The position numbers and the translations under genes were made by a program. A stretch of DNA of 64,000 nt from Candidatus Jacksonbacteria bacterium RIFOXYB2_FULL_44_15 (GTDB lineage Bacteria; Patescibacteriota; Patescibacteriia; UBA9629). Below the pieces are notes generated by a model. It saw nothing but the letters and a program-made list of their open reading frames with translations, made no database searches and had not been told where the DNA came from. How positions within the stretch are numbered: position 1 is the first letter of the stretch; each line of letters opens with the position of its first letter. The DNA lies in the NCBI GenBank assembly GCA_001818235.1, contig MHJY01000010.1, positions 17,609 through 81,608 on the forward strand. The letters run 5' to 3'. Positions 1 to 64,000 of this stretch are shown piece by piece.

Positions 1-221
1 TGGGAGAATGGTGAAAAATCAAATCCACCGTCGCGCTGACATTATCAACGCCTACAAACTGATGATGACTGTTGCAAACTGCAAAAGTCAGCCGTCGGTG
101 GAATCTTAAATAGTAAAAAAAATGGACAGAAAAAGGATACGTGAATGTTTTGGACAAACAAACACGTTTCCTTCTCCAAAATCATCTCTAATTCGACCAG
201 TGAGTCGAAGAACTATTGCAT

Positions 222-245
222 AGATTCCTGCTTTCGCGGGAATGA
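222..245 (+). repeat. Family-A oriented motif copy (GATTCC-tgctttcgcg-GGAATGAC) pointing at the downstream structured element
   Basis: Same 5'-GATYCC...GGRATGAC-3' architecture as the copies at 2.5, 11.9, 20.8, 24.9, 51.9 and 60.5 kb. Confidence 0.5.
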
Positions 246-299
246 CAAAATCCAGTTAAAGAGACGATTTTAGAGAAGGAACATAAACATGCGCCTTCA

Positions 300-470
300 A
301 TTAATCCGCTTAAGTGGCACGCCCCGTCAGACTATCCAGTTTGACGGGGCACAAGTCAGGGAAAAAACTATAATCCCTGATCTCCCCTAAAAAGTGAGCG
401 GGGATTTTAGCACCATCCTCTCTCCGAAAATGGCGACTTTCCTGGCCGCCATCCAAGCGGATTAATCGAG
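300..470 (+). ncRNA. Candidate structured RNA of unknown class: four hairpins closed by a long terminal stem
   Basis: ttaatccgcttaagtgg (300-316) pairs with ccatccaagcggattaa (455-471). Internal hairpins are gccccgtcaga/tttgacggggc, tcaggga/tccctga, tcccc/gggga and atggcg/gccgccat. No ORF of 60 aa or more lies in 1-530, and an intrinsic terminator follows directly. I found no match to tmRNA, RNase P or SRP signature motifs. Confidence 0.25.
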
Positions 471-482
471 GGCGACACCAAT

Positions 483-511
483 AAAAAAATCCCATCATCG
501 GGATTTTTTTG
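483..511. terminator. Bidirectional intrinsic terminator (A7-atccc-atcatc-gggat-T7)
   Basis: A GC stem is flanked by an A-run and a T-run. It sits between the candidate RNA on the plus strand and the end of the hicBA operon on the minus strand. Confidence 0.5.
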
Positions 512-530
512 ATTTTGCTACGACGTAAAA

Positions 531-755
531 CTATTTTAATCGATTAAATTCAGCAACGGTTAAGCGCATGTCTTTAATGATTTCACTGAGCAACCCTTTG
601 CCAATATCTTCACCATAGTGCATCGGCACAACCGTAGTTCTGCCATCTAAATGTTCAAAAAAAGCATGGCTCCCTTTTTGATGAATCAGTTGGAAACCAA
701 GCTTAATGAGGATTTTGACCAATTTTCTGGTATTAATCGGCGATAGCGTGCTCAT
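531..755 (-). CDS. hicA: HicA-family mRNA interferase toxin (YcfA-like)
   Basis: 74 aa with a KGSH motif (HQKGSHAFFEH) and size typical of HicA. It overlaps the upstream antitoxin gene by ATGA. Confidence 0.65.
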   Translation of the reverse strand: MSTLSPINTRKLVKILIKLGFQLIHQKGSHAFFEHLDGRTTVVPMHYGEDIGKGLLSEIIKDMRLTVAEFNRLK

Positions 756-1006
756 ACACTAACGGCTAAATCTTGCCAAGCAACAAATTTGGGTTGGATT
801 AATTCCAATTTCTCGCGCTTCTTTTTGAGAACCTCCAGACATAAACTAATTGCTTCTTGCATCCGTTTGATAACGAGATCATAACTTTTGGCCTGGGTAT
901 GACAACCCGGTAAAGCTGGGCATTTGGCCACATAAATACCGTCTCCGTTTTGTTCAATTGTAATGCGAAAATTATAGGTTTTCATATGCATTGGCATTAT
1001 AAACAA
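752..1006 (-). CDS. hicB: HicB-family antitoxin (UPF0150-like)
   Basis: 84 aa. The IEQNGDGIYVAKCPALPGCHTQAKSYD stretch matches the HicB N-terminal fold motif (DGxYxAxxPxLPGC). It is translationally coupled to hicA. Confidence 0.65.
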   Translation of the reverse strand: MFIMPMHMKTYNFRITIEQNGDGIYVAKCPALPGCHTQAKSYDLVIKRMQEAISLCLEVLKKKREKLELIQPKFVAWQDLAVSV

Positions 1007-1152
1007 CCGGATTTATTGTGTCAAATAATGGAAATTCCACTCCCACCTCCCCTTTACCCGCCAAAGTTTTTGCTAAAAATTTAGGCGGGTGAAACCCCTC
1101 CTCCGGCAGGAGGGGAACTGAAAGTAAAAATGAAAATTAAAAATTTTCGTCC

Positions 1153-2364
1153 CTACCTCCCCACCACAATCATCGCTTTCCCCTCGCGCCCGGTAAAAGG
1201 CAGATCAGCGCCGGAAGGATAATCGCGAATTGACTCGAAAAAATTATCGTAATCATAGCGAAAGCCGGCGCCGCGACGGGTGCCGGAATCATTGGTAATA
1301 AATTCCTGGGTTGAATCATCATAACCGATAATCAGAATCATATGCCGCTCCGGACCTGGGGCAGTGTAATTAGGATTACGCAATATTTGGCCGTTCATCG
1401 GCGTAATAACTAAAGAGCCCTCAGCTAATTTTTTTTTGATTGCCTCAATGCTGACATCAGTTGCAACTTTGACGTTGGCTACCTGATAATAATCTTTTAG
1501 CAACTGCGCCGTATCAACTGCATTAGTATCTTGATAATAACCGAACTTCTCTTCTTGATATTTAGATAAAGCTAAAATTTCGGTTAACGCTTCCTCCAAA
1601 TTTAAGCCCTGGTTTTTAACCCAGCGCGCGGCCATCAGAATTGATGCTTCCTCACAACCATCCTGCTCGCGCGGATCAGCCCAGTTGCCAAACGGCGCTT
1701 GCGAAGTAAAAGAAACGGTAAATTTGACAGTGGCTGGGGCTGGAGATTCTGGTTTTAAAATAGTGGTCGCCTCGTCAGTCGCTAATGGCACATCCGGCGC
1801 TATCGGAAGTTTGATGTCCGGAACAAGCTCAACTAAAGGCGGCAGATATCCGCAATTAGGATCATCGCAAAAAATAAAATTATCACCGAGTTCAAGTTCG
1901 TGCGACGCCACCCAACCCGCATTAACCTCTAACGCGTAACGCGCCGGCATTCGCGGACGATACGAATTTTTCGGCTGGAGGCCTTCTGGCGCGACATCCG
2001 TAGCCAGATCAACCACCTGCCGATTATGATCAAACCAGATAATATCTAATGGGAAATTCATTTCCTTCATCCAGAAAGAGTGGTAATCAGACGCTGGAAA
2101 AATAAATAGCATGCCTTCGTTAGAAATCAAAGACTGGCGTCGCGAAAGCCCCAAAGTTCGCGCTTCGTTGGTATCAGCAAGCTCAGCGATTAAAATGGTA
2201 TTTTTGACTTTAAGCAGTTGATAAACCGGCTCTTGAGGTTGATTTTTTGATATTTTCGATGGCTCAGCTTGAGGTTGCCAGGCCAAGCAAATACCACCAA
2301 TCAATAAAAAAAACAAAATCCCACCAGCCGCCCAAATTAATTTTCGTTTGATTTGCAGAGTCAT
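1153..2364 (-). CDS. Secreted or membrane-anchored fusion protein: DUF192 domain plus C39-like (YvpB/Peptidase_C39_2-type) cysteine peptidase domain
   Basis: There is an N-terminal transmembrane/signal segment. GMLFIFPASDYHSFWMKEMNFPLDIIWFD matches the DUF192 signature. The C-terminal SQAPFGNWADPREQDGCEEAS...HMILIIGYDD...NDSG resembles C39-like papain-fold peptidases. Confidence 0.7.
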   Translation of the reverse strand: MTLQIKRKLIWAAGGILFFLLIGGICLAWQPQAEPSKISKNQPQEPVYQLLKVKNTILIAELADTNEARTLGLSRRQSLISNEGMLFIFPASDYHSFWMKEMNFPLDIIWFDHNRQVVDLATDVAPEGLQPKNSYRPRMPARYALEVNAGWVASHELELGDNFIFCDDPNCGYLPPLVELVPDIKLPIAPDVPLATDEATTILKPESPAPATVKFTVSFTSQAPFGNWADPREQDGCEEASILMAARWVKNQGLNLEEALTEILALSKYQEEKFGYYQDTNAVDTAQLLKDYYQVANVKVATDVSIEAIKKKLAEGSLVITPMNGQILRNPNYTAPGPERHMILIIGYDDSTQEFITNDSGTRRGAGFRYDYDNFFESIRDYPSGADLPFTGREGKAMIVVGR

Positions 2365-2519
2365 AACTATAATCTAGCACGCGATTGCTGATTTGTCTAA
2401 AAAATGATATGATAAAAAAGTTAAAAACTGCCAGAATAAAATACCTGCGAAGTATTCTTTTTGGTATTAATTGATTACTATTATAGATAGACTGTCCGAA
2501 AATTAACAAAGCACTAGTT

Positions 2520-2544
2520 TGTCATCCCGAGCTTGCCGAGGGAT
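2520..2544 (-). repeat. Family-A motif copy (reads GATCCCTCGGCAAGCTCGGGATGAC on the minus strand) upstream of the DUF192-C39 gene
   Basis: Reverse complement of the consensus form. It is paired head-to-head with the copy at 2577-2603 in a divergent intergenic region. Confidence 0.6.
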
Positions 2545-2576
2545 CTCTTATTTAAGGCACGAATATAGAAAGGGAT

Positions 2577-2603
2577 TCCTCGCTAACGCTCGGAATGACA
2601 GTT
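2577..2603 (+). repeat. Family-A motif copy (GATTCCTCGCTAACGCTCGGAATGAC) upstream of the adaptor gene
   Basis: Direct match to the motif seen at other loci. It is oriented toward the 2647 gene. Confidence 0.6.
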
Positions 2604-2646
2604 CTTGGACAGTTTATGACAAAGACATACTACACTTTATATTACT

Positions 2647-4602
2647 ATGCATTTCCAGCATCCACCCAGCAAAAAATTAATCATCATCACCGCAATAATC
2701 GTTATCATTTTAAGTTTGATTTTACTTAAAGTTTTTTATTTAGACCCAAATAAACCGCTGGTCTATGAATTTACGACAGTTAATAAGGTTGATTTAACCC
2801 AAGAGGTCAGTGTTACCGGCACAATTGTTCCGAAAGACTCGGCTGATCTGTCTTTCGAAATAACCGGAAAAGTAAAAGGAATTTACGCGGCTGTGGGCGA
2901 TTCGGTTACCGCTGGGCAAGTGCTCATTAAATTAGACACAACCGAACTGGACGCCAAACTCGCGCAAGCGCAGGCGGCCGTGGATACCAGCTTGGCTGAT
3001 GCCTCAAAAGCGGAAACGCAAATTCAAAGCAGTCAGCTGGGGCTCAAAGAACAACAAGCGAAAATTGACAGCGCCCGCGCCCTCCTAGCGCAATATCAAG
3101 CTGGTTTGGAAAAAGAACAAGTCAAATTGGTCGAAATTAAAAAAGGCGCGCGATCAGAACAATTACAAGTGGCCCAAACTAAAGTCATCAATGCGCAAAA
3201 TAATTTAATTGACGCGCAAACTAATCTGGCTAACGTTAAAAACAAAGCCACTAACGATCTGGTGAGCCTTTATGATGACGTTTCGGATACGATTTATGCC
3301 AGTTACACCAAAGCTGATGACGCCATTAACAAACAGATTACTGATCTCTGGAATAAAAGCGGCACCACTTATGAATTAAGTTACAGCACCTCTGACCTGC
3401 AAGCAAAATCTGACGTCGAACGGCAATACTCCGGCATTAAAGACGAAGTCGCCGCCTGGAAACAAGAAATTGATGGTCTCTCAGCAACCTCAACCAACGA
3501 AAATTGGGATCGCGCCTTGGAAAAATCGCGCAATCATTTAGTTAATGTCCGTGATTTTTTAATCCGCCAAATGGACACTCTAAACGCCGGGATTGATAAC
3601 GCATCAGCCAGTAAAACTACTTTAAATACCTACCGAACGAGCGTCGTGACCGCCCGAACGAACATTAATACCGAACTCACCGCGATTACGACCGCGCAAC
3701 AAGGAATTGCCAGCCAAAAAATTACCAATCAAAATAATATCAGTACTGCCTCTGGAGCAGTGAACACCGCGCAAAATGCGTTGGATTTGGCTAAGAATGA
3801 ACAACAACTAACCGCGATCCAGGCTTCGCCGGAAGAAATCGCCGGACAAGAAGCCGCAGTCAGGCAAGCCGCGGCCAACGTCACCAGCCAAAAAGCAATT
3901 CTCGCACAAGCGCAAGCAGGTCTGGACACTCAACGGTCGCAGATAGACCAAACCCGGGCCGGGGCAACATCTGCTCAAGCCGGAGTTAAACAGGCGCAGG
4001 CTAATTTGCAAAACGCCCAAGCCCAACTTGCCAAAGCCACAATCACCGCTCCGATACCCGGAATCATCACCAAGCAAGACACTAAAGTCGGAGAGATTGT
4101 CAGTGCTCAAAAAAACATTATCTCGCTATTAAATCCGCAGGAATACAAAATCGAAACGAACATTCCGGAAGCAGACACCGCCAAAATTAAAATTGGCGAC
4201 ACTGCGGCCGTCACCCTTGATGCCTATGGTGATGACGTGAAATTTTCCGCCCAGGTCACTAAAATTGATCCGGCCGAAACAGTCATCGAAGGCGTCTCGA
4301 CTTATAAAACCACCCTTAAGCTGAATCAAAAAGATGAGCGGATTAAATCCGGCTTAACCGCCAATGTTGATATCCTGACCGCCCAGCGTAGCCAAGTGCT
4401 CGCCATTGTGCAACGCGCAGTAATTAACAAAGACGGCAATAAATTCGTGCAGATTATTGTTATTGACCCTCAAACGAACAGGGAAACGATGAAAGAAGTT
4501 CCGGTTAAAACCGGATTGCGCGGCTCAGACGGGAATATCGAAATTACTGAAGGGTTAGCTGAAGGCGACAAAGTAATAGTTTACACCAAAGAAAATCCTT
4601 AG
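2647..4602 (+). CDS. HlyD/MacA-family periplasmic adaptor with an unusually long coiled-coil
   Basis: N-terminal transmembrane segment, about 400 aa of Q/A/L-rich heptad coiled-coil, and a C-terminal beta-barrel/lipoyl-like region (ITAPIPGIITK...). It directly precedes the ABC ATPase and FtsX permease genes. Confidence 0.75.
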   Translation: MHFQHPPSKKLIIITAIIVIILSLILLKVFYLDPNKPLVYEFTTVNKVDLTQEVSVTGTIVPKDSADLSFEITGKVKGIYAAVGDSVTAGQVLIKLDTTELDAKLAQAQAAVDTSLADASKAETQIQSSQLGLKEQQAKIDSARALLAQYQAGLEKEQVKLVEIKKGARSEQLQVAQTKVINAQNNLIDAQTNLANVKNKATNDLVSLYDDVSDTIYASYTKADDAINKQITDLWNKSGTTYELSYSTSDLQAKSDVERQYSGIKDEVAAWKQEIDGLSATSTNENWDRALEKSRNHLVNVRDFLIRQMDTLNAGIDNASASKTTLNTYRTSVVTARTNINTELTAITTAQQGIASQKITNQNNISTASGAVNTAQNALDLAKNEQQLTAIQASPEEIAGQEAAVRQAAANVTSQKAILAQAQAGLDTQRSQIDQTRAGATSAQAGVKQAQANLQNAQAQLAKATITAPIPGIITKQDTKVGEIVSAQKNIISLLNPQEYKIETNIPEADTAKIKIGDTAAVTLDAYGDDVKFSAQVTKIDPAETVIEGVSTYKTTLKLNQKDERIKSGLTANVDILTAQRSQVLAIVQRAVINKDGNKFVQIIVIDPQTNRETMKEVPVKTGLRGSDGNIEITEGLAEGDKVIVYTKENP

Positions 4603-4605
4603 GCT

Positions 4606-5289
4606 ATGCCTCTAATTAAATTAACCAAGCTCGAAAAAACTTATTACACCGGCGGCGTGGAGACGCCGGTTTTGTGTCAGGTTTCTTTTTCCATTGAGAA
4701 AGGCGAATTTGTGGCGATTATGGGCCCTTCGGGCTCCGGCAAATCAACGCTCTTGCATATCCTTGGTTTTCTCGATCGTCACACTGCCGGCGAATATCGG
4801 TTTGACGGCAAAACGATTGATGATCTTTCTCCCGACGAAATCGCCCACGTCCGCAATCAAAAAATGGGCTTTGTTTTTCAGTCTTTTAATTTATTACCGC
4901 GTACCAGTGTTCTTGATAATATTAAACTGCCACTGCTCTACTCTGATATCCCGGAAAAAAAATGGACAACGCTGGCCAGCGCCGCCGCCAAAGCCGTGGG
5001 TTTAAGCCATCGCTTGAATTTCCAGCCAGCCCAGCTTTCAGGCGGAGAAAAACAGCGCGTTGCGATTGCCCGCGCCTTAATCAACAAACCAGAGGTTATT
5101 TTTGCTGATGAGCCTACCGGCAATCTGGACACCAAAACCAGCGAGCAAATCATGCAACTTTTTCAAAACTTAAACGAGGAAAAACACACGATTGTGTTAA
5201 TCACTCACGAGCCGGATATCGCCAAACACGCCCGGCGCATTCTTTACATCAGGGACGGCCAACTCGCCAAAGACGAAAAAATTAGTTGA
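4606..5289 (+). CDS. ABC transporter ATP-binding protein (MacB/LolD-type)
   Basis: Walker [13 protein letters not shown] signature LSGGEKQR, Walker [12 protein letters not shown]. Confidence 0.9.
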
Positions 5290-6530
5290 ATATGACCATT
5301 AAGCATACCATTAAAACATCTTTTAACGGCTTAAGCGTTAATAAATCGCGGACTCTGCTGACGCTTTTGGGGATAGTTATAGGCATCACTTCCATTATTT
5401 TAGTGATGTCTGTAGGCGCCGGCGCGCAGTCGGCCATCTTGGGCCAGTTTAAAGGTTTAGGCTCGCGGACAATTTCAATTGAACCTGGCCGGATGCCGGA
5501 AGGCCCTTCGGACATGGCGGAAATTTACACTGACTCACTCAAAAAACGGGAACTCGTTGCTCTGCAGGACAAGGGTAATGTTCCCGGATTGGTAAATCTT
5601 ACGCCACTCGTGATGTTACCGGCCACGCTGGCCTATCAAAACGAAACGTACCGCGCCAACGTTATCGGCGGCTCGCCCTTGATCGCGGATATTCTTGATA
5701 TTCAGCCGGAGACCGGAAATTTTTTTACCGAGGATGACGTAAAATTACGGTCTTCGGTCACAATTATCGGTTCCAAAATTAAGGATGAACTTTTTGGCGC
5801 CAGTGACGCGATTGGCCAAAAAATTAAAATAAAAGGCCGGACTTTTCGCATAATTGGCGTAATCGCACCCAAAGGGCAAGTGATGATGCTTGAAGTCGAC
5901 AAAATGGCGCTCGTGCCTTATACCACTGCCCAACAATATCTCTTGGGAATTGATTATTTCCAAGATATCATGGCCCAAGCCGAAAGCGAAGAAGCAGCTC
6001 CGGCCGCGGTTAGAGATATCGAACAAACACTTCGAACTTTACATAACATTACTGATCCAAAAAAAGACGATTTTCACATTGTTACCCAGGCCGTGGTGGT
6101 AGAGCGGGTCGGAATTATTACTGGTATTTTGACGGTGCTTCTGGTATCAGTCGCCGCCGTATCTTTAGTCGTGGGCGGAATCGGCATCATGAACATCATG
6201 CTTGTATCGGTGACTGAACGAACCCGGGAAATTGGCCTGCGCAAGGCGCTTGGCGCGACTGACCAAGATATTTTAAGCCAATTTTTAACCGAAGCGATGA
6301 TGATGACGGTGCTCGGCGGTTTACTGGGGATCGGATTCGGAGCAGGATTTTCGCTGATTGCGGCCTCAATCTTAAATAAAGTAACTGCCTTGGCTTGGCC
6401 ATTTACTTTCCCGATCTCAGCCGCCATGCTGGGAATTGGGGTGGCGACATTTATCGGCCTGGTATTCGGGCTCTACCCGGCGCGTCTGGCATCCCAAAAA
6501 AGCCCAATAGAAGCCTTAAGATACGAATAA
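5286..6530 (+). CDS. ABC transporter permease, MacB_PCD plus FtsX family
   Basis: N-terminal transmembrane segment, a large periplasmic domain and three C-terminal transmembrane helices (FtsX-like). It overlaps the ATPase gene by 4 nt. Confidence 0.85.
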   Translation: MNMTIKHTIKTSFNGLSVNKSRTLLTLLGIVIGITSIILVMSVGAGAQSAILGQFKGLGSRTISIEPGRMPEGPSDMAEIYTDSLKKRELVALQDKGNVPGLVNLTPLVMLPATLAYQNETYRANVIGGSPLIADILDIQPETGNFFTEDDVKLRSSVTIIGSKIKDELFGASDAIGQKIKIKGRTFRIIGVIAPKGQVMMLEVDKMALVPYTTAQQYLLGIDYFQDIMAQAESEEAAPAAVRDIEQTLRTLHNITDPKKDDFHIVTQAVVVERVGIITGILTVLLVSVAAVSLVVGGIGIMNIMLVSVTERTREIGLRKALGATDQDILSQFLTEAMMMTVLGGLLGIGFGAGFSLIAASILNKVTALAWPFTFPISAAMLGIGVATFIGLVFGLYPARLASQKSPIEALRYE

Positions 6531-6590
6531 TTTTATTGACGCCCCGGCCCATTTCTGCTATGGTAATTTAAACGATAATCACTAAAATTT

Positions 6591-6740
6591 ATGTCAACAC
6601 AAAAACAACAGCATTCTCACGCCGCTACAGGCAAAGGGCGCTCACATCTTGCCCTTAAAAAAAAGACGCTGACCACCTGCCCGCACTGTAAAGAGGCAAA
6701 ATTACCTCATCATCTGTGTCCCAAGTGTCAAAAATACTAA
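6591..6740 (+). CDS. rpmF: 50S ribosomal protein L32
   Basis: 49 aa, MSTQKQQHSHAATGKGRSHLALKKKTLTTCPHCKEAKLPHHLCPKCQKY. It has a basic N-terminus and a C-x2-C...C-x2-C zinc ribbon typical of L32. It falls below the 60-aa cutoff of the ORF track. Confidence 0.7.
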   Translation: MSTQKQQHSHAATGKGRSHLALKKKTLTTCPHCKEAKLPHHLCPKCQKY

Positions 6741-6745
6741 TTAAA

Positions 6746-7198
6746 ATGTCTAATCGTCACTTATCGCGCGCTTTAACTTTGCAAAGTTTATTCATGTGGG
6801 ATTTTAATGAGGAGGATGCTTCTTACTTGGATTTTTATATTGATTACAACTTGCAAAAATTTGGTTTAAAAAATTGCGATCGCGAATTTATCGACTACTT
6901 AACTAAAAGCGTCGTTGGTAACCGCGTCAGTTTAGACGAAATGATCAACCGCTACACTAAAGAATGGCCGGTCGACCGGCTTACGCTTGTTGACCGCAAC
7001 ATCTTACGGATGGCCATTTTTGAGATGTTCAATTCAGCTGAGGTGCCGACTAAAGTCGCGTTAAACGAAGGGGTAGAACTCGCTAAAGAATATGGCGGCT
7101 CATCCTCCCAAAAATTCGTGAGCGGCGTTTTAGGAACGCTTTACGAAGAGCATTTTAAAAACAAAGCTTCTTCTGACCCATTGGATAATACTCAGTAA
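6746..7198 (+). CDS. nusB: Transcription antitermination factor NusB
   Basis: VALNEGVELAKEYGGSSSQKFVSGVLGTL matches the NusB C-terminal signature. Start trimmed to the ATG at 6746 to avoid overlap with rpmF. Confidence 0.8.
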   Translation: MSNRHLSRALTLQSLFMWDFNEEDASYLDFYIDYNLQKFGLKNCDREFIDYLTKSVVGNRVSLDEMINRYTKEWPVDRLTLVDRNILRMAIFEMFNSAEVPTKVALNEGVELAKEYGGSSSQKFVSGVLGTLYEEHFKNKASSDPLDNTQ

Positions 7199-7211
7199 AA
7201 AAACTCATCTT

Positions 7212-7910
7212 ATGGAAAAAGATTTATCGCCACTCGAAAATAAACTTCGGGTTAGATTTAATAACCATAACTTTTTAAGACAATCCCTAGTTCATAAATC
7301 CTACATCAACGAAAATCCGTCCTTTACTCTCGACCACAACGAACGACTGGAATTTTTGGGTGACGCGGTCCTAGAGCTAATCGTTACCGAATACTTGTTT
7401 AAGCATTATCCGCGAACGCCGGAAGGGGAAATGACTAATTGGCGCGCCGCGCTCGTCAACTCGACTATGCTGGCGCAACTGGCCGAAGAGTTTAATCTTT
7501 ATAAATATCTTTATCTTAGCAAAGGCGAAAAAAAAGACCAAAACCCCAAAGCAAAGCAATATATTTTAGCCAATGCTTTCGAAGCGCTGATTGGCGCCCT
7601 CTACCTGGACCAAGGGCTCGATACTGCCAAAGATTTTATTATCAAAAATATCGTTTCAAAATTAGCGAACATTCTTAAAAACAAACTGTATCTTGACCCC
7701 AAAACTCGTTTTCAAGAAAGCGCTCAAGAACAAGAAACCGTTACCCCAACCTATAAAGTCTTAAAAGAGGAAGGCCCAGATCATGCCAAAACATTCACTA
7801 TCGGCGTGTATTTAAAAGACGAATTAGTGGCTATAGGACAAGGGCTATCCAAACAAGAAGCCCAAGTCGAAGCCGCCTTAAAAGCTCTCCAAGTAAAAAA
7901 ATGGGAATAA
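7212..7910 (+). CDS. rnc: Ribonuclease III
   Basis: ERLEFLGDAVLEL catalytic signature plus a C-terminal dsRBD (TFTIGVYLKDELVAIGQGLSKQEAQ). Confidence 0.9.
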   Translation: MEKDLSPLENKLRVRFNNHNFLRQSLVHKSYINENPSFTLDHNERLEFLGDAVLELIVTEYLFKHYPRTPEGEMTNWRAALVNSTMLAQLAEEFNLYKYLYLSKGEKKDQNPKAKQYILANAFEALIGALYLDQGLDTAKDFIIKNIVSKLANILKNKLYLDPKTRFQESAQEQETVTPTYKVLKEEGPDHAKTFTIGVYLKDELVAIGQGLSKQEAQVEAALKALQVKKWE

Positions 7911-9574
7911 CTGCCCCTTTACCCACAATCACCGACGAAGATACGGCGTCCGCTTTAGGTAAAAAATTAACCGAAATCGCCCGGCACGAAAAAGAATCAG
8001 AAATTAAACGCGAGGCCGAAAGCCTTGGTTTAGAATTTGTTAAACTGATGGGCAAACACATCCCGCCGGACGTTATTTCTATAATTCCCAAAAACCAAGC
8101 GGAAAAAAACAAAGTCCTGATTTATTTTAAAGACATCAGCGTTATCCGTCTGGCGGCGATCGAACCGTTGGACAAAAACGTCCAAAAAATTGCTCAAGAA
8201 CTTTCCGAAGAATACGATCGCCCGGTTAAGATTGATATTACAACCCAAGAAAATTTTGATGTCGCGCTGAAAGAATACGAAAACGTGAGGCAAATGTTAA
8301 TTTTAGGGACGATTGATATTGATGAATCAGCCATTTCCCAAATTGGCACCCAAATCAACGACTACCGCCAAATTGGCACCAAAGCCCACCAAACCACTAC
8401 CAGCGAATTTTTAAATATGATTTTGAGCGCCGCCCTGCGCATCAACGCCTCTGATGTCCACTTTCAGCCGGAAGAGGTTGATGTTAAAGTCCGTTTCCGG
8501 GTAGACGGCGTTTTGCATGATTTGTTTAGTTTGGAAACAAACATTTACCTTCAAATCAAAAAAAGAATCAAGCTGATCGGCAAACTAAAAATAAACATCG
8601 AAAACAAACCGCAAGACGGGGCATTGGTCTTAAACTCGAAAAATAAAAAAATCGACCTTCGTCTTTCCGCTTTACCGACGCACTATGGAGAAAGCCTGGT
8701 GATCCGGCTATTAAATCCAGACGCGATCCAGTTGGAGTTTAGCGCGCTGGGCATTCATGGCCGGGCACTGCACCTGATGCAAGAAAAAATCATTAGATCC
8801 AGCGGCATGATTTTAGCCTGCGGCCCGACCGGTAGCGGCAAAACCACTACCCTCTACACAATTTTAAAAAAATTAAACCGAGAAGACACCCAAATCATCA
8901 CCTTAGAAAATCCAATCGAATACAAGCTGGAGGGGATTCTTCAGACGCAGATTGATGATAATTTATCTTTCGCGCAAGGTCTAAAAACGGTCCTCCGGCA
9001 AGACCCTAATATTATTATGGTTGGAGAAATTCGCGATTTGGAAACCGCGGAAACGGCCATCAGCGCCGCCTTAACCGGCCATTTGGTAGTTACCACGCTC
9101 CATACCAATAACGCCGCCGGCGCCATTCCCAGATTTCTGGCCATGGGTGCCAAAGGTTTTATGCTGGCGCCATCTTTAAATTTGATTATCGCCCAAAGGC
9201 TGACGCGCCGCCTTTGCCCTGATTGCAAGGCCCCGACCACCTTGCCTCCGGAACTAAGCGCCAGGGTAAAATCAGAACTGTCCCAGATTCCCGAAGAGGA
9301 TCTGGGCGAGATAAATTTAAATGATTTGCATTTTTTTAAAGCGGTTGGTTGCCCCAAATGCAGCGGTCTCGGACTCCAAGGCCGTATTGGCCTGTTTGAA
9401 CTTTTGGATATTTCCGAAAAATTGATCGCCAGTATCGAAAGCGCCGCTTTAACCGAAACCGCGATTGTCCAGATCTCTCGGGAGCAAAAAATGGTCACCA
9501 TGCTCCATGACGGTTTTCTCAAAGCGGCTATGGGAATTACCAGCGTGGAAGAAATTTTGCGGGTCGCTGATTAA
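7901..9574 (+). CDS. pilB: Type IV pilus assembly / T2SS ATPase, PilB/GspE family
   Basis: Walker A GPTGSGKTTT, a GspE N-terminal domain, a tetracysteine motif (CPDCK...CPKCSG), and Asp/His boxes. Confidence 0.85.
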   Translation: MGITAPLPTITDEDTASALGKKLTEIARHEKESEIKREAESLGLEFVKLMGKHIPPDVISIIPKNQAEKNKVLIYFKDISVIRLAAIEPLDKNVQKIAQELSEEYDRPVKIDITTQENFDVALKEYENVRQMLILGTIDIDESAISQIGTQINDYRQIGTKAHQTTTSEFLNMILSAALRINASDVHFQPEEVDVKVRFRVDGVLHDLFSLETNIYLQIKKRIKLIGKLKINIENKPQDGALVLNSKNKKIDLRLSALPTHYGESLVIRLLNPDAIQLEFSALGIHGRALHLMQEKIIRSSGMILACGPTGSGKTTTLYTILKKLNREDTQIITLENPIEYKLEGILQTQIDDNLSFAQGLKTVLRQDPNIIMVGEIRDLETAETAISAALTGHLVVTTLHTNNAAGAIPRFLAMGAKGFMLAPSLNLIIAQRLTRRLCPDCKAPTTLPPELSARVKSELSQIPEEDLGEINLNDLHFFKAVGCPKCSGLGLQGRIGLFELLDISEKLIASIESAALTETAIVQISREQKMVTMLHDGFLKAAMGITSVEEILRVAD

Positions 9575-9585
9575 TTCACATATTC

Positions 9586-10473
9586 ATGGAATATACTTCG
9601 TCCAAACTTCTGCACCAAATTTTTACGCCCCGTCCGGCAATATCGCGTAAATACGACTATGGGCATTTGTTGATTATCGCCGGGAGTAAATTTTACCCCG
9701 GGGCCTCCGGACTGGCATCGCTTGCGGCTTTGCGTTCTGGGGTTGATGTCGTCACTTTAGCCGCGCCAAAACGCGCCGCTGACATCGCCGCCGGCTTTTC
9801 ACCAGCACTCATCACCTATTCACTAGCAGGTGATTTTTTGATGGAACGGCATTTTGATGAAATTTTGACACTGCTTAAAGGGAAAAACGCAATTGCCCTT
9901 GGCCCTGGATTAGGACGTGAAGAAGAAACACTTGAAATCGTTCGACAAATAGTTAAATCAACTGACTTACCGACAGTCATTGATGCGGATGCCATCTATG
10001 CCTTCGGCAAGAAACAAGATACAAGAAACAAGAAACAAACAATCTTCACCCCACATGCCCGCGAATTTAAAGCTTTGACTGATATTGATGTCACTGCGCT
10101 GGAAATTAACGCGAAAACAGAAGTTGTAAAAAAAACTGCTAAAAAATTAGGCGCGGTTATCTTACTAAAAGGACCGACTGACATTATAAGTGACGGTACA
10201 GAAGTTTATCTCAACAAAACCGGCTCGCCGTATATGACGAGCGGCGGTACCGGTGATGTCTTGTGCGGTATGGTTGGCGCTCTGGCCGCGCGCTTGCACG
10301 CGCAAGCCATTTACAATGGCCAGACAGTTGATTTGGCTAAAATCAGCTACACCGCCGCTTGCGCCGGCGCCTACCTCTCTGGAAAAGCTGGTGAACTCGC
10401 CGCGAAAAAGTATAAAGACAGTTTGATCGCCACTGATGTGATTGAGGAGATTCGTAGAGTCATCGTAAGGTAA
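9586..10473 (+). CDS. nnrD: ADP-dependent NAD(P)H-hydrate dehydratase (YjeF C-terminal domain)
   Basis: YDYGHLLIIAGS...YPGA and GGTGDVLCGMVGAL motifs of the carbohydrate-kinase-like YjeF_C family. Confidence 0.8.
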   Translation: MEYTSSKLLHQIFTPRPAISRKYDYGHLLIIAGSKFYPGASGLASLAALRSGVDVVTLAAPKRAADIAAGFSPALITYSLAGDFLMERHFDEILTLLKGKNAIALGPGLGREEETLEIVRQIVKSTDLPTVIDADAIYAFGKKQDTRNKKQTIFTPHAREFKALTDIDVTALEINAKTEVVKKTAKKLGAVILLKGPTDIISDGTEVYLNKTGSPYMTSGGTGDVLCGMVGALAARLHAQAIYNGQTVDLAKISYTAACAGAYLSGKAGELAAKKYKDSLIATDVIEEIRRVIVR

Positions 10474-10480
10474 CGTTATT

Positions 10481-10600
10481 CTGACCTGGTTAGCTTGTCC
10501 CTCCAATTTGGCGGGCAAGCTAACCAGGTCAAAGTCTATCTACAAGAAAAAACCTGGTTAGTTTACCCGCCGCATTAGTGGGTTTGCTAACCAGGTTTTA
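10481..10600. terminator. Two tandem long hairpins sharing a CCTGGTTAGC core, between convergent genes
   Basis: The first hairpin is gacctggttagcttg...caagctaaccaggtc and the second is aaaacctggttag...ctaaccaggtttt. The second is flanked by A and T runs and is probably a bidirectional terminator. Confidence 0.4.
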
Positions 10601-10669
10601 ATTTTGGTTTAAATGGAATGACTCTCGCTTTCCCCTCCTTACGAAGGAGGGGTTAGGGGAGGTTTATGT

Positions 10670-11878
10670 CTATATCTCCTCCTCCACCAAAACTTTTTCA
10701 ACTTCGTTCAACTCTTTTACAAGCGCCTTTCGCCTAAACACAAACTGACGCGACTGTTGTTCTTTTTGATTATAAAGCCAACCATGCTCAATCGGCAGTT
10801 GACCTTGATCAAGCGCCGCAAAATATCGGCTGATTGATTCGGCATTATGATATTCATACGTCTTTCCATATGAATACGCGCACCAGCCGAATCCAATCAG
10901 AGACACTTGCTCAATCCAGCGGTCTTGATAAACTCGCGGCTGGAATCCTGGCTTTGAATACCAACCAATCGGTCCCTCGACATAGCCAGAATGTTCAAGA
11001 ATTCTCCGCCCTACGATTTGCATCACATAAGTCTCTACCTGTGATGGAAACTCATCTGGATGTTGCTGATAATATCGCGACAACTGACTGTTGAGATCCC
11101 CTCGCCCCAGACGCAGGCGATAAAGAGTTATATTTGTTGGTCGCAAAGTAGCGACGCTTTGCACATCCTCGGCAAACTTTTCGACACTTTGACGCGGGAA
11201 ACCGTAAATCAGGTCAACATTGACCGACCGAAAATCGGCACTGATTAATCTTTTAACCGTATCTATTGCTTGAGCTACGGTATCCTGCCGCCCGAGCCAC
11301 TTTAAATAAACATCATCTAAAACCTGCACTCCGACACTAGCTCTTGTCACTCCCGCCAACTTGGCACATTCGACCTTTTCCGGCGTCCATCCTTCCGGCG
11401 AGCCCTCAAATGTGATTTCGACGTTATCAACTAGCCGAAAATGCTCTCGAAAATATCTCAAGAGTTTTTGAATCTGGGCTATTGACATTAATGTCGGTGT
11501 GCCACCGCCGATGTATAAAGAGGTGACCATTTTATCTCTAACCTCCGGCACCTGCTCTAAAAGAAGATTAGCTTCCCTCATCAATCCCTCAACAAAGCGA
11601 CCAACATCGCCGCCGACCACCACCGGATAGTGGCAGTAGCGACAACGTCTTGAGCACACGGGCATGTGTGCATATAGACTCACCCTCTTCTCAATGCGAA
11701 GCTGCTCTCGTACAGCCACGACGATTTCTTTTCCCTTGACTCTCTCGCCGGTTTCAAACCCCACCTTAAAACCATATTGGTCTGGTGTCCGCTGAAATCT
11801 AGTCGGATTTTGATGCACCACCGGCATCACCTGGCTTTGTACAAACTCACGAGCTTCTTTAATTAGTTTATCCATCAT
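10670..11878 (-). CDS. Radical SAM protein, HemN/HemW (coproporphyrinogen-III oxidase-like) family
   Basis: CSRRCRYCHY (CxxxCxxC), GGGTPT motif, and a HemN_C-like C-terminal domain. Confidence 0.8.
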   Translation of the reverse strand: MMDKLIKEAREFVQSQVMPVVHQNPTRFQRTPDQYGFKVGFETGERVKGKEIVVAVREQLRIEKRVSLYAHMPVCSRRCRYCHYPVVVGGDVGRFVEGLMREANLLLEQVPEVRDKMVTSLYIGGGTPTLMSIAQIQKLLRYFREHFRLVDNVEITFEGSPEGWTPEKVECAKLAGVTRASVGVQVLDDVYLKWLGRQDTVAQAIDTVKRLISADFRSVNVDLIYGFPRQSVEKFAEDVQSVATLRPTNITLYRLRLGRGDLNSQLSRYYQQHPDEFPSQVETYVMQIVGRRILEHSGYVEGPIGWYSKPGFQPRVYQDRWIEQVSLIGFGWCAYSYGKTYEYHNAESISRYFAALDQGQLPIEHGWLYNQKEQQSRQFVFRRKALVKELNEVEKVLVEEEI

Positions 11879-11882
11879 TAAA

Positions 11883-11906
11883 ACTCCTTGTCATTCTCGC
11901 GAAAGC
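11883..11906 (-). repeat. Family-A motif copy 11 nt upstream of the HemN-like start
   Basis: On the coding strand it reads GATTCCCGCTTTCGCGAGAATGAC followed by AAGGAG (SD), a 4-nt spacer, then ATG. It contains a GNRA (GAAA) tetraloop hairpin. Confidence 0.6.
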
Positions 11907-12066
11907 GGGAATCTATATCAATAGTTCAACCAGCATTCTTGTCCTCCCATTGAGAACACCATATTATACACCTCTCAAAACAATTGCCAACTAAATTATA
12001 CAAATAGATATACCTAATACCTAATACTTAATACCTGATACTTAAACAGCTCTTACTATAGCCAAA

Positions 12067-12096
12067 TTTGACACAGTAACAAAAATCATCTATGCT
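12067..12096 (+). promoter_or_regulatory. Sigma70-like promoter (TTGACA-N18-TATGCT) for the TrmB-GT operon
   Basis: Near-consensus hexamers about 20 nt upstream of the 12115 start. A TAATACC-type tandem simple repeat lies at 12010-12045. Confidence 0.4.
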
Positions 12097-12114
12097 CAAT
12101 TCAGTTGTCAAAAA

Positions 12115-12879
12115 ATGACGACAATATCAAAAAAAATGACCGAATCAATTAAAACCTTAGCCGAATTCGGCCTCACCCCCAATCAAACCAAAGTTTATTT
12201 GGCACTCCTTGAATTAGGCGAAGCCAGGGTGCAAGATATAGCTAAAAGAGCTCAAGTCCTGCGAACTACTACTTACGAGGTTTTAGAACAGCTCAAACAA
12301 ATCGGCATCATCAGCCAATACAACCGACAGAATATTCGAATTTACTTTGCGGAACCGCCAAGTTCTTTGGAGCAAATTTTGGAGACTAAAAAAAAAGCAA
12401 TCCAAAAAATCCTGCCGCAACTTGAATCCGTTTATAATATCAGTGACTTTAAGCCTAAAATAAGATACTATGAAGGGGTTAAAGGGTACAAAATTGTTTA
12501 TGAAGATACTTTAACCTGCCAAGAAAAACATTTGCGCGCCATCTTGTCGATGCAGGACATGTTTGAAAAAATGGGCGAGCAATATATGGAAAATTACATT
12601 AAAAAACGCGCTACCACTGGTATCAATCTTAATGTCATTCGAATCGGCCCGCACGAAGTCAAACCGATTTGGCCGGAAAGCCGCGAAGAATTGCGCGCCG
12701 TCCGCTTTGCGCCAGAGAACTTTGTTTTTCCTTTAACGATGTATATTTACGATAATAAAGTCAGTTTAATGTCCACCAAACGTGAAAATTTTAGTTTAAT
12801 CATCGAGTCCAAAGAATTTATGCAGACTCAGAAAGCCTTATTCGAAATTTTGTGGCAAGTATCCACGAAATCAAAATGA
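12115..12879 (+). CDS. TrmB-family transcriptional regulator (paralog 1)
   Basis: N-terminal wHTH (TKVYLALLELGEARVQDIAKRAQVLRTTTYEVLEQL) and a TrmB C-terminal domain. It is similar to the other three paralogs in the window. Confidence 0.75.
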   Translation: MTTISKKMTESIKTLAEFGLTPNQTKVYLALLELGEARVQDIAKRAQVLRTTTYEVLEQLKQIGIISQYNRQNIRIYFAEPPSSLEQILETKKKAIQKILPQLESVYNISDFKPKIRYYEGVKGYKIVYEDTLTCQEKHLRAILSMQDMFEKMGEQYMENYIKKRATTGINLNVIRIGPHEVKPIWPESREELRAVRFAPENFVFPLTMYIYDNKVSLMSTKRENFSLIIESKEFMQTQKALFEILWQVSTKSK

Positions 12880-13991
12880 CAATTATGACGATCGGCGTCG
12901 AGGCAACCAAAGCGTTTGAAGAGAAAAAGACTGGCGTGGGCTGGTACACGTTTTATATTACGAGCGAATTAATACGTTTAGTGCGTCCGGAAGATGAACT
13001 GCAGGTATATATAAATCCGGCCCAAATTTCAAATTTTAAATTTCAAATTTCTAAACAATGTAACAATGTAACAATGAAGCCATTATCTTGGTGGCCGAGA
13101 AAATTCTGGACTCAAATACGCTTGAGTTACGAAATGCTAACACAGCCCCCGGACGTGTTGTTTATTCCGGCGCATTTGCCGCCGCTCTGCCACCCCAAAA
13201 AATTAGTTGTGACGATTCACGACCTCGCTTTCAAGCAATATCCAGAAGTCTATTCGACGAAAGAGCTTCGCTTGCAGAAATGGGGGATTAAGCAGGTTTT
13301 AAAAAAAGCCTGGCGAATAATTGTGCCGAGCCAGTTTACAAAAGATGAGATTGTTAAGTATTATCCGGATTTAGCTAGTGATAACATCTTTGTCGTGCCG
13401 CACGGCGTAGATCATGATAAATTTAAAACTAAAAACTTAAAACTAAAAACTAAAGAAAATACTATTTTATATATCGGAAGACTTGAACATAAAAAAAATC
13501 TTATCCCTCTTGTTAAAGCGTTTAACCTTATCAATAATTTAAAATTAGAAATTAAAAATTTAAAATTAATTTTAGTCGGCTCTCCCGGCTTCGGCTATGC
13601 TGACATCAAACGCGAAATTGACGCATCACCATACAAGAGCAACATTCACCAGCTCGGCTGGATTGATCGTGACGGCCTAGTTGATCAACTAAATCAAGCC
13701 AGCCTCTTTGTCCTGCCGTCACTTTATGAGGGCTTTGGCCTGCCGCTTTTGGAAGCCATGGCCTGCGGTACTGCTGTAGCTTGTAGTGATATCCCGTCGC
13801 TTAAAGAAGTGGGCGCAGATGTTCCGTTATATTTTAACGCAAATGATCCCCAGGATATCGCCCAAAAAATTATCCTGCTTTTAACCGACGAGGCTCTGCG
13901 AAGGCAAAAAATCAATCAGGGATTAAAGCGCGCGAGCGAGTATACCTGGCAAGCCACCGCCCAAAAAACTTGGCAAGTACTAACTACTTAA
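12876..13991 (+). CDS. Glycosyltransferase family 4 (GT1/GT-B fold)
   Basis: EGFGLPLLEAMACGTAVACSD motif. Its ATG overlaps the TrmB stop (ATGA). It contains internal DNA tandem repeats at 13020-13075. Confidence 0.85.
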   Translation: MTIMTIGVEATKAFEEKKTGVGWYTFYITSELIRLVRPEDELQVYINPAQISNFKFQISKQCNNVTMKPLSWWPRKFWTQIRLSYEMLTQPPDVLFIPAHLPPLCHPKKLVVTIHDLAFKQYPEVYSTKELRLQKWGIKQVLKKAWRIIVPSQFTKDEIVKYYPDLASDNIFVVPHGVDHDKFKTKNLKLKTKENTILYIGRLEHKKNLIPLVKAFNLINNLKLEIKNLKLILVGSPGFGYADIKREIDASPYKSNIHQLGWIDRDGLVDQLNQASLFVLPSLYEGFGLPLLEAMACGTAVACSDIPSLKEVGADVPLYFNANDPQDIAQKIILLLTDEALRRQKINQGLKRASEYTWQATAQKTWQVLTT

Positions 13992-13995
13992 AATT

Positions 13996-14865
13996 ATGAT
14001 AGCATTTTTGATTGGCTTAATCTTCGCAATTATGACCCCGCTTGCGGCCCACGCCGAGCTCCTGCCGCCGCCCAGTTTAGAATTTACTGTTACTTACAAC
14101 AACGAGTCGCTCAACCAAAAAAATGTTAACCTGGCGCTTTTAGCTTGCCGCGGAGCTTGGTCTGAAATCACCAATAATATTGATTTGACTCATCTTAACA
14201 TCCCCGATGCCTCAGGGCGCTGCAGCTGGATTAATGAGCCTGCTGATGACGACTTTTGCTGGACCAAGCCTTGTTTGCCAAAACCGCTCACCAGCCGCGG
14301 GCCGTATAAACTTGCTATTCAGTACCAACCGCTTTCAAATCAAATTTTTCTGGACGATCTGCCCTTTGATGATCCTGATGATCGCGCGTTGACCTTGCGT
14401 TACCAAATCAACTTAAAGCCCGAAAGCCTTGCCGAGATTATCTTCAAAGACAGAACCAGCTACGAACAGTACTCACAAGAAGCGAGTCGAAATCAGCCGC
14501 AAATTGCCTCCCAAGTGCAAAGTCGCCGTTTTAGCGCCTTTGCCATCTTGCTCTTAGCGACGATTGTCATTGAATCATGCCTTTTTTTACTATTTCGCGG
14601 ACAGCTGAAGCTTAAACGCAAAACCCTATTCTTGATACCGATTATTAATTTAGTCTCTTTCCCTTTATTTTTCTTTATCTTATTGAAATCACGAATTAAT
14701 ATTTATTGGTCAGAAACGATTGTTACGACGCTTGAAGGAATAATGCTCTACCCGTCAATCGCCAAATACACACGACAAGCGCCTTTAACTAAAGCCATTT
14801 TGACTTCATTGATACTCAACGCCGGCAGCTTTTTGATCGGGCTTTTGATTTATTGGTTAGTTTAG
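13996..14865 (+). CDS. Hypothetical secreted/membrane protein (signal peptide plus C-terminal transmembrane helices)
   Basis: N-terminal signal peptide (LAAHA/EL), a Cys-containing ectodomain and three predicted C-terminal transmembrane segments. It sits inside the glycan operon. Confidence 0.45.
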   Translation: MIAFLIGLIFAIMTPLAAHAELLPPPSLEFTVTYNNESLNQKNVNLALLACRGAWSEITNNIDLTHLNIPDASGRCSWINEPADDDFCWTKPCLPKPLTSRGPYKLAIQYQPLSNQIFLDDLPFDDPDDRALTLRYQINLKPESLAEIIFKDRTSYEQYSQEASRNQPQIASQVQSRRFSAFAILLLATIVIESCLFLLFRGQLKLKRKTLFLIPIINLVSFPLFFFILLKSRINIYWSETIVTTLEGIMLYPSIAKYTRQAPLTKAILTSLILNAGSFLIGLLIYWLV

Positions 14866-14889
14866 GTTCAGTCTATTTTTGCATCGCAT

Positions 14890-16191
14890 ATGCCTTTTTA
14901 CTACTTAATCCCTCCCCTACTATTGCTCGCTTATTTAACTTACCGCCATACTTCATGGGGCATTTATGGAATCTTGGCAACCATTCAGGGTTATCTGATA
15001 CGCACCGAGATCTGGATTATACCAACCACTTGGCTGGAACTGGCAATTTACACAATTGCTCTAGTGAGCCTCATTAAACACCTTCGCGAAGAAACTCTAG
15101 AAACGCATTGGTATTACGCACTGCATCTAGTTCGCCCGTATATCATACCGGTGATTGTTTTGATTGTCTCGATGCTCATCTCGATAATTATCTCTGACAA
15201 TCAATTAGCTGCTTTAGGCATTTTTAAAGCATGGCTGGTTGATCCGTTGCTTTTTTGTTTAATATTTCTTGATGCAATCAAACCAGAACAAAAACGGCAG
15301 ATCATGTTTTTTTTGACCGTTTCGACCTGGCCGATTATGCTGTATGGATTTTGGGAATATGTTAAAAATACTGATCAAATCATCCCTGGCCGATTAGACA
15401 GCTTCTTTAACTCGCCTAATTTTGTCGCGATGTATCTAGTCCCGCTGGTTGTTTTGATTCTTGGTTTTTTGATTCTCTCACGCCGCCATCGCCATTCGCC
15501 TGCTGATCAAATAACCGGTTTTGGGAAACTCCAGACAATTTATTACTTCTGCTGGCTCGGAGTAGCGCTTTTGACGCTGTTGCTGACCAAATCGTTCGGC
15601 GGCTGGCTGGCACTAGCTTTGGGTCTTGCATTCCTCTTCCTTTTCATTCCAAAGTTTAATTTAAAAAAAATGCTGACTGCATCGATCGTCCTAATAATCA
15701 GCTTAACTCTGGGTTGGTTTGTATATCAAAAATCCATCTCCCATTATGATTCTTTCTGGCGCACAAATTCTTGGCAAACACGGCAAGCAATCTGGATTAA
15801 TTCGTTAAAACTTCTGGTTCGCGATCCTATACTGGGCGTTGGTTTAGCAGACTTCCAACCGGCCTATCAAAATTTCGTTACTCAACTGCCAAAAAACCAA
15901 CAACCGGCCGAATCCTCGGTGCCAGAACCGCACAATTTATACTTAGCTTGGTGGTTGCAAACAGGATTACTTGGCCTCGTAGCTTTCTTTTGGCTGATTT
16001 TGATCTTCTACTTAAAAAACTTAGATAACTATTTTAAAAAAAGCTTAGTCTTGACGATACCCGCGTTGGCCGCTCTGTTTGCCATTCTGGCTCACGGGCT
16101 TGTTGATACACCGTATTTTAAAAATGATCTATCGCTTTTATTCTGGATTTTGTTGATTTTTAATCTGCCGCAAACGCAAAATTCCAAATAA
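14890..16191 (+). CDS. O-antigen ligase (Wzy_C) family membrane protein
   Basis: Ten or more transmembrane helices and a periplasmic loop with PEPHNLYLAWWLQTGLLG, typical of WaaL/Wzy_C. Confidence 0.7.
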   Translation: MPFYYLIPPLLLLAYLTYRHTSWGIYGILATIQGYLIRTEIWIIPTTWLELAIYTIALVSLIKHLREETLETHWYYALHLVRPYIIPVIVLIVSMLISIIISDNQLAALGIFKAWLVDPLLFCLIFLDAIKPEQKRQIMFFLTVSTWPIMLYGFWEYVKNTDQIIPGRLDSFFNSPNFVAMYLVPLVVLILGFLILSRRHRHSPADQITGFGKLQTIYYFCWLGVALLTLLLTKSFGGWLALALGLAFLFLFIPKFNLKKMLTASIVLIISLTLGWFVYQKSISHYDSFWRTNSWQTRQAIWINSLKLLVRDPILGVGLADFQPAYQNFVTQLPKNQQPAESSVPEPHNLYLAWWLQTGLLGLVAFFWLILIFYLKNLDNYFKKSLVLTIPALAALFAILAHGLVDTPYFKNDLSLLFWILLIFNLPQTQNSK

Positions 16192-16302
16192 TTGAGCTTT
16201 GATATTTGACTCTGTATCAACCTTATAATAAAAATTCCCCGTCCGGTAATAGGATAGGGAATTTTTGTATCTAGAAAAAATTATTTCTTCGAAGAAATTT
16301 TT

Positions 16303-16578
16303 TTATCTCACTGCTTCCTTCAAAGCCTTGCCTGGTTTAAATTTCGGTACTTTCATTGCCGGAATCTGGATTTTTTGGGTCGGATTCTGGGGATTGACAC
16401 CAACACGGGCTTTCCTGTGGCTAACGCTAAATGTTCCGAATCCAGTTAAGGTGACTTCTCCGCCACTTTTAAGGGTACCGGTAATTTCGTCAACAATTAA
16501 ATTAATCGCTTTTTCACCACCAGCTTTGGTAGTTTCTAAAGCTTCAGAAATTTTTTGTGCTAAATCGGCTTTCGTCAT
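16303..16578 (-). CDS. hup: DNA-binding protein HU
   Basis: MTKADLAQKISE...GFGTFSVSHRKARVGVNPQNPTQKIQIPAMKVPKFKPGKALK matches the HU/IHF signature. Confidence 0.9.
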   Translation of the reverse strand: MTKADLAQKISEALETTKAGGEKAINLIVDEITGTLKSGGEVTLTGFGTFSVSHRKARVGVNPQNPTQKIQIPAMKVPKFKPGKALKEAVR

Positions 16579-16582
16579 AGTA

Positions 16583-17383
16583 TCACCTCCCTTCTATAAT
16601 CATATCTATCCGCTTAATTTGAATAGACTGATGGTTCTTAAGTTTGGCTAAAACACTATTAAAAACTATATCGCCTGTTTCTACCATTTTATGCTTTACC
16701 GGCAGTTGTGTCAAGAATGCCTCTATAATTTCATCTTTTTGGACTCCGAGGATACTATCCTTAGGACCGACCATCCCCACGTCCGTCACGTAACCCAACT
16801 TATGTTTTGACAGTAGTTCGGCGTCAGCGGTGGGAATATGCGTATGCGTGCCAACTACCAGTGATGCTCGCCCAGCCGCATACCAGGCAAAAGCCACTTT
16901 TTCAGACGTCGCTTCCGCGTGAAAATCTACAATCACCTCATCATGCTTTGGCGCTTCCTTAAGAATTTCATCAAATTTTCGAAATGGGTCATCATAATCC
17001 AGCTTCATAAAAACTCGGCCAATCAAGTTTATGAGCAACACTTTCTTAGTTTTTACCTTTATAATGCAATAACCTCGGCCAGGCACGTTAGGCGGATAAT
17101 TGGCTGGGCGGATAATTTGATTCTTCGCTTCAGCCAAGAGCTCTTTGCCCTCAGGTTGGGCCCACACATGATTTCCGGTCGTGAAAGCATCAATGCCGAT
17201 ATTTTGAATTTCGGCTAAAGTTCCTTTGGTAATGCCTTTACCATGGGCCAAATTCTCGATGTTGGCAATCACCAAATCCAAACTCTCCTGCTTGCGCAAT
17301 TTTGCCACCACCTGTTGCACCGCCCGGCGACCAAGTTGGCTGACTATATCACCGATGAATAAAACATTTAAAGTACCAGCCAT
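16583..17383 (-). CDS. ymdB: YmdB-family metallophosphoesterase (TIGR00282)
   Basis: LFIGDIVSQLGRRA start and GNHVWAQ / HAEATSEK motifs. It is adjacent to rny, as in Firmicutes. Confidence 0.85.
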   Translation of the reverse strand: MAGTLNVLFIGDIVSQLGRRAVQQVVAKLRKQESLDLVIANIENLAHGKGITKGTLAEIQNIGIDAFTTGNHVWAQPEGKELLAEAKNQIIRPANYPPNVPGRGYCIIKVKTKKVLLINLIGRVFMKLDYDDPFRKFDEILKEAPKHDEVIVDFHAEATSEKVAFAWYAAGRASLVVGTHTHIPTADAELLSKHKLGYVTDVGMVGPKDSILGVQKDEIIEAFLTQLPVKHKMVETGDIVFNSVLAKLKNHQSIQIKRIDMIIEGR

Positions 17384-17401
17384 AAATGACTATTTACGAA
17401 T

Positions 17402-18916
17402 CTAGCGAGCATATTCATCCACTCGAGTCTCGCGAATAACTGTGACTTTTATCTCGCCTGGATAAGTCATCTCCCGCTCGATGCGATCAGCGATATCGCG
17501 CGCCAGTTTTAATGCCTCTAAATCGCCGATCTCTTGCGGGGTAACGAAAACGCGAACTTCCCGACCGGCATAAATGGCGTAAGCATGCTCGACTCCTTTA
17601 AATTGCCGCGCTGTATCTTCCAGCTCTTTTAACCGTTGAATGTAATGCTCGTAAGTGTCTTTTCTGGCTCCTGGACGCGAACCGGAGATGGCATCAGATA
17701 CTTTATTGATGATTCCTTCCAGACTTTTTGGCCCATCTTGATGATGTGACAACGCCAAATAGGCAATCTCTTCCGGCAGGTTAAACTTTTTCATTATCTC
17801 GTATCCAATTTCCGGATGTGAACCCTGAACTTCGTGATCAACCGCTTTGCCGATATCGTGGAGTAATCCGCCTTTAGCGCAGATGGACACGTCAGCGCCC
17901 AATTCCTCGGCCAACATCTTTGATATTAACGCGACTTCAATTGAATGTTGTAAAACATTTTGGCCATAACTGGTCCGGTATTTTAACCGGCCTAAAATAC
18001 GGATTAATTTTGGATCTAAACCAACTACTCCGGCCTGATAAGCGGCCTCTTCGCCGGCCTTGCGAATATCGTTGGCCAATTCAACTTTAGCTTCTTTGAT
18101 GGTTTCCTCAATCCGTCCCGGGTGAATCCGGCCGTCTAAAATTAATTTTTCCAGAGCAATCCGGCAAACGTGCCGGCGGATCGGATTAAATCCAGAAATC
18201 CAGATGGTATCCGGCGTTTCGTCAATCACGATTTCGGTGCCGGTCAACCGCTCCATCGTTTTAATATTGCGGCCTTCTTTACCGATGATTCTCCCTTTCA
18301 TTTCCTCGGTCGGGATAGTTACGGCCGTAATCGTTGTCTCTTGGGCAACAGCCGAAGCTACTCTCTGCATCGCCACCGCCAACAAACTTCTTGATTTGCG
18401 GTCAACTTCGTCAGAGGACTGCCCTTCCATCTTGCGGATTCTGGCCGCCAGTTCATCACGGATCCGATCCTCGGTGTTTTTAAACAAAACTTCCTTCGCC
18501 TCGTCAATGGTTAACCCCGCGATCTTTTCAAGTTTCTCCAGTTGCTGAGTTTTTATTTGGGTTACCTTTTCCTTTAGTTCTTCAATTTTTTTAACCCGAT
18601 CTGCGTACTGCTCTTTTGATCGTTCCAATTCCAAAAATTTTGCATCAAATGTTTCTTCGCGATTTTCCAAGCGCTGCTGGCGTTTGCGCAATTCATCTTT
18701 GGTTTCCGTTTCCTCGCGCTTAGCTTCTTCTATAATTTGTAAAGCCTTTTCCTTACCCTGAATAGTTAACTCTTTTTCCTTATCCTTGGCTTTCTCGATA
18801 ATGTCTTTCGCGCGCCGCTCAACATTTTGCGCGTATTTGGTAGCTAAAAAAAGTCGCAGAAAGTAGCCGATTAGAATCCCGGCTACCACTGCGGTTAATA
18901 CCGCTGCTAGCAACAT
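17402..18916 (-). CDS. rny: Ribonuclease Y
   Basis: N-terminal transmembrane segment, coiled-coil, KH domain (IGKEGRNIK) and HD domain (LLHDIGKA). Confidence 0.9.
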   Translation of the reverse strand: MLLAAVLTAVVAGILIGYFLRLFLATKYAQNVERRAKDIIEKAKDKEKELTIQGKEKALQIIEEAKREETETKDELRKRQQRLENREETFDAKFLELERSKEQYADRVKKIEELKEKVTQIKTQQLEKLEKIAGLTIDEAKEVLFKNTEDRIRDELAARIRKMEGQSSDEVDRKSRSLLAVAMQRVASAVAQETTITAVTIPTEEMKGRIIGKEGRNIKTMERLTGTEIVIDETPDTIWISGFNPIRRHVCRIALEKLILDGRIHPGRIEETIKEAKVELANDIRKAGEEAAYQAGVVGLDPKLIRILGRLKYRTSYGQNVLQHSIEVALISKMLAEELGADVSICAKGGLLHDIGKAVDHEVQGSHPEIGYEIMKKFNLPEEIAYLALSHHQDGPKSLEGIINKVSDAISGSRPGARKDTYEHYIQRLKELEDTARQFKGVEHAYAIYAGREVRVFVTPQEIGDLEALKLARDIADRIEREMTYPGEIKVTVIRETRVDEYAR

Positions 18917-19290
18917 AACCTTGTCAAAAACATATCTTAATTAGACTAATACTCTCTTGGTGCTGACGTTGAAGGGTAAACAAAAAATCCTATTGGACGC
19001 AATAAGTGTAGAATGAGTTCTTGATAAATAATAATAGGTTTATAAGAGGCAAGGATGCGCGACAGGCAATACCATCCTGTCGAATATTTGAGACCATAAG
19101 GCAAAAATAAACCAATAAACTCATCTCTACGCCGAATTAACTTAATCATCTGATTCCGTTACTAGCGACCATGATGCGTAGAGGAACTAAAAGATTACCC
19201 TAATTAAGAATATGGTTTTAAATTAATTAATAATTTGAGTTTAGCAGGTTTAATTTAAAAAGTCAAAAAAACCTTAATTTAAGCGATGAA

Positions 19291-20781
19291 TTAAGCAATG
19301 CCCAAAACTTGGCGCACCACTGCCCGATCATCCCATGGCACCAAACATTCCCTCACTGCCATCACCTCTTCACAACCCTTGCCGGTTAAAACAATCACCT
19401 CTTTCGGTTTGGCCAAGGCAACCGCTTTTTCGATCGCCTTGCGCCGGTCTAAAATTTTCCAATAGTTTTGATTTATCTGACGATTCAAATCACTTTTGAC
19501 GCCCACTTCCACTTGGTTCATGATTTCCGCTGGGTCATCATCATAAGGATCCTCGTTAGTGATAATTACATATTTGGCATACTTCGCCGCCAAGCTCCCT
19601 AATTTCGGCCGCTTAGCTTTATCCCGGCCGCCACCGACTGCCCCTAGTACGGCAATGATTGATGAGTGCGGTTCTGGATGTTTGCCCGAACTAGGCCGAG
19701 CTTCGGGTGAGCAAAGCGAACCCCGACTGAGCGAAGCGAAGGAGTTTGAGGCCAGTGAGGGTAAATATCCAGAACCACGCACCGATAAAATCGTTTCGTA
19801 TACCTTCTCCAAAGCCGCCGGATCATGGGCGTAATCAACTATAACTGTTATATCGCGCTTAGAATCATAAATCACCTCCATTCGACCAGGCACTCCAACC
19901 ATTTTTTCCAAGGCCTGCTGGATTATTTTGATTTCAACTCCCTGCAATAACCCGACCGCGATTGCCGCTAAACAATTATAAATATTAAACTCGCCCAACA
20001 AATTTGTTTTAAAATGATATTTTTGATTCTCATACTCCAAATCAAATTCTGACCCTTGCGCCAGCAACTTACAGTCCGTCGCTATAATTTTTTTGAAATT
20101 TGATATTTGATTTTTGAAATTTTTTTCGGATTTCGGATTTCGGATTTCGGATTTTACCCCGTATCCCCACTTCTCATCCGCCTCAAACTTAACGAAGTAT
20201 TCCGCCTGCTCATCATCCAGATTCACGACGCTGACCTTTTTAGCGTCATTGCGAGGAGCAAAGTGACGAAGCAATCTTGAGTATAATTCTTGACCTTTGA
20301 GCGCCGCAAATAACCGCCCTTTTGCCTCTTTGTATTTTTCGAAAGACCCGTGGGATTCGATATGCTCTGGGGTGAGATTTGTAAAAACAACTGTTTGATA
20401 ATTTATGCCCCAATGGCGGTATTGTTTAATGCCTTCAGAAGTTGTTTCGATCACCGCGTACTGACAGCCAGCTTTGACCATTTCTCTCAGCAACTTTTGC
20501 AACCGAAACCGGCCTTGCATACCTTGTTTTGTGCGGTTGATCCATGATTTATCAGCAATTTTAAAATTGATTGAGGTAGTTAAACCAACCTTGTTGCCGG
20601 CCTCAGTCAAAATTTCCCAAATAAGGTTACAAGTCGTTGTCTTGCCGTTAGTACCGGTCACGCCGATTACTTTTAGCCGCCGGCTCGGAAAACCATAAAA
20701 TACATTCGCCAACACAGCCAAGGTTTTATGATAAAGCAAGATGATTGATTCGGGAACAAATTTTCGAAGTAATTTTTTCAT
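19291..20781 (-). CDS. murE: Mur ligase family protein (MurE-like UDP-MurNAc-tripeptide synthetase) carrying two in-frame repetitive insertions
   Basis: P-loop VIGVTGTNGKTTT, DYAHDP, GGGRDKAKRP and a C-terminal NEDPYDDDP motif. The start is moved to the ATG at 20781 because the ATG at 20808 lies inside the upstream repeat. Confidence 0.75.
   Translation of the reverse strand: MKKLLRKFVPESIILLYHKTLAVLANVFYGFPSRRLKVIGVTGTNGKTTTCNLIWEILTEAGNKVGLTTSINFKIADKSWINRTKQGMQGRFRLQKLLREMVKAGCQYAVIETTSEGIKQYRHWGINYQTVVFTNLTPEHIESHGSFEKYKEAKGRLFAALKGQELYSRLLRHFAPRNDAKKVSVVNLDDEQAEYFVKFEADEKWGYGVKSEIRNPKSEKNFKNQISNFKKIIATDCKLLAQGSEFDLEYENQKYHFKTNLLGEFNIYNCLAAIAVGLLQGVEIKIIQQALEKMVGVPGRMEVIYDSKRDITVIVDYAHDPAALEKVYETILSVRGSGYLPSLASNSFASLSRGSLCSPEARPSSGKHPEPHSSIIAVLGAVGGGRDKAKRPKLGSLAAKYAKYVIITNEDPYDDDPAEIMNQVEVGVKSDLNRQINQNYWKILDRRKAIEKAVALAKPKEVIVLTGKGCEEVMAVRECLVPWDDRAVVRQVLGIA
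19666..19782. mobile_element. 117-bp MITE-like element with 14-16 bp terminal inverted repeats, inserted in-frame in the Mur ligase gene (family B)
   Basis: Left TIR gtgcggttctggat (19666-19679) and right TIR atccagaaccacgcac (19767-19782). 117 = 39 codons with no stop. It encodes RGSGYLPSLASNSFASLSRGSLCSPEARPSSGKHPEPHS just before the conserved GGxRD motif. Confidence 0.6.
20095..20160. repeat. Tandem heptamer (cggattt x4) plus gaaattt-type repeats, in-frame inside the Mur ligase gene
   Basis: Encodes the low-complexity segment SEIRNPKSEKNFKNQISNFKK between conserved Mur ligase blocks. Confidence 0.6.
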
Positions 20782-20805
20782 GAACAGAACCTGCCCGAAA
20801 TTTGT

Positions 20806-20830
20806 CATTCCGAGCTTGTCGAGGAATCGC
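20806..20830 (-). repeat. Family-A motif copy between the FISUMP gene stop and the Mur ligase start
   Basis: On the minus strand it reads GATTCCTCGACAAGCTCGGAATGAC, 22 nt 5' of the Mur ligase ATG. Confidence 0.6.
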
Positions 20831-20835
20831 TTTTC

Positions 20836-21753
20836 TCAGTCCTTGAGGCAACGGACTGAAACGCCGTATAACTTATCCTCGCGCCTTCGGGCAACTGTAT
20901 AACCACCTTCGTCCAAACTTCGTATCCAGGCAGATGTCCCTCTCTCTGAAGACGACCAGAAAGAGGCGTGCATACCGCCAAAGGGGCCATTAGTGCCCCG
21001 GACGCCAGGCAACAAGGCATTAAACCCAGAGCCGCCGCCCAATTTTAACTTAAAGCCTTCGTCAGTGCCACCTCCGCCTGTGCCAATGCTATTATCCCCA
21101 TACGTATACGGAAAAGAAAGAGCGCACAAAGCGGTGTATTCATCATGAGTGGGAATATGCCAGCCAGACGGACACAGGCATTCTGGGTAACTGTTATATG
21201 CACTGGCCACAATCCATCGATGTCGTCCGTCATCTGCACTGCAATTGCTATCTATTTCAAAACAATATTTGTCTATAATTTTACTATTAATCTTGTTTAC
21301 GCAGACCGCCCGTTCCAAAGTGGTGTATTCATCATGGGTGGGAATATGCCAGCCAGACGGGCACAGTCCTTGTGCTCCTGGCGTAGTGGAATAAGCCATG
21401 GCCTCGTCCCATTGATATAATCCGCCCCCTTCATCACAGTAACTATCTTTGTTTAAATAACAGTATTTTTCTATAATGCCATTATTAGTCTGGTCTACGG
21501 CGCCGGCTATTTTAGCGCCAATGTTTAAATTTTCGGCAAACCAACATTGAGTACCAATGTAGACAGTGGCGTAGCTTTGGCCGCCATATTCAATCGAATC
21601 CCCACACGCCCATAAAGGTGGATAGTCAATTTGGTCTGAAGACGAGTTGTTAATTTTGTTCAAAATAAAAACTGCGCCGACAGCGATCATCAATACCAAG
21701 ATAAATGCGATTAACGATCTTTTTGTAAAAGAGAAAAAATTATATTTAGGCAT
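20836..21753 (-). CDS. FISUMP (Fibrobacter succinogenes major paralogous, TIGR02145) domain protein with N-terminal membrane anchor
   Basis: CPSGWHIPTHDEYT occurs twice, with a C-terminal FWSSSE...AW.RSL...SVRCLKD signature. A roughly 50-bp internal direct repeat lies at 21150-21200 and 21310-21365. Confidence 0.7.
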   Translation of the reverse strand: MPKYNFFSFTKRSLIAFILVLMIAVGAVFILNKINNSSSDQIDYPPLWACGDSIEYGGQSYATVYIGTQCWFAENLNIGAKIAGAVDQTNNGIIEKYCYLNKDSYCDEGGGLYQWDEAMAYSTTPGAQGLCPSGWHIPTHDEYTTLERAVCVNKINSKIIDKYCFEIDSNCSADDGRHRWIVASAYNSYPECLCPSGWHIPTHDEYTALCALSFPYTYGDNSIGTGGGGTDEGFKLKLGGGSGFNALLPGVRGTNGPFGGMHASFWSSSERGTSAWIRSLDEGGYTVARRREDKLYGVSVRCLKD

Positions 21754-22008
21754 AATGCTATAGTAATGAGATAATTTTCAAACCGTTTGAAAATTTATTC
21801 ATTTAGTATTTAAAATTCGTAAATTTAAAATTAAAACCATAACTTGGCGCCTATTTGCTGTTCTTTCTTTTCATTAATCCCAGTGTAACATTGACTATCT
21901 AAATTATCAATAAAGGATCAACAAAAAAAGCCATTAAAAATTTTTGTTGTCTGGGCGATTAACAAAAAAATTTAATGGCTGTCATTTCGTTATTTAATTT
22001 AGCAACTA

Positions 22009-22236
22009 CTACTTTTCGGTTCCGGCGATGAGGTTAGAAATGTGCTCGCGTACGATCGCCAGCATCTCTGGATCATTATCAACAAATTCACTGACGACCT
22101 TTGCCATGGCTAATGGCTTAGGATCTTCCAAATATTTTGGCCCCTCGATTGATATTGCTTCCACTGCAATTGTAATCTCAGCCGACATAACTTGATCGCC
22201 ATCAAGATATTTTATTGAAATTATTTTAAATACCAC
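22009..22236 (-). CDS. Hypothetical small protein
   Basis: 75-aa ORF in an otherwise empty stretch upstream of ddl. No recognisable motif. Confidence 0.3.
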   Translation of the reverse strand: MVFKIISIKYLDGDQVMSAEITIAVEAISIEGPKYLEDPKPLAMAKVVSEFVDNDPEMLAIVREHISNLIAGTEK

Positions 22237-22308
22237 ACAACATCCCTCCTTTTCTCAAAAACTTTCGCCCAGTAGACGTATACTAACATTTTCCTGTCTT
22301 TTGTCAAA

Positions 22309-23361
22309 TCAACTCGCCATCTCTATCAATTTATCCAAAAGTTGTGTAAATGACATCCCGCTAGCCGCCGCAGCTTTGGGAAAAAGACTGGCGCTGGTGA
22401 GGCCGGGTATGGTATTAACCTCCAAAACATAAAGCTCGCCAGCTTCTGTCAGAATCATATCTACGCGCGAAAAATGGCGACACTGCAGGGCGTTATGGGC
22501 GCGCAAAGCTAATTGCTGGGCTTGTTTAAATGATTTTGCTGGAATTGGCGCTGGCACGATTTCATCAACCAAATCTGGCGCGTACTTAACTTCGTAGTTA
22601 AACCAGTCACCGGCGCGTTTAGGCCGAATCTCAATCACCGGCAAGGCTTGATCGCCTAAAACCGGCACTGTTAGCTCCCGGCCTTTGATAAATTTCTCGA
22701 CAATAACTTCGCCTTTATTATCCGTGGCGATCGCCAGTTTTATTGCAGATGGTAATTCTGATTTATTTTTGACAATGGTAACGCCGACGCTGGAACCCAA
22801 ATTCACCGGCTTAACCACGCACGGGATTTTAATTTTGTTTATAATTTGATTTGAGTTTTCTTGGTTTACCGCCCAAGATTCTGGGGTGGGAATGTTCTCT
22901 GCTTTAAAAACTTTTTTCGCCATCACTTTATCCATCGCCAAAGCCGAGGACAGGGTGTCTGATCCGACAAACGGCACACCCCACAATTCCAAAAACCCCT
23001 GAACTGTGCCGTCTTCGCCAAAAGGCCCGTGCAACACCGGAAAAACCACGCCTATTTGGCTTATAGAACTCTTATTTTTTGACAATTGACCTTCACTCCC
23101 GCGCAAAGCAGTCAAACTTTTACTGATATCAAAAGCCGCCTTCGTCTTGCTGTCCAGCATTTGCGGTTTAAGGCCGCCGGAGTTGATCAAATATTTGGTT
23201 GACTCCCCGGTTGAAAGCCAGCGTCCGGTTTTATCAATCGCCACCGCAATAACGTTATATTTGTTTCGGTCTAAATGGGCAATCACCGAGGCCGCGGAAT
23301 TAATCGAGACATCATGCTCCCCGCTTTTCCCGCCGAATAAAATCAAAATATTTTTTTTCAT
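22309..23361 (-). CDS. ddl: D-alanine--D-alanine ligase
   Basis: ILFGGKSGEHDVS N-terminus and an ATP-grasp motif set (EVNTIPG). Confidence 0.9.
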   Translation of the reverse strand: MKKNILILFGGKSGEHDVSINSAASVIAHLDRNKYNVIAVAIDKTGRWLSTGESTKYLINSGGLKPQMLDSKTKAAFDISKSLTALRGSEGQLSKNKSSISQIGVVFPVLHGPFGEDGTVQGFLELWGVPFVGSDTLSSALAMDKVMAKKVFKAENIPTPESWAVNQENSNQIINKIKIPCVVKPVNLGSSVGVTIVKNKSELPSAIKLAIATDNKGEVIVEKFIKGRELTVPVLGDQALPVIEIRPKRAGDWFNYEVKYAPDLVDEIVPAPIPAKSFKQAQQLALRAHNALQCRHFSRVDMILTEAGELYVLEVNTIPGLTSASLFPKAAAASGMSFTQLLDKLIEMAS

Positions 23362-23648
23362 AAGCTTCCTGATTTTTTAATGAGCGAAAGTTGCAACCGC
23401 GTATCCAATGCTTCCGCGATTTTATGCAAAAAAGCTAGGCTGGGATTATAGGTTCCACTCTCAAGCCGAGAAATGGCAGATTGTCTCGTGCCAACTTTTT
23501 CCGCAATCTCCTTTTGCGTTAAACCTTTCTCCAAGCGCTTTTGAATGAGCGTATTAATCAAAGCAAACTCCGGTTCTAACGCATCATAAGCATTTTTAAT
23601 TTTTTTATCTTTCAATAATTTACTTTTTAATTGACGATAGGTTTTCAT
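23358..23648 (-). CDS. XRE-family helix-turn-helix transcriptional regulator
   Basis: LTQKEIAEKVGTRQSAISRLESG. It overlaps ddl by ATGA. Confidence 0.7.
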   Translation of the reverse strand: MKTYRQLKSKLLKDKKIKNAYDALEPEFALINTLIQKRLEKGLTQKEIAEKVGTRQSAISRLESGTYNPSLAFLHKIAEALDTRLQLSLIKKSGSL

Positions 23649-23819
23649 GATGGCAGTATAACGTATATGTTATATTATGTCAATTATCTTCATATTTTAA
23701 TTAAGCATTGCAATTTTTGTTTAGCGACACGGAGTTCTTTTTGCAATATCTTTTGTGTTTTTTTGATAAAACCGTGTAAGAGCACAATCTTTATATCCAT
23801 AAAAACGATGCAGTCTCAT

Positions 23820-24947
23820 TTAAACTAAAACTCGTGGAATCAACGGATTAATTCGCGTGACGATTTCGTAATTTATGCTGTCAATTTTAGCGGCCATTTC
23901 TTCCGCTGTTATCTGCTCCCCGCCACTCCTGCCAATCAACACCACTTCATCGCCGACTACGGCGTCCAAAGCTTTTGAGGCGTCGACCACTGTTTGATTC
24001 ATGCAAACCCGGCCAACAATCGGCAACCGCTGGCCGCGTACCAAAACCTCGCCTATATTGGAAAGCCCCCGATCCAAACCGTCCCAATAGCCAACCGGAA
24101 TAACCGCTAAGCGCATCGGACGAGGCGTTACAAAAGTGCAGTTATAACTCACGCCAACATTAGCCGGGACATCTTTGACCTGAACGATTTTTGTCTTCCA
24201 CTCAAGTGCTGGCTTGAGACTAAAATCAGAACAGCGTTTGCCTATCAAATCACGGCTCCACAGCGACGGATAAAAACCGTAAAGACCCAATCCCAGCCGC
24301 AGACTATTCCCGGGCAAACCGCCAAACAAAGCGCCGGGCGTATTGCCAAGATGTAAATATGGTATTTTGATCTTCTCAGTCTCCAACCACGTTACCAACT
24401 TCGCAAAATTCTCTATCTGCAATCGAGTATAGTCGGCATCACTGTCGCCAGAGGCCAAGTGACTGTATAAACCCTGCACCATTAAAAATTTTGACTTCTG
24501 CGCTGATTTGATAAACTCGGCCGCGTCTTCCATTCGTACGCCGAAACGCGACATGCCAGTATCAATTTTAAGGTGAATTTTAAAAATTTGCTGATACTTA
24601 GATCCTAGATCATTTAAAATTTTTAGCAAGCTGATCTCGTTGACCGCTATCTCAATATTTTGCGCGGCTACTTTAATCAGTTGATCGGCATCAGCGCGAT
24701 CATAATTCCCTAAAACCAGTATTGGCTTCTTGATCAACCGCGCGCGCAACTTCAGCGCTTCTTCAATAGACGCCACTGCCAAATAATCAACTTTCTCTTG
24801 GATAATTGAGGCCACTTCGGCCATGCCATGGCCATAAGCGTTGCTCTTAACTACGCCCAATAGAAAAAAATCAGGAGATATAATCCTCCGAAACTGCTCT
24901 AAATTATGCTTGATACTATCTCGCGAAATCTCGACTTTAGTTAACAT
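23820..24947 (-). CDS. alr: Alanine racemase
   Basis: VVKSNAYGHG PLP-lysine motif, with a TIM-barrel plus C-terminal beta domain pattern. Confidence 0.9.
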   Translation of the reverse strand: MLTKVEISRDSIKHNLEQFRRIISPDFFLLGVVKSNAYGHGMAEVASIIQEKVDYLAVASIEEALKLRARLIKKPILVLGNYDRADADQLIKVAAQNIEIAVNEISLLKILNDLGSKYQQIFKIHLKIDTGMSRFGVRMEDAAEFIKSAQKSKFLMVQGLYSHLASGDSDADYTRLQIENFAKLVTWLETEKIKIPYLHLGNTPGALFGGLPGNSLRLGLGLYGFYPSLWSRDLIGKRCSDFSLKPALEWKTKIVQVKDVPANVGVSYNCTFVTPRPMRLAVIPVGYWDGLDRGLSNIGEVLVRGQRLPIVGRVCMNQTVVDASKALDAVVGDEVVLIGRSGGEQITAEEMAAKIDSINYEIVTRINPLIPRVLV

Positions 24948-24953
24948 AAATTG

Positions 24954-24978
24954 TCATCCCGAGCTTGTCGAGGGACCC
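24954..24978 (-). repeat. Family-A motif copy immediately upstream of alr
   Basis: On the minus strand it reads GTCCCTCGACAAGCTCGGGATGACAA and ends 4 nt before the alr ATG. Confidence 0.55.
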
Positions 24979-25003
24979 CTTTCCTCATTAAGAGCTTCAC
25001 CCT

Positions 25004-27757
25004 CTACAACTCCGGCGCCTTTTCGATTCTGATTTCGCCGCCGGCCTCCAAATATACCACGTCGCGCCGGCCAACAGCGCCCGAAATCAAGAATGCCGCC
25101 AGCGCGTTTTGAACGTGATCCTGGATCGCCCGTCGCAACGGCCGTGCGCCGTACAGCGGATCAAAGCCCAAGTGCGCCAGTTCCTGCACCGCCTGAGGCG
25201 TGACTTTAAATGTGATGCCTTTCAGCTCGAGCCTTTTTGCGATGTCGATTAAAATCAAATTGGCGATCTGCTCAATGTCCGCGATCGACAATGGTTTAAA
25301 AATAATAATATCATCAAAACGATTAAGGAACTCCGGTTTAAAATATTCCAATAAATCTTGCTTAATAAATTCCTCGCGAATTTCTTCGAGTTTGGCGCCC
25401 TGCTGTAATTTCTCCTGTAACTTTTTAGTCCCGGCATTACTGGTCGCCACAATAATCAAATTAGTAAAATCAATCACTTCGCCCTCGGCTGAGGTCATTC
25501 GGCCATCGTCCATCACCTGCAAAAACAGGTTGAGAATATTTTTATGAGCCTTCTCCAATTCATCAAGCAATAAGATGCAATAAGGGCTGTTGCGCACCGG
25601 CTCGGTTAATAGTCCGGGTTCGTGCGCCGTTCCCAACAGTCGTTGAATACTGCTCATTTCTTGAAATTCCGACATATCTATCCGGATCATATTTTTTTCC
25701 GAACCGAAATAGATCTCCGCGATCCGCTTGGCTAGTTCGGTTTTACCGACGCCAGTCGGCCCGACGAACAAAAAATTAGCGATCGGCCGCCGTTCATCGC
25801 GCAGTTCAGCGCGAGCGCGCCGCAAAGCCGCGGAAACTTGTGAGACAGCGTAATCTTGATCAATATATTCAGCGTGGATTTCGGCCTCCAGATTCATCAA
25901 TTTTACGCTTTCCTCCTGCTCAATCTTTGCCAGCGGCATGTTGATCTTGCGCGATACAATCTTAGCAACGTCTGTTTCGGTAACCACGGTTTTAGGCCCG
26001 CGCTCAGAGGCGACTTGGGCCGCAACTTCCTGCAAGATTTTGAGCGATTTCTCCGGTTGATTTTCGGTATGGATTAATTTATTGGAAAGCTCAACCGCTT
26101 TTTCCAATGCTTGATAAGCAAAAAATACATTGTGTTTGCCCTCGATAAACGGCACGCGAGCTTCCAACATTAAAACAGTGTCTTCAAAATTCGGCTCAGG
26201 AACATCGATTCTGGCTAAAATCTGCCCCAAAGCCGAACGCTCAACATATTTGGTGTAACTTTTATAATCCGCGGTGCCAATCACCAAAAACCTACCGCCT
26301 TCTAATATTTGCACCAAAACCTGATCAATGCCCATGGTTTCAGTTCCGCTTTCCGCTCGCAGTCCCACGCCAACCAAATTTTGAATATCTTTAATAAATA
26401 GTACGATGTTGCCGGAATGAGCGGTCTCATACAAAGCTTGATACAAACGCTCTGAGGCACGTGCCGGGTCACCGCCGGCCAGCAGACTGGCCACGCTCAG
26501 CGATACTAAACGCTTATCCTGCAAAATCTCCGGTACCATTTCCGCCGCCATCTGTTGCGCCAATTCCTCCACCATGCTGGATTTCCCGACTCCAGGCCGA
26601 CCCACCAGTACGATACCATGCGCCCCGCCTTGAAAAACAGTGTAAATTTGCTCCATTTCGCGTTCATGGCCAAGCGACGGTGGCAAAGCGCCCTGGCGCG
26701 CCAAAGAAGTTATATCTCGGCTAAAGGCATTTAAATACCTGGTCTGGACAGCGGTCATCGCCCGGTTCATTCCGTATTTTGACTTAAACTGCGAAAGACC
26801 GCGCCGATGCGACTGCTTAGTGCGCAAATTTTCCTCCAGTTCGATCCAAAGTACCAGATGGCGCAATTTATAAGCTTCAATGTCCAAATCGTACAAAATT
26901 TCCCGCGCATAACCACCGACTTCAGCCAATGGTATCCATAAATCCGTCAGTTTAACCTTAGCGTTGCCGCCGCGATTATAAACTTCCCAATACGCCTGCA
27001 ATAAAATCTTTTGCAAAGCCGCTGAAAAAGAAATTTCGTGTTTTACTCCGGAGTGCATTTCCGCAAACATGCAACCTTCCAAACCACGTTTAATTTTACC
27101 GACTAATACTCCAGCGTTAATTCCCAATCGCCAAAGAATTATTTTTGATGTTGTCTGCGGCAGTAAGGTCGCCAGCAAATGCAATGGATTTACTTCGTGA
27201 TACTGATTATTGTAAGCTAAAAAAAACGTCTCTTCCAAAATATTTCGCGTTAAATGATTAAATGTTTCGGTAATGTCTATTAACCTCGGCTTCTCCCCGC
27301 CGGGTTTAGGAAAACGAGCGTACTCTTTTTTGATTACGTACTCCTCCAATTCTTCCTGGCGCGCAAAACGATAAATTAAATATAAGTCTGATAAAAAAGT
27401 GAATAGAAATAACCGCAGATAAATATTGTTGATGAGCCAAAAATCTTTCGCCAAAAAACCAAGCGGCAAACTAACCTTCAATGCAATAACCCTTTGATAA
27501 ATGTAAAAAGCCAGCAGTAAAATACCAAGACCGGCAATGCAGTAAAGCGTAAAGTTAATGACAAAATCTAATTTTAAAAGCGACCGCCTCTTGGTAATTT
27601 CCCAGGGAGTCAGTTTATTAAAATCAAAAAAGAAAGTCTTTTGGCCGATTTTGAGGTAAACTGGGGCTTTCCCGGTCTGAGAACACTCTGGGCACGGAGC
27701 GCTACCAACAAAACCAGCTCCTTGACATTGTGGACAAACTACGAACAATTCCTCCAT
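25004..27757 (-). CDS. ClpC/ClpA-like AAA+ chaperone with an N-terminal zinc-ribbon and membrane anchor
   Basis: CPQCQGAG...CPECSQTG zinc ribbon, two or three transmembrane helices, tandem Clp_N repeats, and two AAA modules (GRPGVGKSS; GPTGVGKTELAK). It ends with PEFLNRFDDIIIFKPL. Confidence 0.85.
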   Translation of the reverse strand: MEELFVVCPQCQGAGFVGSAPCPECSQTGKAPVYLKIGQKTFFFDFNKLTPWEITKRRSLLKLDFVINFTLYCIAGLGILLLAFYIYQRVIALKVSLPLGFLAKDFWLINNIYLRLFLFTFLSDLYLIYRFARQEELEEYVIKKEYARFPKPGGEKPRLIDITETFNHLTRNILEETFFLAYNNQYHEVNPLHLLATLLPQTTSKIILWRLGINAGVLVGKIKRGLEGCMFAEMHSGVKHEISFSAALQKILLQAYWEVYNRGGNAKVKLTDLWIPLAEVGGYAREILYDLDIEAYKLRHLVLWIELEENLRTKQSHRRGLSQFKSKYGMNRAMTAVQTRYLNAFSRDITSLARQGALPPSLGHEREMEQIYTVFQGGAHGIVLVGRPGVGKSSMVEELAQQMAAEMVPEILQDKRLVSLSVASLLAGGDPARASERLYQALYETAHSGNIVLFIKDIQNLVGVGLRAESGTETMGIDQVLVQILEGGRFLVIGTADYKSYTKYVERSALGQILARIDVPEPNFEDTVLMLEARVPFIEGKHNVFFAYQALEKAVELSNKLIHTENQPEKSLKILQEVAAQVASERGPKTVVTETDVAKIVSRKINMPLAKIEQEESVKLMNLEAEIHAEYIDQDYAVSQVSAALRRARAELRDERRPIANFLFVGPTGVGKTELAKRIAEIYFGSEKNMIRIDMSEFQEMSSIQRLLGTAHEPGLLTEPVRNSPYCILLLDELEKAHKNILNLFLQVMDDGRMTSAEGEVIDFTNLIIVATSNAGTKKLQEKLQQGAKLEEIREEFIKQDLLEYFKPEFLNRFDDIIIFKPLSIADIEQIANLILIDIAKRLELKGITFKVTPQAVQELAHLGFDPLYGARPLRRAIQDHVQNALAAFLISGAVGRRDVVYLEAGGEIRIEKAPEL

Positions 27758-27870
27758 AAATTATGATTTAATGATACTGCTTTTAATTTTTAGCGTCAAT
27801 TAAAAAAAGCGGGGTATTTGGATCCCCGCCCTCGAAACCTTATTTGTTTTTAATTTGATAATAAACAGCT

Positions 27871-29856
27871 TTAATCCACCGTCAGCCCAGTAGCCGGTGA
27901 CGCAGCCGGCAAGCTGGCAGGTGGATTTAAAGTATTGTTGACGCTACCGTCGCCGGTCGCTACATCAGGATTAAGCGTGCTGTTACCAGTATCAGGGCTT
28001 TTGCCGACCAAACAAACCGCCTGCCAAGGACGATAGTGAGAATAAAAAGTCTCTTCTTTTTTAGTGCCATCAGCATAAACCACCGCGTAATCAAACTGCG
28101 TATCAGCCCCGTTATGGGCACTTTCGGTGCATTTAGTAATTCCAGGCGCGATATCCGTAGTCTCAATAAATTTTTTAGCTGGCGGCTTAGTAATATTATA
28201 TATTTTAGGATCAGAAATAGTCACTTGCCGTCCGTCTTTAGTCCCCCAAAATTCAAAAAATACTTCATTGCCTTTGATGGTAGTCTGAATAAGAATATGC
28301 GTACTCATGTTATTTCGAAAACGGCAATCCGGATGAGGCGGGTAGATAGTGCAATCTGTTCCGGCTGGCTCATAATAAACTACCCGGTAGCTATGGCTCC
28401 GGCGCTCGGTAATTTCCAAACCACTCTGCAAGGCGCCGCGAAAAAGAGTAGTGCCAATTTGGCATAACCCGCCACCGTATTCAGGTATGGTTCTGTTGCC
28501 CTTAATCACCAGCTCAGGCAAATAGCCGTTTTGGCCGTCGATTGCCCCCAAAGCCGCGGCTAAAGAAAATTCTTCGCCCGGCGGAACTAATAAACCATTT
28601 AATGCCGCCGCGCCAACCGCGATGTTGTGTCGCCTGTTAGCCGGACTGCCGGCAAAATTTGATTTGCCGATACCGACAATTTCTTTAATGCCCAAATCAT
28701 TTATTGATTCTGTCGAATATTTTGGCAAAACTTTTTCGGTAATAATCTCAATTGGTTCGTTAACTAAACTTTCGTCGAAAAAAAATTTGTTAGTTGCCTC
28801 CAAAGTTTGGGCATAGGAGATCTGCCTGCCTTCGCTGCTCGGTTTAAACTCAGATACTTTGCCGGAAGAAGTTAACTGAAATCGGGCTTCTTGAACCGGG
28901 AGCTCGACTGCTGGAGCAATATGTTCCTGTAAATAAGCAATCAACCCGTCGTTAAACGCCAGCATCCCGTCTGAAATTGACAGCCAGTCTTTATATTGAT
29001 TTTTGTTTATTAATAATGTCTCGGTAGCTGTCGTCGCTTCGGTTGAATCTGTATATTTAAAAAAGATGTCTGACCGACTGATAAACAACTGTTCCATCTC
29101 GGCCTTTTTACTGGAAAGCTCGGCTACTGTAACTTTAGGCAAATCTTTTTTGGCTGTCAAAGTTACTACGGGCATTGCTATCTCGCTTAGGGCGTTGCGC
29201 GTTTGTGCGATCGCCGCATCATAATCCGGCATTATTCCAGACTCCTCGGGAATAATCATTATTTTTAAATTATTGTCAATCTGCAATTTGGCATCATGAG
29301 CCGACATTTCTTGATCCTTAAAATTTTCCTGCAACGTTGCCTTAAACTTATCGTCATACAGTGTATACTGTAATAAAATTTTCCTGGGATTACGCAATAA
29401 TTCAATTTTTGATTTAAAATCCGGCCAAAAATCTCCGGTTCGCCCAATTTCCATTATGTTTTCTAAGGTAGCCTCAGTATTGACGCTAACGAGTTCGTAG
29501 GTCAAATCCGGATCAGTCGTCGCGACGACTTGAGGCCAAACCGTCACCTGCTGATTTTTATACGTAAACAACATGCCGTCGCTCTCCAAACTTCGTTTAT
29601 AATTATTTATTAACTCCGCTAACTCGGCGCGCTTTAGACCGCTGATTTTGTTGCGGCCAAGCATGATTCCCGCGTAAACGCGGCCCTGATATTTAATCTC
29701 GTATCCCCAGACTACCATCAAAAAACTAAATGAAGTAAACCAAATAATTAAAAAAAATACGGCTAGATAACGCAGCCGCTTCTTCCGGTTAGCTGTCACG
29801 ACACCAATCTCTTTTCGTTCAAAATTGTGCGCCAAAAAATTATTCTTGCGGGACAT
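27871..29856 (-). CDS. VanW-family protein with N-terminal membrane anchor
   Basis: GGGLCQIGTTLFRGALQSGLEITERRSHSY VanW signature, with a long C-terminal extension. Confidence 0.75.
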   Translation of the reverse strand: MSRKNNFLAHNFERKEIGVVTANRKKRLRYLAVFFLIIWFTSFSFLMVVWGYEIKYQGRVYAGIMLGRNKISGLKRAELAELINNYKRSLESDGMLFTYKNQQVTVWPQVVATTDPDLTYELVSVNTEATLENIMEIGRTGDFWPDFKSKIELLRNPRKILLQYTLYDDKFKATLQENFKDQEMSAHDAKLQIDNNLKIMIIPEESGIMPDYDAAIAQTRNALSEIAMPVVTLTAKKDLPKVTVAELSSKKAEMEQLFISRSDIFFKYTDSTEATTATETLLINKNQYKDWLSISDGMLAFNDGLIAYLQEHIAPAVELPVQEARFQLTSSGKVSEFKPSSEGRQISYAQTLEATNKFFFDESLVNEPIEIITEKVLPKYSTESINDLGIKEIVGIGKSNFAGSPANRRHNIAVGAAALNGLLVPPGEEFSLAAALGAIDGQNGYLPELVIKGNRTIPEYGGGLCQIGTTLFRGALQSGLEITERRSHSYRVVYYEPAGTDCTIYPPHPDCRFRNNMSTHILIQTTIKGNEVFFEFWGTKDGRQVTISDPKIYNITKPPAKKFIETTDIAPGITKCTESAHNGADTQFDYAVVYADGTKKEETFYSHYRPWQAVCLVGKSPDTGNSTLNPDVATGDGSVNNTLNPPASLPAASPATGLTVD

Positions 29857-30067
29857 TGTTAAAAATCTCGTTTAATATTTTCTTGGCTAATACTTGCTGG
29901 TCTTGCGTCACTCCCTCTGCGTCTTTAATTTCGACAATAACAACATCACCTTCTTTTAACCCAGGCGGCAAATTCGCTGATTCCCAATGTAAAATTTGTC
30001 CGTTTTCTATAATGATCACTGCCTGCCCTCCCTCGATTCGGTCAATGACTGCTTTCTTAATGTACAT
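29840..30067 (-). CDS. DUF3006 domain protein
   Basis: VIDRIEGGQAVIIIENGQ...LPPGLKEGDVV pattern. Confidence 0.55.
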   Translation of the reverse strand: MYIKKAVIDRIEGGQAVIIIENGQILHWESANLPPGLKEGDVVIVEIKDAEGVTQDQQVLAKKILNEIFNNVPQE

Positions 30068-30073
30068 AAATCA

Positions 30074-30592
30074 TCAACTGCTTTGATCAGTTACTTTAAT
30101 GTGAATTTTCTGCACCTGTTTGGCTTTGGGCAACCGGATGGTTAAAATCCCCTTTTTAAATTCCGCGACGGCGGCATCAGCTTGAATCTCCTGCGGTAAA
30201 ATAATGGAGCGAGAAAAAGAGCCCCAATAACATTCTTGATAAAAATAATTTTGCCGCTGGATCTCCTCTTCTTGTTTGCGAGTGCCGCGAATCGTAATCA
30301 TGTCGTTACTGATAGAGATATCTAAATTCTCCGAGTCAACCCCAGCCACTGCCGACTTAATAACAATCTCATCATCTGTCTGATAAACATCAACTGATAA
30401 TTGGCCATCATAATTTTGTCCAGCCCACTCTGTCATATCTTCACCGGCGGCCCCTCCAGCCCTTATTTTTTTACTCATTTCTTGTTCTGATTGATTAGGA
30501 GACTCTTCTGTTTGCACGCCAATAGTTTCCGTCTCTGGTTCGCTCGACTTTTTAATTCCCGTAATTTTAGCAAAAAAAGATCGACTGATCAT
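30074..30592 (-). CDS. Hsp20/alpha-crystallin small heat-shock protein
   Basis: Alpha-crystallin domain (DVYQTDDEIVIKSAVAGVDSENLDISI...GILTIRLPKA). Confidence 0.85.
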   Translation of the reverse strand: MISRSFFAKITGIKKSSEPETETIGVQTEESPNQSEQEMSKKIRAGGAAGEDMTEWAGQNYDGQLSVDVYQTDDEIVIKSAVAGVDSENLDISISNDMITIRGTRKQEEEIQRQNYFYQECYWGSFSRSIILPQEIQADAAVAEFKKGILTIRLPKAKQVQKIHIKVTDQSS

Positions 30593-30710
30593 ATGGCCAA
30601 AAATTTTCGATTATCAATTTTTTAAAAAATCGAAATCAAAATGGTTATTCAGTGATTTGATATTAACAAAACTATTATATACTAAAATGTTTTTTTGGTC
30701 TACTCCCCGG

Positions 30711-30730
30711 ATGTCGCTCGCGAGCGACAT
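30711..30730. promoter_or_regulatory. Perfect 20-bp palindrome ATGTCGCTCGCGAGCGACAT about 120 bp upstream of hsp20
   Basis: Exact inverted repeat. It does not match CIRCE or HAIR consensus and may be an operator for an unknown regulator. Confidence 0.35.
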
Positions 30731-31417
30731 GGCCCATTGCAATTCATAAGCCAAATAATGATTCTAAAAAAAATAAGGGCACAACGGAAGCGCCCGGTTG
30801 AAAATTGTTTCACGGCGTCCAAATTGTGCCCTATGCTCTGATTTAGAGCACAGGGTACTACTTCTTCTACTCTTTTATAAGTAGCAAAAGTAATTTCCTT
30901 GAATTTGACTCTAAACCAGTTTATTCTTACCATTCCTAGGTGGACATTAAGCCGTTTTTTTATGCTTAAAGCCCCCAAACTAATTCTTCTTTTTTTATTT
31001 AATTTTTTTGTTTTTGTTTTGTCCTTTTTATTGATCCTCCTATGGAGCATAAGCTCCACTAAGAGGTTAGAGAATTATGGAACAGTTAAGAATCTAGATA
31101 CTTTAACAGTTTTATCTATCGCTAGATAATCCGACTGAACTCTTCGCTAAAGATAAATCTCCGCAAAGAGTTAATGTGGGCGTTAAAGCATCTAAACTCT
31201 CACTGTTCCTTACCTCGTAATATTTTCAAAGAACTTTCATATCTCTATTGGTTACATTATATCATTCTTAGTTAGTGCGGTCAATCGTCGAAGTTAAATA
31301 ATTGTGTTTCCATTTTATGCGTAATTAAAGCTAAAATTACTGTCAGTAAATAATAATTTTTTGACTCTGTTGATAACTATTTATTTGTTACTCACTATTT
31401 TTTCAAAATATATTAAT

Positions 31418-31437
31418 TTATCCACAATTTATCCACA
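31418..31437 (+). promoter_or_regulatory. Two perfect tandem DnaA boxes (TTATCCACA x2, 11-bp phasing) in an AT-rich gene-free region; candidate oriC
   Basis: Exact 9-mer consensus at 31418-31426 and 31429-31437. Further 7-8/9 boxes lie at 31549-31568. CTGTAGAC iteron-like repeats recur to the right, and an AT-rich stretch lies immediately to the left. Confidence 0.4.
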
Positions 31438-31439
31438 AT

Positions 31440-31871
31440 AAAACTAAAAAGCACCTACCAAAAGGTGCCCTTTAGTCTCCTCCCCGATAACTCGAGGAGG
31501 AGTAAGAGGTGATACTGCCCACAAATCTCTGTAGCACTGCAGTTTTTAAGTGGATAACTTATCTACAGTACTACGACTGGACCAAACTAATCTAGCGTTA
31601 AACACTAATTAGTAGCCCAGCCATAATCTGTAGACAAGAGAATTACCCAAAGGCAATCCTAAGACGAATCCTAGGAAACCTCTGCCTTTCGCCCATTTTG
31701 ATAATCGTAATTACCCAAATAGGCGAAAGGTTCTAAACGTTACCGTATAAGAAAGATAATCCCCATGCTTGTCGTGCCTACAGAGACATAAAGCCGAAAT
31801 TATCGGAAAATCTTCATATCTCTGTAGACCTCTTATATCTTAATTAACAAACAACTTACTTAATTTAAAGA
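31440..31871 (-). ncRNA. Candidate ~430-nt non-coding RNA on the minus strand (promoter to intrinsic terminator), class unknown
   Basis: Minus-strand TTGACA(31906-31901)-N17-TAAGAT(31883-31878) promoter. A hairpin gcacctaccaaaaggtgc at 31451-31468 is followed on the minus strand by TTTTTAGTTTT. No ORF lies between them. I could not match it to tmRNA, RNase P or 6S. Confidence 0.25.
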
Positions 31872-32008
31872 CCCAGTATCTTAGCACACAATAAAAAAAC
31901 TGTCAAGGGCCGCCTTTGCTTTCTGATTTCTACGGTGTTACAATAAAAAAAGCTTAGCACTGTCTACAAAATAATACGCTAATTAAATATCAGATATTTC
32001 ACTAATTT

Positions 32009-33019
32009 ATGAAAAAATCAGAAAATTTAAATACAGCCCTGTCGCCGGATTTAGAACCTGAAGTCGAAATTACTTTACGTCCACAAAATCTGACTGAATT
32101 TGTTGGTCAAAATCAGATCAAAAAAAATCTTGCAATTTCGATTCAAGCCGCACAATATCGAAACGACTCTCTCGAACATATATTGCTTTATGGCCCGGCT
32201 GGGCTGGGAAAAACTACCCTTGCCCATATTATCGCCAAGGAGACTGGCAACTACATTCATGCCACTTCTGGCCCGGCAATCGCGAGAGCCGGCGATCTGG
32301 CGGCCTTATTAACTAACCTCCAAGCCGGCGAAATACTTTTTATTGACGAAATCCATCGACTTAACAAAACAATCGAGGAGATTTTATATCCAGCCATGGA
32401 AGACTATAAACTTGACCTGATCGTCGGCAAAGGACCCTCAGCCCGCACTCTTAAATTAGAATTGCCCCGTTTTACCTTAATTGGCGCAACCACCCGTTTA
32501 AGTTTACTGTCATCGCCTTTGCGCGATCGTTTTGGTTTTATCCATCGCCTAAAATTTTATAAAGATGAACATATTAAAGAAATAATTAACCGTTCCGCCA
32601 ATATCTTAAATATTGTGATTGATGATGAGGCCGCTTCTACTCTGGCCGCGCGGTCGCGTAAGACGCCCCGCATCGCTAACCGCCTGCTCAAACGAGTGCG
32701 TGATTTTTGCCAAGTTAAAGGAGACGGACAGATATCACCTGATCTCACCAACCAAACCTTAGAATTACTGGAAATTGACGAACTCGGCTTGGATGATATT
32801 GATCGCCGAATTCTAGAAATTATTATCGAGAAATTTAACGGAGGCCCAGTCGGATTAAGCACGATCGCCGCCGCAATCGGTGAAGAAGAAGAAACAATCG
32901 CCGAAATTTACGAACCGTATTTGATGCAAATCGGCTTTCTCGCTCGCACGCCGCGGGGTCGCCAAGTTACCGAATCCGCTTACCAACATCTGCACCTTAC
33001 GCCGGTAAAACTTTTTTAG
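32009..33019 (+). CDS. ruvB: Holliday junction branch migration helicase RuvB
   Basis: [14 protein letters not shown] Walker A, a RuvB_N/AAA module, and a winged-helix C-terminus. Confidence 0.9.
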
Positions 33020-33074
33020 TTATCTCCTCTAAATAAAAAAGGGATCCAAAAAATTCCCTTTTTTTATTTTATCC

Positions 33075-34019
33075 TTAGGCTTTATGGTATGCTTTAATAA
33101 ATCTAATAGTGCCGCTTTGAGAACGCATCATCACTGAATGCGTAGTTATAAAGTCATCACCATAAGTTACTCCTCCCAAAATCGGACTCGGAGAAACGCC
33201 GGTCGCAACCAGCAAAGCCGAGCCTTTTATTAAATCATTAAGCTCATATACTTTATTCAAATCAGCCATACCCCGATCTTTGGCCTGCTTCAAAAATTCG
33301 TCGTTATGAGGCTTTAGCATCGCCTGCATATCGCCACCTAACGATTTTATCCCGGCCGCTGTAATCACCGCCTCTGGCGCCCCGCCAATACCGATCATCA
33401 TATCTATCTCCCAGTCAGAGATGGCTGGCGCTAAACCATGAGCGACTGTCCCGTGCTCAAACAAAACTACCCTGGCCCCTAACCGCCGTACAACGGCAAT
33501 ATAATGCTGATTACGCTCTCGCTCCAAAATGGCAATCGTCATCTCGGACGGCTTTTTATGGCTGGCACGCGCAACCTTTTTAATGTTTTCCTCCAGCGGC
33601 GCTTGAATATCGATTAAACCACGCCCAACAGGACCGACGCTTAATTGGTCCATATATGTGCCAGGCGGAGCCAAAAGACTACCCTTGGGGCCGAAAGCTA
33701 TTACCGAGATTGCGCCAGCTTTCCCGGCCGCGGTTAAACTGGTACCCTCCAGCGGATCAACGGCAATGTCAAACTCCAGCGCGTCTTTGCCGGTAGCTCG
33801 GCCAACTTTCTCTCCGATATATAACATCGGAGCTTCGTCTTTTTCGCCTTCGCCAATCACTACCGTACCCCGAAAATCAATATCATTCAACCGCGCCCGC
33901 ATTGCCTCTACAGCCGCCTGGTCAGCTGAATTTTTATCGCCGCGACCCAGCCACTTGCTGGCGGCAATGGCCGCTGCCTCGGTAACTCGAACAAACTCTA
34001 AAGCCAAGTTGCGATCCAT
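33075..34019 (-). CDS. glpX: Fructose-1,6-bisphosphatase class II (GlpX)
   Basis: MDRNLALEFVRVTEAAAIAASKWLGRGDKNSADQAAVEAMR N-terminus characteristic of GlpX. Confidence 0.85.
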   Translation of the reverse strand: MDRNLALEFVRVTEAAAIAASKWLGRGDKNSADQAAVEAMRARLNDIDFRGTVVIGEGEKDEAPMLYIGEKVGRATGKDALEFDIAVDPLEGTSLTAAGKAGAISVIAFGPKGSLLAPPGTYMDQLSVGPVGRGLIDIQAPLEENIKKVARASHKKPSEMTIAILERERNQHYIAVVRRLGARVVLFEHGTVAHGLAPAISDWEIDMMIGIGGAPEAVITAAGIKSLGGDMQAMLKPHNDEFLKQAKDRGMADLNKVYELNDLIKGSALLVATGVSPSPILGGVTYGDDFITTHSVMMRSQSGTIRFIKAYHKA

Positions 34020-34109
34020 ACGTTACTGAAAATCACGGTCAAAATTTCTAAAAAAATTAATGTTTTGACCCCGATTCTTTATTAAAACTTATGTGATTAA
34101 AGCTTTATC

Positions 34110-35417
34110 TCAGGCCTCTAAATATTTTAATACCGGAAATTCCTCGCCAGCCAATAATGCCAGTGATGCTCCTCCCCCGCTGGAAACATGACCGAATTGA
34201 TTTTCCAAATTAAATCGCGTCACTACGCCCTCAGTATCTCCGCCGCCGATAACCGAAAAACCTTTTGACGCCGCAACTGCTTCGGCGACTGTTTTCGTAC
34301 CCTGCGAAAAACTAAATTCTTCAAAATATCCCATCGGGCCATTCCAAAAAATAGTTCGCGCCCGTTTGACTATCTCGCCATATAAATAAGCGGTATAAGG
34401 ACCAATATCCAAAATCGCCTCATCCATGGCACATAACTCCTTCTGCCCGTTTATTTTCTCGATTCGCAGACTGCTATTATCGTAACCTCCCTGTTTTCTC
34501 TTTTTACCCACGATAATATCAACCGGCAACTGCACTTTGGTTAAAGCTACCGGCTCACCATCCGGCCATTGGCCAGGCGTTAATTCATGAGGCACAATTA
34601 ACCCGTTTGTTTTAGCAATCAATTCTTTCGCTACTTCGACCGGATCAACGCTGTTGCCTTTTGCCTGATCAACAAAAGAACTTTCCACTATAGAACCTCC
34701 AACCGCCAAACCATGCGCTTTAAAAAACGGATTCGCCAAAGCCCCACCTATTAAAACAATGGCCGCCCGATCCAAAACATTGCGAATCATCGCTATCTTA
34801 TCAGAAACTTTGGCGCCGCCTAAAATCAAGACAAACGGCTCCATCGGACCGGCTAAAATTTGGCCAAGCACTTTTACTTCTTTTTCCATCAAGAAACCGG
34901 CACAGCAACTGTCAGGGTGATATTCCAATATGCCTGTGGTAGAGGCGTGCACCCGATGGCTCTGGGCAAATGCATCATAAACCACAAATTCACCGGTCGC
35001 GGCCATCTGCTTAGCCAATGCAGGGTCAGCCTCATTTTCCCCTGCGTTAAAACGCGTATTTTCCAGCATTACAATTTCACCGGGTTTCATTTTGGAAACA
35101 ATTTTATCAACCTCCGGGCCAACGGTTTGATCAAGCTTTTGAACCTTTCGGCCTAACAACATAGACAACCTTTCCGCTACCGAGTCCATTTTGAATTGAT
35201 CATCCATTACTCCCACTTTTGGGCGTCCTAACCAGCTCAGCAACACCAAAGAACAACCTTGCGTTAATAGATAATTTATAGTGGGCAAAGAAGCGCGCAA
35301 ACGTTGGTCATCAGGAACAGTCCATTTATTGCCGACTAAAGCTAAGGTGACATCATAAGCCACCCGCAATAACACTCTTTTCCCTTTTAAATTAACTTGA
35401 TCTAGCGTGCGTAACAT
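34110..35417 (-). CDS. pgk: Phosphoglycerate kinase
   Basis: KRVLLRVAYDV N-terminus and a C-terminal GGGDT...HVSSGGGASLALL signature. Confidence 0.9.
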   Translation of the reverse strand: MLRTLDQVNLKGKRVLLRVAYDVTLALVGNKWTVPDDQRLRASLPTINYLLTQGCSLVLLSWLGRPKVGVMDDQFKMDSVAERLSMLLGRKVQKLDQTVGPEVDKIVSKMKPGEIVMLENTRFNAGENEADPALAKQMAATGEFVVYDAFAQSHRVHASTTGILEYHPDSCCAGFLMEKEVKVLGQILAGPMEPFVLILGGAKVSDKIAMIRNVLDRAAIVLIGGALANPFFKAHGLAVGGSIVESSFVDQAKGNSVDPVEVAKELIAKTNGLIVPHELTPGQWPDGEPVALTKVQLPVDIIVGKKRKQGGYDNSSLRIEKINGQKELCAMDEAILDIGPYTAYLYGEIVKRARTIFWNGPMGYFEEFSFSQGTKTVAEAVAASKGFSVIGGGDTEGVVTRFNLENQFGHVSSGGGASLALLAGEEFPVLKYLEA

Positions 35418-35473
35418 TATACTAGAGGTCCGCTTCTGGCCGCGAAACTTTTATCCACGCCCAGTGGCGGTCG

Positions 35474-36025
35474 TTAAAATTCATGGCAAGGCAAATGAAA
35501 CAAACTGGCCAATTCGTTATTAAAAACTTTCCCGTGCATTATCATTAAAGCGTTGCGTAACACCTCATCCTCCACCAATGCCTTTAATCCCTTATCCGCC
35601 AGCTCCAATAAAAAAGGCAAAATAAAATTAGAAAACTCTACTCGTGATGTTCGCGGCCCAAAGCGCTTGGTTAAACCTTTGATCTGCGAATAATCAAAAA
35701 GCGATATCTTCTGGTCGATTATTTTACGAATTAAAGTTTCATTCTTTTTTAAAGAAATCTCGGTAAATAAAATTTTATCCTTGCCGCTCAAATTATCGAT
35801 CTCCGCCAAATCAGGACATGAGGTTTTAACAATCAGGTCTCCACGATCCAATAATTCTTCTTTGGTATTGATAATATAAGCGCCAATATTTAGATAAGGC
35901 CGCAATTCAGGCTTGGTGGCATCGCCCTCAATTAAAACAGTATGGCGATTCTGCACAAGCACGGATATTGATTGTGAAGTCATGTCCACTTCATGCCTTT
36001 GGCCTTGAAGAACGCTAATCGTCAT
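35474..36025 (-). CDS. Alanine dehydrogenase/PNT-like protein lacking the central NAD-binding Rossmann domain
   Basis: Residues 20-120 resemble the AlaDH/PNT N-terminal domain (LIVKTSCP...ILFTEISL). The C-terminus matches the AlaDH C-terminal helices (FILPFLLELADKGLKALVEDEVLRNALMIMHGKV). No GxGxxG segment lies between them. Confidence 0.45.
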   Translation of the reverse strand: MTISVLQGQRHEVDMTSQSISVLVQNRHTVLIEGDATKPELRPYLNIGAYIINTKEELLDRGDLIVKTSCPDLAEIDNLSGKDKILFTEISLKKNETLIRKIIDQKISLFDYSQIKGLTKRFGPRTSRVEFSNFILPFLLELADKGLKALVEDEVLRNALMIMHGKVFNNELASLFHLPCHEF

Positions 36026-36047
36026 AAATAAAAAACACCCAAGTTGA

Positions 36048-36893
36048 TCAAGCTAGCCTAGCTTTCAAAACTTGATCATAAACTTCGGGAGTTGAAATAT
36101 CATACCAACTGCCTTTTAGCAAATAGCCGAGCAATTTATATTTTTTTATTAATTTAGGCAAAATATCTTTTTCCAAACTGACGCTTTTATCCCTTGGCAA
36201 GTGAGAAAAAATCTTTCCTTTGAGCAAATATATACCAGCAGAAATCAAGTGCGACTGGGTCGCGTGGGGCTCGGGTTTCTCGATAAAATCTTTGATATAT
36301 TCACCTTCTAACTTTACTACTCCCCAAAATTCTGGGTTACGCACCGTCGTTAAGGCAACCACTCCCAAAACATCCCGATGCCCATAATAAAATCGGACCA
36401 TATCTTGATAATTTATATCCGCCAATACATCGCCATAGATTAAAAAAAAGGCCTCTTGAGGACCTAAATTGGGCTTCATGGTACGCAAAGCGCCGCCTGT
36501 TCCCAAATCGCTACGATTTTGCACACTATAAGTAATTCTGACTCCAAATTTACTCCCATTGCCAAAATAAGATTTAATCTTATCAGCTAAGTGCCCGACG
36601 GAAATATAAATGTCGCGAATATCGGATTCCCGTAACCCAATAATAATATGCTCCAATAAAGGACGCCCGCCGACCGGCAACATGGCTTTGGGCATCTCGT
36701 AAGTGAACGGGCGAAATTTAATCCCCTGGTCGGCTGCCAAAATAACCGCCTTGCTGACCGGCAGATTCAATTTGTAAGCCAACATGGATTCAATCGCATG
36801 CGAGCGATTCCTGATTCTCACACCGTCAATTTCCGCATCAAGAATCTCGATCAAATCTTTGCGTAAAGTGATGGTTAAACGTTTCCTCAGCAT
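36048..36893 (-). CDS. Ribbon-helix-helix (CopG-like) domain fused to a sugar-phosphate nucleotidyltransferase
   Basis: N-terminal RLTITLRKDLIEILD...RNRSHAIESML (RHH). Then AVILAADQGIKFRPFTYEMPKAMLPVGGRPLLEH matches the NTP_transferase G-x-G-T-R signature region. Confidence 0.7.
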   Translation of the reverse strand: MLRKRLTITLRKDLIEILDAEIDGVRIRNRSHAIESMLAYKLNLPVSKAVILAADQGIKFRPFTYEMPKAMLPVGGRPLLEHIIIGLRESDIRDIYISVGHLADKIKSYFGNGSKFGVRITYSVQNRSDLGTGGALRTMKPNLGPQEAFFLIYGDVLADINYQDMVRFYYGHRDVLGVVALTTVRNPEFWGVVKLEGEYIKDFIEKPEPHATQSHLISAGIYLLKGKIFSHLPRDKSVSLEKDILPKLIKKYKLLGYLLKGSWYDISTPEVYDQVLKARLA

Positions 36894-36971
36894 AAAAAAT
36901 AATGTATGACAATATCATATGTTATCATACATTATTCCAGCAACCGCTGTCAATTGTAATTGTACTAATAT

Positions 36972-37535
36972 TTACGAAACCCGCTCGACATATTCGCCGG
37001 TTTCGGTATTAACCCTGATTAAATCACCCTCTTTAACAAATAGCGGTACATTAATTTGATAGTCCGTCTCCAAAGTAGCCGGTTTAAAAACAGTCCCTGA
37101 GGCAGTATCGCCCTTCACTGCCGGTTCGGTTGATTTTACTTTTAAAACTACTTTTGGGGGTAAATCAACATCAATTAAACGATCTTCATACTGCACTAAT
37201 GTTACTCCCTGTCCTTCTTTAATAAAACCTACTTTATCGTCTAAAAGTGATTTATCGACCGAAATCTGCTCAAAATTAGCCGTGTCCATAAAATGCAAAG
37301 CTGTCTGATCCTGATACAAATATTCGGCGGCTCGTCTTTCCAATACCACCTCCTCAACTTTCTCGCCGGCCTTGAAATTAAATGTTAAAACGCTGTTTGT
37401 AAGCAAATCCCTAACCTTAATAGTCACCGTGGCCGAACCGCGGCCTTTATGAGTGTGGGAATAGTCCGTCACTTCTAACAAGGCGTCCTTATATTTAAAA
37501 ATCACCCCTTTTTTTAAATCATTTGGTTCTAACAT
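36972..37535 (-). CDS. efp: Elongation factor P
   Basis: KGVIFKYKDALLEV...KGRGSATVTIKVRDLLTN (KOW-like) and OB domains. Confidence 0.9.
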   Translation of the reverse strand: MLEPNDLKKGVIFKYKDALLEVTDYSHTHKGRGSATVTIKVRDLLTNSVLTFNFKAGEKVEEVVLERRAAEYLYQDQTALHFMDTANFEQISVDKSLLDDKVGFIKEGQGVTLVQYEDRLIDVDLPPKVVLKVKSTEPAVKGDTASGTVFKPATLETDYQINVPLFVKEGDLIRVNTETGEYVERVS

Positions 37536-37743
37536 ACGGTAATAATGCCACTTCTCGGGCTTGTTTTATGGCTAAAGTCACCTTTCTCTGATGCTTAGCG
37601 CACAAACCGGTGTAGCGGCGGGGTAATATTTTCTTATAGTGCGAAAGGTAAAAATTTAAAGCTTCCGAAAATTTATAATCAATCAATTCGGCTTTTTCCA
37701 CACAATAATAACAATGTTTGATTTCTTCTTTCATAATAGACAA
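37519..37743 (-). CDS. rpsR: 30S ribosomal protein S18
   Basis: IDYKFSEALNFYLSHYKKILPRRYTGLCAKHQRKVTLAIKQAREVALLPY. Confidence 0.85.
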   Translation of the reverse strand: MSIMKEEIKHCYYCVEKAELIDYKFSEALNFYLSHYKKILPRRYTGLCAKHQRKVTLAIKQAREVALLPYVRTK

Positions 37744-37866
37744 GGTAATCTTAAGCTTCCCTAAGCCGGCAGTGGGGACAATTTATGTTGCCCAGAAAAA
37801 TCTACTAAATTAACACCGCCTAATCTTAGTTATAAGCGCAAGATAAATGTTGATGCAAAAATTATT

Positions 37867-38427
37867 TTAAAATGGTATGTCTTCCACCGAAACTTCGGCT
37901 TCTTCGTAATTCTCTTCGGAAATATCTATGGTCGGTATATCTTCCTCACCGCTTTTTGTCGGGGGAACATATGGCGCGTTGGAAGCCGCGATAGGGGTTG
38001 TTGCCATACCAACCGCTTTGTTTACCGTTGGACGAGCTGGGGAATAAGGGCTGGCAACTACTGGAGAAACAGCCGCGTTCACTGCACCGCCGGCGCCTGC
38101 CGGACGATCCAACATAATCATGTTATCTGCGACGATCTCAGTTTTGTACCTTTTAAATCCATTAGGATCATCCCAACTGCGAGTTTGCATTCTTCCTTCG
38201 ATGTAAACCTTGGTACCGCGTTTTAAGTATTGAGCGGCAATTTCTGCCAGACGACGCCAGGTTACAACTTCGTGATACTCCACTGTTTCCTGTCGATTGC
38301 CACTTTTGTCCTTGTAAACCCGATTAGTAGCAACACTAAAGGTAGCTACTGGTGTACCATTAGGGATGGTCTTAAGTTCCGGCTCCCTAGTCAAGCGGCC
38401 AATAATCATCACCTTATTTAAGTCCAT
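37867..38427 (-). CDS. ssb: Single-stranded DNA-binding protein
   Basis: OB-fold N-terminus (MIIGRLTREPELKT...YHEVVTWRRLAE) and an acidic C-terminal tip ending DIPF. Confidence 0.9.
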   Translation of the reverse strand: MDLNKVMIIGRLTREPELKTIPNGTPVATFSVATNRVYKDKSGNRQETVEYHEVVTWRRLAEIAAQYLKRGTKVYIEGRMQTRSWDDPNGFKRYKTEIVADNMIMLDRPAGAGGAVNAAVSPVVASPYSPARPTVNKAVGMATTPIAASNAPYVPPTKSGEEDIPTIDISEENYEEAEVSVEDIPF

Positions 38428-38509
38428 AAGTCTATGGGGGAATTATGAATCGGTGATTAGGATTGCCTATAATCGCAATCCTAAAGACACTTAATTCACA
38501 ATTCTTGCT

Positions 38510-39136
38510 TTATAGTTCTATTTCCCCTCCTAAAATATCTTCTAATTTTTTGTCCAAATCTGCTAATGAACTTTTTTTAGCCTTAGTGGCCTTCTTCTCT
38601 ACAATTACCTCTGGGACAATCACACTTTTTTGGACTTCTTGCTCGGGAGTAGAGGTTTCTGTCGGTAAAGATATTTCTGGTTGTTCACTAATCTCTCTCT
38701 TCGCTGGAACCGGCTCGCGCAGATCTAAATTTTGTCTCTCCTTAGGAGTAGCTTGCTCGACAACGATTAGCGGGCTGGCAGGTTGCTTACGAGCTTCTTG
38801 GGCCTTTAACCGTACTCGCTCGTTAAAAATTTTAAGGTAAGCTTCCAAATCTTCGTGTTGTAGCACTCGACTCCGTAAAATGCTTTTGGAAAGAAGAATG
38901 CTTTTTTTTATTGCAGAAACGCCAGCAGGCGCAACTTTAAAATAACACAAAACATAATAAGCATGCTCGGCTTTTTTTATTGGATAAGCTAATTTCCGTT
39001 GGGTCCAAATTTCGTGGGAGAGTATCTCGGCTTGCTCTTTGGCAAGCAATTGGCCAATTTGATTCTTTATTTCTTCGACTTCACTTTGCGAATTAGTCGC
39101 TGGAACTAAATATAATAATTCGTATCCTAAAGACAT
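38510..39136 (-). CDS. rpsF: 30S ribosomal protein S6 with long charged C-terminal extension
   Basis: MSLGYELLYLVPA...RKLAYPIKKAEHAYYVLCYF core. Start trimmed to this Met (the upstream extension in the ORF track is unlikely). It lies in an rpsF-ssb-rpsR arrangement. Confidence 0.75.
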   Translation of the reverse strand: MSLGYELLYLVPATNSQSEVEEIKNQIGQLLAKEQAEILSHEIWTQRKLAYPIKKAEHAYYVLCYFKVAPAGVSAIKKSILLSKSILRSRVLQHEDLEAYLKIFNERVRLKAQEARKQPASPLIVVEQATPKERQNLDLREPVPAKREISEQPEISLPTETSTPEQEVQKSVIVPEVIVEKKATKAKKSSLADLDKKLEDILGGEIEL

Positions 39137-39307
39137 TGCCCTAAAACTGCAAAAATAAAATGTGCTTAAACGCATCTTACTTTACAGCTCGTTACAAGCG
39201 AGCAGTCTAAGTATGCAACTTAGACTATGGATATAAAGCCCGCCGCGGCCCATCCACTATTTTTGATTAGACAGGCGGAATTTAAAGTCATTTTTAATCT
39301 AGCATAA

Positions 39308-39706
39308 TTACTTTTTTTTGGCAAATTTTGCTAACAATATTTCGGTATCTTGCTCCCGAACAAAACGTTTTAGTATCAAAAAACTGATTAAAATGCCTGC
39401 TACGTCAACCAACCAATCATGCCAATTGCCGTCACGCCCGGAAATAAAACTTTGATGATACTCATCGGTTGCGGCATATAAAGCGGCTAAAATCATTGCC
39501 AACGGTAATACGGATTGTTTCTTTTTTCCAATAACCTTAACCAATAGCCAAGTTAAAATTCCGTATTCAACCATATGCGCCCCCTTGCGCAATATTAAAT
39601 CAACCCAATCTATAAGACCGGAGCGCAAATTCGGTTGATTCGATAAATAAAAAATAATTCCCATCCACAATAACAAGAGCAACGAATCTAAAAATCTTTT
39701 TAGCAT
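39308..39706 (-). CDS. VanZ-family membrane protein
   Basis: Four transmembrane helices with KGAHMVEYGILTWLL, typical of VanZ. Confidence 0.7.
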   Translation of the reverse strand: MLKRFLDSLLLLLWMGIIFYLSNQPNLRSGLIDWVDLILRKGAHMVEYGILTWLLVKVIGKKKQSVLPLAMILAALYAATDEYHQSFISGRDGNWHDWLVDVAGILISFLILKRFVREQDTEILLAKFAKKK

Positions 39707-39751
39707 AAAATTTGTATCAGAAAAAATTTAATGATATTATTATAAATAACC

Positions 39752-39847
39752 GAACAAGTATTTTTTGCTTGCCTCAAACTCCCTTCGGTCGGGGTTCGGC
39801 TATGGCCTCACCCTAAGCTCGGCTTCGCAAAAAAAACTTGTTCGGTC
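39752..39847. repeat. Family-B element: about 96 bp bounded by a 10-bp inverted repeat (ccgaacaagt / acttgttcgg); internal core related to the Mur ligase gene insertion
   Basis: Shares the gtcggggttcg...tcaccc...aagctcggc core with the reverse complement of 19680-19765. Confidence 0.5.
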
Positions 39848-39876
39848 ATCATAATTGCCTAACACGATTTAGTCAA

Positions 39877-40449
39877 ATGTATCAGTTTTACCGGTTACTG
39901 TCTTGGTTTTTTCATCCGATAATCACGCTGGCCTTAATGCTTTTTTTGGCCATCGTATTTTCTTTTACTGAAGGCCAACCGTTAATTCTCTGGTTAGGAG
40001 TCGGGTTTGGAATGATTTATGGCATTCCTGGAGTCTATTATTTTATTTTACTCTATCAAAAAAAAATCGACGTCGACGTAAAAAATTTAATTCAGCGCGA
40101 AAATTTGTTTAAAATCAGCATAATTACGCTAGCCGCCGTTTTTGTTTTGACAATCATTTTTACGGAGGCCGAAATTCTCCAAAAAATGCTGTTGGCGGCA
40201 ACCGCAATCAATCTGTTATTCATCATCTTTCTCAATCTGTTCAAGATGGAGTTGAGCATTCATATTTCGGCATTAACAGTATTAATAATTTTTTTAATTT
40301 ATTATGTAGCCGACTACTACTTAATCGGACTGCTACCGCTAATCTTAACCGCCATTTCTCGTTATAAATTACATAAACACACTGTAGCGGAATTGATTGG
40401 AGGATTTTTATCAAGCGCGATTATTTACATCTGCATCTTATTGCTGTAA
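39877..40449 (+). CDS. Hypothetical polytopic membrane protein
   Basis: Five or six hydrophobic helices and no recognisable motif. Start moved to the first ATG; the TTG start in the ORF track lies inside the repeat. Confidence 0.45.
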   Translation: MYQFYRLLSWFFHPIITLALMLFLAIVFSFTEGQPLILWLGVGFGMIYGIPGVYYFILLYQKKIDVDVKNLIQRENLFKISIITLAAVFVLTIIFTEAEILQKMLLAATAINLLFIIFLNLFKMELSIHISALTVLIIFLIYYVADYYLIGLLPLILTAISRYKLHKHTVAELIGGFLSSAIIYICILLL

Positions 40450-40542
40450 ATTTAGCGTATCATTTTATAAGTTCGCTGTAAAAATGAGGCAAAATAAAAC
40501 AACTGGCGATTCGACCAGTTGTTTTTTTGTGCTTAATTCGAT

Positions 40543-42390
40543 TTAAATTGATGGCGGTGGCGGCGGCATATTATCAGAAAAATCACGCCTGCCTTTTTTG
40601 TGTCTTGATTTATCGTTTGCTGAAAAAGATGCTTTTTCCGACTCTTTAATCTTGAGTTCCTCCGTCTCTTTCAAATCCTCCTCCGCCATACCGCTTTCTT
40701 CATGTTCGACTGACATCATATCTTCCTCATCACTAAATAACTTATCAATTCCTTCGTTTAATAAACGGCGTTTCTGACCTAAATACCAAATCACAAAAAT
40801 GATTGCTAAACCTATCAAGATAACAAGACCTAGAACCAAAGGCCAGTTTGTCACCGCTCCGAGCGCAAAGCCAGATCCCCCGGTAGCTGCGCCTAATTCA
40901 ATTTTATTATCGTCTCCATCACCGGCGATAATTTCGCCTGAAACTTCTGGCGCCAAATCAGCAATTTCTCCACTTGCCCCCTCTTTTACAGAAATACCAT
41001 CTTGCCCAGTGGGCGTTTCACCGTTTAGTGATGGTGTCCCGCTTGTTTGGGAATCGGTTGGCTGCGGTGCTGGTTCTTTTACTGGTGCCAAACCACTAGG
41101 AAAATAATAAAGGACGTTAGAAATAAGACTGCCTTTACCCTGATCATCATAAGCTTTCGCGGTAATTCGATGGATCCCCGCCGTCGATGTGGCTATATCA
41201 AGAGGCGCCTCGAAATACAAAGTCCCTGACTGATCATTAATTGGCGTTACGACAGAATCTAACTTTCCATCAACAAAAACATGAATTAAAGAATCATTAT
41301 GCGCCACGCCTCCAACTTTTACCTTACCGGCGTCTTTTGTTATCCGAAGCAAGGTTGGCGGGATGTAAGGCTTTAAAGCTATAATTGATACTCCTTTGGA
41401 CAATTGACTAACCCGCCCATTCTTGTCTGCCGCTTGCGCGTAAATTAGGTGCTCTTTTCCTCTTTCTACGCTCTTTTTTAATTGATAGCTAAACCCCGCC
41501 ACGCCTGAGGAATGATTTAATACTGTTATTTCACCATCTTTGGCGCCATCCACGATTATTGTTATCGTACTGTCGTTATAAGCAACGCCAGTAATAACCG
41601 GCTTATCCTCAACTATTTTGTCATTATCTTGAGGAGAAAGAATGGTCGGCGTGGGAAAGTTAACAATCTCCAAGACTTTAACCTTACTTGGCAAGGATAC
41701 GCGCCCGGTTTGATCAACTGCCTGCAAGTATAATGAGTGCTGTCCCGACGTAATGGGCACTGACAAGCGATGTTTAAAACCGACAGCGCCAGATGGATTT
41801 GAGTTCAAGGTAAAAGTGTCGAATAAAGCGCCGTCAACAAAAAATTTAATAGTCGAATTATTATGAGCCACGCCTTGCAGATAGGCAAAGGGAGACGTAG
41901 TCTTTACATAATCAGCTAATAAAAACGTCGGCCCGCCGAAAGGAACAATATTAATGTTAATAGTTTTTGAAAAATCGCTACTAATCTGCCCTGTTTGATC
42001 AATGGCTTTTACTTTAATATCATGCTCACCTAAGCCCAACGGAATTGTCGGCTGCCAGGCAAAATTGCCAACACCAGAGGGATGATTAGAGGTTTTCACC
42101 GTTGCCGCTAAACTGCCATCTAAATAAATCTCGACAGCCGTATCATTAACGCTTACTCCAGCAATTAATGGCTTGGCTGTCGTTAATTTTTGCGCTTCTG
42201 GCAATAAAATTGTCGGCGCGATTACACTAAAAACAGCCTTTGATTGTAGAGGCAACGCGAGCGCTAACAATAAGACGCCGATTTTTAAAAAATTTACCGC
42301 TTTTGAAAATGTCGAACTTTTTTGTTTTTGTTTTTGCTCTGTGCTACGAGAACCATAACTAAATACACTAGCAATTTTTTGAAGGATCAT
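40543..42390 (-). CDS. Cell-surface protein with four or five tandem Ig-like repeats, C-terminal transmembrane anchor and acidic cytoplasmic tail
   Basis: Repeating unit of about 95 aa (P.I.GVA.NDS.I..FVDG...N..SG..GF). There is an N-terminal signal, a transmembrane helix near the C-terminus, and the gene ends PPPPPSI. Confidence 0.55.
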   Translation of the reverse strand: MILQKIASVFSYGSRSTEQKQKQKSSTFSKAVNFLKIGVLLLALALPLQSKAVFSVIAPTILLPEAQKLTTAKPLIAGVSVNDTAVEIYLDGSLAATVKTSNHPSGVGNFAWQPTIPLGLGEHDIKVKAIDQTGQISSDFSKTININIVPFGGPTFLLADYVKTTSPFAYLQGVAHNNSTIKFFVDGALFDTFTLNSNPSGAVGFKHRLSVPITSGQHSLYLQAVDQTGRVSLPSKVKVLEIVNFPTPTILSPQDNDKIVEDKPVITGVAYNDSTITIIVDGAKDGEITVLNHSSGVAGFSYQLKKSVERGKEHLIYAQAADKNGRVSQLSKGVSIIALKPYIPPTLLRITKDAGKVKVGGVAHNDSLIHVFVDGKLDSVVTPINDQSGTLYFEAPLDIATSTAGIHRITAKAYDDQGKGSLISNVLYYFPSGLAPVKEPAPQPTDSQTSGTPSLNGETPTGQDGISVKEGASGEIADLAPEVSGEIIAGDGDDNKIELGAATGGSGFALGAVTNWPLVLGLVILIGLAIIFVIWYLGQKRRLLNEGIDKLFSDEEDMMSVEHEESGMAEEDLKETEELKIKESEKASFSANDKSRHKKGRRDFSDNMPPPPPSI

Positions 42391-42682
42391 AAGGAAGCAT
42401 TAGACCTTATCCTCCTTTATAAGGATCACATTATATTAGCCACCTGCCTTTTGTAATATTGGCAAATAATTAATATATTATTTTTAGAATCTAATTGCTT
42501 CCTCGTATAACTAATACCACCTTAGGTAATTTTATTAAATTAGTCAAGTATTTTCTGTGGAAAACAAGTGAATAAAAAACCTTTCCCCTAAATCAAACCC
42601 AATCCTAAAACTAAAGGATTGGGTTTTGGCTAATTAATACTCCCCAAAAGCCTGCATTATTAATAATTTATTTTTTTGTTCT

Positions 42683-43174
42683 TCAACCACCAGCCACAAT
42701 TGGCTCTAAAGTGATTTTAATATTATCCTTTGCTTCATCATAATCAGTGGTGGCCGGATCGTTTGTCGTTTTGCCATCTGGTCCGGCAGATTCTAAAGAA
42801 CCACGTAAATAGTCACCATCCTGATCAATTGCTGGCGGTACCAAGGCATAACTTTTCCCCCAAGCATCTTCTTTCCAATTGGTCTCTAAATCGCTATTTG
42901 GAGCGTCCGTGAATCCTTCGGCTAAATAACCTTTAGTAACTAAAGTAGTAATGGTACTAATGGTATCGCCTGGATAATCCTGTTGATACGCCATTAAGGA
43001 ATCGCGAACAGCTTTCATTTCGTCCATTGTTGCGATCAATTTAGCCTGACTAATTTGATTAACCGCATTGGTTACTCCAGTACCAGCTAATACAGCCATT
43101 ACCGTAATGCTCGCCATGATTTCCGGCATGGAAATACCTCTCGGCTTTTTTAGCCGAGACCATGAAATATTCAT
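42683..43174 (-). CDS. Type IV pilin-like (prepilin-type N-terminal cleavage/methylation domain) protein
   Basis: Leader ...KKPRG|ISMPEIMASITVMAVLAG, with Gly at -1, Glu at +5 and a hydrophobic helix. Confidence 0.55.
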   Translation of the reverse strand: MNISWSRLKKPRGISMPEIMASITVMAVLAGTGVTNAVNQISQAKLIATMDEMKAVRDSLMAYQQDYPGDTISTITTLVTKGYLAEGFTDAPNSDLETNWKEDAWGKSYALVPPAIDQDGDYLRGSLESAGPDGKTTNDPATTDYDEAKDNIKITLEPIVAGG

Positions 43175-43463
43175 TTATTATCACCCCCTTTCTATATCTG
43201 TGCGAAATATCTCGACCTTTCTTTTATTTTTATTTTTGTCTTTTGTATAACTTATCTACATCTCATAGCGCCGTCAAAAAATTATCAAGTTTGGTTTTTT
43301 TTGTTTTTATTTAGCGAAAAATTTTGTTTTTGTTTTGCTTAATGACGGCGCCTCTTTTTTTGCCTCCATTTTTTTATTAATTCTATTTTAGCATAAAAAA
43401 ATGAGTCAAGCAATAAAAAAATCGGTACCGAGATACCGACTAATGCATTGCTTATCTAGACTA

Positions 43464-52634: not shown

Positions 52635-53414
52635 TCAAACTTCGCCAGTTTGCCAAAAAGTATAAAATATACTCTTTAACATGGCAACAATATATTGATC
52701 TTCGATTAATATTGCAAGTGCGGCTTTAGGCTGCCAAATAATAACTTTATTAGAAAATAACTGAAAAGACGTAAGAAACGGCGTCTTAACATGGAGAATC
52801 CTGGTTTCACGCATTTCTTGAGAATCAGTCGATTTTAACTCGTTGGAATCTTTACTGGGCAAAAGTAAAGCTTTAATCGTAACGCCTTTTCTAATTCGTT
52901 GTTTTATCCATCGTCGCTCCTCTGCCCAAGAAATAAAGCCGATAAAATCCTTAACCGAGCCAAAAAATTCAGAAACATCCTTAACCTCATCAATAATCTG
53001 GTAAAAAAGTTTTAAAAATTGATCTCTACCCTCAATGACTTTAATCGAAGTCGGCAACGATCCTTGTTTAAATAACCCTAACAATTGCGGCATATTCTGA
53101 GTAACGCCTTGATCCAATCGTTCCAATAATTCACGCTTTTTTCGTAACAGCTCCAACATTTTGCATGGTGACTCAACCATGAATGACCGACTAAAACGCC
53201 GGCGTTTAGAAAAGTGCGCCAACCCACGAGACTCCAAACCAGTAATCACTTTATAGACATTTGGACGAGACACGTTTAAATGCTGTGCAATCTTAGAAAC
53301 ACTCGCCGGCCCGATAGCCAAAGACAAAGTATATAGATTAATTTCGTGCCTGGTAAGCCCAAGCTCCTTGAGGGAATCGTAAACAATGTTTTTCACTTCT
53401 TTTTGGCTTTCCAT
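52635..53414 (-). CDS. TrmB-family transcriptional regulator (paralog 2)
   Basis: N-terminal wHTH (HEINLYTLSLAIGPASVSKIAQHLNVSRPNVYKVITGLESRGL). It is divergent from the PLP decarboxylase gene. Confidence 0.65.
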   Translation of the reverse strand: MESQKEVKNIVYDSLKELGLTRHEINLYTLSLAIGPASVSKIAQHLNVSRPNVYKVITGLESRGLAHFSKRRRFSRSFMVESPCKMLELLRKKRELLERLDQGVTQNMPQLLGLFKQGSLPTSIKVIEGRDQFLKLFYQIIDEVKDVSEFFGSVKDFIGFISWAEERRWIKQRIRKGVTIKALLLPSKDSNELKSTDSQEMRETRILHVKTPFLTSFQLFSNKVIIWQPKAALAILIEDQYIVAMLKSIFYTFWQTGEV

Positions 53415-53488
53415 AAAGTAAATCTAAAATATTTGTATATTTATTTTATACTACTTAACAAATAATGTCAATTTTTAAAGTAAATTAC

Positions 53489-53518
53489 TTGACAATTGCG
53501 TATATTTAAGCTATAATT
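53489..53518 (+). promoter_or_regulatory. Sigma70-like promoter TTGACA-N18-TATAAT for the decarboxylase gene
   Basis: Consensus hexamers. An RBS ggaaggtga precedes the ATG at 53574. Confidence 0.45.
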
Positions 53519-53573
53519 ATTTTTAGATTACAATAATAACTCTTTGACAATTTTATATAGGAAGGTGATCCAG

Positions 53574-54779
53574 ATGACTACGCATTTAAAAATTGGACGA
53601 CTTGACGCCGATGAACTAGCTAAAAAACTCACAACGCCGCTTTATGTTTATGATGCAAGGCGGGTTGAAGAAAACTACCTAACAATTAATTCCGCGATTT
53701 TTTATGAGCCAAAGCAGATTCATTATGCGATCATGTGTAATAACAGGTTACAGATATTGAAAGTACTCTTAAATTTAGGAGCTGACATTCAAGTCAATTC
53801 TGTAAAAGAGTATCGCCTTGTAAAGTCAATCGGCTCCTCCAATGCGAAAATCAGCGTTACTACAACTAATATCAGCACTGACGATCTGTCGTTTTATGCG
53901 GAAAATCAAGCCCAGATAAATTTTGATTCTATAGAAGAGATTAGCTGTTATGGACAGTTAATCAAACAATCCAGCACTGTCATCAATCATACTATTGGAA
54001 TCAGAATATCTGTACCGATGGAAATAACTGACCAATCCGCGACCAATCAGCCACATCCGACAAAAGCAAGAGTGGGCATAAATAGCAAACAATTTGACCT
54101 CGTTAAAGAAGCAGCAAAAAAGTATAATCTAAAAATTAACGGAATCCATGGCTATATCGCATCTAATTTGATCGACCTAGTACCGTTTATCAAATTAGGC
54201 TCCTATTTAGTAGAGTGCGCCAAAAAATTTCCGGATTTAGAATATATTAACTTTGGCACTGGATTTGGAATAGATTTTGATTGGCTGGCTTATGGTCAAA
54301 TGGTAACGCCGTTAATGAGATCCATCTCCACTTTCTTTGGCCGCCCAATTCATCTTAAAATTGAACCTGGGCGTTCATTGGTCGGTGATGCCGGCATTTT
54401 GTTGACACGCGTCACCAATATCAAAGACATGGGCAATTGGACGCAAGTCGGTGTTGACGCCGGTTTTGGCGTTTTTGCCAGACCGTATATCTATGGTTGG
54501 CAAAAGGGACAAGGCGGCTACCATCCAGTGGTGGTCGCCAATAAGATTGACCAACCACCAAAAGGACTCTACACAATCTGCGGTAACTCGACCCTGCAGG
54601 GCGATTTTATCGCCGAAGATCGACTATTGCCGGAGATTGAAATTGGCGACTTAATTGCTATTCTGAATGCCGGTGCCTATGGCGCAGTGATGTTATCAGG
54701 TTTCCCAGGAATGAGACGTGCCGGTGAAGTCTTGATTTATGATGATACAATTGAGGTGATTAGTGAAACTGAACGCTAG
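53574..54779 (+). CDS. PLP-dependent decarboxylase, Orn/DAP/Arg decarboxylase (fold III, LysA-like) family
   Basis: N-terminal TIM-barrel region, EPGRSLVGDAG motif, and C-terminal ICGNS...GAYG. Start taken at the ATG at 53574 instead of the TTG in the ORF track. Confidence 0.7.
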   Translation: MTTHLKIGRLDADELAKKLTTPLYVYDARRVEENYLTINSAIFYEPKQIHYAIMCNNRLQILKVLLNLGADIQVNSVKEYRLVKSIGSSNAKISVTTTNISTDDLSFYAENQAQINFDSIEEISCYGQLIKQSSTVINHTIGIRISVPMEITDQSATNQPHPTKARVGINSKQFDLVKEAAKKYNLKINGIHGYIASNLIDLVPFIKLGSYLVECAKKFPDLEYINFGTGFGIDFDWLAYGQMVTPLMRSISTFFGRPIHLKIEPGRSLVGDAGILLTRVTNIKDMGNWTQVGVDAGFGVFARPYIYGWQKGQGGYHPVVVANKIDQPPKGLYTICGNSTLQGDFIAEDRLLPEIEIGDLIAILNAGAYGAVMLSGFPGMRRAGEVLIYDDTIEVISETER

Positions 54780-54931
54780 TCACCTCAAATTAACCCCCTA
54801 GGAGACTGAATATCCTAGGGTTTGTTTTTTTATAGACTGAAACCTGGTTATATAAAATAACCAGGTTTTGACTAGACAAGTTGACCAAACTATTTACGTC
54901 ATCTTAAAGGCTAATTCTACTTCTTCATTCC

Positions 54932-55711
54932 TTAATATCTTTTTGCCTCGGCCCAGGCCAGTTCGTATATTTTCTTCATCGCGTCGGCAATTTCGGCGCT
55001 TTCGATGATAATTCCCAACTTTTCGCGCCAAGAGGCAATCATCACTTTATTATCATAAATATTGATTTCAGGGGAGAAATAGAATTTATCGGCCGGGATA
55101 AGCGCTACTTCGCGTTTTTCTTCTTCATTATATTTAACTCTTTCTATTGCGGTTTCTGTTTGCGGAATAATCCCACGAATCGCGATCCCTTTTTTAGCTC
55201 GACGGGCATAATACTTGGGAAAATAATCCGGCAAAGCCTTGTGCATATCATCAACTGTGGCATAAGCGCGAATCGCTTCGTGAGAAGTAAGTGTATCTTC
55301 GTAAACTTCTACTAATCCGGCCTTGCCTTCATAAAATTTAACTTTTGGCCGATCGGAAATATTGTGAATTGATTTTAAGCGCGGCACTAAGTTTGCCGAT
55401 TTTTTTAATTGCAACTCATACTGCGCGATCTTGTCTTTTAAAAAGGTGGTTATGATATCCGGCGATTGGGCGACGTATTCTTCTTTCGGCTCTTTCCCGG
55501 AAATGCTGACCAGCCCCTTGCTTACCAGAAGATCAAGGATGTTGTAACCGGTCGTGCGATTTATCCCAGCTGACCTGGCAATCACGCTCACTGTTCCTCT
55601 TCCAAGCTCTAATAAAGCTAGATATACCTTAGTTTCTTTATCGCTAAAGCCTAAATCTGAAAGGGCGGATTGTAAATTTGAGTCAATATTTATCATAAAT
55701 TTATTATACAT
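54932..55711 (-). CDS. TrmB-family transcriptional regulator (paralog 3)
   Basis: TKVYLALLELGRGTVSVIARSAGINRTTGYNILDLLVSKGLV plus a TrmB C-terminal domain. It is divergent from a radical SAM gene. Confidence 0.75.
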   Translation of the reverse strand: MYNKFMINIDSNLQSALSDLGFSDKETKVYLALLELGRGTVSVIARSAGINRTTGYNILDLLVSKGLVSISGKEPKEEYVAQSPDIITTFLKDKIAQYELQLKKSANLVPRLKSIHNISDRPKVKFYEGKAGLVEVYEDTLTSHEAIRAYATVDDMHKALPDYFPKYYARRAKKGIAIRGIIPQTETAIERVKYNEEEKREVALIPADKFYFSPEINIYDNKVMIASWREKLGIIIESAEIADAMKKIYELAWAEAKRY

Positions 55712-55810
55712 CTGTTCTTATTTTGTGTCAATAAGTTTAAACAAAACATTATACAAGCTATTTTATGGCTAGTTTATGGCTATTTTGGCTATACATAATG
55801 CCAATACGTA

Positions 55811-55839
55811 TTGACAATATTATGAAGATGTAGTATAAT
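55811..55839 (+). promoter_or_regulatory. Consensus sigma70 promoter TTGACA-N17-TATAAT for the radical SAM gene
   Basis: Exact consensus hexamers with 17-bp spacing. An RBS aaggggat precedes the ATG at 55915. Confidence 0.5.
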
Positions 55840-55914
55840 GTGATAAGAAATAAAAAACGTGCTTTGTCAATTAAATAGTACTTTACTGCAATATAAAGAA
55901 AGGGGATTGATGTA

Positions 55915-57162
55915 ATGAAAACAATTAATATCGGTCGAAGTGATTCTTTCGCCATCTTAACAAACAACATACCGGTTATCTTCCCTGGCCAGTTTCCAAA
56001 GGGCTACCAGAACAATGTAAGATGGTGGGGGAACATCAGCAAAGAGGAGTTACACTCTACTTTACCGGATGGAACGGCGCGATTGCTGACGATGGACCTA
56101 GATATTGGCGATACTTGCGGTCTTGCATGTCCGCATTGTTTCCGTCGGGATCCTAGGTTTGACTCTGTCAGTAAGGGAAACGCTTTAACCCACGAGGAAA
56201 TCGTGGCCTATGTTAAAGAGGCGAAAGCGCTCGGATTAAAACAAGTTAAAATCCTAGGTCGGGGCGAACCATTCCAAAATACGCGATTCCTTGAATTTTT
56301 GGAAACAATGACAGACATGGGTATCGGAGTGGCCGTGTTCAGTAAAGGACACGTGTTGGGTTGCGATGCGCTAGCGAGCAAATATAATAGTCATCGCGGA
56401 ATAAATTCCAGTTGGGAGCTAGTAAAACGCCTAAAAGATTTAAAAGTCAGTATTCTGCTGGGATTTAATTCTTTTGATCGCGACACCCAAAATGCCTTTA
56501 CCGGCGTTGACAAGTTCTCTGAAACCGCTTTGCTCAAAAACTATGTTGACTTTAGAGACCAAGCTTTAATCAACTTAGTTAAAGCGGGGTTTAACGAATA
56601 TATCCCCGGCGAAGCAACTAGACTAGCGATGATCGCGGCCCCGGTAAAGCCAGAGAATATAGACGAAATATTTGGTCTATATACTTGGGCGAGGGTAAGG
56701 AATATTTACATGCTCACCTGTCCAACCACTATCAGTGGTAAAGGGCTTGATGAATTAGAGCGCGAAAAACAGCATGCAGACTACGTTTCTCAGCTCGAGG
56801 ATCTGTGGGCGCAGATTTACATCTGGGCGATCCAAAAAAATCTCATCTCTAGAGAAGCTTTTCTAGAAGATGGGGTATCCCTGTATCCCGGATGCCATGT
56901 CTGTAATCAGACAGCGGCTGGATTCTACCTAAATTTACCTGGGCGGATCAACATGTGCCCCGGAAGAGTAGGCGGAACGACCATTTTTACCCGTGATATC
57001 GGCGAAGAAGCATCTTTAAAGGATGTCTGGGTACGATCTTCCAACTATCAGAGAGCCAAATACGGTAAGCGATACAATTACCATTGTGTCGCTCGTGACG
57101 GCTTCTCGTTGCCTCAAAATTTCTATAAAAATATTGAGGCAAAAGTAATGAAGAGCATTTAA
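55915..57162 (+). CDS. Radical SAM enzyme with a C-terminal Cys-rich (SPASM/twitch-like) region
   Basis: CGLACPHC (CxxxCxxC), GRGEPF, and C-terminal CHVC...MCPG cysteines. Confidence 0.7.
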   Translation: MKTINIGRSDSFAILTNNIPVIFPGQFPKGYQNNVRWWGNISKEELHSTLPDGTARLLTMDLDIGDTCGLACPHCFRRDPRFDSVSKGNALTHEEIVAYVKEAKALGLKQVKILGRGEPFQNTRFLEFLETMTDMGIGVAVFSKGHVLGCDALASKYNSHRGINSSWELVKRLKDLKVSILLGFNSFDRDTQNAFTGVDKFSETALLKNYVDFRDQALINLVKAGFNEYIPGEATRLAMIAAPVKPENIDEIFGLYTWARVRNIYMLTCPTTISGKGLDELEREKQHADYVSQLEDLWAQIYIWAIQKNLISREAFLEDGVSLYPGCHVCNQTAAGFYLNLPGRINMCPGRVGGTTIFTRDIGEEASLKDVWVRSSNYQRAKYGKRYNYHCVARDGFSLPQNFYKNIEAKVMKSI

Positions 57163-57307
57163 AAATTGCTCAAAACCAAAAGCCGATCAAATATTGACGC
57201 ACTTAACTTGATCGGCTTCTTTTTTTCGTATTAATATCCGCAAGCTATCCCGCCTTCGTCCGTCGACAAGCTCGTGACTTCGGCGGGACAAGCGCTTGGG
57301 CTCCGCG

Positions 57308-57919
57308 TTACTTTTTAAGCACTATCATCCTCATTTTTTGCCCAAATTTTAATCTTTCTGCCGGATCGTCAAATGCGATTTCACTTGGTTCAAATTCTGC
57401 TGGATCAAAATCCTCATCTCCAACCCAGTCGACAACGTCCGCATATTCAGGATGTTTGGGATTTTTGAGAATATCTAATTTGTCATAGTATCCCCAAATG
57501 CCGCCGCTGTCTTCAAACGGACAAGCCATTTTACCGGCAATACAAACTGGGTATTTATTATTTTTAACTTTTAGCACTATTTTTTCTAAAATTACCAAGT
57601 GCTCCCAATTATCGCCGAAGTCGTAAGTATAGTTCATCTTTCCCAACTTTGGGAACCAACCTTTGATTTTTTCTTTCCAGCCAGCTAAAACTTCGGTCCA
57701 GTCATCATCAGTCGGGATGCCGATGTGTAGCTCTTTTCCTCTCGGACCTATGGTAGTAAATTCGTGCAAATGACTATCGCCCCAACCCATCGCTTCTTGA
57801 ATGGCCACGTGCAAGTCCCAGAAACTATAATTTTCCGGCACCTGAATTCTTCGCCAGATAGGCGGCTTGCAATCTTTCAGAGTGATCTTAAACTGATAAA
57901 TATTTTTATAATTTTTCAT
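57308..57919 (-). CDS. pRiA4b ORF-3-like (PRiA4_ORF3 family) protein
   Basis: IYQFKITLKDCKPPIWRRIQVP...FWDLHVAIQEAMGWGDSHLHEF...YDFGDNWEH signature blocks. Confidence 0.65.
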   Translation of the reverse strand: MKNYKNIYQFKITLKDCKPPIWRRIQVPENYSFWDLHVAIQEAMGWGDSHLHEFTTIGPRGKELHIGIPTDDDWTEVLAGWKEKIKGWFPKLGKMNYTYDFGDNWEHLVILEKIVLKVKNNKYPVCIAGKMACPFEDSGGIWGYYDKLDILKNPKHPEYADVVDWVGDEDFDPAEFEPSEIAFDDPAERLKFGQKMRMIVLKK

Positions 57920-57937
57920 AGGTATCCATTTATAACT

Positions 57938-58225
57938 CTACCTTCTTAACTTATAGCCATTCACCTGCTCCAGTAAACTAATAGTCGCCTGCACCGATGA
58001 GTTGACAGTGTTAATCAACTTAACTCGATCGCCAAATCTCTTATATAGTGGAGTTATAAATTCATCGCCCCAGGATGGTGTAAAAGAAACGACACCGTCG
58101 AAGTCGATTAGAATCTCTTCATTGTCGGTAGCCGTAACCAAAGTTGGGTTAAAAGCCGCCAAAGCTTCCTTGCCATCTTGACGCGAAGTTAAAATCTCGC
58201 CAAATTTTTTAATGTATATATGCAT
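57938..58225 (-). CDS. DUF4325 (STAS-like) domain protein
   Basis: 95 aa with ILIDFDGVVSFTPSWGDEF resembling the STAS-like DUF4325 core. It lies directly downstream of a GHKL-ATPase gene. Confidence 0.55.
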   Translation of the reverse strand: MHIYIKKFGEILTSRQDGKEALAAFNPTLVTATDNEEILIDFDGVVSFTPSWGDEFITPLYKRFGDRVKLINTVNSSVQATISLLEQVNGYKLRR

Positions 58226-58226
58226 A

Positions 58227-58949
58227 TTAAAATTTAATCAAAGCCAAACATCCTCGTAAATAAGTTTCCGAATTAATAATTTCAAGCGTTGCTTCATGTT
58301 CTTTCAGCCATAATTGCGCATTGCCGCTTTGAAAGAACAGCGACATTGGATTAGTAGTCACGACCTGTCGGACGAACTTTAATCCATTGCCGCGAGCCTC
58401 TGGCGACCGACCAGAAATAATTTCGGAAAAAGCCACCACTAACGCCTGTCTATCATTCTGCAATTCAGGCCTAATCCTTTTTAAAGTCTGCAATATTCCT
58501 TGGCCGCGATCAGCTAAAACAATATACCGCTTATTAATATCATAACCAAAAAAAGTTCCGAGGATATCCGGCCAGTTGCCTAAGTTATGATCAAACGAAT
58601 TATTGCCAATCTCGCCGGTAATCGCAACTATTAAAGGAACGACCTCGGCTAAAGCAGGTTGATTAGTAAGAGCGAGCGGCAATTTTGATAGTCGCGCTTT
58701 AAATATCATGCTGTCTGGACAATAATATTCTGACACTGGATCAACTGGATTATCTAGCATCCATTTCCAGGCAACTTTAAAAAGTGGACATAATAAAAAA
58801 TCAATATCTATGCGCCGATAATGTCGATGAGCACGTTGCCCTGATCTAATTGCTGATAAATGGCCGCTTTGATCCCAGCGGCGTAATGTTTGGACGCTTA
58901 CACCAAGAGCTTGCGCTGCTTGGCTGATTGTTAATGTACTTTTAGACAC
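58227..58949 (-). CDS. MerR-type HTH fused to a GHKL (histidine-kinase-like) ATPase domain
   Basis: LTISQAAQALGVSVQTLRRWDQSGHL (MerR HTH). N-box-like GEIGNNSFDHN, G1 LADRGQGI and G2 GNGLKF are as in RsbW-type anti-sigma kinases. Confidence 0.6.
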   Translation of the reverse strand: MSKSTLTISQAAQALGVSVQTLRRWDQSGHLSAIRSGQRAHRHYRRIDIDFLLCPLFKVAWKWMLDNPVDPVSEYYCPDSMIFKARLSKLPLALTNQPALAEVVPLIVAITGEIGNNSFDHNLGNWPDILGTFFGYDINKRYIVLADRGQGILQTLKRIRPELQNDRQALVVAFSEIISGRSPEARGNGLKFVRQVVTTNPMSLFFQSGNAQLWLKEHEATLEIINSETYLRGCLALIKF

Positions 58950-59072
58950 ATGTAAACCTATACAAACTTATCTTAAATTTAATGTAAATGTATAGTTTGT
59001 TAGTCAAATCTATACAAATTATAGCAAAAAGTGACAATTTATGCAAGCTTTCCCTCCACTTCGGTGGGCAGG

Positions 59073-59708
59073 CTACGTCCTTTTCCGCGATGGCAAGAAG
59101 AAAGCGGCAATAATCAATAGCCCGATAAAAATAAAGGCCAGGGGCAGGGGATTGATGATTTTGATAAGCTGGGTCGGAATCCATGCCCAGAGCACTGCCC
59201 CGATGGCAGTTCTGATTAAGGTGATAATTATATAATCAGATATTTTGATCTTGGTTAGCCCAAAAGCATAATTTGCCACGTCCAAGGGAATAATTGTGCG
59301 TAGCAATAACAACCGCCAGAAAGTACTCGGTTGATTAAGAACATATTTACCAATCAAACGATCGACAGTCTCGAGATTTACAAATTTTTTTATCCAATCC
59401 CGTCCATAATGATGGCTGATGTAAAAAACAATTCCGGCGCTTATATTCCAAGCGATAAAAAAATAAGTCGCCAAAGCCACCGGGCTCCAAACATAAGAGG
59501 CAAACGGCACCAAGGGCAAGGCGGAAAAAGGCGCCACCACCGTGGCAAAAATTACGTAAATGATAAATACTGCCGGCCCTAAAATTGTGTGCTGGTTAAT
59601 AAAGTAACGAAAATCTTCCAACGGCAACTCTAATCCGGCTAAAAATCCATACCCGACTGCCAAACAGGTTAAGATCACCAACAAAATAAATAATCTCTTT
59701 TTACTCAT
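59073..59708 (-). CDS. TVP38/TMEM64 (DedA-like) family membrane protein
   Basis: Multi-transmembrane protein with an internal SNARE-associated-like core (GPAVFIIYVIFATVVAPFSALPL). It overlaps the upstream TrmB gene by ATGA. Confidence 0.65.
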   Translation of the reverse strand: MSKKRLFILLVILTCLAVGYGFLAGLELPLEDFRYFINQHTILGPAVFIIYVIFATVVAPFSALPLVPFASYVWSPVALATYFFIAWNISAGIVFYISHHYGRDWIKKFVNLETVDRLIGKYVLNQPSTFWRLLLLRTIIPLDVANYAFGLTKIKISDYIIITLIRTAIGAVLWAWIPTQLIKIINPLPLAFIFIGLLIIAAFFLPSRKRT

Positions 59709-60433
59709 AGTTTATCCCATAACAATTTAAATTTTTGGCGCTCCATTTGGGCTAAATCCGAGCTTTGAATCACTACGCCGATTAATTCTTTTTCCGAGGA
59801 CAGGCAGGCGATTTTGTCCTGAAAAATAAACATTGAACTGGAGAAAAAATATTCTTGCGGCAGGTATTTGATTGTACGCAAAAACTTGGCTTCGTCTTGC
59901 TTTAATTTATTCGCACCCAGATCAGCGAAAACTAAAGCTGTGAATTTAATATTCTTTTCCATTCTCGCCGGAATGTAGTGGTTATAATCATATTCTGGAG
60001 TAACGATTTTGTAAATATCAACAATCGAGCCAAGGTATAGAATCTCGCTATTTTTGACCTCGAGCGTTTGCTCGACAATTGAAAGGCAGCCTTCTTTGCC
60101 CAGATAAAACCGAACTTCCGGCCGTTTTTCTTCTTTGCCTTTGATTAGCGCCGACAGCTGGGGCATAATTTGGAGTAACGCTTCTTGCCGTTCTTTTAAA
60201 AGCGACTGCAACCGCTCCGGCTCTTCGGCGATAAACTTTTTTGATTCTTTTGATTGATAATAACTTACGAGACCTTTCTGCATCAAAGACTCGAGGATTA
60301 CATAAACCGTGGTGCGTTTTATTTTTGATTTTTTGGCGATCTCCGGAATCTTGGCCGAGCCCAACTCCAAAGAAGCCAGATATACACGGGCTTCTTTTTC
60401 GGTTAAGCCAAGTTTTTGAAGAGTGGAGAGCAT
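59705..60433 (-). CDS. TrmB-family transcriptional regulator (paralog 4)
   Basis: EKEARVYLASLELGSAKIPEIAKKSKIKRTTVYVILESLMQKGLV plus a TrmB_C domain. Confidence 0.75.
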   Translation of the reverse strand: MLSTLQKLGLTEKEARVYLASLELGSAKIPEIAKKSKIKRTTVYVILESLMQKGLVSYYQSKESKKFIAEEPERLQSLLKERQEALLQIMPQLSALIKGKEEKRPEVRFYLGKEGCLSIVEQTLEVKNSEILYLGSIVDIYKIVTPEYDYNHYIPARMEKNIKFTALVFADLGANKLKQDEAKFLRTIKYLPQEYFFSSSMFIFQDKIACLSSEKELIGVVIQSSDLAQMERQKFKLLWDKL

Positions 60434-60472
60434 GGGTGGTTGGTTAGACTATGACATGATAGCCGATGGAAT

Positions 60473-60564
60473 TGTCATTCCGAGCGGACCCCGAGCAGGG
60501 GCGAGGGGGGAGTCGAGGAATCTCTCTGGATTAAGCAAGGGATCCCTCGGCAAGCTCGGGATGA
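60473..60564. repeat. Head-to-head pair of Family-A motif copies in the divergent intergenic region
   Basis: gtcattccgagcggaccccgagcaggggcgaggggggagtcgaggaatc (60473-60521, minus-oriented) and gatccctcggcaagctcgggatgac (60537-60564, plus-oriented). The second is the exact reverse complement of 2520-2544. Confidence 0.6.
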
Positions 60565-60691
60565 CAAATTGACGTTTTTTGCTTATATACAGACTGGCCA
60601 TTTTTTACAAATCTGTCGATAATTTTGTCAACTTGATTTTATTATATACTAAAGTAAAACAGCTGTCAAACTTTGCTATTTGCCAAAAGTA

Positions 60692-60720
60692 TTGACAAAT
60701 ATCTCAATCAATGTTATAAT
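60692..60720 (+). promoter_or_regulatory. Consensus sigma70 promoter TTGACA-N17-TATAAT
   Basis: Exact hexamers. An RBS aggag precedes the ATG at 60785. Confidence 0.5.
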
Positions 60721-60784
60721 GATTTTATTAATAATAAATGACATTGCTCTTTGAAAAAAATCTTATAAATATAGGAGAAAAATA

Positions 60785-62023
60785 ATGAGTAACGAATACA
60801 TCGTCAATATAGAGTTGCCCGGAATTCAGACAGAAATTAAAGAAGCTCGAAAAATATTTAGCGACTTCTACGAAAAATATTGTACTACGTTTGACCTGGC
60901 TGATGAAGCCAAAATCAAAATGGTGTACAAAGCCGCACAAATCATGGGCATTTTCGCAAGGGCAAAAGCAATTCGCCAACTCTTGTTTGGCCGCAACATA
61001 TCGCTGTATGGAGTGTGTTACTTAGGAACTAAATGCAATCAAAACTGCAAATTCTGTCCAATGGGGCAGGCCAACTGGAAAATGCACCTACATGGCAAAA
61101 CTTCAAGCGATAGGCTGATTACGCTATCGTTAGAAGAGGCGTCGGCTGATCTTGATGCCCTAGTTCAAATAGGACATCGCGAAATCTGCATTTTAGCCGG
61201 AGAAGCGATCGCTTGCGATCCCGGCAAAGTCGTCGAATACGCCCAACTCGCGGTCTATAAACCAGGCGTTCATGAAGTAATCCTGAATATGGGAGCGTAC
61301 ACGCAACGTACTTTCGAATTCATCAAAGAAACCATTGTGCTCCCAGCTGGAGTCAAACTCCAGCATCGCGTGTTTCAGGAGACATATGTCAAAACAGAGT
61401 ATGACTACTACATGGAGCGTGCCCCTCGCGAGCACGGTAGTAAAGCAGACTTTGACTTCCGCTACAATTCCCAAGTGGCTGCTCTCAAAGCTGGGTTCGA
61501 TGAAGTCGGTATCGGAGTCCTGTTTGGTCTAAGCCGCTATCCTTTAAAAGAAATAAAAGGTCTGCAACAGCACGCGGCTTATATCAAAAAGTATGGCGGA
61601 AAGTATCCTAAAAGATGCTGTCTGCCAATAGCTAACAATCCTGAACCGGATACAAATCCAGTTGATGTTAAATACCTAATCCCAGGTATGTCAACCGAAC
61701 AGATGATAACTGAGCTAATCTACGCTCTAGCCAGATTGGCCATGCCAACTGTTTCGACAGTCTCATCAGAGCGCGATAATCCAGGTACCCTGGAGCTTCT
61801 GGATCAATACGCGAACCACACCACCTTGTTTGTTCATCCGGCTCCAGGGGGGAACATTAAATCATTGGACGAACTCCATGGTGAAACATTCAGTCATGGC
61901 TACAAACCAGTAGCCCAAGCAGAAGTATTCCCACGCTACCCAAGGGAGGCGATCAAAAGCTGGCAGAAACGGGGATACAATATTCTGGGTTTTAACATTA
62001 CAAAGTATGACCTTTGCCCGTAA
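60785..62023 (+). CDS. Radical SAM enzyme, ThiH/HydG/CofGH/MqnCE-like branch
   Basis: FGRNISLYGVCYLGTKCNQNCKFCPMG (CxxxCxxC preceded by a conserved Gly/hydrophobic N-cap), with a TIM-barrel-like remainder. Confidence 0.7.
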   Translation: MSNEYIVNIELPGIQTEIKEARKIFSDFYEKYCTTFDLADEAKIKMVYKAAQIMGIFARAKAIRQLLFGRNISLYGVCYLGTKCNQNCKFCPMGQANWKMHLHGKTSSDRLITLSLEEASADLDALVQIGHREICILAGEAIACDPGKVVEYAQLAVYKPGVHEVILNMGAYTQRTFEFIKETIVLPAGVKLQHRVFQETYVKTEYDYYMERAPREHGSKADFDFRYNSQVAALKAGFDEVGIGVLFGLSRYPLKEIKGLQQHAAYIKKYGGKYPKRCCLPIANNPEPDTNPVDVKYLIPGMSTEQMITELIYALARLAMPTVSTVSSERDNPGTLELLDQYANHTTLFVHPAPGGNIKSLDELHGETFSHGYKPVAQAEVFPRYPREAIKSWQKRGYNILGFNITKYDLCP

Positions 62024-62069
62024 ATTATGACGGCCCAGGTCGCATTAAGCTGTTAAAGGAGAGTAAAAA

Positions 62070-62600
62070 ATGAGAAAAATTATTACTGAACTAATAAAGT
62101 TAATAGCGAAGTACAATTCGACAATTCCTGCAATGCTAAAAGAGGAGCGGAAGTACCTTATCCAAAAGGTGAACGAAATTGTAGACGACAATTCCCTGGC
62201 AGATGATCTGCGGGCAGAAATTGTTAAAGAAATCCTAGATGATCCAGAAGTTGGGTTTATTGATCTCAGACTCCCTGGCGGATATGCTAGGGAATATTCC
62301 GACGAAATACTAAAGAAAAATTATTCGTCGAAGTCTGGAATACACTCTTGTACAGCACGAGAAGTATTTGAGCAAATCGATACAATTTTGCAACAAGAAG
62401 GGTTTGACATTGGCTATGTTAGTAAGTTATTTACGACTGAACATGGTGAAGGAAAATTCCCCTTTGTCAGGTACGAAGATCTCGAAAAAGCGCAAGAAGC
62501 GCGAATTGCGCTCTATAAAATAACTCTGCATATTTATCCTCTTTTGCGCGCGAAAGGATTGACTAAAGATGACCTGATGCCAAATTTCTTTTTTGAATAA
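62070..62600 (+). CDS. Hypothetical protein
   Basis: 176-aa ORF co-oriented with and between the radical SAM genes. No recognisable motif. Confidence 0.45.
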   Translation: MRKIITELIKLIAKYNSTIPAMLKEERKYLIQKVNEIVDDNSLADDLRAEIVKEILDDPEVGFIDLRLPGGYAREYSDEILKKNYSSKSGIHSCTAREVFEQIDTILQQEGFDIGYVSKLFTTEHGEGKFPFVRYEDLEKAQEARIALYKITLHIYPLLRAKGLTKDDLMPNFFFE

Positions 62601-62692
62601 CACAAACTAGCACTAAACCAAAAGCCAGCGGCAAACTATTGTTACCACTGGCTTCTTACTTTTATCGACAAGACAGACAAGGAGGAAAACGC

Positions 62693-62965
62693 ATGCTTGT
62701 AAACGCAACGTACTTAACTTTGAGCTTTGTTTTAGTGGCACTTGACATACTGTTGCTTATCAAAATAACCAAACCGGCTATCCGCATCGGAACGATTATT
62801 GGAATCAGTGGAACTGGTATTTATTTACTTATTTATGGATTGCTCGGAATTGTTCAAGACCCGTCAATTAATTTTGCGAATTGGGGTATGTCCATACTAA
62901 AAATGACCCTAGCGATCCATATTGTTGCTACTTTGTTAGCGCTTATAACTTGGAGGGTAAAATAA
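62693..62965 (+). CDS. Small membrane protein (three transmembrane helices)
   Basis: Strong SD (caaggagg) 7 nt before the ATG at 62693. Three hydrophobic helices. The stop overlaps the next ATG (TAATG). Confidence 0.45.
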   Translation: MLVNATYLTLSFVLVALDILLLIKITKPAIRIGTIIGISGTGIYLLIYGLLGIVQDPSINFANWGMSILKMTLAIHIVATLLALITWRVK

Positions 62966-64000
62966 TGAAAGTTGTATTAATGCAACCAAACGCAGACGAA
63001 ATTTACCAAAACAGACAATCGGCTTATTGTTCGCCCATAAGACCGCCGGAAACTGGTTTAGCAGTACTGGCGACTTGGCTGCACGCTTATTCTAAAATGC
63101 AACCAGAAGTAGCGGTTCTAAATCCATATGCTGAATTCGAAGAAAATGTGCGACGAGCGGCTGATGCAGATTGGTTCGGGATGACTGATTTGTATACTAA
63201 CCATAATAATTGTCTGCACATTGCGGATGCAGTGAAACAAAAAAATCCGCAAGTCAAAATAATCCTTGGCGGCCCTAATGCGGCAATGCTAGGGGATTTG
63301 GTACTCCGAAATCGCCCGGTAATCGACTACGTTGTTGGTAGTTCAAGATGTTGGGATGGTGAAGATGCCTTAACTGGGTTAATTAACGAAACACCCGAGG
63401 CTAAAATTCCTAATCTCTGGTACAAAAAAGCAGGTAAGGCAATTTTCACTTACCCTGCCTGGACTGACCTCAAGTCAATGCCCTTATGGGACTTTGCCGA
63501 TTTTCTTGATCTTGATGTTCGACTAGCAGAACACATCAATAATCAGGCTGGCGATCCTTGGCAGGTATCACCATTGGCCTTGTTCAACTTACGAGGATGT
63601 ATCAAAGCCATCAAAGAAGGACCATGTACGTATTGCACATCTGCTGACTGCGGCGGAAAGGGGAGATTACTGTTACCAGATCAATTTTGGCAACAAGTAA
63701 CACATCTTAATCAATTATATGGGGCTAAAGTATTTTATGTAGCTGATGATATCTTTACTGTATCGCTCGCTACTATGGAACGTTTAGCACGAGCCAAACC
63801 TAGCAAAGATGATGTGAAGTTAAGAGCCTACGGCTTTTTACCTGATTTAATCAAGCTAGAGAATAAAAAATTAAAAAGAATGGCTACAGCATTAAAAAAA
63901 ATTGGTGTCTTTAACCTTTTCTATGGTTCAGAACATTATGCGCCGGCTATTGTCCGTCTGGCCAACAAGCAACCGGTAAGCATTCAGGAGACAGTACGGA
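62965..64000 (+). CDS. B12-binding-domain protein with downstream radical-SAM-like Cys cluster (partial, runs off the window)
   Basis: The N-terminal roughly 130 aa resembles a cobalamin-binding Rossmann-like domain (VKIILGGPNA...). Later LRGCIKAIKEGPCTYCTSA gives a Cx8Cx2C cluster rather than canonical CxxxCxxC. The reading frame is open to the end of the window. Confidence 0.5.
   Translation, partial: MKVVLMQPNADEIYQNRQSAYCSPIRPPETGLAVLATWLHAYSKMQPEVAVLNPYAEFEENVRRAADADWFGMTDLYTNHNNCLHIADAVKQKNPQVKIILGGPNAAMLGDLVLRNRPVIDYVVGSSRCWDGEDALTGLINETPEAKIPNLWYKKAGKAIFTYPAWTDLKSMPLWDFADFLDLDVRLAEHINNQAGDPWQVSPLALFNLRGCIKAIKEGPCTYCTSADCGGKGRLLLPDQFWQQVTHLNQLYGAKVFYVADDIFTVSLATMERLARAKPSKDDVKLRAYGFLPDLIKLENKKLKRMATALKKIGVFNLFYGSEHYAPAIVRLANKQPVSIQETVR

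What the first reader, a model, noticed from the sequence alone, without database searches (positions are those of the whole stretch)
31440..31871. Promoter-to-terminator bounded approximately 430-nt transcript on the minus strand with no ORF: candidate novel ncRNA
On the minus strand a near-consensus promoter (TTGACA-N17-TAAGAT, plus coordinates 31906-31878) is followed about 430 nt later by a GC hairpin (gcacctaccaaaaggtgc at 31451-31468) and a T-rich run. The interval has stops in all frames but several internal hairpins. I could not find tmRNA (no tag-ORF/CCA end), RNase P (no GGAAAGUCCGG or ACAGAACCCGGCU P4 strands) or 6S hallmarks. It overlaps the iteron-like repeats, so it could also be an origin-associated transcript.
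Basis: seen in the sequence. Interest (0 to 1): 0.55.

Follow-up and report, generated by a model that had tools for sequence, protein, structure and literature searches.

The report
New conserved structured RNA in CPR bacteria
The 430-base stretch is a real, independently transcribed, highly folded non-coding RNA gene: an enlarged version of a previously uncatalogued RNA found once per genome in well over a hundred species of ultra-small "CPR" bacteria, whose job is still unknown.

Summary
On the minus strand, an extended-minus-10 promoter (31906-31878) and a hairpin+U terminator (31476-31440) bracket 432 nt with no ORF. These fold far better than shuffles (z = -13.8) and much better than the opposite strand.

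No Rfam 15 family matches, even at E<=10, and ARAGORN finds no tmRNA.

The RNA is conserved. Its core is helix P1, an invariant 10-11-nt bulge ACGACAAGCAU, and a G.U-rich helix P2 (GGGGRUU/AAUYUUCUU). This core recurs once per assembly in at least 120 Patescibacteria genomes (Falkow-, Komeili-, Kerfeld-, Uhr-, Magasanik- and Jacksonbacteria). P1 and P2 show heavy compensatory covariation. A near-perfect TTGACA-17-TGnTAnnnT promoter lies upstream, and the RNA supplies its own terminator.

Most members are 130-215-nt bulged rods. The window copy is an expanded form with apical insertions and a 3' domain, shared with six relatives. A covariance model built from short members hits the window once (57.8 bits, E about 4e-13).

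The "iteron-like" repeats are copies of the P1 strands, and GC skew gives no sign of an origin.

Function is unknown. It is most likely a trans-acting RNP scaffold that presents the bulge; a 6S-like role is only a speculative model.

The parts
31878..31906 (-). Promoter: -35 TTGACA (31906-31901), 17-nt spacer, extended -10 TGcTAAGAT (31886-31878)
   Evidence: scan; coordinates. The same TTGACA-17-TGnTAnnnT arrangement precedes the RNA in most family members: 88 of 113 upstream regions reach a promoter score of 10 or more, against 7 of 114 reverse-complement controls.
31440..31871 (-). Predicted transcript, about 432 nt. The TSS (about 31871) is inferred from the -10 position; the 3' end is inferred from the terminator.
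31776..31830 (-). 5' leader hairpin, with arms at 31830-31812 and 31793-31776. Its 3' arm contains the P1 5' strand, so it competes with the family's P1.
   Evidence: MFE fold. Consensus fold of the 7 expanded members, with compensatory changes in the upper part. Enforcing P1 costs 12.3 kcal/mol.
31607..31804 (-). Match to the family covariance model R1, full length (positions 1-131)
   Evidence: 57.8 bits, E = 4.4e-13; the only hit in the 64-kb window. Seen again.
31776..31784 (-). P1 5' strand, UCUGUAGGC
31765..31775 (-). Invariant bulge ACGACAAGCAU, the family signature
   Evidence: Invariant in the 61-sequence alignment A3 and in the 101 model hits, including the diverged second copy in L088.
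31755..31764 (-). P2 5' strand, GGGGAUUAUC
   Evidence: It starts with conserved G.U, G-C, G.U, G.U pairs.
31648..31754 (-). Lineage-specific apical insertion. It forms three hairpins (31748-31733, 31730-31685, 31684-31648) and replaces the simple apical hairpin of short members.
   Evidence: The block GCAGAGGUUUCCnAGGAnnCGUCUUnGGAUUGCCUUUGG is nearly invariant among the expanded members.
31627..31647 (-). P2 3' strand GGUAAUUCUC (31647-31638), two unpaired U (31637-31636), and P1 3' strand GUCUACAGA (31635-31627)
31503..31626 (-). 3' domain found only in the expanded subfamily: a variable, covarying hairpin (31622-31575), CUGUAGAU (31574-31561), and an invariant block ACAGAGAUUUGUGGGCAGUAUCACCUCU (31535-31503)
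31477..31502 (-). Hairpin CUCCUCCUCGAGUUAUCGGGGAGGAG. A hairpin of different sequence occupies this position in relatives.
   Evidence: (I19).
31440..31476 (-). Intrinsic terminator: 14-bp stem around GCACCUUUUGGUAGGUGC, followed by a U-run
   Evidence: A matching hairpin plus U-run is visible in L003, L005 and L065.

Best explanation
The interval is a stand-alone gene for a stable, structured, trans-acting RNA. It is the expanded Jacksonbacteria form of an uncatalogued RNA family that occurs once per genome across a large Patescibacteria (CPR) clade. The named members are Falkow-, Komeili-, Kerfeld-, Uhr-, Magasanik- and Jacksonbacteria and BM507; from memory these are the GTDB class ABY1.

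Shown:
- It has a strong sigma-70-type promoter and its own terminator.
- The rod-like fold has a covarying closing helix P1.
- An invariant 10-11-nt single-stranded bulge, ACGACAAGCAU, sits on the 5' strand.
- Helix P2 begins with conserved G.U/G-C/G.U/G.U pairs.
- The apex varies freely in sequence and length, from a short hairpin to insertions of tens to about a hundred nt confirmed by the model, with apparently longer ones in a few loci.

Inferred:
- The RNA works by presenting the bulge, clamped between P1 and the G.U-rich start of P2, as the recognition site for a conserved cellular partner (protein or RNA). It would be an RNP scaffold or decoy.
- The apex, the 5' leader and the 3' domain of the window copy are lineage-specific elaborations.
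- Of the concrete models, 6S-like capture of RNA polymerase fits the architecture best: two helices of about 25-30 bp flank a bubble that opens easily, and the bulge could act as template. That step is speculative.
For: Transcription unit and fold:
- Promoter, terminator, no ORF, z = -13.8, and a strand-specific fold.

Conservation:
- The RNA is found next to ruvB in relatives whose RuvB is 73-76% identical.
- Minimal 130-nt versions occur in other Jacksonbacteria and in L008, with a fully compensated P1.
My own estimate of the chance expectation is about 17. Each contig comes from a different assembly, and nearly all are CPR.

Structure in the family:
- 96.3% of cells are paired.
- 179 cells have a change on both sides, against 55.5 +/- 5.7 in shuffles.
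- The covariation score is 0.50, against 0.17 for shuffles and 0.05-0.14 for slid controls.
- Six of the 8 P1 pairs show compensatory changes.
- In the second L088 copy, one P2 pair changes from G-C to A-U.

Membership of the window copy:
- The covariance model built without the window hits it at 57.8 bits, E = 4e-13.

Promoters in the family:
- Most members have TTGACA-17-TGnTAnnnT upstream: 88 of 113 score 10 or more, against 7 of 114 controls.
- Predicted transcripts of 128-216 nt end in their own stem plus U-run.

Stand-alone, not a leader:
- The next gene downstream is convergent (vanW) in most loci.

Not a known family:
-.
Against: - There is no expression data, so the promoter, the TSS and the 3' end are predictions.
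- The partner and the function are unknown, and nothing here tests binding.
- In the window copy the MFE fold does not form the family's P1. The P1 5' strand pairs with a leader copy of the P1 3' strand, and enforcing P1 costs 12.3 kcal/mol. The expanded form may therefore fold differently or switch.
- The family was collected with an exact 19-mer, so the invariance of the bulge is partly built in. The diverged L088 copy keeps the bulge but was found by a model that also favours it.
- The 6S-like idea has no support from the Rfam 6S models. The 3' strand opposite the bulge has only 0-2 unpaired bases, unlike the two-sided bubble of 6S.
Confidence: 0.62

Rival explanations
1. It is a functional analogue of 6S RNA. 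The rod binds the sigma-70 RNA polymerase holoenzyme as an open-promoter mimic. The G.U-rich start of P2 melts, and the bulge serves as template for a short product RNA (5'-AUGCUUGUCGUG...) whose synthesis unzips P1 and releases the enzyme.
For: - Single copy, a very strong promoter, and a 130-215-nt rod with a central discontinuity flanked by helices of about 25-30 bp.
- The conserved weak G.U pairs sit next to the bulge.
- No canonical 6S hit appeared in about 0.5 Mb of DNA from these genomes. That sample is heavily biased to one region.
Against: - No similarity to the Rfam 6S models, even at E<=10.
- The bubble is one-sided: 10-11 nt against 0-2 nt.
- From my own knowledge, 6S RNAs are not normally invariant in sequence across such a wide clade, and small-genome bacteria often lack 6S.
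- A -10-like reading of the 3' strand (UAAUYU) holds for only part of the family.
Confidence: 0.18
2. It acts on or mimics the ribosome. The bulge and its flanking strands resemble the 3' strand of 16S rRNA helix 34 (ACGUCAAAUCAGCAUGG-UUCUUACG) and are 11/12 complementary to the helix 34 5' strand (CAUGGUUGUCGU). The RNA could therefore pair with immature or idle 30S subunits, or titrate a factor that binds helix 34.
For: - Complementarity and same-sense resemblance to the 16S of a family member, L048.
- Only rRNA-like partners are as invariant as the bulge (inference).
- rRNA genes lie within a few kb in about 9 loci.
Against: - The match is not statistically distinguishable from chance. 13 of 150 shuffled 12-mers and 49 of 150 shuffled 16-mers find an equally stable duplex somewhere in the rRNAs.
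- The longest Watson-Crick run, 7 nt, is matched by 171 of 200 shuffles.
- The resemblance needs a 4-nt deletion and a hairpin insertion, and it was noticed after the fact.
Confidence: 0.08
3. It is mainly a cis element rather than a trans-acting RNA. It could be an elaborate bidirectional terminator or 3' element of the convergent hsp20-DUF3006-vanW operon. In the window it could instead be a leader of the downstream RNA2/hsp20 unit.
For: - vanW ends convergently right next to the RNA in 73 of about 115 loci.
- In short members the outer stem is flanked by an A-run and a U-run, so it could terminate both strands.
- In the window the RNA is followed, on the same strand, by RNA2 and hsp20.
Against: - A terminator needs no conserved strong promoter, invariant bulge or conserved G.U pairs, which would be A.C mismatches on the vanW strand.
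- The window's same-strand arrangement comes from a local inversion and is not seen in relatives.
- The RNA has its own terminator before RNA2.
Confidence: 0.07
4. It is a DNA-level feature, such as a replication origin or iteron region, or degenerate repeat DNA, and not an RNA gene.
For: - Repeated CTACAGAGA-type motifs lie within the interval.
- Two perfect tandem DnaA boxes lie just outside it at 31418-31437.
- DnaA-box-like sites are enriched around the RNA in other loci.
Against: - GC skew stays negative across the region. Its cumulative minimum lies near 60-62 kb.
- The repeats are alternately complementary and form helices that use G.U pairs on one strand only.
- Compensatory changes preserve pairing, not sequence.
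- No dnaA or dnaN gene was seen among the commonest neighbour clusters.
Confidence: 0.03

Closest known systems
6S RNA (ssrS; Rfam RF00013 and relatives)
   Same: Single-copy, strongly transcribed, rod-shaped RNA of about 130-215 nt. Two long imperfect helices are separated by an unpaired region in the middle. It stands alone with its own terminator.
   Different: - No covariance-model similarity.
- The unpaired region is a one-sided 10-11-nt bulge, not a two-sided bubble.
- The bulge sequence is invariant across a class-level clade.
- No evidence of polymerase binding.
Small bacterial SRP RNA (4.5S; RF00169)
   Same: A hairpin of about 110-130 nt made by pairing of the 5' and 3' ends, with conserved internal irregularities, single copy and a strong promoter.
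   Different: - In SRP RNA the conserved elements sit at the apex: a GNRA tetraloop plus symmetric and asymmetric loops that bind Ffh (my own knowledge).
- Here the apex is the most variable part and tolerates sizeable insertions, while the conserved site lies near the base.
- No Rfam match.
Taxon-restricted orphan sRNA motifs (for example Flavo-1, Chlorobi-1, Bacteroidales-1 from Weinberg et al. 2010, PMC2864571; motif names recalled from memory)
   Same: A structured, stand-alone RNA found by comparative analysis, restricted to one bacterial lineage, supported by covariation, of unknown function.
   Different: It has a different sequence and structure and is absent from Rfam 15. It comes from CPR/Patescibacteria. 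It has an unusually invariant bulge and a subfamily expanded to about 430 nt.
Bacterial Y RNAs (Rsr/Ro60-associated)
   Same: The conserved protein-binding site would be a bulged helix formed by the two ends of the RNA, with a variable distal module.
   Different: No sequence or model similarity and no tRNA-like module. Whether these genomes encode Ro60 was not examined.

Membership tests
New Patescibacteria 'bulged-rod' RNA family (defined here; model R1) | Closing helix P1 of at least 8 bp ending in a C-G pair | tested here: met
   Window strands 31784-31776 and 31635-31627 form 9 pairs. The family-wide helix covaries. In the window it competes with a leader hairpin.
New Patescibacteria 'bulged-rod' RNA family (defined here; model R1) | Invariant 5'-strand bulge ACGAC(A/G)AGCAU, followed by P2 GGGGRUU.../...AAUYUUCUU with conserved G.U pairs | tested here: met
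   Window 31775-31755 and 31647-31636. Model hit of 57.8 bits, E = 4.4e-13, full length.
New Patescibacteria 'bulged-rod' RNA family (defined here; model R1) | Own strong promoter (TTGACA-17-TGnTAnnnT) and intrinsic terminator, single copy | tested here: met
   The window has one copy.
6S RNA | Match to the Rfam 6S covariance models | tested here: not met
   No hit at E<=10 on the window region or on a short member.
6S RNA | Large two-sided central bubble between a closing stem and an internal stem | tested here: inconclusive
   Two long stems are present, but the unpaired region is one-sided (10-11 nt against 0-2 nt). The adjacent G.U pairs might open.
6S RNA | Binds sigma-70 holoenzyme and templates product RNA | not testable with these tools
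   Needs biochemistry.
SRP RNA | Apical GNRA tetraloop with the conserved symmetric and asymmetric loops of helix 8; Rfam match | tested here: not met
   Apical loops vary (UUCG, CUCC, UUGA...) and accept insertions. No Rfam hit.
tmRNA | tRNA-like domain, tag reading frame, CCA end | tested here: not met
   ARAGORN finds only two tRNAs elsewhere in the window. No Rfam hit.
RNase P RNA | Conserved P4 strands and core; Rfam match | tested here: not met
   No Rfam hit at E<=10. The family core is only about 90 nt.
Replication origin / iteron region | GC-skew switch and a DnaA-box cluster at the site | tested here: not met
   Skew is negative throughout 1-60 kb. Only two perfect boxes are present, and they lie outside the transcript.
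Riboswitch or cis-regulatory leader | Lies upstream of a regulated gene on the same strand | tested here: not met
   Across the family the next downstream gene is convergent. The window's same-strand arrangement is a local inversion.

The most novel reading that the evidence does not exclude
This is the founding example of a new class of housekeeping RNA in CPR bacteria. It would be a core, highly expressed RNP component whose invariant bulge engages a central machine (RNA polymerase, or the 30S subunit at helix 34). The expanded Jacksonbacteria form may switch between alternative pairings of its repeated P1 strands.
Probability: 0.45. Interest if true: 0.85.

Novelty: categorically new. Interest (0 to 1): 0.72.

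Why it matters
CPR/Patescibacteria are a very large, almost uncultured branch of bacteria with tiny genomes and many missing functions, and very little is known about their non-coding RNAs.

An RNA kept in single copy behind one of the strongest possible promoters, in more than a hundred species, with an invariant bulge, is likely to matter to the cell. It matches none of the 4227 Rfam families.

It also gives a concrete, testable object: a 90-nt core for pull-downs, structure probing and metatranscriptome quantification. It could additionally serve as a marker for this clade.

The 430-nt expanded form shows how such an RNA acquires extra domains.

Tried and rejected
- Known RNA families: the Rfam gathering scan of the window, E<=10 scans of the region and of a short member, and gathering scans of 54 family loci found only tRNA, rRNA, 5S and group I introns. 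ARAGORN found no tmRNA.
- RNA1 and RNA2 as paralogues: rejected, because only an 11-nt shared word was found.
- SRP RNA: rejected, because the apex is variable and carries no helix-8 motif. A crude regex for that motif across all loci gave nothing convincing.
- Origin of replication: rejected on GC skew.
- Phage-borne element: the two viral-contig hits lie inside ORFs and do not match the model beyond the 19-mer, so they are chance matches.
- Antisense target of the bulge within the window: matches are at chance level.
- Pairing of the bulge with 16S 50-61 (9/11) or with helix 34 (11/12): not better than shuffles, so kept only as a lead.
- Literature: six full-text searches found no description of this RNA. 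The library is incomplete.
- Apex: I did not obtain a reliable consensus for the apical helices, because the MAFFT and model alignments there are sequence-driven.

Full report
**1. The observation**

The window belongs to a Candidatus Jacksonbacteria (CPR/Patescibacteria) genome. Its RuvB protein is found identically on GCA_001000955.1 contig LCII01000003.1.

The finding lies in a 1416-bp gap between hsp20 (30074-30592, minus) and ruvB (32009-33019, plus). Public annotations call no gene in this gap.

On the minus strand:
- The promoter TTGACA-17-TAAGAT with an upstream TG is at 31906-31878.
- The hairpin GCACCUUUUGGUAGGUGC followed by UUUUUAGUUUU is at 31468-31440.
- No ORF of 30 aa or more lies between them.

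The 432-nt interval folds to -190.9 kcal/mol, against -109.3 +/- 5.9 for shuffles (z = -13.8). The plus strand folds to only -116.8. This asymmetry reflects many G.U pairs on the minus strand. ARAGORN and Rfam find nothing here, even at E<=10.

**2. Conservation in close relatives**

RuvB homologues at 73-76% identity led to contigs L003, L004 and L005-7. In each, a homologue of the RNA sits on the opposite strand immediately upstream of ruvB (nhmmer E from 1e-47 to 1e-26).

Three blocks are nearly invariant:
- CUCUGUAGACACGACAAGCAUGGGG
- GCAGAGGUUUCCnAGGAnnCGUCUUnGGAUUGCCUUUGGAUAAUUCUCUUGUCUACAGA
- GAGAUUUGUGGGCAGUAUCA

The hairpins between these blocks differ in sequence but keep their pairing.

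Two more distant genomes carry much shorter versions, L010/L011 (other Jacksonbacteria) and L008. They reveal the core:
- a closing helix P1;
- the bulge ACGAC(A/G)AGCAU;
- helix P2, GGGGAUU.../...AAUUYUCUU;
- a simple apical hairpin.

P1 is fully compensated between genomes: UCUGUAGGC/GUCUACAGA in the window, UCUCUAGAC/GUCUAGAGA in L010, and GGACAGGC/GCCUGUCC in L008.

**3. A large family**

My own estimate of the chance expectation is about 17. Every contig comes from a different assembly.

Named sources are Falkow-, Komeili-, Kerfeld-, Uhr-, Magasanik- and Jacksonbacteria, "Parcubacteria" and BM507. From memory these are orders of the GTDB class ABY1. Many contigs labelled "uncultured Gammaproteobacteria", and one labelled Zixiibacteriota, carry the same RNA. 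Most family loci also share the same neighbouring genes, so these labels are probably wrong.

In 61 short members (alignment A3):
- P1 and P2 are 96.3% paired.
- 179 cells have changes on both sides, against 55.5 +/- 5.7 after shuffling.
- The covariation score is 0.50, against 0.17 for shuffles and 0.05-0.14 for slid controls.
- Six of 8 P1 pairs take three to five different standard pair types.

P2 begins with conserved G.U, G-C, G.U, G.U pairs. The second of these changes to A-U in a diverged second copy in L088.

A covariance model built from these short members, without the window, hits the window once at 31804-31607. The hit is full length, 57.8 bits, E about 4e-13. The window RNA is therefore a member.

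**4. An independent, strongly expressed gene**

In 88 of 113 members the 130 nt upstream contain a promoter scoring at least 10 of 12. It is almost always a perfect TTGACA, a 17-nt spacer and TGnTAnnnT. Only 7 of 114 reverse-complement controls score as high.

Predicted transcripts of typical members are 128-216 nt. They fold into long imperfect rods, and the outer stem plus U-run is the terminator.

The gene downstream is usually convergent. vanW is next to the RNA in 73 of about 115 loci, with hsp20 behind it in 51. ruvB is divergent upstream in 19. The RNA is therefore not a 5' leader.

The ancestral order is hsp20-DUF3006-vanW, then the RNA in the opposite direction, then ruvB. In the window the hsp20-DUF3006-vanW block is inverted. 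That inversion is why the RNA is followed here by a second structured unit and by hsp20.

**5. Anatomy of the window copy** (coordinates)

- Promoter: 31906-31878.
- 5' leader hairpin: 31830-31776.
- P1 5' strand: 31784-31776.
- Bulge: 31775-31765.
- P2 5' strand: 31764-31755.
- Apical insertion of three hairpins: 31754-31648.
- P2 3' strand: 31647-31638.
- Two unpaired U, then P1 3' strand: 31635-31627.
- 3' domain: 31626-31503.
- Hairpin: 31502-31477.
- Terminator: 31476-31440.

The expanded architecture is shared by L003, L004, L005, L065, L098 and L116.

The "iteron-like" repeats are extra copies of the two P1 strands, in this order along the RNA:
- GUCUnnAGAG in the leader;
- CUCUGUAGAC;
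- GUCUACAGAU;
- CUGUAGAU;
- CUACAGAGAU.

Because these copies alternate in complementarity, several pairings are possible. In the window's MFE fold the P1 5' strand pairs with the leader copy, and enforcing the family P1 costs 12.3 kcal/mol. The bulge, P2 and the apical hairpins are the same in both folds. Whether this reflects a switch is unknown.

**6. What it is not**

- Not tmRNA, RNase P RNA, SRP RNA or 6S by model.
- Not SRP by architecture. The apex is the most variable part and accepts insertions, whereas SRP RNA is conserved at the apex.
- Not an origin. GC skew is negative throughout and reaches its cumulative minimum near 60-62 kb.
- Not phage-borne. Both viral hits are chance 19-mers inside ORFs.
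- Six literature searches found no description.

**7. How it probably works**

Shown: it is a conserved, single-copy RNA with its own transcription signals. Its only sequence-invariant parts are a one-sided bulge and the G.U-rich helix next to it.

Inferred: these parts form the recognition site for a conserved partner, and the rest is scaffold. I commit to a trans-acting RNP scaffold or decoy as the general mechanism (0.62).

Among specific models:
- A 6S-like polymerase trap fits the overall shape but fails the model test and the two-sided-bubble criterion (0.18).
- A ribosome-directed role is suggested by the resemblance of the conserved strands to the 16S helix 34 3' strand, and by 11/12 complementarity to its 5' strand. 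Equally good duplexes arise with 13 of 150 shuffled 12-mers and 49 of 150 shuffled 16-mers, so this is only a lead (0.08).
- A purely cis role as a terminator or 3' element of vanW (0.07) does not explain the promoter, the bulge or the strand-specific G.U pairs. A DNA-level role (0.03) does not explain them either.

**8. Novelty and verdict**

The RNA matches no curated family and appears to define a new one. I rate it categorically new at the family level.

Two caveats apply. Its function may turn out to be analogous to a known RNA, and the literature library is incomplete.

Interest is 0.72.

Noticed in passing
window 30765-31284 (minus strand): There is a second promoter-to-terminator structured unit ('RNA2') just downstream, on the same strand. 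Its promoter is TTGACC-17-TATAAT with TG (31284-31256) and its terminator is at 30795-30777. It folds to MFE -160.7 kcal/mol, z = -10.8, with no Rfam hit. Homologues lie upstream of hsp20, on the same strand, in L003, L004 and L065, with some compensatory changes. It could be a long hsp20 leader or a separate ncRNA. The 119-aa ORF at 30700-31059 that overlaps it is probably spurious.
   Followed up: partly
window 31418-31437 (plus-strand TTATCCACA x2); family loci L032, L046, L054, L063 and others: Two perfect tandem DnaA boxes sit between the RNA's terminator and RNA2. Across the family, DnaA-box-like sites are about 6-fold enriched in the 200 nt upstream of the core. In about 30 Falkowbacteria-type loci, TGTGGATAA sits 14-26 nt upstream of the -35 in a fixed orientation, which suggests control by DnaA.
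   Followed up: partly
window 27871-30592 compared with L003, L004, L008: The hsp20-DUF3006-vanW block is inverted in the window relative to relatives, where it reads towards the RNA and ruvB.
   Followed up: partly
window about 60000-62000: Cumulative GC skew reaches its minimum here, and three near-consensus DnaA boxes lie at 60614, 62158 and 62662. This may be the replication origin or terminus region.
   Followed up: no
L088 2426-2553 (minus): The BM507 genome carries a second, diverged copy of the RNA (71.7 bits) about 1.9 kb from the first. It is the only locus with two copies.
   Followed up: partly
L048 16S positions about 1021-1036 and 1146-1170; window 31765-31776: The conserved strands of the RNA resemble the 3' strand of 16S helix 34 and are 11/12 complementary to its 5' strand. 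The match is not significant against shuffles.
   Followed up: yes
L018-L131, record titles: Dozens of MAG contigs titled 'uncultured Gammaproteobacteria bacterium', and one titled Zixiibacteriota (L103), carry this CPR-specific RNA. The labels look like placeholder names or mis-binning.
   Followed up: no
L019 2085-2298 and 3245-3551: Two group I introns lie inside the 23S rRNA gene of a family member. rRNA genes lie within a few kb of the new RNA in about 9 loci.
   Followed up: no

What the first reader, a model, noticed from the sequence alone, without database searches (positions are those of the whole stretch)
52635..64000. TrmB-rich cluster with three radical-SAM enzymes, a PLP decarboxylase and membrane proteins: candidate cryptic biosynthetic or modification locus
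Within 11 kb there are three TrmB-family regulators, each divergent from or adjacent to an enzyme gene with an exact-consensus TTGACA-N17-TATAAT promoter. The enzymes are a LysA-fold PLP decarboxylase (53574-54779), a radical SAM with a SPASM/twitch-like C-terminus (55915-57162), and a ThiH/HydG/Cof/Mqn-branch radical SAM (60785-62023). Downstream are a hypothetical protein, a small three-transmembrane protein, and a B12-domain protein with a radical-SAM-like Cys cluster (62965 onward). There are also a TVP38/DedA membrane protein and a MerR-GHKL ATPase / DUF4325 pair. For an organism with otherwise minimal metabolism, three radical-SAM enzymes plus a decarboxylase under sugar-regulator-type control look like a dedicated pathway. 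It could be a modified amino-acid or nucleoside pathway, a cofactor-like or RiPP-like product pathway, or an envelope-lipid modification pathway. I cannot name the product.
Basis: inference. Interest (0 to 1): 0.7.

Follow-up and report, generated by a model that had tools for sequence, protein, structure and literature searches.

The report
Three separate TrmB-regulator/enzyme cassettes, not one pathway
This stretch of a Candidatus Jacksonbacteria (CPR) genome holds three self-contained units, each a short TrmB-type regulator facing one uncharacterised enzyme gene across strong back-to-back promoters; the units are inherited separately in other genomes, so a single hidden biosynthetic pathway is unlikely.

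Summary
Five of the window's six exact TTGACA-N17-TATAAT sites lie in the three divergent intergenic regions (0.06 expected per window).

The single-pathway reading does not hold. Each regulator/enzyme pair recurs with its own TrmB orthologue in other CPR contigs, but the enzymes do not travel together. None of 80 rSAM_A loci carries rSAM_B or the LysA-like gene. None of 15 rSAM_B loci in species-representative genomes carries the others. The nearest relative lacks the LysA-like gene, the B12 enzyme, both orphan genes and the three-gene insertion.

Three points are new:
- The "PLP decarboxylase" belongs to a conserved CPR/DPANN clade that has lost the Schiff-base lysine (K→M), the ring-stacking His and the Cys-Glu.
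- The TrmBs are short, TrmBL2-like, and lack the sugar-binding subdomain.
- A fourth TrmB/radical-SAM pair lies 40 kb upstream.

One residual link remains. A B12/radical-SAM family with an unusual Cx8Cx2C motif neighbours all three enzyme families in different genomes.

No product can be named. Verdict: real and conserved regulatory cassettes around uncharacterised enzymes, of moderate interest.

The parts
51994..52070 (+). tRNA-Val(CAC); left landmark of the variable stretch
   Evidence: ARAGORN; Rfam tRNA 70.4 bits
52635..53414 (-). TrmB1, a short TrmB-family regulator (259 aa); regulator of cassette 1
   Evidence: PF01978 4e-11. A 52% orthologue lies divergent from the LysA-like orthologue in L106/L107.
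53443..53517 (.). Back-to-back promoters of cassette 1: TTGACA-N17-TAAAAT on the minus strand (53471-53443) and TTGACA-N17-TATAAT on the plus strand (53489-53517). A second TTGACAA lies at 53544.
53574..54779 (+). LysA-fold protein lacking the PLP lysine (M54), the ring-stacking His (Tyr instead) and the Cys-Glu dyad. It belongs to a conserved CPR/DPANN clade.
54932..55711 (-). TrmB2 (259 aa); regulator of cassette 2. Its mRNA probably starts at the Met6 ATG (55696), which would make it leaderless.
   Evidence: PF01978 4.8e-16. Orthologues at 61-71% identity lie divergent from rSAM_A homologues in 10 loci. The -10 box 55708-55703 overlaps the annotated ATG. The best fold match is TrmBL2.
55703..55839 (.). 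Back-to-back exact-consensus promoters of cassette 2: minus strand 55731-55703, plus strand 55811-55839. A TTGTCAA lies at 55864.
55915..57162 (+). rSAM_A: a twitch/SPASM-class radical SAM enzyme of an uncharacterised CPR/DPANN family
57308..57919 (-). PRiA4_ORF3-family gene; first gene of a three-gene insertion that is absent from relative L020
   Evidence: PF07929 3e-60; absent in L020
57938..58225 (-). DUF4325 (STAS-like) gene, part of the insertion
   Evidence: PF14213 4e-8
58227..58949 (-). MerR-type HTH protein with an unassigned 145-aa C-terminal domain (GHKL-like motifs by eye only), part of the insertion
59073..59708 (-). VTT/DedA-superfamily membrane protein. Its start overlaps the TrmB3 stop by 4 nt, so the two are probably co-transcribed. 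The pairing is conserved in L020.
   Evidence: PF09335 7e-11; 44% orthologue in the same position in L020
59705..60433 (-). TrmB3 (242 aa); regulator of cassette 3
   Evidence: PF01978 1.4e-16; 72% orthologue divergent from the 75% rSAM_B orthologue in L020
60468..60565 (-). GC-rich hairpin-forming element inside the TrmB3 5' leader; absent from the orthologous L020 region
   Evidence: fold z-score -3.7; single copy in the window; no Rfam hit; comparison with L020B
60641..60720 (.). Back-to-back exact-consensus promoters of cassette 3: minus strand 60669-60641, plus strand 60692-60720. The sequence is nearly identical in L020.
60785..62023 (+). rSAM_B: a ThiH/HydG/NosL-class radical SAM enzyme of an uncharacterised family of about 90 sequence clusters, found in CPR and DPANN
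62070..62600 (+). Orphan 176-aa ORF; no family and no homologue in any fetched locus
62693..62965 (+). Small hydrophobic 90-aa ORF (108 aa if read from the TTG at 62639); an orphan
62965..64000 (+). B12-binding/radical SAM protein with a non-canonical Cx8Cx2C motif. It is cut by the window end; the full length is 484 aa. It is followed by the start of a DUF4372 (IS4-type transposase) ORF, where four independent assemblies break.
10670..12879 (.). Fourth divergon of the same kind, outside the flagged region: HemN/HutW-like radical SAM 10670-11878(-) facing TrmB4 12115-12879(+). TrmB4 is followed by a GT4 glycosyltransferase and a Wzy_C gene.

Best explanation
The region is a row of three autonomous regulatory cassettes, not one operon or one co-inherited pathway.

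**Anatomy of a cassette**
- Each cassette is a short (242-259 aa) TrmB-family regulator of TrmBL2-like architecture.
- The regulator is transcribed divergently from one enzyme gene.
- The two are separated by a 160-350 bp region holding two back-to-back promoters that are consensus or within one base of it.

**The three cassettes**
1. TrmB1 faces a LysA-fold protein that has lost the PLP-binding lysine.
2. TrmB2 faces a twitch/SPASM-class radical SAM enzyme (rSAM_A).
3. [VTT/DedA-TrmB3] faces a ThiH-class radical SAM enzyme (rSAM_B). In this lineage only, rSAM_B is followed by two orphan ORFs and a Cx8Cx2C B12/radical-SAM enzyme.

**Inferred mechanism**
- Each TrmB dimer binds TTGAC-containing repeats that overlap or flank the -35 boxes.
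- Binding holds both its own promoter and the intrinsically strong enzyme promoter shut until a cognate small-molecule ligand releases it.
- Each enzyme is therefore an individually inducible, stand-alone activity.

**Other features**
- The cassettes sit side by side in a variable stretch bounded by tRNA-Val on the left and an IS4-type transposase on the right.
- The stretch has also acquired a three-gene insertion: PRiA4_ORF3, DUF4325 and a MerR-HTH protein.

**Shown versus inferred**
- Shown: gene identities, promoter statistics, pairwise conservation of each cassette, lack of co-conservation between cassettes, and loss of the catalytic residues.
- Inferred: repression, ligand control, operator identity, and every substrate.
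For: **Promoters**
- 5 of the window's 6 exact consensus sites lie in the three divergent regions, against 0.06 expected per window.
- Both promoters are kept at 11-12 of 12 matches in most orthologous regions: L020A/B, L022A, L025A, L026A, L030A and L064A, with L054A at 10 and 11.

**Cognate pairing**
- TrmB1 (52%) faces the LysA-like gene (55%) in L106/L107.
- TrmB2 orthologues (61-71%) face rSAM_A homologues in L020, L022, L025, L026, L030, L032, L054, L064 and L083. A 44% homologue does so in L029.
- VTT (44%) and TrmB3 (72%) face rSAM_B (75%) in L020.
- All 14 TrmB-like ORFs in the fetched loci have a divergent partner 45-247 bp away.
- A fourth TrmB/radical-SAM divergon lies at 10670-12879.

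**Independence of the cassettes**
- 0 of 80 rSAM_A loci carry rSAM_B or the LysA-like gene.
- 0 of 15 rSAM_B loci carry rSAM_A or the LysA-like gene.
- rSAM_B stands alone among housekeeping genes in L021, L108 and L109.
- L020 lacks the LysA-like gene, the B12 enzyme, the orphans and the insertion.

**Candidate operator**
- TTGWCAA occurs 18 times in the window. Six of these fall in the 713 bp of the three intergenic regions, two per region.
- A TGAC(G/T) lies 13 nt upstream of the rSAM_A -35 box in 5 of 9 loci.

**Right boundary**
- Four assemblies end inside a DUF4372 ORF.
Against: - No experiment shows that the TrmBs bind these regions or repress.
- The TTGWCAA enrichment is partly circular, because three of the six sites are the -35 boxes themselves, and the motif is absent from several orthologous regions.
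- Adjacency within 10 kb is the only co-occurrence measure available. Genome-wide co-occurrence of the enzyme families could not be tested.
- The close relative L020 keeps the TrmB2/rSAM_A-like and TrmB3/rSAM_B cassettes adjacent.
- Two contigs of another sample also carry several TrmB/radical-SAM units within about 12 kb.
- One B12/radical-SAM family neighbours rSAM_A (L099, L065, L092), rSAM_B (window, L013) and the LysA-like gene (L104). Every hit lies within 2.5 kb of the seed gene, out of 1.13 Mb searched. This argues for some functional connection between the cassettes.
Confidence: 0.55

Rival explanations
1. One reading: the enzymes are steps of one dedicated pathway, for a modified amino acid, nucleoside, cofactor-like or RiPP-like product, controlled by several TrmB paralogues. 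The locus varies in composition between lineages.
For: - The rSAM_A-like and rSAM_B cassettes are adjacent in L020.
- TrmB-rich clusters with 3-4 radical SAM genes recur in the P0021 and P0024 contigs. There, ORFs of 90-96 aa directly precede the radical SAM genes.
- The Cx8Cx2C B12 family is a shared neighbour of all three enzyme families.
- rSAM_B, the two orphans and the B12 enzyme are tightly spaced on one strand.
Against: - 0 of 80 and 0 of 15 loci show co-location of the enzyme families.
- rSAM_B is a lone gene in three housekeeping contexts.
- No conserved precursor ORF exists.
- The 'decarboxylase' lacks its catalytic residues.
- Each enzyme has its own promoter and its own regulator.
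- An unrelated three-gene insertion splits the locus.
Confidence: 0.2
2. A reading of function only: rSAM_B, the B12 enzyme and possibly rSAM_A modify a sugar, nucleotide-sugar or lipid-linked envelope glycan. The co-transcribed VTT/DedA protein handles the lipid carrier.
For: - In Latescibacter (L013) the B12 enzyme and rSAM_B are stop/start-coupled at the end of a carbamoyltransferase, formyltransferase, GT2 and PIG-L-like deacetylase operon.
- The WOR-3 locus L011 shares the carbamoyltransferase and the PIG-L-like gene.
- VTT/DedA is conserved next to TrmB3.
- TrmB4 is followed by GT4 and Wzy_C genes.
- The rSAM_A model's hits include the sugar-acting enzymes DesII and BlsE.
Against: - Only 2 of 17 rSAM_B loci show the glycan context.
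- The characterised ThiH/HydG/NosL relatives cleave aromatic amino acids.
- The Foldseek matches are generic, with TM-scores of 0.49 or less.
- No glycosyltransferase lies in 52635-64000.
Confidence: 0.2
3. A reading of function only: the enzymes are substrate-induced amino-acid salvage or interconversion activities of an auxotrophic symbiont.
For: - In DPANN-type loci, rSAM_A (14 loci) and rSAM_B (4 loci) homologues are faced by tandem Lrp/AsnC regulators.
- In other phyla, rSAM_A homologues (11 loci) and distant rSAM_B-like genes (3 loci) sit directly after a Liv-type ABC transporter and a Peripla_BP_6 binding protein.
- The rSAM_B profile hits the aromatic amino-acid lyases HydG, ThiH and NosL.
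- The LysA-like clade neighbours an aminotransferase IV (L102) and a P5C-reductase-like gene (L104, and the P0241 fusion).
Against: - Peripla_BP_6 proteins and Lrp regulators also handle non-amino-acid ligands.
- The LysA-like protein lacks its catalytic residues.
- No substrate has been tested.
Confidence: 0.25
4. The stretch is a mobile or defence island, and the radical SAM enzymes are antiviral effectors of the viperin kind.
For: - A tRNA-Val lies on the left and an IS4-type transposase on the right.
- A Fic gene lies upstream.
- PRiA4_ORF3, DUF4325 and the MerR-HTH protein form an insertion absent from L020.
- rSAM_A gives a weak pVip N-terminal hit at E 7e-5.
Against: - PADLOC finds no system. 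The pVip hit covers only the generic radical-SAM core.
- GC content is not deviant.
- rSAM_A and rSAM_B homologues mostly sit among housekeeping genes.
Confidence: 0.07

Closest known systems
TrmBL2 of Thermococcales (PDB 5bpd, 5bqt), the short member of the TrmB family
   Same: Similar length (about 260 aa) and the same domain order. It is the best and only full-length structural match to the TrmB2 model (E 8e-12, about 270 aligned columns). The N-terminal PF01978 winged helix is present.
   Different: By my recollection of the literature, TrmBL2 is an abundant chromatin-like global repressor. Here four paralogues each face one specific target gene, which is a local-regulator arrangement. Sequence identity is only about 17-19%, and the model is of low confidence (pLDDT 69).
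Sugar-sensing TrmB / TrmBL1 (NF040851, NF047390)
   Same: The winged-helix DNA-binding domain and the following helix are shared.
   Different: The hits cover only the N-terminal part of the 338-349-position profiles, reaching position 173 at most, at 15-34 bits against cut-offs of 500-650. The window proteins are about 80-100 residues too short to hold the C-terminal sugar-binding subdomain.
Diaminopimelate decarboxylase LysA (TIGR01048; PDB 2p3e, 4xg1)
   Same: Both fold-type-III domains are present. The EPGR, RPxxY and AGAYG motifs and the glycine loop are retained.
   Different: The Schiff-base Lys is Met, the HIGS His is Tyr, and the CE(S/T)GD Cys-Glu is lost. These changes are conserved through the whole clade, P0241-P0288, at 36-62% identity. 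The score is below the equivalog cut-off. The nearest analogy, from memory and not as a relative, is the catalytically dead ornithine-decarboxylase homologue antizyme inhibitor.
ThiH / HydG / NosL aromatic amino-acid lyases
   Same: CxxxCxxC, the QETY-type motif and an SSERD-type motif are present. The family profile hits HydG at 3e-40, ThiH at 1e-27 and NosL at 5e-17.
   Different: The score is 84 bits against a ThiH cut-off of 380. Bit scores drop sharply between this family (191 bits and above) and the ThiH/HydG-type hits (about 100 bits). There is no BATS/HydG C-terminal domain and no thiG, thiS or hyd neighbours.
Twitch/SPASM radical SAM enzymes (MoaA, anSME, SuiB, EpeE, DesII, BlsE, GDGT-MAS)
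   Same: The radical SAM core is followed by a C-terminal cysteine-bearing domain. These are the best fold matches.
   Different: All TM-scores are 0.49 or less and identity is 11-20%. Sequence similarity is limited to the N-terminal 90 residues. No peptide substrate gene is conserved nearby.
Class B (cobalamin-dependent) radical SAM methyltransferases (TIGR03975, ApyD, HpnJ, GenK-type)
   Same: An N-terminal B12-binding domain is followed by a radical SAM barrel.
   Different: The cluster motif is Cx8Cx2C and is conserved across the family. The best NCBIfam score is 59 bits against a cut-off of 282. There is no PDB sequence match.

Membership tests
TrmB family, sugar-sensing type | N-terminal PF01978 winged helix-turn-helix | tested here: met
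   43, 58.8 and 60.5 bits, all above the 25.6 cut-off; TrmB4 54 bits
TrmB family, sugar-sensing type | C-terminal sugar-binding subdomain (full length about 340 aa) | tested here: not met
   The proteins are 242-259 aa. NCBIfam alignments reach at most profile position 173 of 349. The best fold match is the short TrmBL2.
TrmB family, sugar-sensing type | Sugar-dependent release from DNA | not testable with these tools
   Needs EMSA or footprinting with ligands
Diaminopimelate decarboxylase (LysA) | Fold-type-III PLP domains (PF02784 and PF00278) | tested here: met
   79.8 and 59.7 bits
Diaminopimelate decarboxylase (LysA) | Score above the TIGR01048 equivalog cut-off | tested here: not met
   224.9 against 297.9
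Diaminopimelate decarboxylase (LysA) | Schiff-base lysine in the YAVKAN motif | tested here: not met
   YAIMCN, with M54. The K-to-M change is conserved in all 17 clade members aligned, whereas P0289-P0335 keep the lysine.
Diaminopimelate decarboxylase (LysA) | HIGS histidine and the CE(S/T)GD Cys-Glu | tested here: not met
   HGYIASN and NSTLQGD in the window protein; the same substitutions occur across the clade
ThiH / HydG / NosL lyases | CxxxCxxC cluster motif and homology of the TIM-barrel core | tested here: met
   C84, C88 and C91 are invariant; HydG 3e-40, ThiH 1e-27
ThiH / HydG / NosL lyases | Score above any equivalog cut-off (ThiH 380, HydG 312, NosL-type 400) | tested here: not met
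   83.9, 78.7 and 36.8 bits
ThiH / HydG / NosL lyases | Pathway partners nearby (thiG/thiS/thiF, or hydE/hydF) | tested here: not met
   None in the window region or in L005-L021, L108 or L109
Twitch/SPASM radical SAM | Radical SAM core plus C-terminal cysteines for an auxiliary cluster | tested here: met
   PF04055 42.2 bits. C330, C348 and C391 are invariant and C269 is conserved in at least 90% of 85 sequences. The fold matches are twitch/SPASM enzymes.
Twitch/SPASM radical SAM | PF13186 SPASM profile match | tested here: not met
   No hit in the window protein. Only a few distant homologues carry a precomputed PF13186 hit.
RiPP or other biosynthetic gene cluster | Conserved precursor-peptide ORF next to the maturase | tested here: not met
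   Only unconserved 22-34 aa ORFs. The downstream ORFs of the window and L020 are unrelated.
RiPP or other biosynthetic gene cluster | Co-conservation of the enzyme genes across genomes | tested here: not met
   0 of 80 and 0 of 15 loci. Partial exceptions: L020 and the shared B12 partner.
Class B cobalamin radical SAM | B12-binding domain | tested here: met
   PF02310 35.5-36.4 bits against a 32.1 cut-off
Class B cobalamin radical SAM | Canonical CxxxCxxC and a radical SAM profile score above cut-off | tested here: inconclusive
   PF04055 scores 28.4 against 29.5. The motif is Cx8Cx2C, conserved in 29 of the 30 representatives aligned.
GHKL ATPase (for 58227-58949) | Profile or structure match to HATPase_c | tested here: not met
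   No Pfam, NCBIfam, PADLOC or PDB hit beyond the N-terminal HTH

The most novel reading that the evidence does not exclude
rSAM_A, rSAM_B and the lysine-less LysA-fold clade may be alternative 'front-end' enzymes of one undescribed small-molecule modification system shared by CPR bacteria, DPANN archaea and some other phyla.

Its common components would be:
- the Cx8Cx2C B12/radical-SAM enzyme;
- a dedicated ligand-sensing regulator (TrmBL2-like or tandem Lrp/AsnC), or else a Liv-type binding protein and transporter plus a giant 1000-1400-aa protein with no known domains.

The window would then hold three variants of that system side by side.
Probability: 0.15. Interest if true: 0.75.

Novelty: new variant of a known kind. 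Interest (0 to 1): 0.5.

Why it matters
CPR bacteria and DPANN archaea have tiny genomes, yet they keep these enzyme families at 45-77% identity across phyla and give each a private regulator. That suggests the activities matter for the symbiotic lifestyle, but none has a known substrate.

The analysis yields concrete, testable objects:
- Four cognate TrmB-regulator/target pairs with compact, probably very strong, bidirectional promoters. These could serve as inducible switches for organisms with no genetic tools.
- A conserved LysA-fold clade without the PLP lysine, which is either a candidate pseudoenzyme or a new chemistry on the fold-type-III scaffold.
- A B12/radical-SAM family with a non-canonical Cx8Cx2C motif.

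The work also warns against reading physical clustering in CPR genomes as a biosynthetic gene cluster.

Tried and rejected
- **Rfam:** the scan of 50000-64000 found only the tRNA. There is no riboswitch in the long rSAM_B/TrmB3 intergenic region.
- **PADLOC:** the scan of the radical SAM genes, the insertion genes and the giant neighbour proteins found no defence system.
- **Extending beyond the window:** four assemblies all stop 170-270 bp after the B12 gene, inside a DUF4372 transposase start. Nothing further lies downstream to recover.
- **Orphan ORFs:** tblastn and BLASTP found no relative of the 176-aa ORF in any locus.
- **PDB sequence searches:** for the B12 enzyme and for the C-terminal domain of the MerR protein, there were no hits.
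- **Literature:** TrmB with CPR or Patescibacteria gave 0 papers. DUF4325 and LysA pseudoenzymes gave nothing relevant.
- **GC-rich hairpin in the TrmB3 leader:** it is a single copy in the window and was not pursued.
- **Structure prediction of the TrmBs:** The four-sequence model is weak (pLDDT 69).
- **P0021 and P0024 contigs:** no DNA was available, so their extra radical SAM genes could not be assigned to families.

Full report
**Observation**

ORF listing and Pfam/NCBIfam scans confirm the gene map:

| Coordinates (strand) | Gene |
|---|---|
| 52635-53414 (-) | TrmB1 |
| 53574-54779 (+) | LysA-fold protein |
| 54932-55711 (-) | TrmB2 |
| 55915-57162 (+) | radical SAM "rSAM_A" |
| 57938-58225 (-) | DUF4325 |
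| 58227-58949 (-) | MerR-HTH protein |
| 59073-59708 (-) | VTT/DedA |
| 59705-60433 (-) | TrmB3 |
| 60785-62023 (+) | ThiH/HydG-like "rSAM_B" |
| 62070-62600 (+) | orphan 176-aa ORF |
| 62693-62965 (+) | small hydrophobic ORF |
| 62965 onward (+) | B12-binding/radical-SAM protein |

- The promoter claim holds statistically. Six exact TTGACA-N16-18-TATAAT sites occur in 64 kb against 0.06 expected, and five lie in the three divergent intergenic regions. The sixth promoter of those regions, that of TrmB1, matches at 11 of 12 positions.
- The source is a Candidatus Jacksonbacteria (CPR) groundwater MAG.
- The GHKL assignment for the MerR protein could not be reproduced with any profile or PDB search.

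**Extent of the locus**

- The same contig was found in four assemblies. All end 170-270 bp after the stop of the 484-aa B12 protein, inside the first 33 codons of an ORF that matches DUF4372 (30.1 bits). From memory, DUF4372 is the N-terminus of IS4-type transposases.
- The operon therefore ends with the B12 gene, and a repeated IS breaks the assembly.
- On the left lie tRNA-Val, a NUDIX gene, a pseudouridine synthase and a Fic gene. GC content is unremarkable.

**Is it one co-conserved pathway?**

For rSAM_B:
- The family is small: about 90 sequence clusters at 33% identity or more, found in CPR, DPANN and a few other phyla. It is clearly separated from true ThiH/HydG.
- In 15 species-representative genomes, tblastn with all cluster proteins found no rSAM_A and no LysA-like gene beside it.
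- Homologues at 43-50% identity sit alone in housekeeping rows. One is GroES-GroEL-[rSAM_B]; the other is PBP2-GreA-[rSAM_B]-AspRS-SerRS-SecA.

For rSAM_A:
- The family is large and well conserved, at 45-77% identity across CPR and DPANN.
- None of 80 metagenome loci carries rSAM_B or the LysA-like gene within 10 kb.
- Apart from the regulators and transporter genes described below, its neighbours are housekeeping genes such as PEP synthase, aminoacyl-tRNA synthetases, RFC and Trm5.

The closest relative available is L020, with proteins about 72-75% identical. It keeps only TrmB2 facing an rSAM_A paralogue, and VTT-TrmB3 facing rSAM_B. It lacks the three-gene insertion, the LysA-like gene, both orphan ORFs and the B12 gene.

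**What is conserved instead**

Each regulator/enzyme pair is conserved as a unit:
- TrmB2 orthologues (61-71%) lie divergently 95-250 bp upstream of rSAM_A homologues in nine loci. A 44% homologue does so in L029.
- A TrmB1 orthologue (52%) faces the LysA-like orthologue (55%) in L106/L107.
- TrmB3 (72%) faces rSAM_B (75%) in L020.
- All 14 TrmB-like ORFs in the fetched loci have a divergent partner.
- The same window holds a fourth pair 40 kb away: a HemN/HutW-like radical SAM facing TrmB4.

The promoter architecture is conserved too:
- The enzyme promoter keeps -35 TTGACA in 9 of 9 loci and a TGCTAnAAT extended -10 in 8 of 9.
- A TGAC(G/T) lies 13 nt upstream of the -35 in 5 of 9 loci.
- The TrmB2 promoter keeps TTGACACA in 8 of 8 loci.
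- TTGWCAA occurs twice in each of the three window intergenic regions, giving 6 of the window's 18 copies in 1.1% of its length.

I read these repeats as candidate operators and the TrmBs as local autoregulated repressors of strong promoters. That step is inference.

**The regulators**

- The four paralogues are 20-35% identical to each other over their full length.
- They match sugar-sensing TrmB profiles only over the N-terminal part.
- The TrmB2 model has low confidence (pLDDT 69). Its only full-length structural match is the short, sugar-domain-less TrmBL2 (E 8e-12).
- "Sugar-type control" is therefore not supported.

**The enzymes**

LysA-fold protein:
- When aligned to the DAP decarboxylases 2p3e and 4xg1, it has Met where the Schiff-base lysine should be.
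- The whole clade of 36-62% identical CPR/DPANN proteins shares K-to-M, His-to-Tyr in HIGS, and loss of the Cys-Glu dyad. It keeps EPGR, RPxxY, AGAYG and the glycine loop.
- The next-best hits, which are true LysA-like proteins, keep all the catalytic residues.
- It is therefore a conserved, catalytically altered or dead LysA-fold clade.
- Its neighbours elsewhere are an aminotransferase IV, a P5C-reductase-like gene (once fused), or TrmB.

rSAM_A:
- The model is confident (pLDDT 95).
- It matches only generic twitch/SPASM enzymes, with TM-scores of 0.49 or less.

B12 protein:
- It belongs to a family with 215 representatives at E of 1e-10 or better.
- The family has a conserved non-canonical Cx8Cx2C motif.

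**Evidence that complicates the verdict**

- An HMM of the B12 family was scored on all 1.13 Mb of fetched loci. It hit five distinct places, each within 2.5 kb of the seed gene:
  - beside rSAM_A in L099 (452 bits, 113 bp away), L065 and L092;
  - stop/start-coupled to rSAM_B in Latescibacter L013;
  - beside the LysA-like/ProC pair in L104.
- The P0021 and P0024 contigs of another sample also carry several TrmB/radical-SAM units within about 12 kb.
- Homologues of the two unrelated radical SAM families occupy the same slot in two other architectures:
  - a tandem Lrp/AsnC regulator facing the radical SAM gene;
  - a Liv-type ABC transporter, then a Peripla_BP_6 binding protein, then the radical SAM gene, then a giant protein without known domains. 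For rSAM_B this second architecture involves only distant (28-30% identical) relatives.
- In L013, and partly in L011, rSAM_B closes a carbamoyltransferase, formyltransferase, GT2 and PIG-L-like operon. This hints at glycan chemistry. The Lrp and Liv contexts and the ThiH clade hint at amino acids. I cannot decide between them.

**Verdict**

- The single-pathway interpretation is not supported by neighbourhood conservation.
- The best description is three, or with the upstream pair four, independent TrmBL2-like regulator/enzyme cassettes lying in a variable, IS-bounded stretch.
- A loose functional kinship between the enzyme families, through a shared B12/radical-SAM partner, cannot be excluded.
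- Novelty lies in the lysine-less LysA-fold clade, the uncharacterised CPR/DPANN radical SAM families and the cassette architecture. It does not lie in a new biosynthetic cluster.

Noticed in passing
window 10670-16191: A fourth TrmB divergon: a HemN/HutW-like radical SAM (10670-11878, minus strand) faces TrmB4 (12115-12879, plus strand). TrmB4 is followed on the same strand by a GT4 glycosyltransferase, an unknown 289-aa ORF and a Wzy_C O-antigen-ligase-like gene.
   Followed up: partly
L053, L055, L057-L059, L061, L062 (rSAM_A homologues); L016, L018, L019 (distant rSAM_B-like genes): A recurrent architecture in non-CPR contigs: Liv-type ABC permeases and ATPases, then a Peripla_BP_6 binding protein, then a radical SAM gene, then a giant 1000-1400-aa protein with no Pfam or PADLOC hit. 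The giant proteins share the motifs N[IMF]SHN[IV][GS][SA]HS and TTGRGR and form one distant family (phmmer 8e-9 and 7e-6). Two unrelated radical SAM families fill the same slot.
   Followed up: partly
window 60468-60565 (minus strand): A GC-rich 97-nt hairpin-forming element lies in the roughly 200-nt TrmB3 leader (MFE z-score -3.7). It is absent from the orthologous L020 region, is a single copy in the window, and has no Rfam match. It could be a REP- or MITE-like insertion or a leader structure.
   Followed up: partly
window 55694-55711: The -10 box of the TrmB2 promoter (55708-55703) overlaps the annotated ATG. The predicted transcription start coincides with the Met6 ATG at 55696, so the TrmB2 mRNA is probably leaderless and the protein five residues shorter. 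The same geometry holds in L020.
   Followed up: partly
L001 13802-13901 (about 800 bp beyond the window end): Four independent assemblies break inside the first codons of a DUF4372 ORF, the N-terminus of an IS4-type transposase. This implies a multi-copy IS immediately downstream of the B12 gene.
   Followed up: yes
P0241 (553 aa), L104 9196-9993: The lysine-less LysA-fold clade is once fused to the C-terminal half of a pyrroline-5-carboxylate reductase, or reads on from it. In another genome it is followed by a separate P5CR-like gene.
   Followed up: partly
L102/L103 12758-17242: In a DPANN-like contig carrying the LysA-like gene, a His-Xaa-Ser-type set lies 3.5 kb downstream: an asparagine-synthase-like gene, an HxsD-type radical SAM, a 75-aa ORF and a SPASM radical SAM.
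   Followed up: no
P0122, P0128, P0132 and other rSAM_A homologues of about 520 aa: Some close rSAM_A homologues carry an N-terminal extension of about 100 aa that begins with a hydrophobic, signal- or anchor-like segment. This is unexpected for a cytoplasmic iron-sulfur enzyme.
   Followed up: no
window 49788-50876 and L064: A Fic-domain protein with an N-terminal winged helix lies just left of the region. A 52% homologue lies about 10 kb upstream of the TrmB2/rSAM_A pair in L064.
   Followed up: no
window 996-1024 (minus strand): This is the only exact consensus promoter outside the flagged region. Its target gene, at coordinates below 996, was not examined.
   Followed up: no

What the first reader, a model, noticed from the sequence alone, without database searches (positions are those of the whole stretch)
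57308..58949. MerR-HTH-GHKL ATPase plus DUF4325 (STAS-like) plus PRiA4_ORF3 triplet
A DNA-binding MerR domain fused to an RsbW-like GHKL ATPase is followed, with a 1-nt gap, by a small STAS-like DUF4325 protein and then a PRiA4_ORF3-family protein. The kinase/STAS pairing is the architecture of anti-sigma / anti-anti-sigma partner-switching modules. Here the kinase itself carries the DNA-binding domain, which implies a self-contained partner-switch transcription factor. PRiA4_ORF3 proteins are plasmid-associated and of unknown function. Their presence next to this module in a chromosomal biosynthetic-looking cluster is notable.
Basis: partly seen in the sequence, partly recalled or inferred. 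Interest (0 to 1): 0.5.

Follow-up and report, generated by a model that had tools for sequence, protein, structure and literature searches.

The report
Self-regulating kinase–STAS switch in CPR bacteria
A two-gene module widespread in small-genome CPR (Patescibacteria) bacteria pairs a DNA-binding protein kinase with a small substrate-like partner and appears to control its own promoter through a phased DNA repeat, while the third gene flagged with it is only a local passenger.

Summary
All three ORFs exist as described. The 240-aa protein (K) has a MerR/excisionase-type HTH, a helical linker and a small GHKL domain. Pfam misses the GHKL domain, but it is closest in fold to SpoIIAB/RsbW and homologous to the CapK kinase; all ATP-site motifs are invariant. 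The 95-aa DUF4325 protein (S) has a STAS fold, and Ser51 (99% conserved) sits where SpoIIAA and CapS are phosphorylated.

The unit is a doublet, not a triplet. S follows K in 79 of 80 genome loci; PRiA4_ORF3 follows in none and is linked only in this species.

I found a conserved operator: TGYATAGnTT direct repeats, mostly 21 bp apart, overlapping the operon's promoter and about 110-fold enriched there. K residue 20 predicts the variable operator base (Asp→C, Gln→T), and this held 10 of 10 times in an independent set. HTH-less K variants keep S but have no operator.

Best reading: an autoregulated kinase–substrate (partner-switch-like) module. It is a new architectural variant of the CapK/CapS and VapK/VapS systems published in 2026. 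Input signal, output beyond autoregulation, and phosphatase remain unknown.

The parts
59018..59046 (-). Probable promoter of the operon: TTGCAT (59046-59041), 17-nt spacer, TATAAT (59023-59018)
   Evidence: Read from the sequence. The -10 is a perfect match; the -35 matches TTGACA at only 3 of 6 positions, so the strict scan does not list it. It lies in the 123-nt gap after the upstream VTT/DedA gene.
59007..59016 (-). Operator copy O1 (TGTATAGATT), 1 nt after the -10, covering the expected transcription start
   Evidence: The motif family is defined.
58989..58998 (+). Operator copy O2 (TGTATAGTTT), inverted relative to the gene, which is atypical (only 3 of 181 upstream copies across loci are inverted)
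58955..58964 (-). Operator copy O3 (TGTATAGGTT), 6-15 nt before the GTG start and 52 nt (about 5 helical turns) after O1
   Evidence: direct-repeat family D17.
58227..58949 (-). K: HTH-linker-GHKL Ser-kinase-like protein, 240 aa. HTH residues 1-55 (58949-58785), with Gln20 at 58892-58890. Helical linker residues 56-100 (58784-58650), with invariant W63, C77, F83. GHKL residues 101-240 (58649-58230), with Asn117 at 58601-58599.
57938..58225 (-). S: single-domain STAS-fold protein (DUF4325), 95 aa; candidate phospho-acceptor Ser51 at 58075-58073
57308..57919 (-). PRiA4_ORF3-family gene: probably co-transcribed here (18-nt gap, no terminator between) but not part of the conserved module
   Evidence: (0 of 80 loci).
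57172..57226 (.). Hairpin (AAGCCGATCAA / TTGATCGGCTT, 17-nt loop) flanked by A- and T-runs, between the convergent PRiA4 and radical-SAM genes; likely a bidirectional terminator ending the transcription unit
   Evidence: Inverted repeat I4 and the sequence. The scan does not list it because its loop exceeds 8 nt.

Best explanation
The core is a two-gene, autoregulated kinase-substrate switch. K is a small GHKL serine-kinase of the anti-sigma-factor / CapK type with a MerR/excisionase-type HTH fused to its N-terminus. Through that HTH, K binds an array of TGYATAGnTT direct repeats phased about 21 bp apart. The array overlaps the -35, spacer and transcription start of its own promoter, so binding most likely represses the K-S operon and whatever is co-transcribed behind it (PRiA4_ORF3 in this genome). 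S is a bare STAS domain that docks on the GHKL domain as SpoIIAA does on SpoIIAB and is phosphorylated on Ser51. I infer that the S-bound versus S-free (or ATP versus ADP) state of K changes its oligomeric state or DNA binding, so the pair forms a feedback switch. Shown computationally: the folds, the catalytic motifs, the strict K-S linkage, the operator and the HTH-operator specificity code. Inferred: kinase activity on Ser51, repression rather than activation, and coupling between S binding and DNA binding. Unknown: the input signal (ssDNA, as for CapK, is a candidate) and any output beyond autoregulation.
Against: There is no biochemistry. Pfam HATPase and STAS models do not hit, and the S-CapS alignment is weak (probability 17.5%). 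No phosphatase or sigma-factor gene is linked, so how phosphorylated S would be reset is unexplained. HTH-less K-S pairs exist, and CapK without its HTH behaved like wild type, so DNA binding may be only autoregulatory and not the system's output. A symmetric SpoIIAB-like dimer does not obviously fit head-to-tail direct repeats. The covariation is not corrected for phylogeny. The window's middle operator copy is inverted, unlike nearly all others. A K-S complex model could not be computed here.
Confidence: 0.6

Rival explanations
1. It is a CapKS-like 'controller of the adjacent pathway'. The main job of K-S is to switch on the downstream cargo gene (PRiA4_ORF3 here) in response to DNA damage or ssDNA, as CapK/CapS do for CBASS, Bub and Thoeris operons.
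For: The GHKL domain is homologous to CapK. PRiA4_ORF3 lies 18 nt downstream with no intervening terminator. In 17 of 73 loci the +1 gene is within 14 nt on the same strand. A few +1 genes are defence-like, including one CD-NTase cyclase (E 7e-100), one RT/DRT, SoFic, PDC-S01 and nSTAND3. Conflict-system genes lie 8-10 kb away in the window.
Against: The +1 genes are mostly housekeeping and unrelated to each other (MreB, YchF, a tRNA synthetase, TatC, transaldolase). 29% are on the opposite strand, and 69% of -1 genes are also co-directional, so co-directionality is close to baseline. K lacks the CapK STAS domain that forms the ssDNA groove, and S lacks the wHTH that makes CapS the repressor.
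Confidence: 0.15
2. It is a classical anti-sigma / anti-anti-sigma pair. K sequesters an unlinked sigma factor (or another protein) and S releases it, while the HTH only autoregulates the operon.
For: The best structural matches are SpoIIAB-SpoIIAA and RsbW-RsbV. HTH-less K-S pairs show that the core works without DNA binding. Few operator pairs are found away from the operon.
Against: No sigma-factor or PP2C gene is conserved next to the pair in 80 loci or in the window. The family is sequence-distinct from the SpoIIAB/RsbW families: no HATPase_c_2 hit and only 301 representatives, with no overlap into generic kinases.
Confidence: 0.12
3. The GHKL domain is a regulatory ATPase clamp rather than a kinase. 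S is a non-phosphorylated allosteric partner, as the STAS protein MlaB is for the MlaF ATPase, and it tunes ATP-dependent dimerisation and DNA binding of K.
Against: Ser51 is 99% conserved at exactly the phospho-acceptor position of CapS and SpoIIAA. The closest sequence relative, CapK, is an experimentally shown kinase (PMC13373217).
Confidence: 0.08
4. It is a toxin-antitoxin or abortive-infection-like selfish module, like VapKSC without VapC, in which one partner is toxic when the other is lost.
For: It is an autoregulated two-gene cassette in variable neighbourhoods. Some genomes carry two copies (L043; L024 and L038 come from one MAG). DUF4325 proteins pair with PIN toxins elsewhere (PMC5499597; VapS in PMC13373217).
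Against: No toxin domain is present and PADLOC gives no hits for S or the GHKL part. The module is absent from reference plasmids, has only one hit among 2.9 million viral contigs, and no viral protein shares its architecture. Sequence and length conservation are unusually high across CPR lineages (median 54% identity).
Confidence: 0.05

Closest known systems
CapK / CapS (Chambers et al., EMBO J 2026, PMC13373217)
   Same: An adjacent, co-directional gene pair: a GHKL anti-sigma-type Ser kinase with an N-terminal HTH, followed by a STAS protein with a conserved Ser on helix alpha2. The GHKL domains are homologous (hhalign 90%, E 1.5e-6; shared E-x3-N-x2-DH, D-x-G-x-GI-x2-TLKR and ARG-x-GLK motifs). 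Ser51 aligns with the phosphorylated CapS S54. The operon is autoregulated.
   Different: CapK is a 368-aa HTH-STAS-GHKL protein; K is 240 aa and has no internal STAS domain, which is the part that forms the ssDNA groove with W68. CapS carries the DNA-binding wHTH and is the repressor, binding palindromes; S is a bare 95-aa STAS domain. Here the only DNA-binding domain is on the kinase, and the sites are phased direct repeats. CapKS sit upstream of immune operons in 348 of 443 cases; this pair has no fixed cargo. CapKS were collected by BLAST searches of IMG starting from Bub immune operons; this family is overwhelmingly CPR.
VapK / VapS / VapC (same paper; VapS-VapC structure PDB 9Z7O)
   Same: VapS is the best, though weak, PDB sequence match of the DUF4325 profile (E 0.1). 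It is a small STAS protein phosphorylated by a CapK-like kinase. DUF4325 genes were earlier noted as coupled to PIN.4 VapC-like genes (PMC5499597).
   Different: No PIN/VapC toxin gene accompanies the pair. VapS has a C-terminal inhibitory helix that S lacks. VapK is STAS-GHKL without an HTH.
SpoIIAB-SpoIIAA and RsbW-RsbV partner-switching modules
   Different: The gene order is reversed (kinase first). No sigma-factor gene and no PP2C phosphatase are linked. The kinase carries an HTH. The Pfam HATPase_c_2 and STAS models are not matched.
MerR / excisionase (HTH_17) / BldC-type DNA-binding domains
   Same: The N-terminal 55 residues hit MerR, MerR_1 and HTH_17, TIGR01764 excisionase above its cut-off, and the PDB entries 6ama/6amk, 3qao, BmrR and TipA. 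From my own knowledge, not tested here: 6ama/6amk are BldC-DNA complexes, and BldC, which lacks the MerR dimerisation helix, binds direct repeats head-to-tail. That would fit the repeat geometry seen here.
   Different: There is no MerR coiled-coil or effector domain. The promoter spacer is 17 nt rather than the 19-20 nt of MerR-activated promoters. The operator is a direct-repeat array rather than a dyad.

Membership tests
Anti-sigma Ser-kinase / anti-anti-sigma partner switch (SpoIIAB-SpoIIAA, RsbW-RsbV) | Small GHKL kinase with N, G1 and G2 boxes | tested here: met
Anti-sigma Ser-kinase / anti-anti-sigma partner switch (SpoIIAB-SpoIIAA, RsbW-RsbV) | STAS-fold antagonist with a phosphorylatable Ser/Thr at the N-terminus of helix alpha2 | tested here: met
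Anti-sigma Ser-kinase / anti-anti-sigma partner switch (SpoIIAB-SpoIIAA, RsbW-RsbV) | A cognate sigma factor that the kinase sequesters, usually encoded in the same operon | tested here: not met
   No conserved third gene in 80 loci; no sigma-factor family among the top families reported for the +1 genes or among the window neighbours scanned. An unlinked sigma factor cannot be excluded.
Anti-sigma Ser-kinase / anti-anti-sigma partner switch (SpoIIAB-SpoIIAA, RsbW-RsbV) | A PP2C phosphatase (SpoIIE, RsbU/P) that recycles the phosphorylated antagonist | tested here: not met
   None is linked in 80 loci. Presence elsewhere in the genome is not testable with these tools.
Anti-sigma Ser-kinase / anti-anti-sigma partner switch (SpoIIAB-SpoIIAA, RsbW-RsbV) | Actual phosphotransfer and mutually exclusive partner binding | not testable with these tools
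   Needs biochemistry or a complex model; concatenated inputs are not accepted by the structure tool.
CapK/CapS | Kinase with HTH-STAS-GHKL three-domain architecture | tested here: not met
   K is 240 aa. Residues 56-100 are short helices, too short for a STAS domain. hhalign aligns only K 103-220 with CapK 204-340.
CapK/CapS | Substrate is a STAS-wHTH DNA-binding repressor | tested here: not met
   S is a 95-aa single STAS domain; across homologues the median length is 96 aa.
CapK/CapS | GHKL domain homologous to CapK, including the active-site Asn | tested here: met
   hhalign probability 90.2%, E 1.5e-6, with N117 aligned to N218.
CapK/CapS | Encoded directly upstream of an immune operon | tested here: not met
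   The +1 genes are heterogeneous and mostly housekeeping; only a handful are defence-like.
CapK/CapS | Kinase activated by ssDNA | not testable with these tools
   The invariant W63 in the linker is a candidate contact, but this is pure speculation.
VapKSC toxin-antitoxin | An adjacent VapC-like PIN toxin gene, and a C-terminal inhibitory helix on the STAS protein | tested here: not met
   No PIN family among the neighbours. S ends right after the STAS fold.
MerR-family transcription factor | N-terminal MerR-type HTH | tested here: met
   PF00376 E 4.2e-9 and PF13411 E 1.6e-8.
MerR-family transcription factor | C-terminal coiled-coil dimerisation and effector domain; dyad operator inside a 19-20 bp promoter spacer | tested here: not met
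   The C-terminal part is a GHKL domain. The operator consists of direct repeats (178 same-orientation versus 3 inverted). The spacer in the window is 17 nt.
DUF4325 (PF14213) | Match above the Pfam gathering score | tested here: met
   33.2 bits against a cut-off of 23.
PRiA4_ORF3 (PF07929), as a claimed third component | Conserved linkage to the K-S pair | tested here: not met
   0 of 80 loci. It is present only in near-identical strains and absent next to the closest other S homologue.

The most novel reading that the evidence does not exclude
K-S is a lineage-wide stress sensor and regulator of CPR bacteria, in which a DNA-bound serine kinase is switched by its own STAS substrate. It may respond to ssDNA or DNA damage like its homologue CapK, and so act as an SOS-like switch in organisms with very few regulators. 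Its regulon would extend beyond its own promoter; phased operator pairs are seen in front of unrelated genes in L060, L075, L145 and about a dozen metagenome contigs. The Asp/Gln/Asn/Thr-20 code would then be a simple, re-programmable recognition rule for this HTH class, and would also explain the so far function-less HTH of CapK.
Probability: 0.15. Interest if true: 0.8.

Novelty: new variant of a known kind. Interest (0 to 1): 0.55.

Why it matters
CPR/Patescibacteria have very small genomes and almost no characterised regulation. This pair occurs in at least 545 species-level genomes, with high sequence conservation across CPR lineages (median 54% pairwise identity). This work supplies a concrete, testable operator (TGYATAGnTT, 21-bp phasing) and a one-residue specificity rule. 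That makes a regulatory circuit in uncultivated bacteria directly testable in vitro or in E. coli. It also extends the newly described CapK/CapS-VapK/VapS kinase-STAS family to a minimal architecture in which the kinase, not the substrate, carries the DNA-binding domain. This suggests a role, autoregulation, for the unexplained HTH of CapK. Finally, it removes a false lead: PRiA4_ORF3 is not part of the system.

Tried and rejected
- Pfam, NCBIfam and PADLOC on K gave only HTH hits, including PADLOC 'mad1', which reflects HTH similarity only. There was no HATPase hit, and no PADLOC hit for S or PRiA4.
- PDB sequence searches found only MerR-type HTHs for K and a weak VapS hit for S.
- PRiA4_ORF3 as a third component is rejected: 0 of 80 loci.
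- No conserved third gene of any kind was found by all-against-all clustering of neighbours.
- Mobile-element carriage is not supported: no full-length plasmid match, one viral contig only, and no viral protein with the two-domain architecture.
- The lone operator-like site at window 217-226 has no phased partner, and the motif count outside the promoter fits chance.
- The metagenome scan used a pattern whose first half was only a partial motif, so most of the 120 hits are chance matches with one full core. It could not settle the regulon.
- The afdb50 fold library was unavailable.
- The 'WKW' in the window's linker resembles CapK 'EWKWY', but only W63 is conserved in the family and hhalign does not align this region, so I treat it as coincidence.

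Full report
**Observation.** The three minus-strand ORFs are present exactly as described: K at 58227-58949 (240 aa), S at 57938-58225 (95 aa) and a third gene at 57308-57919 (203 aa). The gaps between them are 1 nt and 18 nt. K is 100% identical to a protein of Parcubacteria group bacterium GW2011_GWA2_42_28, so the window comes from a CPR/Patescibacteria genome. Pfam confirms MerR/HTH_17 on K residues 6-50, DUF4325 for S and PRiA4_ORF3 for the third protein. No profile library detects a GHKL domain in K, so that part of the claim needed separate proof.

**K is an HTH-GHKL protein of the anti-sigma-kinase type.**
- An alignment of 35 homologues shows invariant E113-x3-N117 (N box), D147-x-G-x-G151 (G1) and G187-x-G189-L (G2). 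These are 80/80 across genome loci.
- The AlphaFold model (pLDDT 87.5) has an N-terminal HTH, short helices in residues 55-100 and an alpha/beta domain in residues 100-240, with a disordered ATP-lid.
- A full-library phmmer search with residues 57-240 finds only 301 representatives at the 50% identity level. The family is therefore compact and sequence-distinct from generic histidine kinases.

**The unit is a doublet, not a triplet.**
- In 80 species-representative genomes carrying K, out of at least 545 found, S lies immediately downstream on the same strand in 79. The exception is a contig that ends at the K stop codon.
- PRiA4_ORF3 occurs in none of the 80.
- Intergenic gaps between K and S are mostly 1-30 nt.
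- No other gene is conserved nearby.
- K and S divergence is correlated, r = 0.75.
- K-S-PRiA4 recurs only in near-identical strains. The next-closest S homologue has a different neighbour.
- PRiA4_ORF3 matches only PDB 2i1s, a hypothetical protein. It is known as a passenger gene of ISAzba1-group transposons (PMC3942029).
- In this genome it is probably co-transcribed: the gap is 18 nt, and a hairpin at 57172-57226 follows it.

**A conserved operator.** The window's 123-nt upstream gap holds TTGCAT-17 nt-TATAAT, followed by three TGTATAG copies. Across loci, the core TG[CT]ATAG (consensus wwTGYATAGnTTt) behaves as follows:
- It occurs 178 times in the gene's orientation and 3 times inverted within 200 nt upstream of K.
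- 74 of 79 loci have at least one copy and 68 have at least two.
- Its density is 11.5 per kb upstream against 0.10 per kb elsewhere in the same loci.
- Spacing peaks at 21 nt (53 cases), with the rest near 10, 20, 31, 42 and 53 nt, which places the copies on one face of the helix.
- Relative to predicted promoters, copies cluster abutting the -35, inside the -35 or spacer, over the start site, and 21 nt further downstream. This layout points to promoter occlusion, that is, autorepression.

**The kinase's own HTH reads the operator.**
- Residue 20, at the start of the recognition helix (VS-x-X-TLRRWD), predicts the variable operator base. Asp goes with TGCATAG in 37 of 37 loci and Gln with TGTATAG in 21 of 23. 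Met and Thr go mostly with T, and Asn with G-containing variants.
- The mutual information is 1.17 bits, against at most 0.69 for any other position in the protein, and 0 of 500 permutations reached it.
- In independent metagenome contigs the rule held 10 of 10 times.
- A Thr20 protein on the only viral-contig hit carries two TGAGTAGGTT copies, also 21 nt apart.
- The window's K has Gln20 and TGTATAG sites.
- As a natural control, a subgroup of K proteins of about 190-200 aa lacks the HTH. These still have S immediately downstream but have no operator copy anywhere in their loci.

**Relation to known systems.** A 2026 paper (PMC13373217) describes two related systems.
- CapK (HTH-STAS-GHKL) phosphorylates Ser54 of CapS (STAS-wHTH repressor) when activated by ssDNA. 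This de-represses adjacent immune operons.
- In VapKSC, a CapK-like kinase phosphorylates the STAS antitoxin VapS of a PIN toxin.

Using the CapK and CapS sequences from that paper's source data, hhalign links K residues 103-220 to CapK 204-340 (probability 90%, E 1.5e-6). N117 aligns with the catalytic N218. The weak S-CapS alignment places Ser51 on Ser54. VapS is the best PDB sequence match of the DUF4325 profile (E 0.1).

K and S are therefore relatives of this family, but they fail its defining architecture. K has no internal STAS domain, S has no wHTH or C-terminal helix, there is no PIN gene, and there is no consistent immune cargo. The +1 genes are mostly housekeeping, with a few defence-like exceptions such as one CD-NTase.

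**Mechanism.** I commit to an autoregulated kinase-substrate switch. K binds the phased repeats over its own promoter. S docks on the GHKL domain and is phosphorylated at Ser51. The S-bound or nucleotide state of K feeds back on its DNA binding.
- Computationally shown: the folds, the catalytic motifs, the K-S linkage, the operator and the HTH-operator specificity code.
- Inferred: kinase activity on Ser51, the sign of regulation, and coupling between S binding and DNA binding.
- Open: the input signal, any phosphatase, and the real output.

HTH-less pairs, and the wild-type behaviour of CapK lacking its HTH, warn that DNA binding may serve only autoregulation. Hints of further targets exist but are unresolved:
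- phased operator pairs upstream of a DUF4143 ATPase gene (L060) and of an NTase/HEPN pair (L075);
- a pair upstream of a lone S gene (L176);
- a pair upstream of an HNH-like ORF (L145);
- about a dozen other metagenome contigs, against about three expected by chance.

**Verdict.** This is a new architectural variant of a recently described kind. It is widespread in CPR bacteria and now has a testable operator and recognition rule.

Noticed in passing
window 59043-59067 and 57240-57286 (minus strand): A GC-rich hairpin-like element (CCNCCGAAGT ... GGGAWAGCTTGC) flanks the K-S-PRiA4 unit on both sides in the same orientation. Both sub-motifs occur only at these two places in the 64 kb window. 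It could mark cassette boundaries, or it could simply be a pair of post-gene hairpins. The motifs were defined after seeing the two copies, so their significance is overstated.
   Followed up: partly
window 44908-52070: Between tRNA-Gln (44908-44981) and tRNA-Val (51994-52070) lie an AEP-TOTE conflict-system primase fused to a ResIII/DEAD helicase (47132-49291, E 2e-77), a Bles03-like protein (49293-49718) and a FUR-like wHTH plus Fic/DOC protein (49788-50876). This may be a small conflict or defence island.
   Followed up: partly
window 52635-62023: Three paralogous TrmB-family regulators of about 240-260 aa (52635-53414, 54932-55711, 59705-60433) are interleaved with two divergent radical-SAM genes (55915-57162, 60785-62023), a PLP Orn/DAP/Arg-type decarboxylase (53544-54779), a NUDIX gene and a VTT/DedA gene. 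This is the 'biosynthetic-looking' context, and it is unrelated to K-S in other genomes.
   Followed up: no
L082 4280-5152; L084 891-1765; proteins P0251, P0262, P0266, P0272, P0280, P0328: A subfamily of K proteins of about 190-200 aa starts at the linker and lacks the HTH. It is still followed directly by a DUF4325 gene, and its loci contain no operator motif. In L082 it sits among def, fmt, rpsP and trmD.
   Followed up: partly
L109 (whole 1.4-kb contig), L094 around 2374, L138 around 223, L121 around 1731: Some metagenome contigs carry tandem arrays of the operator motif: at least 9 TGCATAG copies at a period of about 11 nt in L109, 5 copies at 10-11 nt in L094, and 3 copies at 21 nt in L138. 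No K gene is visible on these short contigs. They could be decoy or 'sponge' arrays, iterons, or unrelated repeats.
   Followed up: no
L176 6971-7277: An operator pair (TGCATAGATT and TGCATAGTTT, 21 nt apart) lies directly upstream of a stand-alone S gene, with no K gene in the locus held for this contig. This looks like a split arrangement in which S alone is under operator control.
   Followed up: no
L060 894-923; L075 709-739; L145 270-297: Phased operator pairs occur away from K: upstream of an AAA/DUF4143-type ATPase gene (L060), upstream of an NTase/HEPN pair that precedes K-S (L075), and 8 nt upstream of a 158-aa HNH-like ORF (L145). These are candidate extra regulon members.
   Followed up: partly
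L043 1943-3094 and 6940-8091; L024 and L038: Some genomes carry two K-S copies. L043 has two copies exactly 4997 nt apart with identical ORF sizes, which may be a tandem duplication or an assembly repeat. L024 and L038 are separate contigs of one MAG.
   Followed up: no
alignment A3 (+1 genes of L001-L080): One gene directly downstream of a K-S pair is a CBASS-type CD-NTase cyclase (PADLOC E 6.7e-100). Others match RT/DRT, SoFic, PDC-S01, nSTAND3 and Cas4 models. This CapKS-like arrangement occurs in only a small minority of loci. I did not determine which loci.
   Followed up: no
L008, L012, L023, L040, L068, L072, L073, L078: Eight of the 80 genome loci come from MAGs labelled as non-CPR (Methylomirabilis, 'uncultured Gammaproteobacteria', an archaeon, Woesearchaeota), with K 52-56% identical to the window's K. 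These could be horizontal transfer or binning and labelling errors.
   Followed up: no
window 217-226: A single operator-like TGCATAGATT sits far from the operon with no phased partner. It fits the chance expectation of 0.9 per window.
   Followed up: yes
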